Origin: Vermamoeba vermiformis | Taxonomy: Eukaryota | DNA length: 51,458 bases | Direction of reading: 5' to 3' | Assembly (NCBI GenBank): GCA_045837725.1 | Contig: JBEWZL010000115.1 | Span: 124,001 to 175,458, forward strand | Shown here: positions 1 to 51,458 of the stretch, in pieces | Layout: the number at the start of each line of letters is the position of its first letter | Position numbering within the stretch: position 1 is the stretch's first letter | Translations under genes and position numbers: made by a program | Notes under the pieces: model-generated | The model's input: the letters and a program-made list of their open reading frames with translations, nothing else | Told to the model about the DNA's origin: nothing | Databases searched by the model: none

Positions 1-896
1 ATGAATCAGATCACTGAGCTATTTTTAGGTGCTGATCATGTCGAGCATGTCGCTGCTGAACTACCGCGAGTACTTGGCCGGTGAAGAAGACAACACGGCG
101 CTCGAGACCTCCGTGGACTCCACGGCCCTGCTCACCTTCAAGATGGTGCAAGCGAGTCAAGAACTGCTCTGCGACACCCATTGTAGAGCTCTGTGCGTAG
201 TGCTCGATACTTGTACTCATTGGGCTATTGACTGATCTATTTTTAGTGTGTCCCGAGAACAGTCGCTACATTGTTTCAGTGAAACTCAAAAAGTTCAACA
301 GTTTCGATGCAGACACGCTGAAACAGATTGTCAAGTCCGAGGAAGAGATTGCCGAGGCTGTACGTCACTTGTTGTACATGAGACATACTCGTACTCAATC
401 ACGTGATATTTGCAGGGTGAATATCGCAATCCGAACTACGCCTCAGGTCAAGTGTTTTATGCCACACTGCTCGACACGCTGATTGGTCAGACGTACTACA
501 ATGTGGATCTGCTCGACATCCTCGAAGACTTGATCAAGCCCGACACAGTGCACCTCGTGGCACTCACAGACAGACCACAGCTGCTCACGGAGAGCGGTGA
601 CGCCAAGCCTGAATGCAAGCTGCGCACCTTCCTCGAGCTGTTCACGTACTTTGTCACGCAAGAGCGCGCACTGCCCCTCGGCATCTATCGCAAGGGCTCA
701 GGTATTCATGAACCAAGTTATTTTTAGCGCAGCACTGACCATCTTGACAGGCATTCACAACGGCTACGTGTTGACAGTGCCCAAAAAAGACGAAGTGATC
801 TTTGTGACGGACAAGGTCTTCTTGCTCAACCAGGGCAAGCTCAGCACTGAAATTCAAGCCAAATTGCAAAAGATCCGCGAGTTCCAAGACAGGTAG
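1..896 (+). CDS. 3' part of a Ca2+/Na+-activated K+ channel (Slo/BK/KCNT family), RCK2 region; 5' end lies outside the window; spliced
   Basis: Exons read YASGQVFYATLLDTLIGQTYYN, RTFLELFTYF...LPLGIYRK and YVLTVPKKDEVIFVTDKVFLL. These match the Slo-family C-terminal pattern (yasG.vf...ldsll.qtyyn; iplGiYR; YViTnP...tD.VfvL). GT-AG introns separate the ORF pieces; stop TAG at 894-896. Confidence 0.8.
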
Positions 897-950
897 AGGC
901 TGTCAGCGATGTAAATAGCCAAAAATAGAAATAAATCTTATTTATTGATG

Positions 951-1989
951 CTACGCGCCAAATGTCTGCGCGATGAGAATGGACAGCACGAGCACTGCAA
1001 TGAGTGCCAGCAACACACCACCACGTGATTTGTGTTGAGTATTTACAGGTTGAGGATTGACAGGTGCCTCGGCGGGTGTTGTTTTGACAGGTACGTTGTT
1101 GACAGGTGTCACTTCTGCACTTGGGCGCAATGTGTCCAATTCTTCTAACATGTCTGCAAACATCTTCTTGAATGCTGCAAAGATCAAACAAATGAGTCGC
1201 GCACAACACGTGCCACTAGCAACACGACAACTACGTACTCGGATTCTTGCGATTGAAGGCCATGGACATCTGTGCCAGCGCGCGCTTCTCACTGTCCGTG
1301 GTGCTGATGCTGCCCGTGGTGGACTGGTTCTCGAGCTAGTGCCAGGGCTGTTAACAATAGGGCTGTATAATCAGCGACAATACGCACCATGAATGACAGC
1401 AGCCCCGTCAATATGCTGCTCACAGACCACATTGGATTCCACGTCTCTGGATGGAACTGACAACGCGTGCATTAGTCGACTGCATGCCTCGTAGTGCACT
1501 TACATCGCTCATTGATAAGCACAGGCGCGTATTAGTGGCGAATCGACCGCTCGGCGTGATCATCATGATGCTCGGTGGTGCGTGCGGATAAGTCGTCGGG
1601 AACTTCAGCTTGCCGTGATAGACTCCTCCTTCATATACTGTGCCCTTAGGGCCAAACAATACTATGGCATAATTTCATTAATTATAGTCCGTTGTATAAG
1701 CATGATCGCAATTAAATTTAGTGCCACGTCAGCTGGATTCAATTTCAGAATAAAAATTCGAAATAATATTTCAAATAATTCTGTTATTATTCCTATGCCA
1801 AGAATATAGTATACCATAATGCCACTCAAGTATATTATCTGGATTGGGGTGCGTTTGAATATTTGGTGGTGGATCTTTAAGGATTTGTTGGTATTCCCTT
1901 TGTAGCCGTTTCTGTAATGATTCTTTAGCTTACATGATCATTAATAGTATCGATGTAGTACATACAACGTATTCTTTTTGTTGTGACAT
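951..1989 (-). CDS. UBC6: ER-anchored ubiquitin-conjugating enzyme E2 (Ubc6/UBE2J2 family), spliced
   Basis: Spliced translation [108 protein letters not shown]. Catalytic Cys lies in RLCLS; C-terminal TM anchor [16 protein letters not shown]. Confidence 0.95.
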
Positions 1990-2042
1990 GTTAGCTGTCT
2001 TTGAACAAAGTAAATTTACAGATCCACGGAACAAGCAAGCAG

Positions 2043-2052
2043 GTCACGTGAC
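2043..2052. promoter_or_regulatory. Palindromic E-box / CLEAR-like motif GTCACGTGAC upstream of UBC6
   Basis: Perfect 10-bp palindrome ~55 bp upstream of the ATG. GTCACGTG also sits upstream of the genes starting at 18586 and 26381. Confidence 0.45.
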
Positions 2053-2193
2053 AAGAATGGTACACCATTGTCACTGACAAGCAGCATCTAGTAGCAATGT
2101 GTTTATTTACAAGAGAGTCCCAGATAAGGGATACTATATTACAAGTGTTGGTTTGTTTTTACAGGTTGGATCGCTATTTACAACTTCGCGGAA

Positions 2194-5100
2194 TTACTCT
2201 CGCGCATTTAGCTGCACGGGAGTAGCTCCGAAAAAGAATTCGACGACGTGCGAATCAAATTCGTGCAACAATTGCTTGAACGAGTACGTTAATCCGCACA
2301 TCTTTTTGAACAAGAGGCACTTGGTCACCAATTTTTCTAAATTAGGCAAGTCAGTACACTGCACTCTCATATCTACTTCCATATGAAGTACTTACGCGTA
2401 TCGAGCTTCTTTCTAAAAATAGAGCGCAGTGAAGTCAGCTTCGACTGATGTTTGGTCAATTGCAATGAAATTTCGCGTTGCAATGCAGTAGTGTCACAGT
2501 CCTTGTCGGGCACGGACGCGTCGCTCTGACACCCCGCGTACTGCGTGTCTTCGAGCTGGGCCGAGTAGATGCGCTCCAGTCGCTCGTGCAGCTCCATCTC
2601 GAAGGGCGTGGCACCAGTGACCCCCGAGTCAAACAGCTCTTCCGTGATGTTCAACAGTCCGCAGTACAGCGCACTCGCCACTGACAACTGTGCTGCGCGC
2701 TCTGAGGCTACGCCGAGCACGAACAGACCACCGAGAATGCTGCGGTGCGTGTTAGTGAATGCAGATACTGGTTTGACACGTGTCACACTTACATCTCCAC
2801 GGGCACCAAGTCAGTGTTGAGCAGGGCCTCAATGCCTAATCGGGCATAAACACGTGCTTGATCGTGACAGTGGTGCGCACTGAACAGATCTGCGAGCAAG
2901 AAGGCACACGCAGCTGTCTGTGGCGTGTGTTCGCCGAATGACGCGCACACGAGCTGCAGTTGTCGCTTGCGCAGTCGTGCTAAATTTAGGACGCGACTGA
3001 TGCTGACTTCGCGCGGGGACACCGCAGCGGTATTCAAAATTGCAACAGTGCGCTGATCAGCGAGTGACTGCTGACCGGCATGCTGCTCATCCCGCACTTG
3101 ACACGTGTCATCTGATCGATCACGTGCCTCATCAGGGTGCGTCAGTAGCGCGCGATGCAGCTGTTCGAGTTCAGCGTCGTCAGGTCCGAGAGCAGTCGCA
3201 GACTCCGTTTGACAGCAGGTGGCAATGTTGTCCCACATCTGTTGCCAGCCACCGCGGATGTCTTTCACGGTCTTCAATTGCACGCGAATGCTGTCAATGT
3301 CGGCAATGGTCAGTGGGGCCTCGCGACTTCTGCGCACTGATTCGACGGCGACATTGGGCACCTCAGCTGCTGTCACCTGCGAGCTGCTGCTGTCACGAAT
3401 CAGTCGCGCGTCTTGGGGATAGTGCTGCTCGGACTTGAACAGCTTGGACACTTCGGGCTTGAATTTGACACCTGTGAATTCTAGACCACGTGTTAGACTT
3501 GCCTTATTAAGTAATATCGCTACATACCCTGCAACAGATGGAACAGCGTCAATTTGCTCAATTTGGTCTTGAGCGAGGCCGTGTCAATGTCCTTGAGATC
3601 GAAGCCAAAGGGTCCATATTTGAGCAACAGTTGCAGCGGTATTGAGAACTGCCAGTACTGATCGCTGCGAATACCTTCACCGAGCACCATGTTGAAGAAG
3701 TTCACCACGCACTTCTCGCGGTCTCGGATCGGTGAAGTGAAGTTTTGTGCGCGCAGTTTGGTGCGCAACTGACTCTTGATGACGCGCGCAATCATCTGAT
3801 AGCCGAGCAGATTGTCCTTCATGCGGTGATGTGCGGGCAACAGCGAGTAGATGCGACCCAAGTAGCGCAGATTGATGCCCCACTTGTGCATCAGCGCGGG
3901 GAGATGCAGCGCGGAGATCACCTGCACGAATGGACTGTTAGTGTCTCGCGAATACAATATCGGCTCTATAAATAGCACTCACGCGCTCGCTGTTGTTGCA
4001 CAGCCAGTCCACAAAGTTCGGAATCACTTCGTCGAGCAGTTTCTTGCGCAGTTGTTTGGCCTCGCGCTCGTGCTCTTCGTGATTGTCCTGTCCGAACTTG
4101 CTGTACACGTCACTCGAAATCGGCACTGCACTCTGTCGGACCAGCTCGGGACTATTGCAAAGGTGAGCACTGCTGTCTGACTGCAACACAGGTACTTACC
4201 GAAACAAGTAATAGAGCGACTCGCGCTTCGAGCCAGTGGTGATGATGGCATTGCCGACAGTCTTCATGTCCGTCACGAATGAAGCGATGATGTTCACGTG
4301 CTCAGAGTTGTCCAAGCCCGTGTCATACGCACTGTAGATCATCATCGTCTCTTCGGGCACTTGTTTCTCAATCCAATCCACGTGTTCGCCGAGCAGTGCT
4401 CCGATCTCTTCGTCGAACTTGCTGCGATTGATGCACACGAGTTCTGGGCGGATTTTCAGATCACAATGAATTTTCACACCGAATGTTTGCAAGAATTCAT
4501 CTTCTGCAGGGAACAAGCGCTGCACATCGAGGATGTAGAGTCGATGGTCAGTGCCCTTGTGGCCCTCAACGTCAGCTGGGAAGTGCAGCGTCCAACTCTC
4601 TTCGTGCACGCCACTTGGGGTGTGCGGCATTGGTGCGGGACTGCGCGGGGCCATCGAAGGGAACTCAAAGTCATTGCTGCTCAACACTGCCAAGGACGTG
4701 GTGTTGGTGTTGCTGGGCAGGGCATTGGTGTTGTTGATCGGGAGCACAGCGGAGTCTTCGAGTGGCTGAGTGCTGGGCAAGCTGTTGGAAGTCTCGCCAT
4801 CAAGAATGGGATTCACATCGCTGTAGCCCCCGACATCGTTGTCCGAGGCTAGGGCATTGGCGAGCAGATTGCTGGTGTCATCGAGCACCTCGGCATTGTC
4901 CGTGAGCTGTGTCTCTTCAGCATTGTCCTCGTTGTACGGGTCACTAGTGATGACACCTGTCACTTTGCCGTCCTCCATGGTGATGTCATACGTGGTCTCG
5001 AGATTGCTGTCAGATGAGACGAGCACTTCTTTGCTCTCATCGAACATGGCCGAGGACTGCACCGTCACAGTCGGAGTCACTACAACTACCGCTGCATCTC

Positions 5101-6300
5101 CCTCGCGAGATATACGCAGTTTTTTGCGCGGTGGACCGAACGGGTGCGAGCTATTCATGTCGCTGCTGTGCGGAGGTCTGTCCATGGGATTGGGACCTGT
5201 GCGCTCACCGCCAAAGAAGCGATGGCCCTTCCAGCTCGAAAAGCGCGGGATGTTTTTCTTGCGGTAGTGATAGCTGCGATTGACCTGCGGATTCTGCGTG
5301 GTCAGTGGATGACTCGCTGCAGGTCCTTGCAGCCAGCGCGGTCTCACAGGATCGTACTGCAGTGCCTTGACTTGATGTGCTTTGAGGCCCAGTCGTCGTG
5401 CGGCTGTCTTGACCAAGTAGCGCATCTCAGCGTCGTCGTCGTGCAGTGTCTTGCAGCCTGCGCAGTGTCAGTGGAGGACACGTGACACGTGAGATAGTGA
5501 TACGTACCATCGTCAGAGCCATACACAATGGTCTTGCGATTGACTGGCAGTGCTGCTTCAGCGACCAATCTGAAGCCGTAGTAGTCCAGCACGACCATCA
5601 TGGGCAAGTGCAGCTTGGGTATGTCGCACGCGAGCAGTGCATTCAGCGACTTGATCTCGTGGTCTGAGTAGCATACATGTTAGTCATACAGCACTGTCGC
5701 TATTAATAAGGGGTGTTAGTCGTACCCGCTGCTTTCATCGAGAACGAATCACCGCCGTAAATGCCCACGTGATCAGTGGCGAGCTTGAAGAATATGCCAT
5801 CGCGGAGGAACTTCTCTGTTGTTAATAATATGTCAGTAATAGTTACACAAATATCAACGCTGAACACGTACCACCGCCAGCCATGCCACGATCTCCGAAC
5901 CGATCGACGGTCTTAAACTTGGCAGCGAGTGAGTATTCTTCGATGATAGTCTTGCCAAGCTCCTTAGCCCTGCAGAAGTCACATTTAATACGCGATTCTT
6001 AATTCATTTTCGCTAGAAATAAGTTTGAAATTTGATCGAAATTACGCGCGCTTAATCAAAAGTACACCAAGGAAAAGATTACTGATTACGGTATTGCCAC
6101 TCATCAGCTGTATTACTATGATACTACGCTTACCTGTTCACGAACTCATTGTAGAGAGTGGAGAGTTTGACGGCGCGATCTAGCCGTTGTTCGGGGGTTT
6201 GGCTCGGCAGCTCGTAATAGCATTGGAACTTAGCATTCCATTCCGTTGAGAATACTGGGTCAGGTTTGCTTTCTTCGTGCACTGTTTGGAATTGGACCAT
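2194..6300 (-). CDS. Clu (clustered mitochondria/TIF31)-domain protein with C-terminal helical/TPR-like region; possible extra 5' exons up to ATG 6763
   Basis: Motifs GMAGGEKFLRDGIFFKLATD, YGGDSFSMKAA-HEIKSL, LPMMVVLDYYGFRLVAEAALPVNRKTIVYGSDD, PADVEGHKGTDHRLYILDVQRLFP, LYYLFRPELVR and MHKWGINLRYLGRI are typical of Clu domains. Multiple GT-AG introns; stop at 2194-2196. Confidence 0.85.
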
Positions 6301-7488
6301 TAGAACTCAGGTCAAAATTTAATCGCAATTTGAAACTGAGATCCGCCTTTACGGTAAACTAATATTGTTGCTATTCGGGTAATATATTGTGCGACAAGTA
6401 AAATTATGTCCTGTATCGTAATTCAGCTGAAAATATTACCCGCGACGACTGGGTAACGATTTATAAAATAGGTTGATATCAAATCCGCGGACTTACCACC
6501 GTTTGTAATAATATTGTCAAATAGACTAGTCGAACTAGACTTGTTTTCAGCTATAATTTGGTCATCGTACGGATTTCTTTCCTAGTTTCGAAGATCGGTC
6601 AGAACGAAAGAATCAACAAACGATTGTTCCAATTTAAAATATAATGCTAGTATTAATAGTCTTTTTAATAACGCTGTACCTCTAATCGAAACTCGAGTTT
6701 GACGGGTGGATACGGTGGAGGCTCTACAACGCCTCCTATTTCATCAAATTTTCTTTTCGCCATTTTATGCGCCTACAAATATAATATAAATATGAGGACT
6801 CGAGCGAAGAATTATAGGTTTTTCTTGCAGTATTCTCTAATTACGTTGTGCAACATCTCGGCATAAAATGCAAGTGCACGACGCGACATAGTGTAGCGCG
6901 ATAATATACAAATAGTTCTTCTATTAATTAGCACCTACTTATACAAGTGATGTCACTGAAAGATCGTCCACGCATCCATCCACTATCCTCGTTCGTATCG
7001 TCTATTTGTCTCGTGCAATAATTCAATCGCTGATGTAACTACTAACTAGTAATATGAGGTGTGCTAGTGCTCGTTGAGGAACTAGTCAATTAGAGCGCAA
7101 CCATTGCCCCAGCAAAAAATATTTTGTCACGGCAGACAGACACACTGCGGCAGAGTGAGGTATAATTATTACTTCCATTGCTCTGTCCGTGGACAATACT
7201 TAACGATAATAGGCGAGTGGCTGCAATGCACGAGAACCAAGGTCGTGTTAAAAGAAAATTGATGATTCTTTTGGATAACCAAATTGAAATTAGTTTGAGT
7301 TGCGAAATTAATCAAATTTGGATATATGGTCATGAATTGATTGGACGATTACTTACGAAGTTCTAGATGAGCGTTGAGATCGAAGGGTTATTAATTAAAT
7401 AAGGTTTTAATAATACAAGAGTTCGACTAATCTTACAAGGATTTTACACTGTACATAATGAGTATCATATTATATAACATTCGTTCTG

Positions 7489-8291
7489 TTAATTCAACGC
7501 ATCTTCTTTGGCAGCGTTGATCGGCAAGGGCGGTGGATAGGTTGGGTGGCGCGTTAGGACCACACTAATCTGGGCCTTTTGGATAGCAGCGTTTTCTATA
7601 AAAGCATAGGTTAGTCAGAGTCAGGCGATGATTAGGGCAAGCGACTTTGAATTCTCGCAAAGGATGGCTGCGAGATTGCAGCGGAGATTTTTGTCTTGGC
7701 ATTGATAAAATTAAAACAAAAGCAATAAAGAACGCCTTTCGGATCTAGTATTGGTATGATATGCTGTCAAAAGCTTGTTTCGGAAGCTCAGTAGCACATC
7801 CAAACCGCTTTTGCTCTTTTTTCGGTATAGTCCAGATGAGATGTCTTTATCCGATCTTAATGGCGAATACTTTGCTAAACTTACCATCTTCCGAGTCCAA
7901 AGATGATGTGGTAATCTCTGAATTTCAAATTTAATGTCAGAACGGATGGAAAAGTTATTCAATTTCGATTACTATTCGTAACTTACTGCTAATAACTCCA
8001 ATCTTTTTACTTTTTAGTATCTCTGCTATTGTAACTACAGTTTCCATCGCTAAAAACAAAAATTAAAATGCAATCCCAACAGTAAACACGCCGATCTGCC
8101 CGCATGAATATTGGCAGCAGCAAGGACTTACCTTGACCTAATCCGCTGACTTCTAATTTCTCCTCGGTCATGAAATATTTCTTTGCTAAGTCCACGTAAA
8201 AGAACGCTGATCGCCGACTCGACACCTTCATTACGTTGAATAATGGAGGGGTTTCCGAATCAAAACCGTCCTCACTTGTGGGTGTCGACAT
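7489..8291 (-). CDS. Alba-family DNA/RNA-binding protein (4 exons)
   Basis: Spliced: MKVSSRRSAFFYVDLAKKYFMTEEKLEVSGLGQ-AMETVVTIAEILKSKKIGVIS-KITTSSLDSED-ENAAIQKAQISVVLTRHP. This matches the eukaryotic Alba1-like consensus (FYV.LAK...lSgLG.Ai..vVt.AEiLK...I.Ts...qKa.i.I.L). Confidence 0.9.
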
Positions 8292-9325
8292 CGTCACGAA
8301 CTGTTAAAATAGCAAAACATAACTTTGTGCTTTGTTGAAAGTGTCGGCCGCTCACATTAATTTCCTAATTAGGGCTGAATCGTACAGAATGACAAATTTA
8401 GACATTTTCGGGGAGCTGCATGCTCGTGTTCGTACAAAACACCTCCGGTTCTATGTTCTTCCGGTCAATTGTTTCCTTCCCGAAAGCAATCCGACGACAA
8501 CAGGTTGACAGCCGGAAGTGTTGTGCAATAACCGAGGAGTAAGCTTTGCGAACGTCATAATACAGTCAATGAACCTATTAGTTATGACTAGCTCAAGTTG
8601 TGTCCAGCGGCGGAATTACTACCGAGATACAATCTCCTGGAACCCGGCATGCTTTTCTAAGTTCTAATCTTGTAAATTTACTTCTTTTCAATGTCGAGCA
8701 CAATGACGAGTATCAATAAACAGTTGATTATACCTAGCAGAAATGATATTTGTTTAATCTTATTCTAAATGTCGTTAAGTAATTATACTAACGCAAAGAC
8801 TACTTTTTACCAGATCGGTCAATTTCTTGATAAGAGTTAAACATGAGGAGCACTAAGAGATACGACCTCCCGATAGGTATCTCAAAAATCATTCGGACCG
8901 GAATAGTGTGAACTTTTAATTTAGAGAAGCAAACGATTGCCCCGAATAGCTGCTGCGGAATTACTGTAGGATCGTTCCACGTTTTAAAATAGATCTAAAT
9001 TTGATCTAGCACTACAATTGTCCAAAATTGCTGCCGATAATGGTCTCCGATCTGAAACGTCTCTTTCTAGTTGGTGTTTCTCTTTCCCGCAGCACTTGTG
9101 ACTTGACTACTGAGTCAACGCCAATGCATTGCCGATCACGCATACACAATATACTTATCAGCTCTCTGGGAGCTGTCGGATCGGCCCAATTGTGAACCTA
9201 AATATAATTTATGTCGCGTGATCCACTCACATAATTTGAGCGCTGCTTCTTTTACACAGAACACACTTAGTTTTAGTGTTTAATACTTGAACGGGGCCTC
9301 AAAGCCCGATGAGAAATTGATTTAT

Positions 9326-10741
9326 TTAAGCTTGCTTTGGTTTGGCAGCTCCAAGAGTTTTTCTTCTCTGCGCGAACATGTGCAAGTAAAGTTGCGGGAA
9401 GATGAATGGATACATTGCCATAGCACCAATCAACAAGTAGTAGAAGTAGAACGAGAAGTTCCAAGCGTTGGGCAAGCTAATTGAATACAACTTGTAACGC
9501 TCTTGATCAGGCATGCCCGAGAGGATGTTGTAGGCACCGAACAATACTAAACGACGTGAGTATATTTAATTAATCAAGTGGCAGTCTACGAAGCGAATTC
9601 CATACTACTATAGAGGGAATTCTGTAAATAAAATTTAATTCCGAAAGAAACTCGAGCAAAGTCACAAAACGACAGGCATGGAACTGCGTAATTTTAACCT
9701 AGCTGGCAAACTAGACTTACCTGAGAGTTCTCCTGCGACACCAGTGGGATAGAGCACGATAAAGGTCGTATATCTGCGATTAATCTCGTTAGTGCGGGAA
9801 GGTAACCAGCGATAAGAATTATTTTCCTTTGCACCCTTTAAGTGCACAACATTATATATATATTATGTAGGTACAGAGACGTGCGAATAATTAATTGTCG
9901 CGAGCCATACCTGAGCCAGACGAGGAAAGCAGGGCACTTGTCAATGATCGGCAACTTGAGCGCGTAGAACCAGTAGCGAATGACTTCAGTAATAGCCCAA
10001 CTCAACACCATCATCACAAAGAACCATGTTTCAGTAGTCTGCGCGCTATTGTTAATTCTCCACACATAGCAGTCAAAGCAGATTAGGCATACCTCAGGGA
10101 ACGTTCCAGCGACAAAGACAAGACCAACGCGCGACATGACTTGGAAAAATGTCAAGAAGACACTAGTGTGCACAATACCTGGGCAGAAACACTGCTGTTA
10201 GCACTGCTGAAAACTGTTGCAAATCTTGAATCTAACAGCCTTAAGGCTTTACCTAAAACGGCATGAAGGACCTACCAATATCATCGATTAGTACCAACGA
10301 TTATGAGAGTATGAACAACGGCGGATTTACCTCCAAAATAGCGGCGTATTGGAAAATCATCATAGGAATACTAATGTGGTACCACAATGATTTTTCTGGA
10401 TTAGGAATAGTAGCGAGACGATAGACAGTCGAATAGAGGATGTAAGTCCTAATGGAAATTATTTTTTAGATGCGAGTCAAAGATATTTTCCGCTGTTTCA
10501 TAAATAAAATGACTCTTAAACACCATAGCACACGGCACATTTTAGCAGCACAATTAAATATAGTTGAAATAATTTAATTTAATTTGAAAGTGGTGTTGAT
10601 AACGGTCATATTCTATTTATTTTCACCATACCATCCAAAAGCTTGCACAACATTGTACCAGAACAAGTAGATTTGTGCAATCTTCGAGGGTCCTCTACGC
10701 TCTTTGTTGGCGGTAGTATTCGTGCTGTTAGTAGTGCTCAT
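9326..10741 (-). CDS. PHS1: Very-long-chain 3-hydroxyacyl-CoA dehydratase (PTPLA/HACD/Phs1)
   Basis: YLFWYNVVQAFGW, FQYAAILE, TFFQVMSR, LSWAITEVIRYWFY, WLRYTTFIVLYPTGVAGEL (catalytic Tyr/Glu) and FPQLYLHMFAQRRKTL. Confidence 0.95.
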
Positions 10742-10828
10742 GTTGAAGAACGAATAAAAATAGCACCTCCAATGAGTTTCGCGACCATCAAAAGAACACC
10801 ACTCGCACTACATTTTATTGTTAGTAAT

Positions 10829-11689
10829 ATGACAAACTGCGGAGTATGCAATACAGCGCCAGGCAAATACAAATGCCCTAACTGCGTCTTGAAATAGTAA
10901 GCATGTGGAGATTGCAACCTCGTTTAACGCCTGTCAGATCGCGTCACAGAGTGCAAGCCATATTGTTCCGAATATTTATTAATATTTGTTATATTTCTAC
11001 AGCTGCTCGGTGGCATGCTTTAAAATTCACAAAGGTAGCGTGAATATTTAATTTTTAATAGATCAGATCCAAGATCTTTTTATAGTGCCTTTGTTTTGTA
11101 GCATCGACGCTGATATTTTTTGTTAAATATAGAGGTTTGTAAAAAAGAAGAAAAGCCTGTTGCAACAGAACCGCAAAAACCAGCCGATCACGATCCAAGC
11201 CAGACACACAGCACACAGACCGAGACGAGTGCACCGACCACTCATAGTCACACAACTCACATCTAACATCACAGCAACACCCTCGCAGGGCACTGCAATA
11301 ACTACGCCTAAAGTACCGAATGTGACGAGTAAGTCCTCAGTCTACATTCAGCTGGTTCTAATGTGTCGCGCAGTCTCCACGCAACACGATGACATGTTTG
11401 ACAGCTACAGAGTGCCGAGTGAACTGCTGCTCAAGATCAGTAAGTGACGGGACTGCACTCGCGTTCACAGGACACTAACACGAGTTCGCTAGGTCAAAAC
11501 GCGCAGTTAGTGAAGGCCCTGCAAGAGCCCAGTCTGCAGCAGTTGATTCGCAGCATTGACAGCGCGCACAACCCTGAAGAGTGTCTCAAACAGGCGATGA
11601 TTGACAACCCACAGCTGCACAACTTCATCGACAACATGCTCAAGTCCATGGGCCTGCGCGATGAACAGAGTCACTCCACCATCATGTAA
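10829..11689 (+). CDS. ZNHIT3: HIT-type zinc finger protein (ZNHIT3/Hit1, box C/D snoRNP assembly)
   Basis: CGVCNTAPGKYKCPNCVLKYCSVACFKIHK zf-HIT across an intron. The C-terminal LVKALQEPSLQQLIRSIDSA...AMIDNPQLHNFIDNML resembles the Hit1 C-domain. Confidence 0.85.
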
Positions 11690-11945
11690 CAACGAGCGCT
11701 ATTGTCGAGCATATGAGCGCTAACATGAGGCAGCACAGTGATGTACCACTACACTTGTAAATAAACTTGCGGAATTGAACGAACCATGTTGGCCCTATCT
11801 GATTGAGCATATCTAACTAGCTGCGCTTTTAAGCTAAGTGAAAGATCAACAAAATTTTCACGGGGTCAAAGATATTTCTTGGTGACGCGGATGCAGCATT
11901 TTTTCATTCAGCACATATAACAAACACAACACACCAACACCAACC

Positions 11946-12367
11946 ATGAGTGCTTCATTCGGCAAAATTTTCTCCACCTTTTTCAGCGAATACAGCCGCA
12001 AGACACCGCTCAAGCTGAAAGTCATCGACGTTTACTTAGTCTATGTTGTGCTGACTGGCGTCGTCCAAGCACTTTATTGTGCTATGGTTGGTACTTTCCC
12101 CTTCAACTCATTTTTGTCTGGCTTCATCTCCACTGTGGGCTCGTTTGTTTTGGCTGGTAATGATTATCTAAAAAAATATCAATAATCGATAAAAAATTTT
12201 TATTTTGCTTAGACGTAAATGTTAACCTGTAATATTATATAGTCGGACTTAGAATGCACGTTAACCCTCAAAATACATGGAAAGGAGTTGTTCAAGAGAG
12301 AGCTTTTGCTGACTGGGTTTTTGCTAATCTTCTCTTCCACTTTGTCATCGTCTCTTTCTTGGGATAA
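11946..12367 (+). CDS. DAD1: Oligosaccharyltransferase subunit DAD1/Ost2 (2 exons)
   Basis: [12 protein letters not shown]...[38 protein letters not shown]...[23 protein letters not shown]. Confidence 0.97.
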
Positions 12368-12544
12368 AAAATGTGCTAAGTAACACGATTATTTAAGCAT
12401 TTGTTTAAATAGGAATAAATTTTGTTAAATACAACAACAGGAGAGAGATCGCATCTACAACCAAAACTAGTACTCAGCAACCTTAGTTTTATACAAATAA
12501 ATAATCGTATGTACAATAATCAATAACCAGCAAGCCGTGGATAT

Positions 12545-13482
12545 TTAACAATCACTGTGCTCGGTATCCATGCCACTCATCACTTCCTGCATCTGGCGTT
12601 GCAAAGCTCTTATGGCTTCTGCGTAGTCGCGTTGCAGGGCATTGAAGGCGAATTCGAGTACACCAATGCGTGCTTCGAGCTGTTCAATCTTCTTTTTGTC
12701 TTCAGGGTTGGAGGGAACACTGCTGGCCTCTGAAGAATTGTTAGATGTGCACGTGTAACGCACAGGTTAGATCAACGTACCAGCACTGACAGGAGCAGTG
12801 GAAATAACAAAGCGCGAGGTATGACTGGGCTTAGAGACAGGTTCAGTAATCTCCAGTGCTTCTGCTGCTTCAGATTTGAGGGCAGCACTCGCTGATTTTT
12901 TGATCCGCACACCACTGAGTCTGGGGATGGTATGTGTCAACTAATTGCTTGTTTCATATAACGACACTTACTTGGAATCTATTTTTTCTGCTAGCACGGA
13001 CGACCGTGAGCCGAGAACGGTCTGATGACGAAAAGATGGTGAGATTAACGCGTTAATCTGTGGGTACAGAAAAGAACGTGACCTTACCTGAGTCCTCTTG
13101 GGTCGGGCCGTGATGGTAATTTTTCTGTGTTTGTTTGGAGAATGGTTTTCTTTGTGGGCCATCAAAGAGCTCAAGCGCTTAGCATCGAATTGGCTGGATT
13201 TGCGGCCAGGTTTTGGTGGAGACATATAAAAACTCATCCTACCATCTCTAGTGTGATTATGCTCGTCGACCATATTTAATTCGTCCTCTTTTATTTGCTC
13301 TAGATCAATGACGCTGAATTCGGAGAACAAGTTAGATGTGCCCAATAACAAGAGATTTTCATGGTAGTTTACCTTAACCTAGGATCTGCATGTGAATTGT
13401 ATCTAAGTAATTCGTCAACACCGTCCCACTCATTGGAGCCCAAATCTACTTGAAGCAATTTGTTTTGAAGGGGAGTAGTCAT
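12545..13482 (-). CDS. Uncharacterised protein with KEN box and C-terminal coiled coil; spliced
   Basis: ATG at 13482; exons flanked by GT/AG; HKENHS motif; terminal heptad-like KKKIEQLEARIGVLEFAFNALQRDY. No family recognised. Confidence 0.65.
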
Positions 13483-13574
13483 GATGGCGTACAGTAGTGG
13501 ATAATAAATAAATAAAAGTAGTCTTGTTCCTCGTTCCTAGCTCTTGTTCGAATGACGAAAATTGAGACAAAAGA

Positions 13575-13608
13575 TTTCGAAAAAAACGGCTAGTTGGGAG
13601 GCGCGAAA
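13575..13608. promoter_or_regulatory. Cell-cycle-type promoter cluster: CHR-like TTTCGAA, MYB/MSA AACGG, E2F TTTCGCGCC
   Basis: TTTCGAA at 13575-81, AACGGCTAGTT at 13585-95 and GGCGCGAAA at 13600-08, ~100-125 bp upstream of ATG 13482. Confidence 0.5.
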
Positions 13609-13792
13609 ATCTCTGAAGCGTACAGTAATAATATAATTCGGTTATTTATTAACAAGGTTGATTCTTATATTACAACAAAATCGCGGCGAGGCTTGTAACT
13701 CGAAACATCAAAGCCAAAATCGGAGAGCAGATCCTCGCCCTCTCCTTACTGCGCAACATTTGTATTGTACAACGCTCTACATACTGCGCTGA

Positions 13793-15312
13793 TTATGAAG
13801 AGCTGCTAGAGTCTGAATCAGAGTCCGAGTCAGAGTCAGAACTCGATCGACTCGAGTCATCATCGCTCGCACTTGACGAGGCACTGGACGACGAATCATC
13901 TGTCCGACACGTGTCAGTCAGGCCAACAAATGTCACGTGTCTGTACGTACCTGAGTATTTCCTTCTTCGCTTCTTTGGTCGTTTGTGACTGCGCTGTCGA
14001 ATGCGCATTTGTTGTTTCATTTGTGCGGCACTCGTCACAATTCTCACACGGCCAGTTTCACTTTGTCGTCGCTTGCGTTTCTTCGGCACGAGTCTCTCGC
14101 GTTTGTTTCGTCGCTCACTGTCACTGCTGTCGCTGTCATCATACTCGGCTACTGCTCCCGTGCCATTGGCTGCAGGTACATTGTGCGTGCCATTCTTGTC
14201 TTCACCTTCAGTTTTGACCTCTTTGGGTACCTCACTCGCAGTGTGATTGACTTTGGTATTGTTCGGGTTGTTTGAGGGGTGTTTGGGTGGGACATTGGGA
14301 CTCGTTGTCTTGCGCGGAACATTTGATACGACTGGTTTGGGTTTAGTTGTCACGCCAGTCTGAGAGCCGGATCGTGTCAAACTGCTCAGTAGTTGATCGA
14401 TGTTGAATTCTTGTTTCTGCGGCTCAGTGCTCGAGGATACTTGTTTAGGCTTGGTGGGAGTGATTACCATATTTGGATTCTTTTTATACTCTTCCAAAGC
14501 TGCGGAGATAAAATTAGAATCCAGATCACCAGACTAAATATAAACTTAATGCCTTTCGGCAAAATTTTCAAGCCAGAAAAATTCCAAATATTAGATCTTA
14601 CTTTGTTTGACGCTTTCTTTGATCTGATCTTGCAGATCGTCCGAACTGTTAAAAGTAGATTCGAAAGTTGACCGCAAGTTCTCTACAATCTTTGTCCTGA
14701 TTTAAGAGGTTAGTATAATGCAATATAGCTAGGGGAAAAGGCTGTAGGAACTGGTAGGAAATTAAACCAGACATCCCGCTCGATTCGTTTGTCGCCGTAC
14801 TTTGTGATTTCACTATGCAAGTCACGCGCAAGATTCTGCTTATTTGTTTTTTTCTCATCGAATTTCTGTAGTTTTTCGCTTGCTTCAAGCACTTGCAGCG
14901 TATTCTGCTTCACTTGGTCAATTATGCCCTGTGAAAAATACAATTAATGTTAATATTTAAGACACATCGCTATTATAATATAGTAACGATTATAAAAATA
15001 ATTGTAATAATTTCTCGGGATAAAAATAACGGTGTTACGGCAGATCTACCGCGCTTTCGCACCACAATCGCACATAACATCGTTATCATTGACACGGGTT
15101 ATACGTGCCTCTGATTTTAGGCGCTCGATAAGCTTTGATTTCCAGAGGTCAAAGGCTCCCGAACTTTTTATATGATCGATAAGCCGTTGCGGATCCATTG
15201 CAATTCCATTTGTCTTCTATGCGTGCAACATATTTGAGCCTTCTCAATATTCTTAAGGCAATGAATCGTGTCGGTCTATGCAGTCCTGGCAAGAAATAGC
15301 ACTGACCTTCAT
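13793..15312 (-). CDS. BOD1/Shg1-like (COMPASS-associated) N-terminal domain protein with basic and Ser/Asp-rich tail
   Basis: MK-KTNGIAMDPQRLIDHIKSSGAFDLWKSKLIERLKSE-GIIDQVKQ resembles the BOD1/Shg1 pattern (lv..lKs.G.FD..R). NLS-like KKRKRR and KKRRRK; SD-repeat C-terminus. Confidence 0.6.
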
Positions 15313-15366
15313 TTTTGAAATTTATTTGTCTGCTTCAACACGGTCCTTGCGCACATCGAAGCGACA

Positions 15367-16460
15367 ATGAACATCAAATCACTTACAATATTACTGGCAT
15401 TAATACTGTGCATAGGAGCTATAACAACGGTGGAGGCAAATGTCATTGAAGCCGATGACAAAATAGTGCAACACTTGCTCGATACTTCAGACGTATTTTA
15501 TTTGGAATTTTATTCACCATCGTGTGGTATGTATTTAGTTATTATAATTTAGCGATAAAACAATTATTAAAATTTCAGAGAGAATAATCGAAGTGCGGAA
15601 TTTACATCGCGGGCTCAATCAATATTATTTAATTAACATTAACTTCTTAGGTCATTGCAGAAAATTTGCGCCAGTGTGGGAGCGCGTTGGCAAGGCATTG
15701 TTTGGCGCAGTGCCAGTCGCACGCGTCAATGTGCAACAACACAATGCACTCGCGAACAAGTACGGCGTGCGATTTGTGCCCGATGTACGCATATTTGAGC
15801 GCAAAGGTACGCACTATATACACGCAATACTATAGTACTATTGCCATGCAGCGTACTGACGAGGGTGTTGCAGCGGACACAGCAATCAATCGCGGTGAAT
15901 TGACGCCAGTGCAGCTCGCGCAAGTGATCATGGCCAAGCTGTCAGTGCTCGAGGTCACAGTGGAGGGCCTGGCTGCATTCTTGGGCATTGCTCCTGACTC
16001 ACCTGTGGACCCTGAGGACGCCATCCCTCGTGTCCTGTTGCTGCACCGCGACGAAGATGAGCGCGTCAAAGCATTCGCCGCACTTCAAGCACAGCACAAA
16101 GAGCGCGTCATCTTCGGTGCGCTGTCATACTCGCACAGCACTGCCGATGCGATTGCAGCAGTCGTGGGTGAGATAGCGACCAAGGCTCAGGTCCTCACAG
16201 CGCAGCACAACAAAGTGCTCAAGATCAGTGCCGTCGACACTGCGCGTGTAGAACAGCTCGTGACAGGCCTGGCTAACCGCACGGAGGTCATGGTGCAGAC
16301 TGAAGAGCAGATTGTAGTCACCAAGTCGCGCTCTTATTCCTTGTTCAATATTGTGTTCTTTGGCTCGGTGCTCGTCGTGGGCTACTTTGTCTACAAAGGC
16401 TATGTCAAAAAGCAAGATCCGCGAAGTCGCCACAAGAAGAACGACCATCTCTATGTGTAA
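15367..16460 (+). CDS. Secretory thioredoxin/PDI-family type-I membrane protein (TMX-like)
   Basis: Signal peptide; FYSPSC-GHCRKFAPVW (CGHC split by an intron); C-terminal TM LFNIVFFGSVLVVGYFVY with a basic tail. Confidence 0.85.
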
Positions 16461-16808
16461 ATAAACGTCTCCTAAGGATTTCTTGGAAATGCTGTGCGCT
16501 GCTGGGCAAGATGCTTACGATCCAAAATTGTTTTGTTTTCACGCACATTGTCAAGGATCAACACCAACAACCAACAAAGATATTCTTGCGCGTTCAATAA
16601 TTATAGAATCAAACGGCGTCAAAACAACTAAGAATATAGAGGTATTAACACATTTCACACAACAAGAAAAAGATCAGTATGCAATTTAAAAAAATACAAT
16701 TTTTTATTACGCTTATATGTGCATGGGTGTCTATTGTACCTGATTGGAATTTAATTTAAAAATTGTTTTAAAAAATTATTTATTAAAGTCTTACAACCAG
16801 GAGAAGTG

Positions 16809-18462
16809 ATGGCTGAAATTGACTTGCCTGCCGAATTATTTGGTAAGCGGTGTAGTCAATAAATGTAATTTTCTGACTAATTGTAGGACTGGTATTTGAA
16901 AACTTGGAGATAAATCACCTCAAAGACATCAAACTCGTGTGCAAAAATTGGAATCGATGTGTTTGGGCTACGCGTAAGAGCATTGACGTCTCCAGTACCG
17001 AAACATACAAAGTACGCTAAAAATGATCACTCTGGACCAATTCCTTAATATGACTTGTTAGGCCAATATCCACGACGACAACCTCATTGCTATACTGCAA
17101 AAGACACGTCAATTACAGTCGTTGAATGTGTCCGAGACGTATTATTTGACCGCTGAAGTGTTGAAAAAGATTGCAGAGTTGGGCTTGCCATTAAAGAGGT
17201 GAGTGGAGTCCTTCACTATTCAGCTCGCGACTGACACGCGGCGCCAGACTGCAGCTGAACGGCACATTTGATTTGATGGGCAAAGACACTGCCGAGGCCA
17301 ATGTGAACATTGCACACTTGCGCACCTTGACCACGCTGACAGAACTGCAGCTCAAGTGGCACAAGTTCAGTGACGAGGGCATGCAGGCCTTTGAAAACAT
17401 GATCAACATGACGAGTCTCGATCTGACAGGCTGTGAGATGAAAGGTCCTGGCTTCAAACACTTGTCTCGCATGCACAAGTTGAAGCGACTCTACTTCTCG
17501 TTCTCACCCACTGTCACTAACGAAGCACTCGGCTACGTCGCACAGTTGACCTCGTTGCGCGTGTTGGAGATGCAGTACTGCGAACACATCACTGACGAGG
17601 GTGCTGCCAAGCTGTCAACACTCACTGACTTGACGCGCATCAACTTCCACGGATGCAGGTAAGTCATCCCTCTCATTCTCGCGACCCTCGCATTGACAGT
17701 GCAACAGCGGCATCACCGACGCTACGATTGAAATGGTCGTGCGTTCAATGCCCAATCTCGTGCAGCTGCACTTGTCCGACTGCTCGAAGCTGACTGACCG
17801 CGCTGTGGACATGATTCGAGGGTATGTTTTGACGAGCAATTAGCTGCATGAAGTACGACTGACACACCTCTAGCTTGAAGAATCTGACGGGTCTTTATAT
17901 GTACCGCTGTGAGGCACTCACGCCTGAGGCCCTCGCGAGCATTGCATCGATGGTGGACTTGCGCGAGTTGTACATCAATCGCACGCACGTGAATGACCAC
18001 GTGCTCGATAGTTATCAGCACTTGGTCAACTTGCGCAAGTTGTGCTTTGGCATGGGCGATCCAGCAGTATGTAGACCGACCACTAATACTCTCACTTCGA
18101 AAATAAGATCTAATGTTTGTTGCACAGGTGACGGATCAGGGCATTTTCTGTCTGACTTCGCTGCAGAACTTGGAGTGGCTCGACTGTACATCGGCAAGGA
18201 ATATTTCTAATGCCTCACTGAATGCAATTGCTCAACTGACTAATTTGAGGTAAGTTAAACTCCGTGCTATTTTTAGCGTACCGCGTTATTGAACGAAAAA
18301 TTTAGACGATTACGCATTGGCAAATGTCCTGGCATTGGTGACGAAGTGATTCCACATTTTGAGAAGTTAACCAACTTAATTGACCTCGATATCAGCGAGA
18401 CAGCTATTAGAAAAGACGTTGCCAAAGAACGACTTGGCTGGATCAAGCAGTTGCGCGTGTAA
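16809..18462 (+). CDS. F-box/leucine-rich repeat protein
   Basis: F-box DLPAELF-GLVFENLEINHLKDIKLVCKNWNR followed by many LRRs (LTSLRVLEMQYCEHITDEG, LKNLTGLYMYRCEALT). Confidence 0.9.
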
Positions 18463-18585
18463 TGTTTACTATTTGTTTTATTATCGTTTTATTTCACTGT
18501 AGTAAATAGGTTTCAACGGAGTTAGATTTTCAGATCGATCACCATCATAGTCACGTGTTTCTGTGAAAGACAAACGCGGGATTGA

Positions 18586-20100
18586 ATGTGGATCCAAAAT
18601 CCACCGCAAGTTACTTAACGTTCTTTTTGGTAATTATTGCCCTTTGTCATTCAGTCGCACAACAAAGCACAACAAGGCTATTCATATTTACTATTGTGAG
18701 CTTAACGTTAAGCTTCCTAGCACAGTCAGTAACAACTAGGCAAAGTAGATGCTTCAAATGTCAACGATCAGTTTTGTATTATACATCGGACTATGTATTT
18801 TACCGTTCAGCGTTGCCGAATGCGTACAGCCATTACTTCCATTCATTCCCCAGTGCTCTGGTAAGTTACTAAAGAAAAAAAATCTTTGTTATCCTCGCTG
18901 AATTTTGGATTTTCCTGGGTATCCCCGCACATACATATACTCGTACATTATTCGAATATATATTATTACATTCTTTATTTTACAAAAGGACATTGTATTT
19001 CCCTCGTTTTATTTCCGGTTGGATTAATCCGCCGTTATTTCCTTTTTAGGTAATGGTGAGTGTGTCTCGGATAGCTGCAGATGTAACGAAGGATTCAGTG
19101 GTCTTTCTGTGTTCTATAACGCAATAGGGCACGACTGCAACACTCACGAGCTGTCGTTTCACATCATTGCGTACATCTCATTCGGCGCGTGTTGTTTGGC
19201 CCTATTCTCAGCTGTCTATCGCCTCATCACATTTGCGCCGCACAAAAAATCCTCTTGGACTGTTGCGCGAGACCCCCTAATTATTCTCTGTTGTATTGTT
19301 ACTTCAACTGCACGTAAGTAAATAGCGAACTTGGATCAACTAGTGGCTAATCTCTCAATGAAGTGGGCTTGGCGTGGCAGGGGCTGTATCTCTTCGGAGA
19401 ATTCTACGTGCACAACAGCATTGTGTCGTGCATTCTGTTCATCGCCATGTGGATCATTCTCCAGATGACACTCTTCTACATCTTGCGCTCGTACATCAAT
19501 CTGGCCTGGACAACTGCACTGCAAAAGAATCTGCAGCCCTCGCATTTGACTGTATTGGCTGCACCACTCGCGGTCAATGTCCTCGGCAGTGGCTGCATCT
19601 TGGGCATTTATCTCAGTACGAGCCATGAGATGCAGATCGGTACGTCAACTGTTGCTAGTGCTACTGATATCGCGTACTAATGTCATTCAGTCTTTGCACA
19701 GAGTTTTGGCGGCGTGTTCGGACCGTGCTTGCTGTTTTTAGCGCTGTCGCTGGTCGTGATAGTATCGCTGATATTGAAGAGCATTCACAAGCATCTCAAG
19801 GTGTCGGACATAAACAAGCACACCAAGAACTACGAGATCATTCAGCGCGGCATTGCGAAGCTGCAGCAAACGCGATTAATTACGCTCATCTCGCTCGCTG
19901 TCCCATCCACCGCTACAGTGGCGTGGGTAATGGTGCCGCTGTTAATCACTTATTTGTTGCCACTCTTTTTTTTCCTGACAGCATTCAGCGACATCCTCTT
20001 TGTATTGCGTGTGTTGACTCCTGTGTCGAGCGATGACAACAGATCTGCTGCAGGAATGAGCGTGTCCAAGTCTGGGGTTTTGAGTGTCAATGATCGCTAA
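18586..20100 (+). CDS. EGF-like domain plus seven-transmembrane (GPCR-like) protein; start uncertain
   Basis: CSG-NGECVSDSCRCNEGFSG EGF motif followed by seven hydrophobic segments in spliced exons. Stop at 20098-20100. Confidence 0.7.
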
Positions 20101-20170
20101 TATTATATGAGGCTATTGCTTCATCGTGTATATTAGAATGTAAATAATGCGTCGAACTGAACCGGTTGTG

Positions 20171-20218
20171 CCGTTCGCGCCTTTTTATATTTGAATTTCA
20201 AACGGATAACGGCTAGTT
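20171..20218. promoter_or_regulatory. Cell-cycle-type promoter cluster (E2F TTCGCGCC, CHR TTTGAA, three AACGG MYB/MSA sites)
   Basis: CCGTT 20171-75, TTCGCGCC 20174-81, TTTGAA 20190-95 (inverted copy 20197-202), AACGG 20201-05 and AACGGCTAGTT 20208-18, upstream of the Borealin-like gene. Confidence 0.6.
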
Positions 20219-20282
20219 TTAAGTTACGCTCGCAGAATTATCTAATTCATTATTTTAATCTGTAAAGCAACACAACATTGAA

Positions 20283-21398
20283 ATGAGTCGTAGAAACACT
20301 CGCACACGAGCAAGTACATCGAGAAAGAGAAAGGCTTCCGACATCTCCATTTCGGATGAAAGCAACAAGGAGAACCAATGTAATTATGAAGAAGAAGAGC
20401 ATAAACGCGTATTGAAAAAAGCCAAGGTCAAGGCTTTATTGGAGGACTTTGATAACGAAGGTAAATTATAATAGAATATTGCAATAACCAGCAAATTTTG
20501 AATTATAATATTATAATATCGGCGTATTCGTTAATGTGTTCGCTATTAGTTGAATCTCGTGTACATAAAATGGAGATCGAATCCGAAAATATTTCAAAGA
20601 AGCTACGCCAATCAATGTATGTGTGGCTATTACAACTGCCTCCTCGTGTAAGGAATTTGCCGCTATCAGAGTTTGTGGAGAAATATCAAGGCGATTTGAA
20701 CAAGTACGTACTCCACTGACCAAACCGGTTTGTTCAATTCAAAATTAACCCGCACTCTTAGAGCTATGCGTGATGAACAAGTGTCCATGGCGAATATGTT
20801 GATGACACCGGTGCCTGGTGAGTACCCTCACGGTAAAGTATCATAATCTCGCAGAATATCCTTGACTCAACCTCGCTCAGATCGCAATGAACTCAAGTCC
20901 TCACTCGTGCGCGCAACACCACAACAAAGTGCCAGACTGCAACGCTACTTGAAGCAACGTGCTGCGCGCGATGAGCCGACGAGCACACCGAGTGTTGCAC
21001 GCCCCGTGTCACACACCGCTGGCGCTCAGACGAGCACCAATATGGTACCCACAGCTATTCAAAGTGCATCAATGACGCGATTGATGGAGCAGTCGATCAA
21101 AGCGGCTGAAAAGACCGTTGTAGGCAAGAGTTCAGCAGCACTCGACAAATTAGATCGTGACTCCGCTGAACAACAGATCTTGATGGCCACTCGCACACCT
21201 ACTCGCCCTAAGACTGCGCGTAAGTAGACTAATGAGGTATAGTGCATATCATGTACTTATTCTTCTCTAGCCAAGCGTCCTGAGATGGGTCTGTTGTCCT
21301 CACTGAGCGACACGACTACGAGCAAAGAGGACAAGTTGAATGCGATCAGAAAGATGAAGCAACAGATGGAGATGTTGGAAAAGATGTACTCGCAGTGA
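20283..21398 (+). CDS. Borealin/Nbl1 N-terminal domain protein (chromosomal passenger complex subunit candidate)
   Basis: ALLEDFDNE-VESRVHKMEIESENISKKLRQSMYVWLLQLPPRVRNLPLSEF matches the Borealin_N pattern (l.dFD.Ev..R...l...lP..vR.m...eF). Also a KEN box and many TP sites. Confidence 0.75.
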
Positions 21399-21605
21399 GC
21401 TGTGAATGGAACGGCCAAGAACTGCTTTAATTGGCGGTTGTTGAGTCGTTCTAATGCTTCGTTATGAAGCACTTGTGTATAATAAACTGTGTTTTGCTAG
21501 ATCTGCCCTCGTCCTCGTGTTAATTATACATTGTTTTATTCGCTTGATAACAACACGAGTGCTATGGATATTATATACTGGTTATATTTCTATATATTAA
21601 CGTTC

Positions 21606-22261
21606 TTATTTGGCATTTTGAGCTGCCTTGATTTCACTTTCTGTCACTAATTTTTCCAAATAAGCAGTATTATCGATCGTAACAATAGCCTGTGTATTAT
21701 GCGCATATTAATATCACCGAGAACATAATGTAGCGGTTTCAATGTTACCTTCTTGTGGTTCTTCATTTGATAGAATCGTCGTGTAGTGTAGTCTCGTCTG
21801 ATTTTGCCATAGCTAACCAATGTGTTGACTTTTAATACTCGCAAGCCGTAGATTTTTTCGAGCTGTTTGTATTGATAATAATAGCCTGTTAGTTTGCTTT
21901 CTAGATGTAGCCAAAATAATGGTCGAGTAGCTTCTCGATAATTCATATATTAATTTTGCCAATAAAATTGCAATAATTCAAACGGGAGGGAATAATAATA
22001 ATAGGGTTATTGTCAGATAATAATTAATTAAATTATTGGATTAGCACCGAATAAATTTGTAAACAACAAAAAATTAAATTTACATTATAACTATAATATA
22101 GAACATACCTCTTGCTTAATTTCAAGTTTATTTTTATTTTTTGGTGTAATGAAGTTGATCACTCCTCGGGATGTAACAAAGTTACCACCAGGTTGAGGCA
22201 CCATAGTGGACTCAGGGAAAAATAGTTTCATAGCCTTAGCGGCTCCTCGTCGTGCTGCCAT
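21606..22261 (-). CDS. MRPL23: Mitochondrial ribosomal protein uL23m
   Basis: FITPKNKNKLEIK(Q)-LEKIYGLRVLKVNTLVSYGKIRR...KNHKK-AIVTI is the L23 signature (K.eIk..le.iygv.V..VnT...GK.kr...KKAiVtl). Arg/Ala-rich N-terminus. Confidence 0.88.
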
Positions 22262-22446
22262 TGTGTATGTATTTTACTTGCAATAATGAATGAAATCAGT
22301 CGCAACAAACAGACCTGGTCGAGCTAAAATGACAGCCAACGACTGCAAGACTTAATGGCAGGTTAATTTGAGGCTTATGTTAATCAAATATTTACATGTC
22401 GCTTATTTACACAGATATGGACAAACAGATCGCGATCTGTTTATAT

Positions 22447-23228
22447 TCACTGGGCCAAGCTGAACTCCGTGGCAAACGATTCGAGCAGTATATTCACTCT
22501 ATTCTTATTCAATAGTGGTTGTGTCATCCACGCAGCGATATAGAGCATCAAAGTGTTGCGGTCAGTAGACGAGCAAATGTCCTCGCTCACTGTCTTCTTC
22601 AGTACCAGATCTTGCGACATCATCATTATTAATTCTTGTATGTTATCCACTGCATGATCGAAGGTGTTGGTGTGAGTACTAAGATAAATAACAAGTCTGA
22701 TTACGTACGACAGGCCTGAAAAGTGAGTGTTTGAAGTAGCGGATGTGCATTGCCGAACAGAGCACCGTGCTCGTTGACAGCGGTGTGATATTGACGCGCT
22801 AATTGTTGTTGTTGTACTAGCGCGCGCTTCAGCTGGTTTGTCTGGATTAATGGATAAGAATATATAACCACGATCGAGGTGTCAGATCCAACGTTCGTAC
22901 CATGTCCAACAAAGTGTCTCTTAATTTTTGTAATATTTTTTGAACTTCGATTTCGTGTGCACACTCTTGTTCTGCGCGCTCTTGCTCATCTTCAGCTTGA
23001 AATGGATCTGCAGCCATATAGCTGATTGTTTGCTTATTAAAACAATTAAAAAATTAAATTGAACGCTTACATTAGTCCTAAATGATTATTAACGAGTTCG
23101 TTAGCAAGCTGAGTGCCGCGCGAAGATAGATCGTCCCATTTGCCCAGCACTTCTTTGATTAGCAGCACTGTATCTTGCACTTTCTTCTTATAGAACGACG
23201 TCAGCTTATTCAGAGCTTCTTCACTCAT
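22447..23228 (-). CDS. C1orf109(AIRIM)/CINP-like coiled-coil protein
   Basis: GKWDDLSSRGTQLANELVN at the N-terminus and QDLVLKKTVSEDI...LMLYIAAWMTQPLL at the C-terminus resemble this family (el.lK..i...l..Y...W..qP.i). Confidence 0.6.
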
Positions 23229-23331
23229 CGCGAGTCTCTGTGCTGGACACTGGCAGTGACTAAATTAAAATAATCATTTGTTCGCTTGAGTGAAAACAAC
23301 ACGACACACGCACAATCAACTTCAGTCCAAT

Positions 23332-24436
23332 ATGAACAATAACGGCAATTCAATACTATTTATACATAACACTGTTCAATATTACGCTTTGCTGGACGTG
23401 ATTGACAATCCAAAGAAAATTCTTTCCTATGGCAAAGACTTACTACAAGAAGTGAAAATAATTGGAGAAAATGCCAGTATAGAGGTATTAAATATTGAGC
23501 CCGCAAACTTTCTGGGTATTTGCTAATTGCTATTTTTTTTAAAAAGGAATTGATGGTTCAAATTCAGCTTGTAGACCCCACAAAGATCGGTATAACGAGA
23601 AAGGGTATTAAGTTACTAAAAAATTACACAATTGGCTCGGAGGTGTGCCCAGAACACGAGTTTGTACTTCCTGCGGAGATCTGGCACCAAATTATCGATC
23701 TGCTGGCGACAGATGATGTATGGAGTGCTGCGCGATGTCAATTCATCAACAAAGATCTGCACGACATTGTGTTGAGTGACTTAACTTGGCGCAATGTGTA
23801 CGAAGACTGGACCAAGACCCAAACAGATCCCAATCTGACACACTGGTACACTCGCTTTGTGAAAGAAGGTATTGTTATTTGCGCTTGACTAGTATACTCT
23901 CATTGGTAGAACTCGACTGATAACACGTTGATAGCGTTGTGGACACGCAAGGTACAACTTTCTGCAGACGTCATTAGCCGCTTCAACGACAATTATTATT
24001 GCGAAGTGAAGGCCGTAGAATTTACATCTGATATGATCACATTGCATATTGACGAGCACGGCGATTACAGCTTGGGTACGTAGATGTCACTGACATTAGA
24101 CTATACTTGACGACGCTGACCTCTGTGTCAGGCCAGATACAAGACCCTAAAGACTCGCAATTGTTGACTGTTGTTGGCTCGTTTCCTATGACAAAGTCTG
24201 CTCTCGTACATTCTGCATTTGAAATTGCCGATCCGAGGAGCAGGTATCTCGGAGTACTCGGTTATAAGGCCAGTTATGCCATGGGAGGAACTTATTCGTT
24301 CCGCTATGGCCAAGGAGGTTATGATGAGGTGAAGCTATTTGATCTGACCGAGGAATTTATACAAAAACACAAGTTACAGCATATTATTGAGCGCTGGTCC
24401 ATGCAATTTATGGGAGCTCTATCGCAAAGCTCGTAA
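23332..24436 (+). CDS. F-box protein with uncharacterised C-terminal domain
   Basis: VLPAEIWHQIIDLL...AARCQFINKDLHDIVLSDLTWRNVY is an F-box; spliced exons run to the stop at 24436. Confidence 0.75.
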
Positions 24437-24602
24437 ACTAGCGCTGAATCGTGTTCTGCACGAGCGAAATAAATAACAAAAAAGGGCGGCAAAACTTGGT
24501 TTTTGGCTTCCCGCCCTTTCGGAATTTAAATGTTTTCGGGTCGAGAATATTTAGTTTGTCTTTAGAATCGAACACACTACCACACGTCATCTTTATTTTA
24601 AA

Positions 24603-26112
24603 ATGAGAGAAGTTATCAGTTTACACATTGGCCAAGCAGGCGTTCAAGCAGGTGAATCCACTTGGGAACTCTTGTTGGCTGAGCATAACATCGCTAACGA
24701 TGGAACCATGAAAAACCCTACAGTTAGTACGTAGCCCTATAAATTTAGGTGATGTAAACATAGTTTAACTCTCCGATCCGCAGAGGATGAAGGGATTTCG
24801 ACGTTCTTTAGCCAAACCGACACTACTGGCAAGTATGTTCCTCGCTCCGTCTTTGTAGATTTGGAACCTAGCACCATCGACAGCGTTCGCAACGGTCAAT
24901 ACAAGAAGTTGTTCCATCCGTCGTCGCTTCTTTCCGGCAAAGAGGATGCCGCCAACAACTACGCCCGCGGTCACTACACTGTTGGTAAAGAAATGATCGA
25001 TCCCACTTTAGAGCGTATTCGCAAGCAAGCTGAGAGCTGCGACAGTCTCCAAGGCTTTTTGTTGTATCACTCCGTTGGTGGTGGTACTGGATCTGGTTTC
25101 GCCTCGTTGTTGATGGAAAGACTCTCAATGGACTTTGGCAAGAAGTCCAAGCTCGACTTCTGCATCTATCCTTCGCCTCAAGTCAGCACCTCTGTGGTTG
25201 AGCCCTACAACTCTGTGCTCTCAACGCATGCGCTCTTGGAACACGTCGACTGCGCATTTATGCTCGACAATGAAGCCATCTACGACATTTGCAAGAAGAA
25301 CTTGGACATTGAGAAGCCTTCGTACCTCAACTTGAACAGACTGATTGCTCAAATCACCTCGTCTTTGACCTCTTCTCTCCGATTCCAAGGTGCTCTGAAT
25401 GTCGATCTCAACGAGTTCCAAACCAACTTGGTGCCTTATCCTCGCATTCACTTCTTGCTCTGCTCTTATGCTCCCATGTCCTCTGCTGAAAAAGTAAGTT
25501 TTGTGTCATTTCGTTGTTTAGTTACTCGTAGTAACCTCCGCTTCATTAGTCGTACCACATGCAAAACTCAGTCTCCGAGATTACCAGCGCTGTCTTCGAA
25601 CCTCAAAATATGTTTGCGAAGTGCGATCCTCGTGTTGGCAAGTACATGTCTTGCTGCTTGATGTACCGCGGAGATGTCACCACCAAGGACGCCAACGCTG
25701 CCATTGCCTCGATGAAGAACAAGAAGGCCATTCAATTCGTTGACTGGTCCCCTACTGGCTTCAAGTGCGGCATCAACTATCAGCCCCCCACTGTCATCCC
25801 TGGTGGTGACTTGGCTGCTGTCAATCGCGCTGTGTGCATGTTGTCCAACACCACTGCCATTGCTGAAGTCTTCTCACGATTGGGTACGTACTAGTGCCAC
25901 ATTATTGACACTAACATGTCTAACGCTATCTTATAACAGACCACAAGTTCGATCTCATGTTTGCCAAGCGCGCTTTCGTTCACTGGTTCGTCGGTGAAGG
26001 TATGGAAGAGGGCGAGTTTACTGAGGCCCGTGAGGACTTGGCTGCCTTGGAGCGTGATTACATTGAAGTCGGTGCTGATCACAGCGACGAAGACGCCACT
26101 GAAGAGTTCTAA
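24603..26112 (+). CDS. TUBA: Alpha-tubulin (divergent), 4 exons
   Basis: [80 protein letters not shown]; ends in EEF*. Confidence 0.98.
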
Positions 26113-26380
26113 GTGATTGGAACGCTAAGTGCATTGTAGTATTAGTATTGACTCGATTGGTTGCACGCAGATCCGTTTAAGTACTGGATCTGGAATACTT
26201 ATCTGGTTGCTTTGTATAATTTGTGATATAAATAACTTACTGATTTACAATAATTATGCGCTTCAGCTGTCAGAGCTTGTCATGTCACGTGTTAATTTTA
26301 GACACTGTCTCATATTCAGTTCTATAACTTCAATTGGCACTGCAACAACAGTCGCTATTTCTGTTTTAAGCGCGAGCAAT

Positions 26381-27355
26381 ATGAGCAAGAAGAAGAACGT
26401 TAAAGGAGGCAAGAGTGCTAGTGGGGGGTTTCAGATCGAAGAGCCTGAAGAGTGTACGCAACACAATCTCCTTTTATTATTTTTAAACTACCCTATCTAA
26501 TGTATATTACTGCACAGTAATAGTTAAGCCTGTTGAGCAGCCCAAAGTGCCAAAAAAATCGGAAAATATTTCAAAAAATCAATCAAGCGTGCAATCAAAG
26601 CCAGAATTTCAATCCGTTGATACAGGGACTTGTTTGAGCATGGTAATTTATTCTAAAAATATTTTGAAAAGATGCAGCAACTCATTTACATGTCAGTGGC
26701 AACCGTGGGCTTCGCTGGTTGTACACGGTATTAAAAAGGTCGAAGGCAGGAGTTGGTGCGTTAAACATGCGCTATTATTGCTGTATTAATTGTCTTACCT
26801 CTGTACAGGCCCACTGACTATCGCGGTCGTTTGTGGATCCACTCAGCGAGCAAACAATTGGAGCCAGAAGTGCTAGAACACGTTGAAGAGCAATATAAAC
26901 GTATGGAGACACGTACTTGTTATGTTATTAACGTGTTTAATTGCAGGAATATCACGTGGCACAGCTGTATTCCCGCCACATTACCCTACTTCAGTGCTGC
27001 TGGGCTGTGTAGATCTGGTCGATTGCATCAATCAAACGCAGTTTCATGCCATCAAAAGCACTAAAACTCCTGAGGGTGAGTAATGTTATATCTGCGATAG
27101 TCTCAATACTGAACGAGCATCAGAGCTCCTGCTGCCTGAAAATGACTGGTTGAATGACGAGAACGAGTCCGAATGGCTCTATGTCTGCACTAATCCGCGC
27201 GTATTGCCCATGCCTCTTGCAGTCAGTGGCGAGCACAAGCTGTGTATGTAGTGTTACTATGTCACTGTTGACACTTCCAAGCTAATTGTACTGGTGTAGG
27301 GAAACTAACAAAGAAGATCCATACCGCAGCCAAGACACAGTTGAATTTGAGCTAA
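26381..27355 (+). CDS. ASCH-domain protein (ASC-1 homology)
   Basis: GTCLSM-WQPWASLVVHGIKKVEGRSW-PTDYRGRLWIHSASK, FPPHYPTSVLLGCVDLVDC, SGEHKLW. Confidence 0.92.
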
Positions 27356-27496
27356 TAGTTGTAAATAGCGAAGACACGTCATGTAAATATTAATTTAGCA
27401 CTCACTTCTTGCACAATTTTTTTCGCCATATTTGTTTCTGAACTCGGCTCGTGAAAGCAGAAAGCAATTGCCTACTACATTTCCTTAGATATCAAT

Positions 27497-28716
27497 ATGG
27501 AGCCATTATTATCTGTTGATTGTATTGTCAAGCTCGGTGGTAGCGCATTGACGATTAAAAGTCAGTTCGAAACGTTGAATTTCGAGAGCATCGAGGCGTA
27601 TGATATTAGATTGTATACACATGTACATAACTATGGATTAACTATTGAAAATAGACTTGGATCTATGCTTCAACAAACAATTTTAGAATTTAAAAATCAA
27701 CATGGCCGGGAAATGAGATTAATTATTATCCATGGGGCTGGTAATATTGTTTATCAATTTCTAAAAATATATTCAGATTATTTAACGTGATTGAACATTC
27801 AGGCTCATTCGGGCATTTTCAAGCGAAACAATTTAAAGTTACAGAGGGAATTAAGGGTGCTGACGGCACTGTTCATGAAAGTAGACTAGTACAGCTCAAA
27901 CGAGGTGTCGTTCAAACACGCATATCAGTCACCAAGTTGAATCATATTGTCGTGACAGCTCTTGCTCAAAAAGTATGTTTTAATTCAATAATGCTCGCGT
28001 GAGTATAGGATTGACACTAATTAGGGCTTGCCTGTGATTGGTTGTTCACCGTGCGCTAATTGGAAGATTGAAACACATTGTTAGTACAACTCTCCTCAAT
28101 TCAAGTATAACTGACACACTCACTACAGACAACGAGGAAGGCAAGAAAGTGATCGTGTTGCAGGACAATGTCCAAGAGCTCGAGTCCTTGTTGCGCAGTG
28201 GATTCATTCCCGTGCTGCACGGTGATGCAATGCTCGACGCGAACACGAGTCAAATGGCCACTATTCTCTCGGGCGATGTGATCATGCGTCATCTCGCTGT
28301 CAAATTCAACTGCACACGCACTGTGTTTATATCCGATGTCGAGGTATGACGGTGATAGGTGATGAGCTGAAGTATTGATGTGCTTTCAAAGGGTATTTGC
28401 ACCGCTCCACCAACAGATCCAAGTAGTCGAGCTGATTCGGCAGATTGATGTCACGTCAGACGGACACTATGAAATGAAGCTCGAGACATCACAACTCGAT
28501 TGCGATGTGACTGGTGGTATACTCGGCAAGATTAAGGCTGCAATCAACATTGTGCTCGCTGTACCTCGTGTCCAAGTCTATTTTTGCAGTTCGTTCAATC
28601 CAGAGTCGAAGCACAACTTACTGGGTAACAAATACAATTTAGTGATATTTACAAAGAATTAACACAGTGTTACAGGTACGAAACAAGTCGGAACAGTGAT
28701 GTTGCTCAAAGACTAG
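27497..28716 (+). CDS. IPK: Isopentenyl phosphate kinase (amino-acid-kinase superfamily)
   Basis: IVKLGGSALTIK, IIHGAG-SFGHFQA (IPK-specific His), GFIPVLHGDAMLD, ILSGDVI, DVTGGILGKI. Confidence 0.9.
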
Positions 28717-28730
28717 TCAAGCACGGGAAA

Positions 28731-30493
28731 TTATTTCAGTGCGTATCGAGCCATTAAAGGCAAGTGGTCACTCGGATAGATTGGACTGGGCAGCGCTGTG
28801 TACGTGTCGATAGATTGCTTGAGCTCTGCATTCTTCGAACTCGTGGGATTCTCCAGCACTTCGAGCAATGTACACGTGGCAGGTTGATACCAAAGGTAGT
28901 CGAGACAGCCTAATGGAGCGACGAGTTGACGCGAATAAAAAGTGTGTATAGCTGAGGCATTTGTACCTTTGAATCCGGGCGTGTAATTGGACACAGGTTC
29001 TCCGAGTGATTTGTAACTGCTTTCAAAGCCAATGGGACTCGTGAACTCGACGATGGAGCTGTACTTGACTATTTGCGGCACAATGGTCTCTTTGAGGCGT
29101 TGCGCGGTGTGTATCTCGTAGACCATCGAGTCCGGCATGCTGTTGAAGTCACCGCAGGCCAGTGTCGTGTACTGGTCCGCAGTCAACTTCATCTCGTTGC
29201 ACATCTGTTGTTGGTACTCGTGCAGCTGATTCAACAAGTACCACGCTTGCATCAATTTGATTTCAGGTACTTCGGGGTCCCAGTAGAGGTGACAGTTTGA
29301 CACCCACACGTATTTGGGTTGTTCCGCGCCTGTCAATGCCTGCAACATCACGACGATCGCGACATTGTTCCGCTTAGTAGTGAACACGAGGTTTGGGAAT
29401 GATTGCAACTGCGGTGAATCAGCCACGAGCTTGTCCATTTCAACTTGAAACTTTTTGACCAATTTGAATCTAAGATCAGCGTTAGATATGTAATAGATGT
29501 TATTCGTCTGTTAATCGATTGCATTACTTGTTGGTGTTGAAGAAGATGCCGCAGCCATCACTCTTCAGTGAAGTTCGTTTGGTGTATTCGCCTTGATAGC
29601 CGAGGTCTTTGAAATGTGTTTTAAATGTCGGGAATTGATTTTCCTCGAACTCCTATGCACCGTCAGTGTATTAATATATGGACTAATGAATGGCGTTAGA
29701 GCTCGAATAGAACGTACTTGCAGACAGAAAATGTCGGGTTTGAACGTTTCGATCTCGTTGTATATTAACTTCTGTCTATACTCCCACAACAAGGCATAAT
29801 CGGGACAATAATAGTAGCGCGTATTGTCGCAATAACACTCCGCTAAAATATTGTACGACATGAGCGAGAAGGCTGCAGATCGATTAGAATTGATACGATC
29901 GTGATGAATGCTACGTACTAAAGTCCTTATCGGTTACAGAGGCACTCATTATCAGAGCTAATAGGCAGCATTTGTCGTTTAGGCGGATCTGGCAATTTTG
30001 GCAAGACCCAAAATAATTCAGTGTGGCGCGGTACATTTTCTATTTCATCAACGGTCCATGCCTCTACTTTCATTATGTGCATAAGATCTTCTTCACTGGT
30101 TGTGTAGTCGCTGGGAAAAATTAATTAAATTCGAATTTGAATTTTTTCAACGCTCGAAAATTATTGATAATTACAAGACCTATTTTGCAAAATATAACAT
30201 AATTACCTTGCGTCACTAAGGAAATACCAGTTCTTGAAATTAACTGTAGGATCTGCAGCCTTAGGATCCTTTGTCGCATCTAATACGCTGTCGACTTCAA
30301 AGCCGCGGAACCAGCGATAAACAATGTTTCTATTAGTGTTCCAGCGCGGTTTGATATTCGTGCCTACGAGCACATGGCGCAGGACACCATACAACCGCTC
30401 ATAAGTGAAGCCAATGGAGGTGTTGCTGTTGCTATAACTAGGATTATTATTATTATTATTATTAGTCTGTTCTGCCGTGTTGCGATTGCCCAT
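28731..30493 (-). CDS. CCR4/PDE12/Angel-type EEP-family deadenylase or phosphodiesterase (no LRR)
   Basis: SYNILA, DIFCLQE, NCHLYWDP, CGDFNSMPDS, NYTPGFK-GCLDYLWY, PSDHLPL; N-terminal region with VYRWFRG. Confidence 0.9.
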
Positions 30494-31072
30494 GTTGAAT
30501 GTGAATAATGAATAACTCTCGCGCAATTTTAGACCTCTTTGATTTTGTTTGAACGAAGGTCTTGGTGACTTCTACATACTAACAATAGAACATTTTTTAA
30601 TTAATAATATAAGAGGTATTGCTTTAGCATATATGGACTTCATCCAGGTTGAGGGCAACAATCGTAGGTGATCCGTTGGAAAACAGAGTAAAAATTGATG
30701 AATCGACATTGAAACAACGGTGCCTCGATAATTCTTTTGATAAATTATGAAATATCGGCTGGTTGCGAAGGGGTGGTACATGCGTAATCGACAATTTGTG
30801 CGCTTGGGTGAGTAAATCTGAAATTTTAACGAGTTTTTCATGACAATAACGTGCTGGCTAGTTTCGGAGACTTGTCATTGAAATAATTGATATTTTACAT
30901 TGTTGGTAGTCTAATTTTAGGACATTTTTGCCTATTTTCATCCATGTCACCCAACCCGTCTCGTGCCTTGGAGTATTTGAAAAGGAAAAATTTATGCCTC
31001 GTAATCCATTTCAAGTATTTTTTAAGATAGAAGCACTACTCAAGCTGTATATATTAAACTTTATCTAGTGTA

Positions 31073-34000
31073 ATGCGCTTCTACGCAGTTTTATTCAGTC
31101 TACTCAAGATTGCACTGCTCGTGCGATCTCAAAACCCTTCTTGCGCGACGCTTATTCCTATGACTATCGTAAGTATTACGGCACATTTATATTAATGTAG
31201 TCCATTGATACGTGACGTGATTCACAAACTAACTTTATGCGCACAGACAGAGCTGGATGGCGTAATTAAGGGCGATGTAATATGGAGCGAAGATAAACAA
31301 GTAAGTACTTGATAAGGAACACTTTTAACATTATAAAAAACCGAAACAACCCCCTTCTACTCGAGTTTTCGTAATGTCTGGAAATAAAGGACTGCGGATT
31401 TATAAAATTTCGTTAGTTCGGACACAATCTAACATTTAGTTGGCAATTAGAACACTTAAATCAAATTATCAACATTAATTTCTCAAATTTGCGAGTGTTC
31501 TCTGGATTTGAACACCTCATACTAACCACGGATTTATCAGATTGCTTTCTTTTCAACCACTTTTTCCAATGGTCGCAATGGCTCGCTTTGGCGCAGTATT
31601 GACGGCGGTCTAACGTGGAACAAGTAAGCCCTAATTCAATTTCAGTTCAAGTCGCGTTATCATACGTTTCCTCGCGATGCTAATTCGATGGCAAAGTCAT
31701 ATATGATCAGCGCGTCTAATGTCACGATTTTCTAGCGAGAACCCGAAGCTCTCTGGAGCAGACAAGACGTGGAATCTGGATGGCAATGGTCCTGCTGGCG
31801 GAGTTTACGCTATTCACCCTGCAGCCACGCCCAACGTTGTGAGTATAATATGACTTATATAAGTACATTATCTTGACGATGTTTAGAGATTCTGCGTAGC
31901 AATCCTAAAGATACGCCTGTCAATTTACTTCTCAAATCCACCTTTCTGAACCTCACCTTATTGTTACCTAAATCACTCTATAATAATTATATGATATTTT
32001 CCAATTGCGTAATTACTATTGAATCACTTGCGATAAAGGCGTTTTTAGGTTCACAAAATGATATTTTATTTATAATTTTAATTAACAAAGCAACGATTCT
32101 TGTATTATAACTCGTATTAACAATGCCGTATAATGCGATTAGTTCTACTTTGAAGGCTGGGGTCCGCGCATGTGGGTCACCACGGACTTTGGAGAGACGT
32201 ACAACCAGGTCTATATTGGCGAACAATACGCGATTGAAGCAGTCTATCCACACCCGCGCCGCGACGATCTCTTCCTCGGCGTGTTGTCCTCGAGCTGCTG
32301 CTACCAACCCTGCTCTGATTACTGCTCGGCTGATGTACGTGTCACTCACATTTCATTGTCTGAATTATTCTTATCATCGCTCCATAATGTAATATTGGTA
32401 CTCATCGCCCCTATTTGCAGTTGGTCCTATTCGAGGGCTACGGTCTCACATCCGGCGCCACCGTGAGGAAGTACGTCAGCACGCGTCCTGACATCACAGT
32501 CAGCTGGGGCAAGGCTGGTTATGACGGCTACAGCGACAAATCGCTCTACGCTGTCTACGCGCCCGTGACAAATCAGGATCAGGTACACAACCGAAACTGT
32601 TTTCTCTTTGTTTAATTCCATGCCTTAATAATAAGCGGAGAATACTAATCCCGATATGTACTATGAATCAGAACATTATTTGTTCTGCGGCAGAAATGCT
32701 GTCGATTAATATCGAGTTTCTGCGCGAAATTTCAGAAATTTTACCTGAAGTTTGCTCCGTAGCAATGCTCGATTGACGACTATTGCAGTATTATATAGAT
32801 TATTAATCAATGTTATGCAGTACAATGTCGCTGAGGACGAATACGTGCTCGAGTTCATCACCGATGCAAGCGATCCCAACACTGTCACCTATCGAGTCGA
32901 CTCTGTATTTGGCTTTGTCTTCGTCAACGAAACCAACACGATTGTTGCTGGACAAGTACGTGACAATTGCGCTAATTTTACGTGAGTTTGCTGCTCACTC
33001 ATTGCCCTTTTAGTACACCAATTTCGGTGCGCGCTTGGTGACCTCGTCGGACAATTTAGCTACCGTGAATGCCATTGACTTTCCCAATGCCCCTGGTGTC
33101 ACTAGCATTGCTGAGAGTGTAAGTACACCTTGATCTCAAAGTCAGACACCATACCTAATCGTTTCATAGGGCTATGCATTCTTGGACACTGAAAAAGGCA
33201 CGCTGTTTGTTGGTGTGTTGGGTTATGCGTCAGGAGGACAACGAAGTACGTATAGACTAGGGAACTTGTTATTATACTTTGTGCTTATATTCATTCTTCA
33301 GCTGATCTCTATGGCTCTGATCAATTCTCCGACAATTTCCGATTGCTCCTCGAACATATCGTGTGGTGAGTACTGCAAATGAAGGTCTAGTTGAACGAGT
33401 GCACTAACAACTGCCTCTCAGGGACCAAGACGTCGCGTTCGGCAAAGTGTCAGGCATTGATGGCCTGTACATTGCCAACAGATATCAGAACGGCGGCAAG
33501 CAGTCCGTGCTCACCTTCAATCAAGGAGGCTTGTGGTCCACACTTCAAGTCAACGGCTCGTGCAACGGTTGCTCGCTCAACTTGTACTCGCCCTCGAGTG
33601 ACGTCAAAGATCATTTCTACTCGCGTCCCACCGCCCCTGGCCTCATCATCGCCACGGGCAATGTTGGTGTCAGTTTGAACGACGAACAATCTGCCGCTAA
33701 CACTTATTTCACGCGCGACGCTGGTTTGACTTGGAAGAAGTTGGCTTCTGGCAGTCATCTCGTGGCATTCTCGAACTTTGGCTCCTTGCTTTTGATGGTC
33801 GATGACTTGGACGCAATTGACAGCGTGCAGTAAGTGCCTCGAAAATGTCCCATGAGCATGGTTTGTCTAACAAATTTCAGATTCTCGATCGACCAAGGAA
33901 ACACATTCCAAAACTGTTCTTTAGTCGAGTCAGCCGACAACACTACCTCCGTCAACTTGCAAGCCGTGCGCATCTACACTGAGCCCACCACGACACAGAC

Positions 34001-34812
34001 TCACTTCTTGTTGTTGACCTCCTTCACTGACCTCAACGGCAAAGACAAGTTCACGCTGTTCGGTCTCAATTTCACTGGCTACTTCACTCGTCAGTGCATC
34101 GGCGAAGACGCTCCTGGCACAGCTGCGAGTGACTACGAGTACTTCAATCCGACTGGTGTGCAAGACAGCTGCATTCTCGGCATTGATACCACGTACATCC
34201 GCAGAAAGGCTGGTGTTGCTTGCTACGTGCCCATGACCGAACAAGTCGTTACTCAGTCGCGCATCTGCGAGTGTACCATGGCAGACTATGTGTGGTAAGT
34301 TCAACACCTTTAACAGTGTTATTAGCTGACTTCTAACAAATTATCCAAGCGCGCCGTGCTACAAGTGGTCAGACGCCAGTCAGTCCTGTGAGCTCTACTG
34401 CACTGTGGACCCTTACATTCCCGCTGATTGCCAAGACACTTACGTGCCTGTCACGTACGGCTATCAAAAGAACGCTGCCTCGCAATGTCAAGGAGGTCTG
34501 AACATGTTGCCGGGCCCCAACGCCACACCTCTCAAGTGTCCTCCTAGCCAGGTTCCATCAGGCTTCACTGATCCTAACAATGTTGTTGGTGAGCGTCCAG
34601 CAGGAGAGATCATTGCCATTGTGTTCATTGTGGTCGGAGGTGTCATCTTCTTGGTCGGTGTTGCCTTGGCCGTTGTCTTCTTCATTCGTCGCAGGAGACG
34701 TCAAGCTGCTGGTGCCTCTGGCCCGAGTGTTGATGCCAAGCCTAAAGTGTCGTCGAACCAGGACGGCGTGCATAATCCTTACGCCGTGCAATTGGACGAA
34801 TCTTCCATGTAG
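31073..34812 (+). CDS. VPS10/sortilin-domain type-I membrane sorting receptor
   Basis: Signal peptide; BNR/Asp-box repeats (WRSIDGGLTW, WVTTDFGETY, LTFNQGGLW, YFTRDAGLTW, FSIDQGNTF); 10CC region (CILG...YIRRK...C...CECTMADYVC); TM; tail containing NPYAVQL. Confidence 0.9.
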
Positions 34813-34900
34813 AATATCAAGGCGATAATCAAACAATAACAACTAGTTAAATATGTAGATTTTTGTACAAAATTAAATTCTTTAATTATACATCGCTTGT

Positions 34901-37900
34901 TTAGTTGATTGCCTGCATGGTCAAACACTCGTCCAAATGCTCGTTGATTGTGTTCTCCAATACCATCGTACCGCACACTGGACACGGCACACGATTGCCT
35001 TGCGGCTGTACCACAGGAGGGGGTGGCGGTGGTTGATTTACGACAGGTAAGCGCGGCAGGCGCATGCGAGGCAATTCTTCAGATACTGACTCCTCCTCGC
35101 TTGATTCTGTGTCGCTGCGCGATTCAGAACGAGTGCCTGAGGCCTCTGCATCAAGCTCGCGCATTAGGCTGGCAAGATCGTCTAAGCCTTCGTCATCTGT
35201 CGCTGGTACTTGCGTCACTGGTGTCACACCTAACTCGGCGAACAGCTGATCCAATTCACTTTCTTCGGGTGTAATGGCATTGATCGCGTCTTGCAAACTG
35301 CCGCCGACTTGGTTAGCGCGCTCAATACGGTCTGTGCAGTGTCGTTAGGATTGCTGCTGCTCGTCAGACATATCAAATTTACCTCTGATACTGGAACCCT
35401 TGCCTGGTGGTGGCGGAGGTGGTGGAGGGACGGGCGCGAGAATATTCATGAAGCTATTGTTGTTGTTATTGCCCATTTGCGAAGGTCTGTCCGCTGTGTC
35501 GCCCGGTGTCTCGAAGGCATTAAGACTGTCCGCTGCAATACCAGACGAGTTAATCAACGCATGTTCTGCATCGCGCGTCCAAGTGTTGAGATCAATGTGC
35601 AGTTCTGTGCTGACAAATGTCTCCAAACCACTGCGCACATCGCTCGGCAAGCTGTGGTCTTGATAGGCCGCTTCGAGTTCAAGCGTGACGAGTTCGGGGT
35701 CAATTTCTGTTGTGCTGTTAGCGTCGATTCAACAGCGCATTTTTGCTACTTACGATAACAACTCTTCAACACGTCAACGAGCCACTTGTTGGTTGAGTCA
35801 GCCAGCAACATGATGAGCCAGCGGAGTTGATATTCTAAGCACGATGATGAGTATACAGGCAAGGTCTATAATTAATAAAGACGTACCCGTAGTGTTGGCG
35901 TAAACTTCGACCTCATCAAGCTTGTACGAGTCCCACTCAAAGTCAGCATTGACCACGTGGAAGAACTTGCTTTCGAGGTCCAGTACAATACTCGCATCGA
36001 GCACTTCAGTCAGCAGCATGGTGCGCGTGACAATTTTGAGCTTGTTTCTGTCTTCAAACATGGCACTGTGAACAAGATCAGATCAGGCCACTTGCACCTA
36101 TTAAATACATAATTGTACGTACTTCATTCTGCCGTTCTGCACCAAATAGACTAATTTGGATTGATACGCGGCGGCGTTCTGAGGTGTCAATTTTCTCGGA
36201 GTCAACAGATTGGCATAGCGTTGAGCAGGAGCCTTGGCACTGGCCTTTGGAATGGCGACGTGGATGGGTACCTTCTTTGGTGCAGCGGGGAGTGCCTGCA
36301 TCTCGGCCCGTCTGTTGCGGAGCTGTTCAAACAACGAGCCGCGCGGCATGGTCAAACTGTTGCGTCGCTTCACCGGGGCAATGGGCGCTTTCTTCGGCGC
36401 ATTGAGATCGGCAAGCAACTGCACGCAACGTGAGTGCAGTTGATTGTTGGGGCAGCGGCACGTAAACAGGACGATCTTGTGGGCCGGGTGGTGGTGGTGG
36501 TGGCGGGGGTGCAGGTGTGTAATCTGGCGGCGGTGGAGGATTGGGCACGGCATTATCGACATCATTATTATTATTATTATTGTTGTTATTATTGTTGTTG
36601 TCATTCGTATTTGTGGCATTATTTGAATTGTCATTGTTGTTATTTTCAGACACGGCCTTGCCATTGGCATCAAACTCCTCGGCAGTCAAGAACGGTCTAG
36701 CGCCCTCGCGTGAGACCAACGCCACGAATGGGGGCGAGTCCGATGAGAGAGAAAAGGGCTTTTCATAGTTGGAGTGGATGTGTGCCTTCTGACCGCAGTA
36801 GACTGCAAACACATTTGATTCATTTCGCACGGGTTCAGCGACACGAGAGTCAGGCTTGGTGTTGACGCGTTTGTTGTTTTGTGACGACTTCAACACGAAT
36901 ACTGTGCCGTTGAAAAGTGTCGCTTCCCACAGCTTTCCGTGCATTATCTGGCATATCAAATAAGCACACGTAATGTCTTGACAAATGGTACAACATACCG
37001 CGTTAGTCCATCCATCTACCGACGCTTTGTACAACAATTTGGTTTGCGGGAACTGACTATTCTTTTTGAGCACGAGTGACAGTGCGTTTTCAAAGTAGCG
37101 GTCCATGTGCAGTGTGGGCTTGCGTGGAATTTTAATGACAGGTGCAGGCAAGAACGTGACGCTGTCTCCATCATCAAACATTGAAACAGTAGCGAATGCG
37201 TGTGCGTTATCTAGCTATCAGTTAGATATGAATTCAAGGGACATGTCCTTCTCGGGACTTACAAATGAAGTTAGGGAAGACAGGTGTGCCGAGGAACTTG
37301 TCGTTGACGTAGAATGACAGAACTGACGTGCCAAGCTCGATGTAGATGCCGAGAACATCGCCTGCAAGGAGTTAGAGCTAGAATGCACAGTAGATCTGCC
37401 ACGTACCTGTTTTGAGTGGTGGTCCAAAACTGCCATTTAAATAAGGCCCATCTGCAACACCGTTCACGAGAATTGTTCCGTCCTCGCAGTTGTAACCCAC
37501 AGCCGACAGCTTTGAAAACCTTGGTGGGTCGTCAGTTGATCTCCTTAAGGGGCGGGGACTTGGAGGATCATTGGCGTTGTCATTGGTACTCCACGGTGAT
37601 TGTGCCCAAGACGGCGTGTTGTCCTTTGGCACAGGAGCTGGAAGCCACGGAGCCACATGTTGTTGCCAAGGCTTGAACGCGTGGTGATTGGCGTACTCGA
37701 GGTCTTGCACTGACTCCATGGCCAGACCAATCACAATGCGCGATTTGCTCGTGTTGTCAATGCGCACTTCAAAGTACCGCGAGGAAGTGATCATGTCTTG
37801 GGGCTGATAGTATTCAATCGATTGAGGTGAGCCAACTGAGCACCATTGACCAGCTGCGATGGTTTGTAAGTGACGTCAATGTATAATTGAAATTGTTGTA

Positions 37901-40900
37901 CGTTACCATCCTGAGGGTTCGCCTCATTTTTGGACTCCTGTCGGCACAGCGTCACGGTGCTATCATTCACGACAAAATCGGAATTGTTGAATGTGTCAAG
38001 CGCGACGGCTGTATTAACAGTTAGTGGCTGACACGTTAAATGATGGATTAGCTTACCGCAATAAGGGACCTTAGGCTTCGCCATAAACAGTGTGGCCAAT
38101 GACTCAGGCGCTGTAAAAATCGGTTAAACCTATTAACAACGCGCGCATGTACATACTCGACATGATGCTTAATATACGCGAGGCCTCGCTGATGACTTCT
38201 TTGTCACGTGACTCGAACACGATGCGCAGCAATTTGGAATGCAGATCTCTTTGTTTTTCGGGTGCCATTGTAACTGTGCAATGGGTGAGCAAAATATGGT
38301 AAGGCAATCACGACTACTCACGGAAGATCGGGTGATCGTTCAGCCACCGCAACATCAACTTCTTGCGCGGGGCATTGTTGCCGAAGATGATGTCCATGAG
38401 CTCATCGGGATTACTTTCAGCAAAGGCACTGTCTCCGATAATAGGCACTGTGGAACGAGTCAGAATTGGCACGGGTAATTAAACTAAATGACTCACTTGT
38501 AAGGAACGAAAAGCTCAGTTCGACTACGTCTTCAGTGTTGTGCGTGAAAAATATCTTGACTAGCTCTTGCACCAAGCCAAACTGAATAGCTTCCATCGGA
38601 TATTTTTCTACGATAGCAAGTATTATTGACGAATACACGTACATAATTAATTACATTAGAACTTACCGAATAACTTCCTTAACATGCTTGATGTCAACTT
38701 CAAAAAGTCTGCTTTTCTGTAACTAGCGAGACACCGCTGTATGGCTTCCATGCACAGAGGCTCGACGAGGATCTCTTCTGTGTTTGGCAACTTTTCGACA
38801 ATGTAGGCAATGTTGGTTTGTATTTCAGTCTTCAATATAAACTGCTTCACGAGGCCAAATTGAGTAAGATACTCAGGAGCTGTCAGACTAGTTAGCACTG
38901 CCGTAAGTACGTAAGTACTATTGCATACCTTTTTCGGCGAAGTCGGTTATCATTATTTTACCGTAAATCCAGTTTGTGTTCACGGTTAATTCTTCGGACA
39001 AGAGTTTGACCATCTCCGGCCATTGTTTCATGTATTCGATGTAGTCTATCATATGTCAGTATAATAGTATAGAGTGATTAGTTACATACCTGGATAGCAT
39101 TCTGGCACCTTCTTGAACCGTTCGCTGAGGCGTCTGAAGGCCGCGGAGTATCTGTTGGCCTTGGCTAACGTCATCATTAACTCCTCTAAGTAGCCACTCT
39201 GCAGCACCTTCTCGGGCAATTTCGCTGGTTTGTGTAAGTACGAGACAGCTTAAATTTGTTTTGCTTACTTTGAACATAATCTATAATCTCACCAGCTTGT
39301 CGATAAACATCCTCACTAGGGTGACGCAATAACTTCACGACTGGACTTAACAAGTCCTCCGCACAGAATGCAGTAACGTCTGAAACGATGTTAAGCATTT
39401 TGTTGTGAATAACTTTCGCTTATTCATACCTGACTTGGCGATTGACATGAGCAACACCAAGAGTTCGGTTAAGATGCCGTCAGCAAGAGTTGAAACAACG
39501 CCATAGGCCCACGCATTCATGAACGGATTAGTGTACACTTGCTCGCTGTTGGGATTTTGTTTGACTTCCTCGCCAGTCAACCACAAGCGTAACATCGGTA
39601 GTAAGTTGGACTCGATTAGTTGTTGCAACGAGACTAAAAGACAGGTTACATTAAACATCGTGCTAAAATAGTACGTACATTGCTTTGTAAGAATTTGCAA
39701 GGTCATGAGCTTGAGTTGTGTGTCATTCGATTGCAATAGCGAGGTGATGGACGGAATGCAATTGTGTTTGATTAATACATCTGCCGTCTCCGAAGACATC
39801 AACGATAAGAACTTGTATTTCAAAGTGGTGGATACGTTCAAGTTTTCCATTAACTTTTTGAGTGTTTCCAAGAATCCTGCTTCGATCATCTCATCGTGGA
39901 AGTGCTCTAATAATTACATTAGTCCGGCACTAAGAGCAGTGCACTGACGTACGCAACATTTTCTCTACGAGTTCTGTGCTGCATTCCTGAACTTTGGGCT
40001 TGCCATGCAGCGTCATAAGCGATAGTAGCGCGCCTAAGAAGCCACCCTTGACATAATCTCTGAGTTGTTCCACTGCCAATATGGTTAATCGGGAGCGTGA
40101 CTATTGATCAAGGTGTACCTGTGAATCGTTGAATGACGGCAAGAGCCTTGACAACGACGCCCTCCACGAACATTTCAGAATCCGACTGAATGATTTTGAT
40201 GATCTGTTTGAGAGTGCCAGCTGATACGAGCTCATCCTGATATTTAGCTGCAAAATGTTAGACACGTGCCACGATCGTAACAAGTCAGCTTCTTACTGTC
40301 AAAGTATTGTACCAAACTCATCGATTTGGTTCTCGCTTCGGCTGACGATGACTTGTTGGTCAATACTTTCATCAGTTGTTTAATCATTCCGTTTTTAATC
40401 ATTTCTTTCTGATACTTCTCTGCGACATTAAACGTTAATATGAATATTGTTATTTAAATGAATCTTACCGTCGAAATAAAATAGCACTTCTGCGGCTTTG
40501 ATAAACACCTTGGTATTTTTGCTTCTTAAGGACTTGATCAGCGTCTTCATGACACCTGTCTTGATCATTTGTTCTTGGTGCGATGCTGCAAAATGATTAG
40601 AAGGCGTGCACGTGATATACGAGCCTGACTTACTGAACGTAAAGAAACTCTTCAGACAGTTCATGAATCCGAGCATCGTAACTTCGAGATCCACCGCCAT
40701 CATTTCAGAGAAAAAATTCAATAGGCCACTATCAACCAGCTTCTTTCGCAAATTGTTGTCTAAATGCGCGTGAGACTTGTAATTGATTGCAATTATTATG
40801 CTTACCTTGACCGCCTACGATTAATTCCCAGATGGGAAGCAACTTGTTTATATTTTCAATTTGCTTTGGATCGGGATTAACTACAGTTAACGATCGCTGA

Positions 40901-41907
40901 AGGGCCATTAACTCTTGGAGCACTCCAGCACTCAGATATGACGATAGCTTCGGCGCTAAAGGTCGTTTAGAATCATGACAACGGACCAATTGAAAACTTA
41001 CTGTTAGTTTTGGCGAGTTCTGTTATAATTGACAAAGCTCTGTCGATGTCTTTAGGGTCTTTCAAATAATCACGAACGATCTGTACGGTAAATTATATAA
41101 TTATGAGCAAATTATATAATATTAAAGTCAACAAATTTTAACTGTACCTTCCAGCTGGTTGTCTCGACGTTAAAATGAAAGCTACCAGCATATTTTGTTT
41201 TTTTCTCGATATCGAATGTCGTTTCAGTGCCGCGATTGATATTTGAAATAAAGCTAGTAGAGTGTTAATGAAGGAAGAATAATAGGATTATGACTTCGCG
41301 TACTCTTTGAATTCATATTCTTGACTTCCTAATAGTGAAAATATCTTTCCTTTCTTCTTAAATACCTCAATCTTAAATTTGTTATTCAATTCATTCTGTT
41401 TTACGTCGCTAGATGATAAAATTAGGGCTGACATTCATTTTACACGCGTGAGCGTTAACTTACAAATTGAATAACAAATCCTGCCATTGAAATACTGCGT
41501 CTTTTCCTTCAAAATTTTGCAATTCATAGCGCTGATTTTTGAAGCTGACGACGCATTGAACTTTGAAGCCTTCTTTCAATAACGCGATCCGGATTCCTAT
41601 GCACATGTTACCATTAGTTTTAAATATTATTTAATAACATTATTTTAATATGTAATGATGATCCCTCTCTCGACACTAAGAATTAACAACCAAAAAAGAG
41701 CTAAATTTCAATTTTTTTAAAATGAAAATAAAGACGTTCAGTTTACAGGTAAACATCATTTAATAAATAATAGTTTAATCTTTAATTTCGAATTCATAGG
41801 ACGTAGAGCATTTGAATTCCAGATGGTGATTTTGTGACGCGAAGGAAACACGTTTCAATGTGAATTGACTTACGATATATTTGCAAGGTTAAGTAATTAT
41901 CGCTCAT
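34901..41907 (-). CDS. Large multidomain protein: C2-like, ARM repeats, SPRY, split TLDc, Pro-rich, UBZ zinc finger
   Basis: Junctions I checked by eye (5' exons from ATG 41907 MSDNYLTLQIYRIR; ARM/SPRY/TLDc region) join in frame. ARM-like repeats (MIKTGVMKTLIKSL, MIEAGFLETL); SPRY (YFEVRID...IVIGLA...VGYNCEDG...GDVLGIYI); TLDc (LLYKASVDGW ... YKLDEVEVY); terminal CPVCGTMVLENTINEHLDECL. Confidence 0.75.
36484..36643. repeat. Coding low-complexity tracts (poly-Pro CCA/CCG and poly-Asn AAT/AAC on the minus strand)
   Basis: (TGG)n and (TTA/TTG)n runs on the plus strand, within the large gene. Confidence 0.85.
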
Positions 41908-42171
41908 ATTGAATCATTTGTCTTTTGGCGTGTGCTCGAATCCGTCAGTGGGCATAAAAATAAAAACAGCTTTTTTCGGTTATTAAATTTTGCTTTTACC
42001 GCCATCAGCCACAACTAGACCATAAAAATAATTAACAAAAATGTTTAAGAGCTAGTAAAAATTACGCTCAAGAGATAGAATCGGTAATCTCGACTAGCGA
42101 GAATAGCTCGTTAAAAATCACAAATAATTTATTAAATAAGACAATCAATGCATAATACAATTCTGAATGGC

Positions 42172-44344
42172 TTAAGAGCTTTCTTCTGAGCCAGATCCAG
42201 AGGCAGAATCTTCGTTGGAACCCGAACCTTCAGCCGAGCTGCTACCCTCGTTGGAGCCGGAGCCAGAGCCTGATACCTCGGAGCCAGACTCTTCTTCAGA
42301 CTCTTCGTCCTCATCAGACGAGTCTACGTCCTCACCGGATTCCTCATCTTCGTCGGACGATTCTGATTCAACCTTCTTGGCGGGGTTAGAGTGGTGACTA
42401 AAGCAGCGCTGGTGGTCTCTTTCATTTCTGTCGCAGAACCGCGCTCCATGCGAGAGCTACCACTGCCACCACCACTCTTCTTTTTCTTGTTGCGAGAGAC
42501 TACGACAGCAATGATAATCACGGCAGCAGCTACGACAACACAAACGACGACAATGGCAACAATGATACCAGAGTCGAGAGCTCCAGGGGTAGCAACAACT
42601 ATCGATACAAGGTTAGTATTGCCAGCAGTCAATCAAAGACTAAGATCTGAACGTACCATCGCTGGAAGGACTAGTTGAAGGCGGGAAAGTAGCCACAGGA
42701 GTGACGGGAACAGCGTTAGGAGAAGCAACAGGAGCGTCTACAGCAGGTGGTGCAACAGGTGAATTGCCAACAGGCGTGCCAGCGGTGGGAGCGGTATATG
42801 GAGGAGATGCGCCGTCAAGAGTGGGAATGGGCTCATCTGTACAGAGATTAGATATACACACACTCGAAACATTGATAGCACTTACTGCTCAATACAGATC
42901 CTTGTACACCGGTAACCACCATACCCAAACCAGTCAAGGCGTTAGTGAGGGCGGTAGAATCTGTGAGGACAGACATGACATTGCTGGCACCATCAGCCAC
43001 TGTTACTCCGAAGAAGTTGGGTCCAATTTGTTGAGAACTACGCTTATTAACGTTCAAATTGATAGAAACACGGGTAGTAGCAACTCCTAGTGTGTTGGCG
43101 ATTGTGTCGCTGACATTTTGTTGGTTGTTCGTCACGTAGGTCAAGTCAGCTACACCAACCAAGAAAGAAACGTCTGTACTCGGTTAGTACTAATGACAAT
43201 AATGATGGTGAAAGGCTTACTAGCAGGGCAATCCGAAGTAGAGTCCAAAGTGAGGGTAGAAATGGCACCATCCAAGTACCAAGTGACCTGAACACCGATA
43301 TCAACTTCGAGCTGCTCGAAGAACTGAGGATAGAAATAGGTACGCGTGGTGTTGACCAATTTGAACTGTTCTCCGGAGTTTAAAAGCACGGTTTCGTTGC
43401 CAACAACGTAGAGCGCATTTTTGCTGCCGACAGGATAGATCACATCAACGTTTTGCTGAGTTGACGAGAAAGAAGTGGACAGAGTTCGCTTGTTAGGAGT
43501 AGAAGAGTTTTGGCTGCACATCAAAACGGGTCGTAAAACTTGAGCAGAACAAACACCAGCAGCACTGTTCTTACAGTAAGTACGTCGTGACGTGTGTCAA
43601 TGAGACAAGATACTCACGTGCACATGGGAAAAGCAGCAGAACAGTCAGTATTAGATAGGCATTCGACACAAGTGCCTGCAGCCGAGCAAACAGGTCGATC
43701 AGTGCCAGCACACACTGTGAAGATGCATTAGTCCCGTCAATTGCAATTACTGAAACTCGACTTACCCGTTGAGTTGGTGCAAGAAGTTGGAGGTCTGCAC
43801 ACATTTACAACAGTATCGCAAACACCCGAAGCGCATTGGCTATTCGAGGTACATTGCACGCAGTTCGAAGCAGAGCAGACGGCTGCATTGTTGTAGTTGC
43901 ATTGACCGCAGGAGGGACGAGCCTCGCACATACCTGCATTGTTGCAGTATTCTGATGCACGACAATGAGCGTTGACAAGGCAACCCAAGCACGTTTGGTT
44001 GAACTGCAGAAGTAGATGTGAGTGGAGATTTGCGAGATGTATGACACGGATGGGAACGAAACTCCAATTATTATTTAATGCGATGATTATCGCGAATATT
44101 ACATTAATTATCCATGTCGTATCACGAGAAAATAATGAGTTGGAATATTTCATAACGTTATTGGATCAAAAAAGATTTTATCCAATTTCATATTTTAGGG
44201 TTCCACATCGAGCATTACAACTAAATAACTTACGCAATACGGGGCAGCTGCAGTGGCACATTCAGAGTTGCTATTGCAAGCTGCTGAAGCGAATCTCGAC
44301 AGGCACAAAATCAGAACTGCCGACAAAATAACAACGCCTCTCAT
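42172..44344 (-). CDS. Cys-rich cell-surface type-I membrane protein with Pro/Ala/Thr stalk and acidic tail (apparent 1-nt frameshift in the tail)
   Basis: Signal MRGVVILSAVLILCLSRFASA; repeats like CVQCTSNSQC and CVECLSNTDC; a beta-rich domain; TM IIVAIVVVCVVVAAAVIIIAVVV then RNKKKK; Ser/Glu/Asp tail in a different frame, ending at TAA 42172-74. Confidence 0.8.
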
Positions 44345-44902
44345 TTTGTGATGCTAGTTTACAACTTGACGAGAAGCGTGCTTTTGTGGTACTTAAAGCG
44401 TGTAGAAGGATAGAATAAGATTGAACGACGCGAATTGTCTCGAGTGTCAAATCAATTTGACATGCAAAACCAACCGAAATCAAACCATATTATTCGCTAT
44501 ACATATAATATTAACACTGCATTATAGTGCGCAACTCATTGATATGCATAATAACTGAATCAAAATTCCCGCAATGGTTATGTCTCCCGTAGCCGGGGAC
44601 AAACAAAAGAAGAGCACACAGCTGTTTCATTCCTGTAAAATTCAAAGATGCAACAACAGCTGCATATTAAAAATATTTTGCAGCTGCATATCCCCCTTGG
44701 CGGAAGGGATGTAGGCTACGTTTATACCCAAACGACGAAGCCAAGCTTTGGCCTTACTTTGACAAGACAAGATACAAATGAAAGTTGGCATTATCAAGTT
44801 CAATTAATTTCCACGGACGGATCCAAACAAAAATGATGGATGCTGAGAGTTTGAGCTGGGCAAAGCGAAATCCTTATCGTCTACAAATTAATCCACATAC
44901 GT

Positions 44903-46171
44903 TGTAACAGAACGGTTTATCGAAAGGTATTGTAAAAATGCATTTGGGTATATTTGGGGGGCATTGGGAGGATTATTTGATGGAAAATCAATGTTTTGTA
45001 AGATTTTAATAAAATTTGATGTTGGCCCTTGAAATTACTTGCAAAAATCTGCAAATTTTCAATCATTGCTGCCCCATTCGGAAATCATTAGCAATTTCCA
45101 AATTAGGAAGGTTGCTAGCATAAACAATGCTTTACAGCATGTACATACCATTCCAACTTGTCCCGTCAAATTCTGTCAATTACTAACTGTTTGCCAGAGT
45201 GCTCCAAGGTGGAAACAGGCAGTTAGTGTAACTAGCAAATATAACCATATATGGCAGGAGGTTATGGACATCATAAGTGGACCTTTACAAAAAACAATGA
45301 TTTGAACTTGCCGCGCCAAATTCCGGCAATTACTAACGACTTCCTTGTTGCTCGTAATCCTTGTAAATTCTGTTTTTTAACTGAAATTTCGGGATTTGAC
45401 AGTAATTACCAAATTAGGAAAGGATGGGGCAGTTGGCATTTGTTGCACCATGGTTACTAAAGTTGAAACTTGTCCCGACAGTTTTTATCAATTACTAACG
45501 ATTTGCTGATCACTTTACTATATTTCTATATTAGGCAAGTAGAAAACTCAGTTTTCACCTGGGAAGTGCAAGGCATATAAATGATGAAGGGAAACTGTTA
45601 GTAATTGCCAGATCATATGCACACAAGTGCCAAGAGGAGTGTTTTGCAAATGTCCACCTCATGGACCCCTGATATGCACCACAAATTTCCTTTTTAGGCT
45701 ATTCCATGCTATATACTTGCTTTTTGCACTGTATTTGCCCTAGGAACACTCAAGTAAGCATCAGACTCCAATTCTTTTGTGTACCATGATCTGGCAACCT
45801 TCAAAGCATCAAATCATGATTACAAACCAGTGAAACACTTCCTAATATGGGCACCTTAGAGTAAAATGGGGTTTTCCCAGTTGATTTTCAAGAAAACAGG
45901 CTGTAACTTCAGCTCTACGGCATATTTTGATGTGCCGTTTTTTTTGTTCAACTTGCACTTCCATGTACTATGGGTTTTCTGAATAAAAAAATGAAATATA
46001 CCCAAATGCATTTTTACAATACCCTCCGATGTTTACAATTTATTGAAATTTCTTGAAGAAAGTTTGACCGAGTCACGCGACTCGCGAACAAGAAACAACG
46101 CCAACTGTAATCTTAGTCGTCTTTTATTCTTTTATTAATAAACAACTTTATTCTTCTCTTATTTTGTTACA
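44903..46171 (+). repeat. 5' LTR, interrupted (44903-44918 plus 46035-46171)
   Basis: TGTAACAGAACGGTTT at 44903 continues as ACAATTTATTG...TTTTGTTACA after the insertion. Once rejoined it matches the 3' LTR base for base over the visible part. 7-bp terminal IR TGTAACA/TGTTACA; AATAAA at 46137-42. Confidence 0.95.
44919..46030. mobile_element. Non-autonomous TIR DNA transposon (MITE-like, 1112 bp) inserted in the 5' LTR
   Basis: 37-bp TIRs at 44919-44955 (ATCGAAAGGTATTGTAAAAATGCATTTGGGTATATTT) and 45994-46030 (2 mismatches). GTTT is duplicated at 44915-18 and 46031-34; the empty site is visible in the 3' LTR. No transposase ORF. Confidence 0.93.
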
Positions 46172-46173
46172 TT

Positions 46174-46193
46174 TGGTTCCGATCACCTGGATC
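46174..46193 (+). other. Primer-binding site TGGTTCCGATCACCTGGATC
   Basis: Starts with TGG 2 nt after the LTR CA. Its reverse complement GATCCAGGTGATCGGAACCA fits tRNA positions 57-76 (G57 A58, C61, CCA end). Confidence 0.85.
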
Positions 46194-46220
46194 TGACTTC
46201 TAGTCCCCGTCCCATCCGCA

Positions 46221-47471
46221 ATGTCTAAGAACGGAAAAGCGAAAGAAAAGCTCACAAGCCGCGATTCACACTCCTCCGACGCTGAAGACGGCAATGTCAC
46301 TGTTGGTGGATCTGACACCCGCCCCGAGCCTCTGCCAGCATCTGCTGTAACCAACGCGGATCTTCTCAGCCGCGTCACCGCGCTGGAAAGCAAGTTCACT
46401 CGCTGCCAGGAGGACGTCGCCAAGACACGGGAGGATATAGGCAACATCTCTCGCCAACTTGAGATCCTCATCCAAGGTCAGCGGAACAACACCAACGGTC
46501 CCAACAACAACAACACCGTCCAAGACCTTTCACTTTCTGATGACGACGAAGTGCCCAAGGCAACTGTCACCACTATTCCAAAGAGACCCTTCAACTCGTC
46601 GCCTAATCGCGGAAATACCACCGCCGATCAGCGAGGACTCAACTCAACGTTGAATACGACGGTCTCTGCGCAAAATTCCCGAGTCCTTACTCAAAAGGAT
46701 GTGCCTCATGGGATTGGAACTTTTGACCCTGAATCCGTCGAGCTCGATGCGGCCACGTGGATCAAACGGATCAGGAAGTTTGCCCCAAGACTCAACTGGA
46801 GTGACGACAACAAAGTTCAAATTATGACTCTAACCTCTACTCCAGACGTGCAAGACTTCATTTTGGATCTTCCGCCCCACTTTAACTTCGAGCAAATCTC
46901 CGCTCGTGTCATCACGGAATATCCCGCTAAATACGCTGTGCATCGTCTGCTCAACCTGGAGACCATTGTTATGCAAGATGGAGAGGACTTGAAGAGTTAT
47001 ATCTCCCGCTTCAAGGATGCGTCGCGCGACTTTCCCGATATGGAAGAGGCCGTGAAAGTGGTTCGCTTCATAAAGGGCCTTGCAAGACGCTATAGCAGCA
47101 AGTTGGTCTCCCCTGAGCAATACGCTTCCCTCAAGCAAGCAATTGCCGCCGCGAAGCTGATTGACCTGAACTCAATGCTCGTCAACGGTCGCTCTGACAA
47201 CCGTGCTACGAAGCCCATGCTCTACACCAAGGCTAACGATGCTCCTACCAACGACCAGCGGGTTCTGAACAACTCCAATGTTGCCAGATCTGATCCTAAA
47301 AATGGATCGACCGCCAAGACGTCGTCGGAACGAGTTTCGAAGCCCTCGAACGCTCCAAAAGGGGGAGGGAAAAACGCCAGACAAGCCTACGTCAATAACA
47401 TTCGCTCCATGCTCATCGAAGACGAATCTGATGCGGATGACAACTCCTCGGATTCGGAAAACTTGATGTAG
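46221..47471 (+). CDS. gag: Gag (Ty3/Gypsy capsid), 416 aa
   Basis: Intronless ORF just after the PBS; N-terminal coiled coil; capsid-like WIKRIRKFAPRLNWSD and MHR-like QDGEDLKSYISRF. No CCHC knuckle. Confidence 0.9.
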   Translation: MSKNGKAKEKLTSRDSHSSDAEDGNVTVGGSDTRPEPLPASAVTNADLLSRVTALESKFTRCQEDVAKTREDIGNISRQLEILIQGQRNNTNGPNNNNTVQDLSLSDDDEVPKATVTTIPKRPFNSSPNRGNTTADQRGLNSTLNTTVSAQNSRVLTQKDVPHGIGTFDPESVELDAATWIKRIRKFAPRLNWSDDNKVQIMTLTSTPDVQDFILDLPPHFNFEQISARVITEYPAKYAVHRLLNLETIVMQDGEDLKSYISRFKDASRDFPDMEEAVKVVRFIKGLARRYSSKLVSPEQYASLKQAIAAAKLIDLNSMLVNGRSDNRATKPMLYTKANDAPTNDQRVLNNSNVARSDPKNGSTAKTSSERVSKPSNAPKGGGKNARQAYVNNIRSMLIEDESDADDNSSDSENLM

Positions 47472-47517
47472 GGGACAGTGTAGGCTCGGCTGATTCCCCA
47501 CGCCCTGTAGAGCCGCA
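47456..47517 (+). other. Putative -1 programmed ribosomal frameshift signal (G GAA AAC plus pseudoknot)
   Basis: Heptamer at 47456-62 in the gag frame; the pol frame (-1) is open from 47441. GGGGA 47471-75 pairs with TCCCC 47495-99, and loop GGCTC 47483-87 pairs with GAGCC 47510-14. Confidence 0.8.
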
Positions 47518-50500
47518 AAATAAACCCACCATGCATGCTGTTCCCTTTTCGCACGACTCCCCACTTCACATCCAAGTCCGCATCGGCGACAAACGGATCC
47601 AAACTCTTGTCGATTCAGGAGCGGAAAGGAATATTATGCATGAAAAATTAGCACGCAGGCTAGGCCTCCAAATTAAAGATGAACCAGTCTTTCTACTCGG
47701 AGCCGAAAATAGCCCAATCCAGACTGTCGGATCCACGATAGCAACTATTCAAATGGCCAGTCAACTACAGTACGATGTTAAATTCGTCGTATCCAACAAC
47801 ATATCACAACTGCTCATCCTTGGATCTCCGTTCCTCAATCTCGTCGCGCCACAGATCGACTACAAGACGCACAACCTTTGGTTCGAAGACCCTAGCTTCA
47901 AGCAAGTTTTCTTCCCGCCTAGCATCTCGAAGCAGGTCAAGGTCAGGACCCCGTACGACTTGGTGATTCCAGCAAGATCGGAAGTGGTGCTGCCGATCCC
48001 GGTCAAGGCAATGGACTGCTCCGCTCTGGTTGAACCAACACGCACCTTCAACCTCAGGTACGGCCTCCTGATGGGGCGAGCAGTCAACTCGATCACCAAT
48101 GGTAATGTACTCTTGAAATTCGTCAACGACAACAATAATGACGTTATTATTCCACGCGGTGAACGTATCTGCCGCTTGTGCCCATTCGAAAAAGTCATGG
48201 CCATCAATACCCACATCGACTCAACGCAGCACAACATCCCTGAAAACTACTTAGCTGGTTTTGAGCTGGATCAGGCCGAGATCACAGATCAAGAACGGCG
48301 ACAAGTAGAGCAATTGCTGCGCAAGTACTATCCCGTATTTGCCGATCGACTGGGCAATACTAGCATCATCCAACATCGCATTGAACTCACAGAGAACAAA
48401 ATTATTAAGAAGAACCCGTACACTATACCACGCGCCTACTACGACAACGTGAAGCAACAACTAGAGGACCTCGTCAAACAGAATATTATCACCCCTTCAA
48501 GGTCGTCTTACAGTTCGCCTATTGTGGTCGTGAAGAAAAAGGATGGCTCGCTCCGCATCTGCAACGATTTTAGGGAGCTCAATTCGGTAACTAAAAAGGA
48601 TGTTTATCCATTACCGAAAATAGACACAATATTGAGTGTACTTTCAGGATATTTATACCTGTCCACTCTCGATGCGCGTAGCGGATTCCTTCAAGTTCCG
48701 ATCCACCCCGATGATCGACACTTGACAGCCTTCACAACTCCGTTTGGGTTCTACGAGTATACTAGGATGCCTTTCGGATTGTGCAATGCTCCTGCGACCT
48801 TCCAAAGGATGATGGACCTTATTCTTTCTGGTCTAACATGGGAGGCTTGCCTCGTCTATATGGATGACATTATAGTCTTTGGACGAACCTTCGAAGAGCA
48901 CCTACATAATCTGGAGCTCGTCCTAGCTGCCCTGCAAGCTGCTGACATCACTATTAAGCCATCGAAGTGCAAGCTGTTCCGCAAGAAGATCGCCTTCCTT
49001 GGTCACGTCGTCTCTGCCGCCGGTATCGAAACAGACCCAGAGAAGATCAAGAGAGTCACGGAGATGCCAGCGCCCACTAATACGGAGCAGCTCCGTAGCT
49101 TCACAGGTCTGACAGGATACTACCGCAAATTTATCGCTAACTATGCCCACATATGTGAACCTCTCAATCGCCTGCTGCGCAAAGGAGAGCCTTGGGTGTG
49201 GTCAGATGAACAGCAACGCGCATTTGACACCCTTAAGGAGAAGCTTACGACTGCGCCAATCCTCGCGTTCCCCGACTTCAAGTCAAGCTTCACTCTGTAC
49301 ACTGACGCGTCCAACAGTGGTCTCGGTGCCGTCCTAGCGCAGTCTCAGAACGGGAATGAGGTCGCGATAAGCTATTGGTCACGTACCCTCAATAAGGCTG
49401 AGCGCAACTACTCCACAACAGAGAAAGAGTGCCTGGCCGTAGTGGATGCAATTCGACACTTCCGTTACTATCTTCTTGGAACCAAATTCACTGTCGTTGT
49501 GGACCACCATAGCCTCAAGTGGTTGAAAACAGTGAAAGACAACTCTCAGAGATTGATGCGCTGGAGCCTCACACTTCAAGAGTACGACTTTGACATCGTG
49601 TATCGCTCTGGAAAGAAGCACTCAAATGCAGATGCCTTGTCGCGCCTATTCAACATCAGCGAGGTCAAGCTCAACAATATACTCGACGAACAAGAAGAAG
49701 ATCCGACTCTGAAAGCCTACCGTGACTACCTCAAAGATGGCAGCCTACCAAGCGACCAATCCCTTGCTCATAATGTTCGCAACGCCTGCAAGGACATGAT
49801 TATTCAAAGCGATAATCTACTCTATCGCATCTGGCAAGCAGATCCTAAGTCGCATCCGCGATATCAGTTAGTGGTTCCTACTAAATTAAGGCCTTACATC
49901 TTAGAGCAATACCACGACACTGCATTCGCTGGTCACTTGGGGTTCTTCAAGACCTACGAGAAGATTCGCGAAAGATTCTATTGGGAAAGAATGGCAAACG
50001 ACGTTGCGCGCTGGATCGAGAGTTGCGAAGCCTGTTCACGTCGCAAGAAGAAGCACCTCAAAGGACTAATCAAGAATGTAGAGGCTAAAGCTCCGTTTGA
50101 CACAATTGCAATGGACATCCTTGGACCATTTCACGAGAGCCGCCAAGGAAATCGCTACATCATCGTCATCATCGATTACTTCACCAAATGGGTAGAGTGC
50201 TTCGCATTACCCACGCAATCGACTGCAGACATCGCCGTGAAACTCGTCGAAGAAGTGATCTGCCGTCACGGATCTCCAAAACGAATCTTGACTGACCAAG
50301 GAACGAACCTAGATGGTGCTCAACTTGCAAAAGACATTTACAAATTGCTTAGAACAAAGAAGATTCGCACGTCAGCATATCACCCACAAACTGACGGACT
50401 AGCGGAAAAATTCAATCACACTTTGGCGTCAATGCTGACTCACTACGTCAATGAGCATCAAGATGATTGGGACGAGCACTTAAATTACGTCCTCTTCGCT

Positions 50501-51289
50501 TACAGAACCGCTGTTCATGAATCGACCAAATTCTCGCCATTCTACCTGCTCTACGGACGACATCCGCGACTGCCTATGGACCCCGACCTTGTAGACCCAG
50601 ACGATGTTAGTGCAGAGTCCTACCACGAACACGCCCAACAAATGATCGACAAATTCAACGCTGCGTATGATCAGGTGCATAAGAACGTTCGCAAGGCTCG
50701 CAAACGTCAAAAGAAAAATACGGATAAAACGAAGAAGCAGCCTAAAATAGACAACGATGATCAAGTGTGGTTAGACGTTGGCCAAATCGCCCCTGGAACC
50801 ACAGCTAAGTTGTCATACCTTAATAACGGTCCTTATAATATCGAAAAAGTTAACAATAATAATACCGTCGATATCGTTCACGCAGAAAATACAGCAGATA
50901 AACATAAGGTCAATATTAGCCGCCTCCGCAAGCAGAAGAAACGGGACGAAGACTTGAAGATTCAGCCGCTGCCTTCCATCGACAGCACCCCGGAAACTGA
51001 AGTCACGCCTACAACGAAAACCACCGCCGTTGTGAGAGCCAGCCTGGAAATGCCCGCCGAACTTTCAGAAACACTTCAACAGATCCGCAGAATCATCGCC
51101 CGACCTGGTTTCAACAAAGTTGCCGCCCAGAAGAAAGTCCTGCAAAGCCTACTTGGTGTCAGCTCCCAGTTCTTCACCGACACGAAGCGCAAGGAGAAGT
51201 TTGCCGAAGAAATTTCAGCTGCCAGATCCGCTGACGATCTCGTCAAGCTCATCGACAGAGCATTGGACGAGTCAGGAGACTCTTCTTAA
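47459..51289 (+). CDS. pol: Pol polyprotein (protease, dUTPase-like linker, RT, RNase H, integrase), likely made as a Gag-Pol fusion
   Basis: LVDSGA (PR); LDARSGFLQ, MPFGLCNAPATFQR and YMDD (RT); TDAS...ECLAVV...DH...ADALSR (RH); H..GHLG...CEAC zinc finger, DILGP...DQG...AEKFN core and GPY motif (IN). No internal stops. Confidence 0.97.
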   Translation, partial: KLDVGDSVGSADSPRPVEPQNKPTMHAVPFSHDSPLHIQVRIGDKRIQTLVDSGAERNIMHEKLARRLGLQIKDEPVFLLGAENSPIQTVGSTIATIQMASQLQYDVKFVVSNNISQLLILGSPFLNLVAPQIDYKTHNLWFEDPSFKQVFFPPSISKQVKVRTPYDLVIPARSEVVLPIPVKAMDCSALVEPTRTFNLRYGLLMGRAVNSITNGNVLLKFVNDNNNDVIIPRGERICRLCPFEKVMAINTHIDSTQHNIPENYLAGFELDQAEITDQERRQVEQLLRKYYPVFADRLGNTSIIQHRIELTENKIIKKNPYTIPRAYYDNVKQQLEDLVKQNIITPSRSSYSSPIVVVKKKDGSLRICNDFRELNSVTKKDVYPLPKIDTILSVLSGYLYLSTLDARSGFLQVPIHPDDRHLTAFTTPFGFYEYTRMPFGLCNAPATFQRMMDLILSGLTWEACLVYMDDIIVFGRTFEEHLHNLELVLAALQAADITIKPSKCKLFRKKIAFLGHVVSAAGIETDPEKIKRVTEMPAPTNTEQLRSFTGLTGYYRKFIANYAHICEPLNRLLRKGEPWVWSDEQQRAFDTLKEKLTTAPILAFPDFKSSFTLYTDASNSGLGAVLAQSQNGNEVAISYWSRTLNKAERNYSTTEKECLAVVDAIRHFRYYLLGTKFTVVVDHHSLKWLKTVKDNSQRLMRWSLTLQEYDFDIVYRSGKKHSNADALSRLFNISEVKLNNILDEQEEDPTLKAYRDYLKDGSLPSDQSLAHNVRNACKDMIIQSDNLLYRIWQADPKSHPRYQLVVPTKLRPYILEQYHDTAFAGHLGFFKTYEKIRERFYWERMANDVARWIESCEACSRRKKKHLKGLIKNVEAKAPFDTIAMDILGPFHESRQGNRYIIVIIDYFTKWVECFALPTQSTADIAVKLVEEVICRHGSPKRILTDQGTNLDGAQLAKDIYKLLRTKKIRTSAYHPQTDGLAEKFNHTLASMLTHYVNEHQDDWDEHLNYVLFAYRTAVHESTKFSPFYLLYGRHPRLPMDPDLVDPDDVSAESYHEHAQQMIDKFNAAYDQVHKNVRKARKRQKKNTDKTKKQPKIDNDDQVWLDVGQIAPGTTAKLSYLNNGPYNIEKVNNNNTVDIVHAENTADKHKVNISRLRKQKKRDEDLKIQPLPSIDSTPETEVTPTTKTTAVVRASLEMPAELSETLQQIRRIIARPGFNKVAAQKKVLQSLLGVSSQFFTDTKRKEKFAEEISAARSADDLVKLIDRALDESGDSS

Positions 51290-51306
51290 AAAGAAGGGGG
51301 ATGGAA
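51288..51306 (+). other. Polypurine tract
   Basis: AAAAAGAAGGGGGATGGAA immediately before the TG of the 3' LTR, overlapping the pol stop codon. Confidence 0.9.
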
Positions 51307-51458
51307 TGTAACAGAACGGTTTACAATTTATTGAAATTTCTTGAAGAAAGTTTGACCGAGTCACGCGACTCGCGAACAAGAAACAACGCCAACTGTAATC
51401 TTAGTCGTCTTTTATTCTTTTATTAATAAACAACTTTATTCTTCTCTTATTTTGTTAC
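51307..51458 (+). repeat. 3' LTR (~153 bp; last base cut off by the window edge)
   Basis: Direct repeat of 44903-44918 plus 46035-46170. Confidence 0.97.

What the first reader, a model, noticed from the sequence alone, without database searches (positions are those of the whole stretch)
44919..46030. Unclassified TIR DNA transposon (ATCG...CGAT ends, 4-bp GTTT TSD) caught inside an LTR, with its empty site in the same window
Seen: 37-bp TIRs, GTTT on both flanks, and the 3' LTR preserving the pre-insertion sequence (AACG-GTTT-ACAA), so the insertion point is known exactly. Knowledge: superfamilies with 4-bp TSDs have other hallmarks (piggyBac and Kolobok use TTAA, Ginger ends in TGT, Sola2/3 end in GRG/GAG). 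I cannot place ATCG termini with a non-TTAA TSD in any of them. Inference: a non-autonomous member of a poorly described or new DNA transposon family whose transposase is encoded elsewhere in the genome.
Basis: partly seen in the sequence, partly recalled or inferred. Interest (0 to 1): 0.8.

Follow-up and report, generated by a model that had tools for sequence, protein, structure and literature searches.

The report
Young unclassified non-autonomous DNA transposon
A 1.1-kb, non-coding "cut-and-paste" DNA transposon from an abundant, recently active family has landed inside a very young retrotransposon; it is a real mobile element, but nothing here shows that it is a new kind of transposon.

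Summary
Window 44919-46030 is a 1112-bp insert with 37-nt terminal inverted repeats (35/37) and ATCG...CGAT ends. GTTT flanks it on both sides. It sits 12 nt into the 5' LTR of an intact Ty3/gypsy element. With the insert and one GTTT removed, that LTR matches the 3' LTR at 152 of 152 positions, and the 3' LTR carries the empty site.

Contigs of four public runs show a repeated family. Summed depth jumps about 30-fold or more exactly at the two ends. In run X1, 568 of 975 laid pieces are at least 99% alike. Four other copies have unrelated flanks abutting ATCG. The insert has no ORF over 90 aa and no Pfam hit above cut-off. No transposase lies among the window's 62 ORFs of 110 aa or more.

It is therefore a non-autonomous element moved in trans. 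The superfamily could not be assigned: no genome is held and five collection scans found no further copies. Microhomology allows a duplication of 3-5 bp. Verdict: real and recently active, a new member of a known kind, of modest interest.

The parts
44919..46030 (+). The inserted element: 1112 bp, 37% G+C, non-coding, non-autonomous TIR DNA transposon
   Evidence: the depth step at both ends in run X1
44919..44955 (+). Left terminal inverted repeat, 37 nt, starting ATCGAAAGG
45994..46030 (-). Right terminal inverted repeat, 37 nt (reverse complement starts ATCGGAGGG); 2 mismatches to the left arm
44936..44945 (.). 10-bp perfect palindrome AAATGCATTT inside the left TIR (mirror copy at 46004-46013); a possible binding site for a dimeric protein (inference)
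44915..44918 (.). Left copy of the target-site duplication GTTT (TTT or GTTTA also possible)
46031..46034 (.). Right copy of the target-site duplication GTTT
51319..51322 (.). Single GTTT of the uninterrupted (empty) site in the 3' LTR
   Evidence: the same uninterrupted LTR start is seen as loose ends at 46031 in 4 of 4 runs
45155..45506 (+). Three direct copies of a 40-nt unit (45155-45194, 45305-45344, 45467-45506; 78-83% alike), each holding CAATTACTAAC. A fourth, inverted copy lies at 45589-45612
45077..45420 (+). Second repeated unit of 33 nt (45077-45109 and 45388-45420, 76%). Together with the 40-nt unit it marks an old internal duplication of about 311 bp
44903..46171 (+). 5' LTR of the host Ty3/gypsy element, split by the insertion (44903-44918 plus 46035-46171 = 153 bp, TGTAACA...TGTTACA)
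   Evidence: LTR end also seen (pieces ending at 46171)
46221..47471 (+). gag ORF of the host LTR retrotransposon (416 aa)
   Evidence: Retrotrans_gag, E 7e-05, just below the Pfam cut-off
47531..51289 (+). pol ORF (1252 aa): protease, dUTPase, reverse transcriptase, RNase H, integrase
51307..51458 (+). 3' LTR (152 of 153 nt; the window ends one base short), preceded by a polypurine tract

Best explanation
This is a non-autonomous cut-and-paste (TIR) DNA transposon of a multi-copy, recently active family in an unidentified microbial eukaryote.

Proposed mechanism: a transposase encoded elsewhere in the genome recognises the 37-nt terminal inverted repeats, which contain a 10-bp palindrome. It excises the element and inserts it with a staggered cut, most likely 4 nt, at A/T-rich targets. 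Gap repair then duplicates GTTT.

This copy landed 12 nt inside the U3 end of the 5' LTR of a very young Ty3/gypsy element, so the insertion is younger still.

Shown: the insertion, its exact boundaries to within the 3-5 bp ambiguity, its lack of coding capacity, and its membership of a repeated family with conserved ends.

Inferred: trans-mobilisation by a DDE/DDD-type transposase, and the 4-nt stagger.

The superfamily cannot be assigned here. Among described superfamilies Sola fits best (about 0.3). The fit rests on a 4-bp non-TTAA duplication, variable termini, and A/T-rich 4-bp targets in amoebozoan Sola2. AcademX, CMC and others remain open.
For: Structure: 37-nt TIRs at 35/37, with no match in any of 100 shuffles. 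GTTT lies on both flanks and once in the paralogous 3' LTR. The LTRs are 152/152 identical after removing the insert and one GTTT.

Family evidence, all:
- In run X1 the summed contig depth is 139-276 in the three bins left of 44872 and 49-138 in the four bins right of 46044. It is 3979-10572 in the 21 bins inside the element. The two boundary bins hold 572 and 5205.
- Of 975 pieces laid in X1, 568 are at least 99% alike, 316 are 95-99%, 84 are 90-95% and 7 are below 90%.
- Other copies meet unrelated flanks exactly at the left terminus: loose ends at 44918/44919 in X6 (2) and X7 (1), and a head-to-tail pair 33 letters apart in X1.
- The base before ATCG is T, T, A, T, A in the five copies, so ATCG is the true end.
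- Contigs in X1 (4) and X6 (2) share the TIR up to 44955 and then continue with one other interior; an X7 contig does likewise with a different one. So other subfamilies, possibly the autonomous one, use the same TIR.

Non-autonomy: the longest ORF is 90 aa, and none of 6 ORFs is above a Pfam cut-off. There is no other copy in the window. No transposase domain occurs in 62 of 62 ORFs of 110 aa or more.

Youth: the host LTRs are identical. The retrotransposon itself is polymorphic, because contigs lacking it at this locus appear in X1 and X2 (loose ends at 44902).

Target: the 4-mers abutting the termini of the five copies are 17/20 A/T against a window background of 0.557, binomial P 0.006.

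Literature passages: Sola has 4-bp TSDs, very variable termini and TIRs of 11-1124 bp. Sola2 in Dictyostelium fasciculatum and Polysphondylium pallidum has A/T-rich 4-bp TSDs.
Against: - No transposase or autonomous copy was found, so the catalytic class and the superfamily are inferred, not shown.
- The duplication length comes from one insertion, and TTT, GTTT and GTTTA all fit the empty site.
- For the other copies only one flank each was visible, so no second duplication could be read.
- None of the 31 contig pieces listed (977 more were not shown) bridges this particular insertion together with its LTR flanks. This exact insertion therefore rests on the window's assembly alone. X2 piece 15 runs 10 nt past the right end and then diverges from the LTR, which I cannot explain.
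- Summed contig depth is not a copy number, as the tool itself warns.
- The A/T-rich target preference rests on 5 sites. Three of them come from metagenome contigs whose organism is not established.
- Pfam has no models for Sola, Academ, Kolobok and some other transposases. The absence of a transposase hit in the window is therefore weak evidence.
- The element is 1112 bp, longer than typical MITEs, which are mostly under 500 bp.
Confidence: 0.85

Rival explanations
1. The family represents an undescribed superfamily, or a deep new lineage, of eukaryotic TIR transposons. Its marks would be AT...AT (ATCG...CGAT) termini and a 4-bp non-TTAA duplication.
For: The ends and the duplication fail the defining marks of these groups:
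- piggyBac and Kolobok: TTAA, with CC..GG or RR..YY termini.
- Ginger and IS481EU: TG..CA or TGT..ACA termini.
- The PHIS groups: TWA, ANT, CWG, TNA, AT or no duplication.
- Tc1/mariner: TA.
- IS3EU/GingerRoot: TA..TA termini with 6 bp.

The host appears to be a little-studied protist. Its alpha-tubulin is at most 82% identical to all but one environmental protein. The TIR was found in none of three public contig collections.
Against: Termini are weak classifiers. Sola termini are described as very variable. AcademX (3-4 bp) and CMC (2-4 bp) were not excluded by any test here.

Unclassifiable non-autonomous families are commonplace: 481 of 6012 insect MITE families could not be assigned.

No transposase was seen, and Repbase and Dfam were not available.
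Confidence: 0.08
2. The true duplication is 3 bp (TTT) or 5 bp (GTTTA), and one terminal base is asymmetric. The element would then belong to a 3-bp group (AcademX, CMC, Zator) or a 5-bp group (Ginger2-like, short-duplication hAT, Transib-like).
For: The two junctions share GTTTA, so all three lengths reproduce the empty site. A G follows CGAT in three of the four right ends seen: this window, the X1 head-to-tail joint and X2 piece 15. All five left ends start with A.
Against: Only a 4-bp duplication leaves perfectly symmetric ends (ATCG / CGAT), which is the rule for TIR elements. X6 piece 21 stops matching at 46030, so G at 46031 is not part of every copy. The termini do not resemble the CACTA-type or TG..CA ends of the 3- and 5-bp groups named (CACTA and Transib ends are recalled; Ginger ends are).
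Confidence: 0.12
3. It is not a transposition event at all, but an assembly chimera or a rearrangement that placed a repeat inside the LTR.
For: No listed public contig bridges this insertion with its LTR flanks. The window ends inside the 3' LTR, a typical assembly break.
Against: A chimera would not create an exact 4-nt duplication of LTR positions 13-16 while leaving the remaining 152 LTR positions identical. The inserted block ends exactly at the family's conserved termini, as defined independently by other copies.
Confidence: 0.01

Closest known systems
Sola superfamily (especially Sola2 elements of dictyostelid amoebae)
   Same: 4-bp, non-TTAA target-site duplication. Termini are not fixed, and reported TIRs range from 11 to 1124 bp (review passage citing Bao et al. 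2009). In Dictyostelium fasciculatum and Polysphondylium pallidum the duplications are A/T-rich (AWWT; ATAT, AAAT, ATTT) (passage). Here the 4-mers next to the termini are 17/20 A/T.
   Different: No DDD transposase was seen, so homology is untested. The dictyostelid elements have 12-21-bp TIRs against 37 bp here. The duplication here (GTTT) contains a G. The actual Sola termini are shown in figures and supplements that I could not read (Additional file 11 of PMC3627910; Bao et al. 2009 is not held).
AcademX lineage of Academ
   Different: No Academ transposase or XPG-type nuclease is available to compare. Academ termini were not available in any paper I could open.
Ginger1/Ginger2 and IS481EU (integrase-like transposases)
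   Same: Duplications of 4 bp (Ginger1), 4-5 bp (Ginger2) or about 4 bp (IS481EU), and TIRs of tens of bases.
   Different: Those families carry TG..CA or TGT..ACA (TNT..AYA) termini. This element ends AT..AT.
piggyBac and Kolobok
   Same: 4-bp duplication.
   Different: Both are TTAA-specific, with CC..GG (piggyBac) or RR..YY (Kolobok) termini. Here the duplication is GTTT and the termini are AT..AT. None of the four other flanking 4-mers (TAAT, ATCA, AGAT, TAAA) is TTAA.
MITEs and other non-autonomous deletion derivatives in general
   Same: No coding capacity, conserved TIRs, a high copy number, trans-mobilisation, and several subfamilies sharing the same ends.
   Different: At 1112 bp it is longer than most MITEs, which are mostly under 500 bp. 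Its interior carries its own degenerate repeats.

Membership tests
piggyBac | TTAA target-site duplication and 5'-CC..GG-3' termini | tested here: not met
   The duplication is GTTT and the termini are AT..AT. Definition.
Kolobok | TTAA-specific 4-bp duplication and 5'-RR..YY-3' termini | tested here: not met
   GTTT; the ends are A-T (R-Y) at both termini. Definition.
Ginger1 / Ginger2 / IS481EU | TG..CA (TGT..ACA, TNT..AYA) termini | tested here: not met
   The termini are ATCG..CGAT in this copy and in four other copies. Definition.
Ginger1 / Ginger2 / IS481EU | 4-5 bp duplication | tested here: met
   3-5 bp, most likely 4.
PHIS (Harbinger, Pangu, NuwaI, NuwaII, ISL2EU, Spy) | Group-specific duplications: TWA, ANT, CWG, (C)TNA(G), AT or none | tested here: not met
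   Only TTA can be carved from GTTTA, and that would leave ends offset by 3 nt. The 3-mers ending at the A of ATCG in the other copies are ATA, CAA, ATA and AAA, none of them TWA. Definition.
Tc1/mariner-pogo (ITm) | TA duplication | tested here: not met
   A TA reading would need ends offset by 4 nt, and TG follows the right end in 3 of 4 copies. Definition.
IS3EU / GingerRoot | TA..TA termini and 6-bp duplication | tested here: not met
   The empty site allows at most 5 bp, and the termini are AT..AT. Definition.
Sola | 4-bp target-site duplication | tested here: met
   GTTT is duplicated, with 3-5 bp ambiguity. Definition.
Sola | DDD transposase of the Sola1, Sola2 or Sola3 type in the autonomous copy | not testable with these tools
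   No genome is held. The TIR is absent from three contig collections.
Sola (Sola2 of Amoebozoa) | A/T-rich 4-bp targets | tested here: inconclusive
   17 of 20 bases in five terminus-adjacent 4-mers are A/T, P 0.006 against the window background. There are only five sites, and only one of them is a verified duplication.
AcademX | 3- or 4-bp duplication | tested here: met
   3-5 bp is allowed. Definition.
AcademX | Academ transposase with a nuclease partner | not testable with these tools
   No autonomous copy is available.
CMC (CACTA / Mirage / Chapaev) | 2-4 bp duplication and CAC-type termini (termini recalled, not from a call) | tested here: inconclusive
   The length is compatible. The termini ATCG do not match the recalled CACTA-type ends.
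Non-autonomous TIR element (MITE-like) | TIRs, a target-site duplication, no transposase ORF and multiple copies | tested here: met
   The size of 1112 bp exceeds the usual MITE range.

The most novel reading that the evidence does not exclude
The 37-nt TIR family (ATCG...CGAT ends, 4-bp A/T-rich duplication) is driven by a transposase that belongs to no named eukaryotic superfamily, or to a deep unsampled branch of Sola or Academ. It would be currently active in a widespread but genomically obscure water and soil protist. The TIR-sharing subfamily glimpsed would be its autonomous copy.
Probability: 0.08. Interest if true: 0.6.

Novelty: new member of a known kind. Interest (0 to 1): 0.3.

Why it matters
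It is a clean example of a very recent DNA-transposon insertion. The pre-insertion sequence is preserved in the same window. The host retrotransposon has identical LTRs and is itself polymorphic between public data sets, so both elements are probably still mobile in this organism.

That makes the family a good entry point for finding an active transposase in a poorly studied microbial eukaryote, and for dating and population studies. If the transposase proved to lie outside the named superfamilies, it would extend the catalogue of eukaryotic cut-and-paste enzymes.

As it stands, unassignable non-autonomous families are common and this one is not surprising.

Tried and rejected
Search for other copies and the organism's genome:
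- Whole-genome search of the window's own assembly: no genome is held.
- Exact-pattern scans for the TIR core (24 nt) in metagenome, prokaryote-genome and viral contig collections: 0 hits each.
- Scans for the terminal 22 nt, with the two variable positions written as R, in metagenome and genome contigs: 0 hits each. These scans find exact matches only.
- Earlier notes of this scan by place, sequence and words: nothing.
- Other TIR elements in the window: of 17 inverted-repeat pairs only this one is convincing. There is no tandem array in the element.

Identifying the organism failed:
- The CLU-exon search found nothing.
- Alpha-tubulin is 97% identical to one unnamed environmental protein and at most 82% to the rest.
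- pol is 100% identical to one unnamed NCBI protein on a 6136-nt contig; the next best is 48%.
- Language-model look-alikes point variously to Rotifera, Arthropoda, Chlorophyta and Discosea.
- There is no Rfam family or tRNA in the window.

Habitat: small shares of the element's words in soil, water, canine and other metagenomes were laid only for X2, X6 and X7. I name no habitat from the rest.

Readings considered and dropped:
- Introner-like element. The TIR holds a GGTATTG and the interior holds four TACTAAC-containing motifs, but there is no AG near either end.
- Harbinger (TTA) and mariner (TA) readings of the junction. Both need asymmetric ends and disagree with the other copies.

Papers not held: Bao et al. 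2009 (Sola), Yuan and Wessler 2011, and Kojima 2020 (AcademH). The termini of Sola1-3, Academ and CMC are therefore not verified from primary sources.

Full report
WHAT IS THERE

Window 44919-46030 is a 1112-bp block of 37% G+C. Its first and last 37 nt are inverted repeats matching at 35 of 37 positions; the two mismatches are at TIR positions 5 and 7. A search for the left arm at up to 3 mismatches finds only the two arms in the 51,458-base window, and none of 100 shuffles gave any match. Complementarity stops abruptly at position 37. The block begins ATCG and ends CGAT, and GTTT lies directly outside each end.

THE HOST ELEMENT AND THE EMPTY SITE

The block sits in the 5' LTR of an LTR retrotransposon.
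- The LTR starts at 44903 (TGTAACA...) and ends at 46171 (...TGTTACA). It is followed by a primer-binding-site-like TGG motif.
- The gag ORF is 46221-47471.
- The pol ORF of 1252 aa is 47531-51289. It holds protease, dUTPase, reverse transcriptase, RNase H and integrase domains.
- A polypurine tract and the 3' LTR (51307-51458) follow. The window ends one base short of the LTR end.

The 3' LTR reads TGTAACAGAACG-GTTT-ACAATT without interruption. When the block and one GTTT are removed by coordinates, the 5' LTR equals the 3' LTR at 152 of 152 comparable positions. One search found the 140-nt part to be 100% identical. The pre-insertion sequence is therefore known, and the insertion duplicated LTR positions 13-16.

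A duplication of TTT, GTTT or GTTTA would each regenerate the empty site. Only GTTT leaves symmetric ends.

IT IS A FAMILY, NOT A ONE-OFF

No genome is held for the window, and the window has no second copy. The element's 31-mers occur in public runs. Of 23 listed rows, 20 hold part of it and 4 hold at least half its words. The best is a run of a coded 'organism A' (0.88), followed by an aquifer metagenome (0.77).

I laid the contigs of four runs on 44719-46230. The results were:
- Depth in X1. Summed depth is 139-276 in the three bins left of 44872 and 49-138 in the four bins right of 46044. It is 3979-10572 in the 21 bins inside the element. The step falls in the two bins that contain the termini. 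The tool warns that this is not a copy number, but it does show a repeat whose limits coincide with the TIR ends.
- Similarity in X1. Of 975 pieces, 568 are at least 99% alike, 316 are 95-99%, 84 are 90-95% and 7 are below 90%. This suggests a young family.
- Other insertions. Unrelated sequence abuts the left terminus in two X6 contigs and one X7 contig. One X1 contig joins the right end of one copy to the left end of another across 33 letters. The base before ATCG is T, T, A, T, A in the five copies, so ATCG is the real terminus.
- Subfamilies. Four X1 and two X6 contigs share the TIR up to 44955 and then continue with one different interior. One X7 contig does the same with another interior. 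Other subfamilies, conceivably the autonomous element, therefore use the same ends.
- Empty sites. Uninterrupted LTR starts (…AACAGAACG before 46031) appear in 4 of 4 runs. Contigs lacking the whole retrotransposon at this locus appear in X1 and X2 (loose ends at 44902). The retrotransposon is thus itself polymorphic.

Against my reading: none of the 31 listed pieces (977 more were not shown) bridges this particular insertion with its LTR flanks. X2 piece 15 runs 10 nt past the right end before diverging from the LTR, which I cannot explain.

NO CODING CAPACITY

The longest stop-to-stop frame is 90 aa, and it overlaps the internal repeats. None of the six longest frames reaches a Pfam cut-off.

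All 62 frames of 110 aa or more in the window were scanned. The hits above Pfam's cut-off are host genes (CLU/eIF3-p135, alpha-tubulin, sortilin, LRR, PTPLA) and the retrotransposon. There is no transposase. Pfam lacks models for Sola, Academ, Kolobok and some other transposases, so this negative is weak. However, an autonomous partner would also need the TIR, and the TIR occurs nowhere else in the window.

The interior carries the following:
- three direct copies and one inverted copy of a 40-nt unit containing CAATTACTAAC;
- a second 33-nt unit present twice;
- each TIR also holds the 10-bp palindrome AAATGCATTT.

HOW IT MOST LIKELY WORKS

A transposase supplied in trans binds the TIRs, excises the element and integrates it with a 4-nt staggered cut. 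Repair then produces the duplication. The steps shown are the insertion, the duplication, the conserved ends and the multiplicity of copies. The enzyme and the stagger are inferred.

The 4-mers next to the termini (GTTT, TAAT, ATCA, AGAT, TAAA) are 17/20 A/T against a window background of 0.557 (P 0.006). This hints at an A/T-rich target. It rests on five sites, only one of which is a verified duplication.

Because the insertion lies in U3 of the 5' LTR, it would not be copied into progeny of the retrotransposon. This follows from established LTR-retrotransposon replication and is an inference here.

COMPARISON WITH KNOWN SUPERFAMILIES

Defining marks are taken from passages I read. The following were tested and failed:
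- piggyBac: TTAA, CC..GG termini.
- Kolobok: TTAA, RR..YY termini.
- Ginger and IS481EU: TG..CA or TGT..ACA termini.
- The six PHIS groups.
- Tc1/mariner: TA.
- IS3EU/GingerRoot: TA..TA termini, 6 bp.

The following were not excluded:
- Sola: 4-bp duplications, 'very variable terminal sequences', TIRs of 11-1124 bp. Sola2 elements in two dictyostelids make A/T-rich 4-bp duplications.
- AcademX: 3 or 4 bp.
- CMC: 2-4 bp.
- MuDR/IS256 relatives: 4-10 bp.

Bao et al. 2009 and Yuan and Wessler 2011 are not held. The supplement of PMC3627910 that shows the dictyostelid Sola2 ends is closed. Unassignable non-autonomous families are common: 481 of 6012 insect MITE families were left unclassified.

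ATTEMPTS TO GO FURTHER

Five exact-pattern scans of three contig collections for the TIR found nothing. The scan's earlier notes hold nothing.

The organism remains unidentified:
- Its alpha-tubulin is 97% identical to one unnamed environmental protein and at most 82% to all others listed.
- Its pol is 100% identical to one unnamed NCBI protein and at most 48% to the rest.
- Language-model look-alikes give no consistent taxon.
- It has short GT-AG introns, for example 52 nt at 33831-33882.

VERDICT

The element is a real, very young, non-autonomous member of an abundant TIR transposon family. Its superfamily is open. Sola is the best fit among named ones (about 0.3), and a truly new superfamily has a probability of about 0.08. 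I rate it a new member of a known kind, with an interest of 0.3.

Noticed in passing
window 44903-51458: The host element is an apparently intact Ty3/gypsy retrotransposon. It is about 5.44 kb without the insert and has very short 153-bp LTRs that are 152/152 identical. A dUTPase domain lies between protease and reverse transcriptase (pol residues 139-222, E 3.8e-06). The window ends one base before the end of the 3' LTR. An identical pol (100% over 94% of the query) exists on a separate 6136-nt NCBI contig; the next relative is 48% identical.
   Followed up: partly
window 44902/44903: Contigs in runs X1 and X2 run through 44902 and then continue with unrelated sequence instead of the LTR. The retrotransposon insertion at this locus is therefore absent from some genomes or haplotypes, that is, polymorphic (table 7).
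   Followed up: no
window 44919-44955 (loose ends at 44955): Contigs in three runs share the 37-nt TIR and then continue with interiors unlike this element: one interior in X1 (4 contigs) and X6 (2 contigs), and another in X7. These are sister subfamilies or the autonomous partner.
   Followed up: no
table 5c (run X1): One contig joins the right end of one copy to the left end of another across 33 letters. Two copies therefore lie head to tail almost back to back. The spacer contains a 7-nt match to the start of the right TIR.
   Followed up: no
window 45155-45612: The motif CAATTACTAAC occurs four times inside the element (three direct, one inverted). It contains TACTAAC, the classic branch-point heptamer, and the TIR contains GGTATTG. 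I considered an introner-like role but found no AG near either end.
   Followed up: partly
window 24753-25894: An alpha-tubulin gene (Tubulin and Tubulin_C exons). Its product is 97% identical to a single unnamed environmental protein and at most 82% to every other listed hit. The host is thus a poorly sampled eukaryote.
   Followed up: partly
window 33831-33882: A 52-nt intron (GTAAGT...CTAAC...CAG) interrupts the sortilin/Vps10 gene in frame and supplies an apparent stop codon. The standard genetic code suffices.
   Followed up: yes
window 28731-29510 (-): A 259-aa frame with a weak endonuclease/exonuclease/phosphatase match (E 0.0023, below cut-off). It could be a remnant of a non-LTR retrotransposon endonuclease or a host gene.
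   Followed up: no
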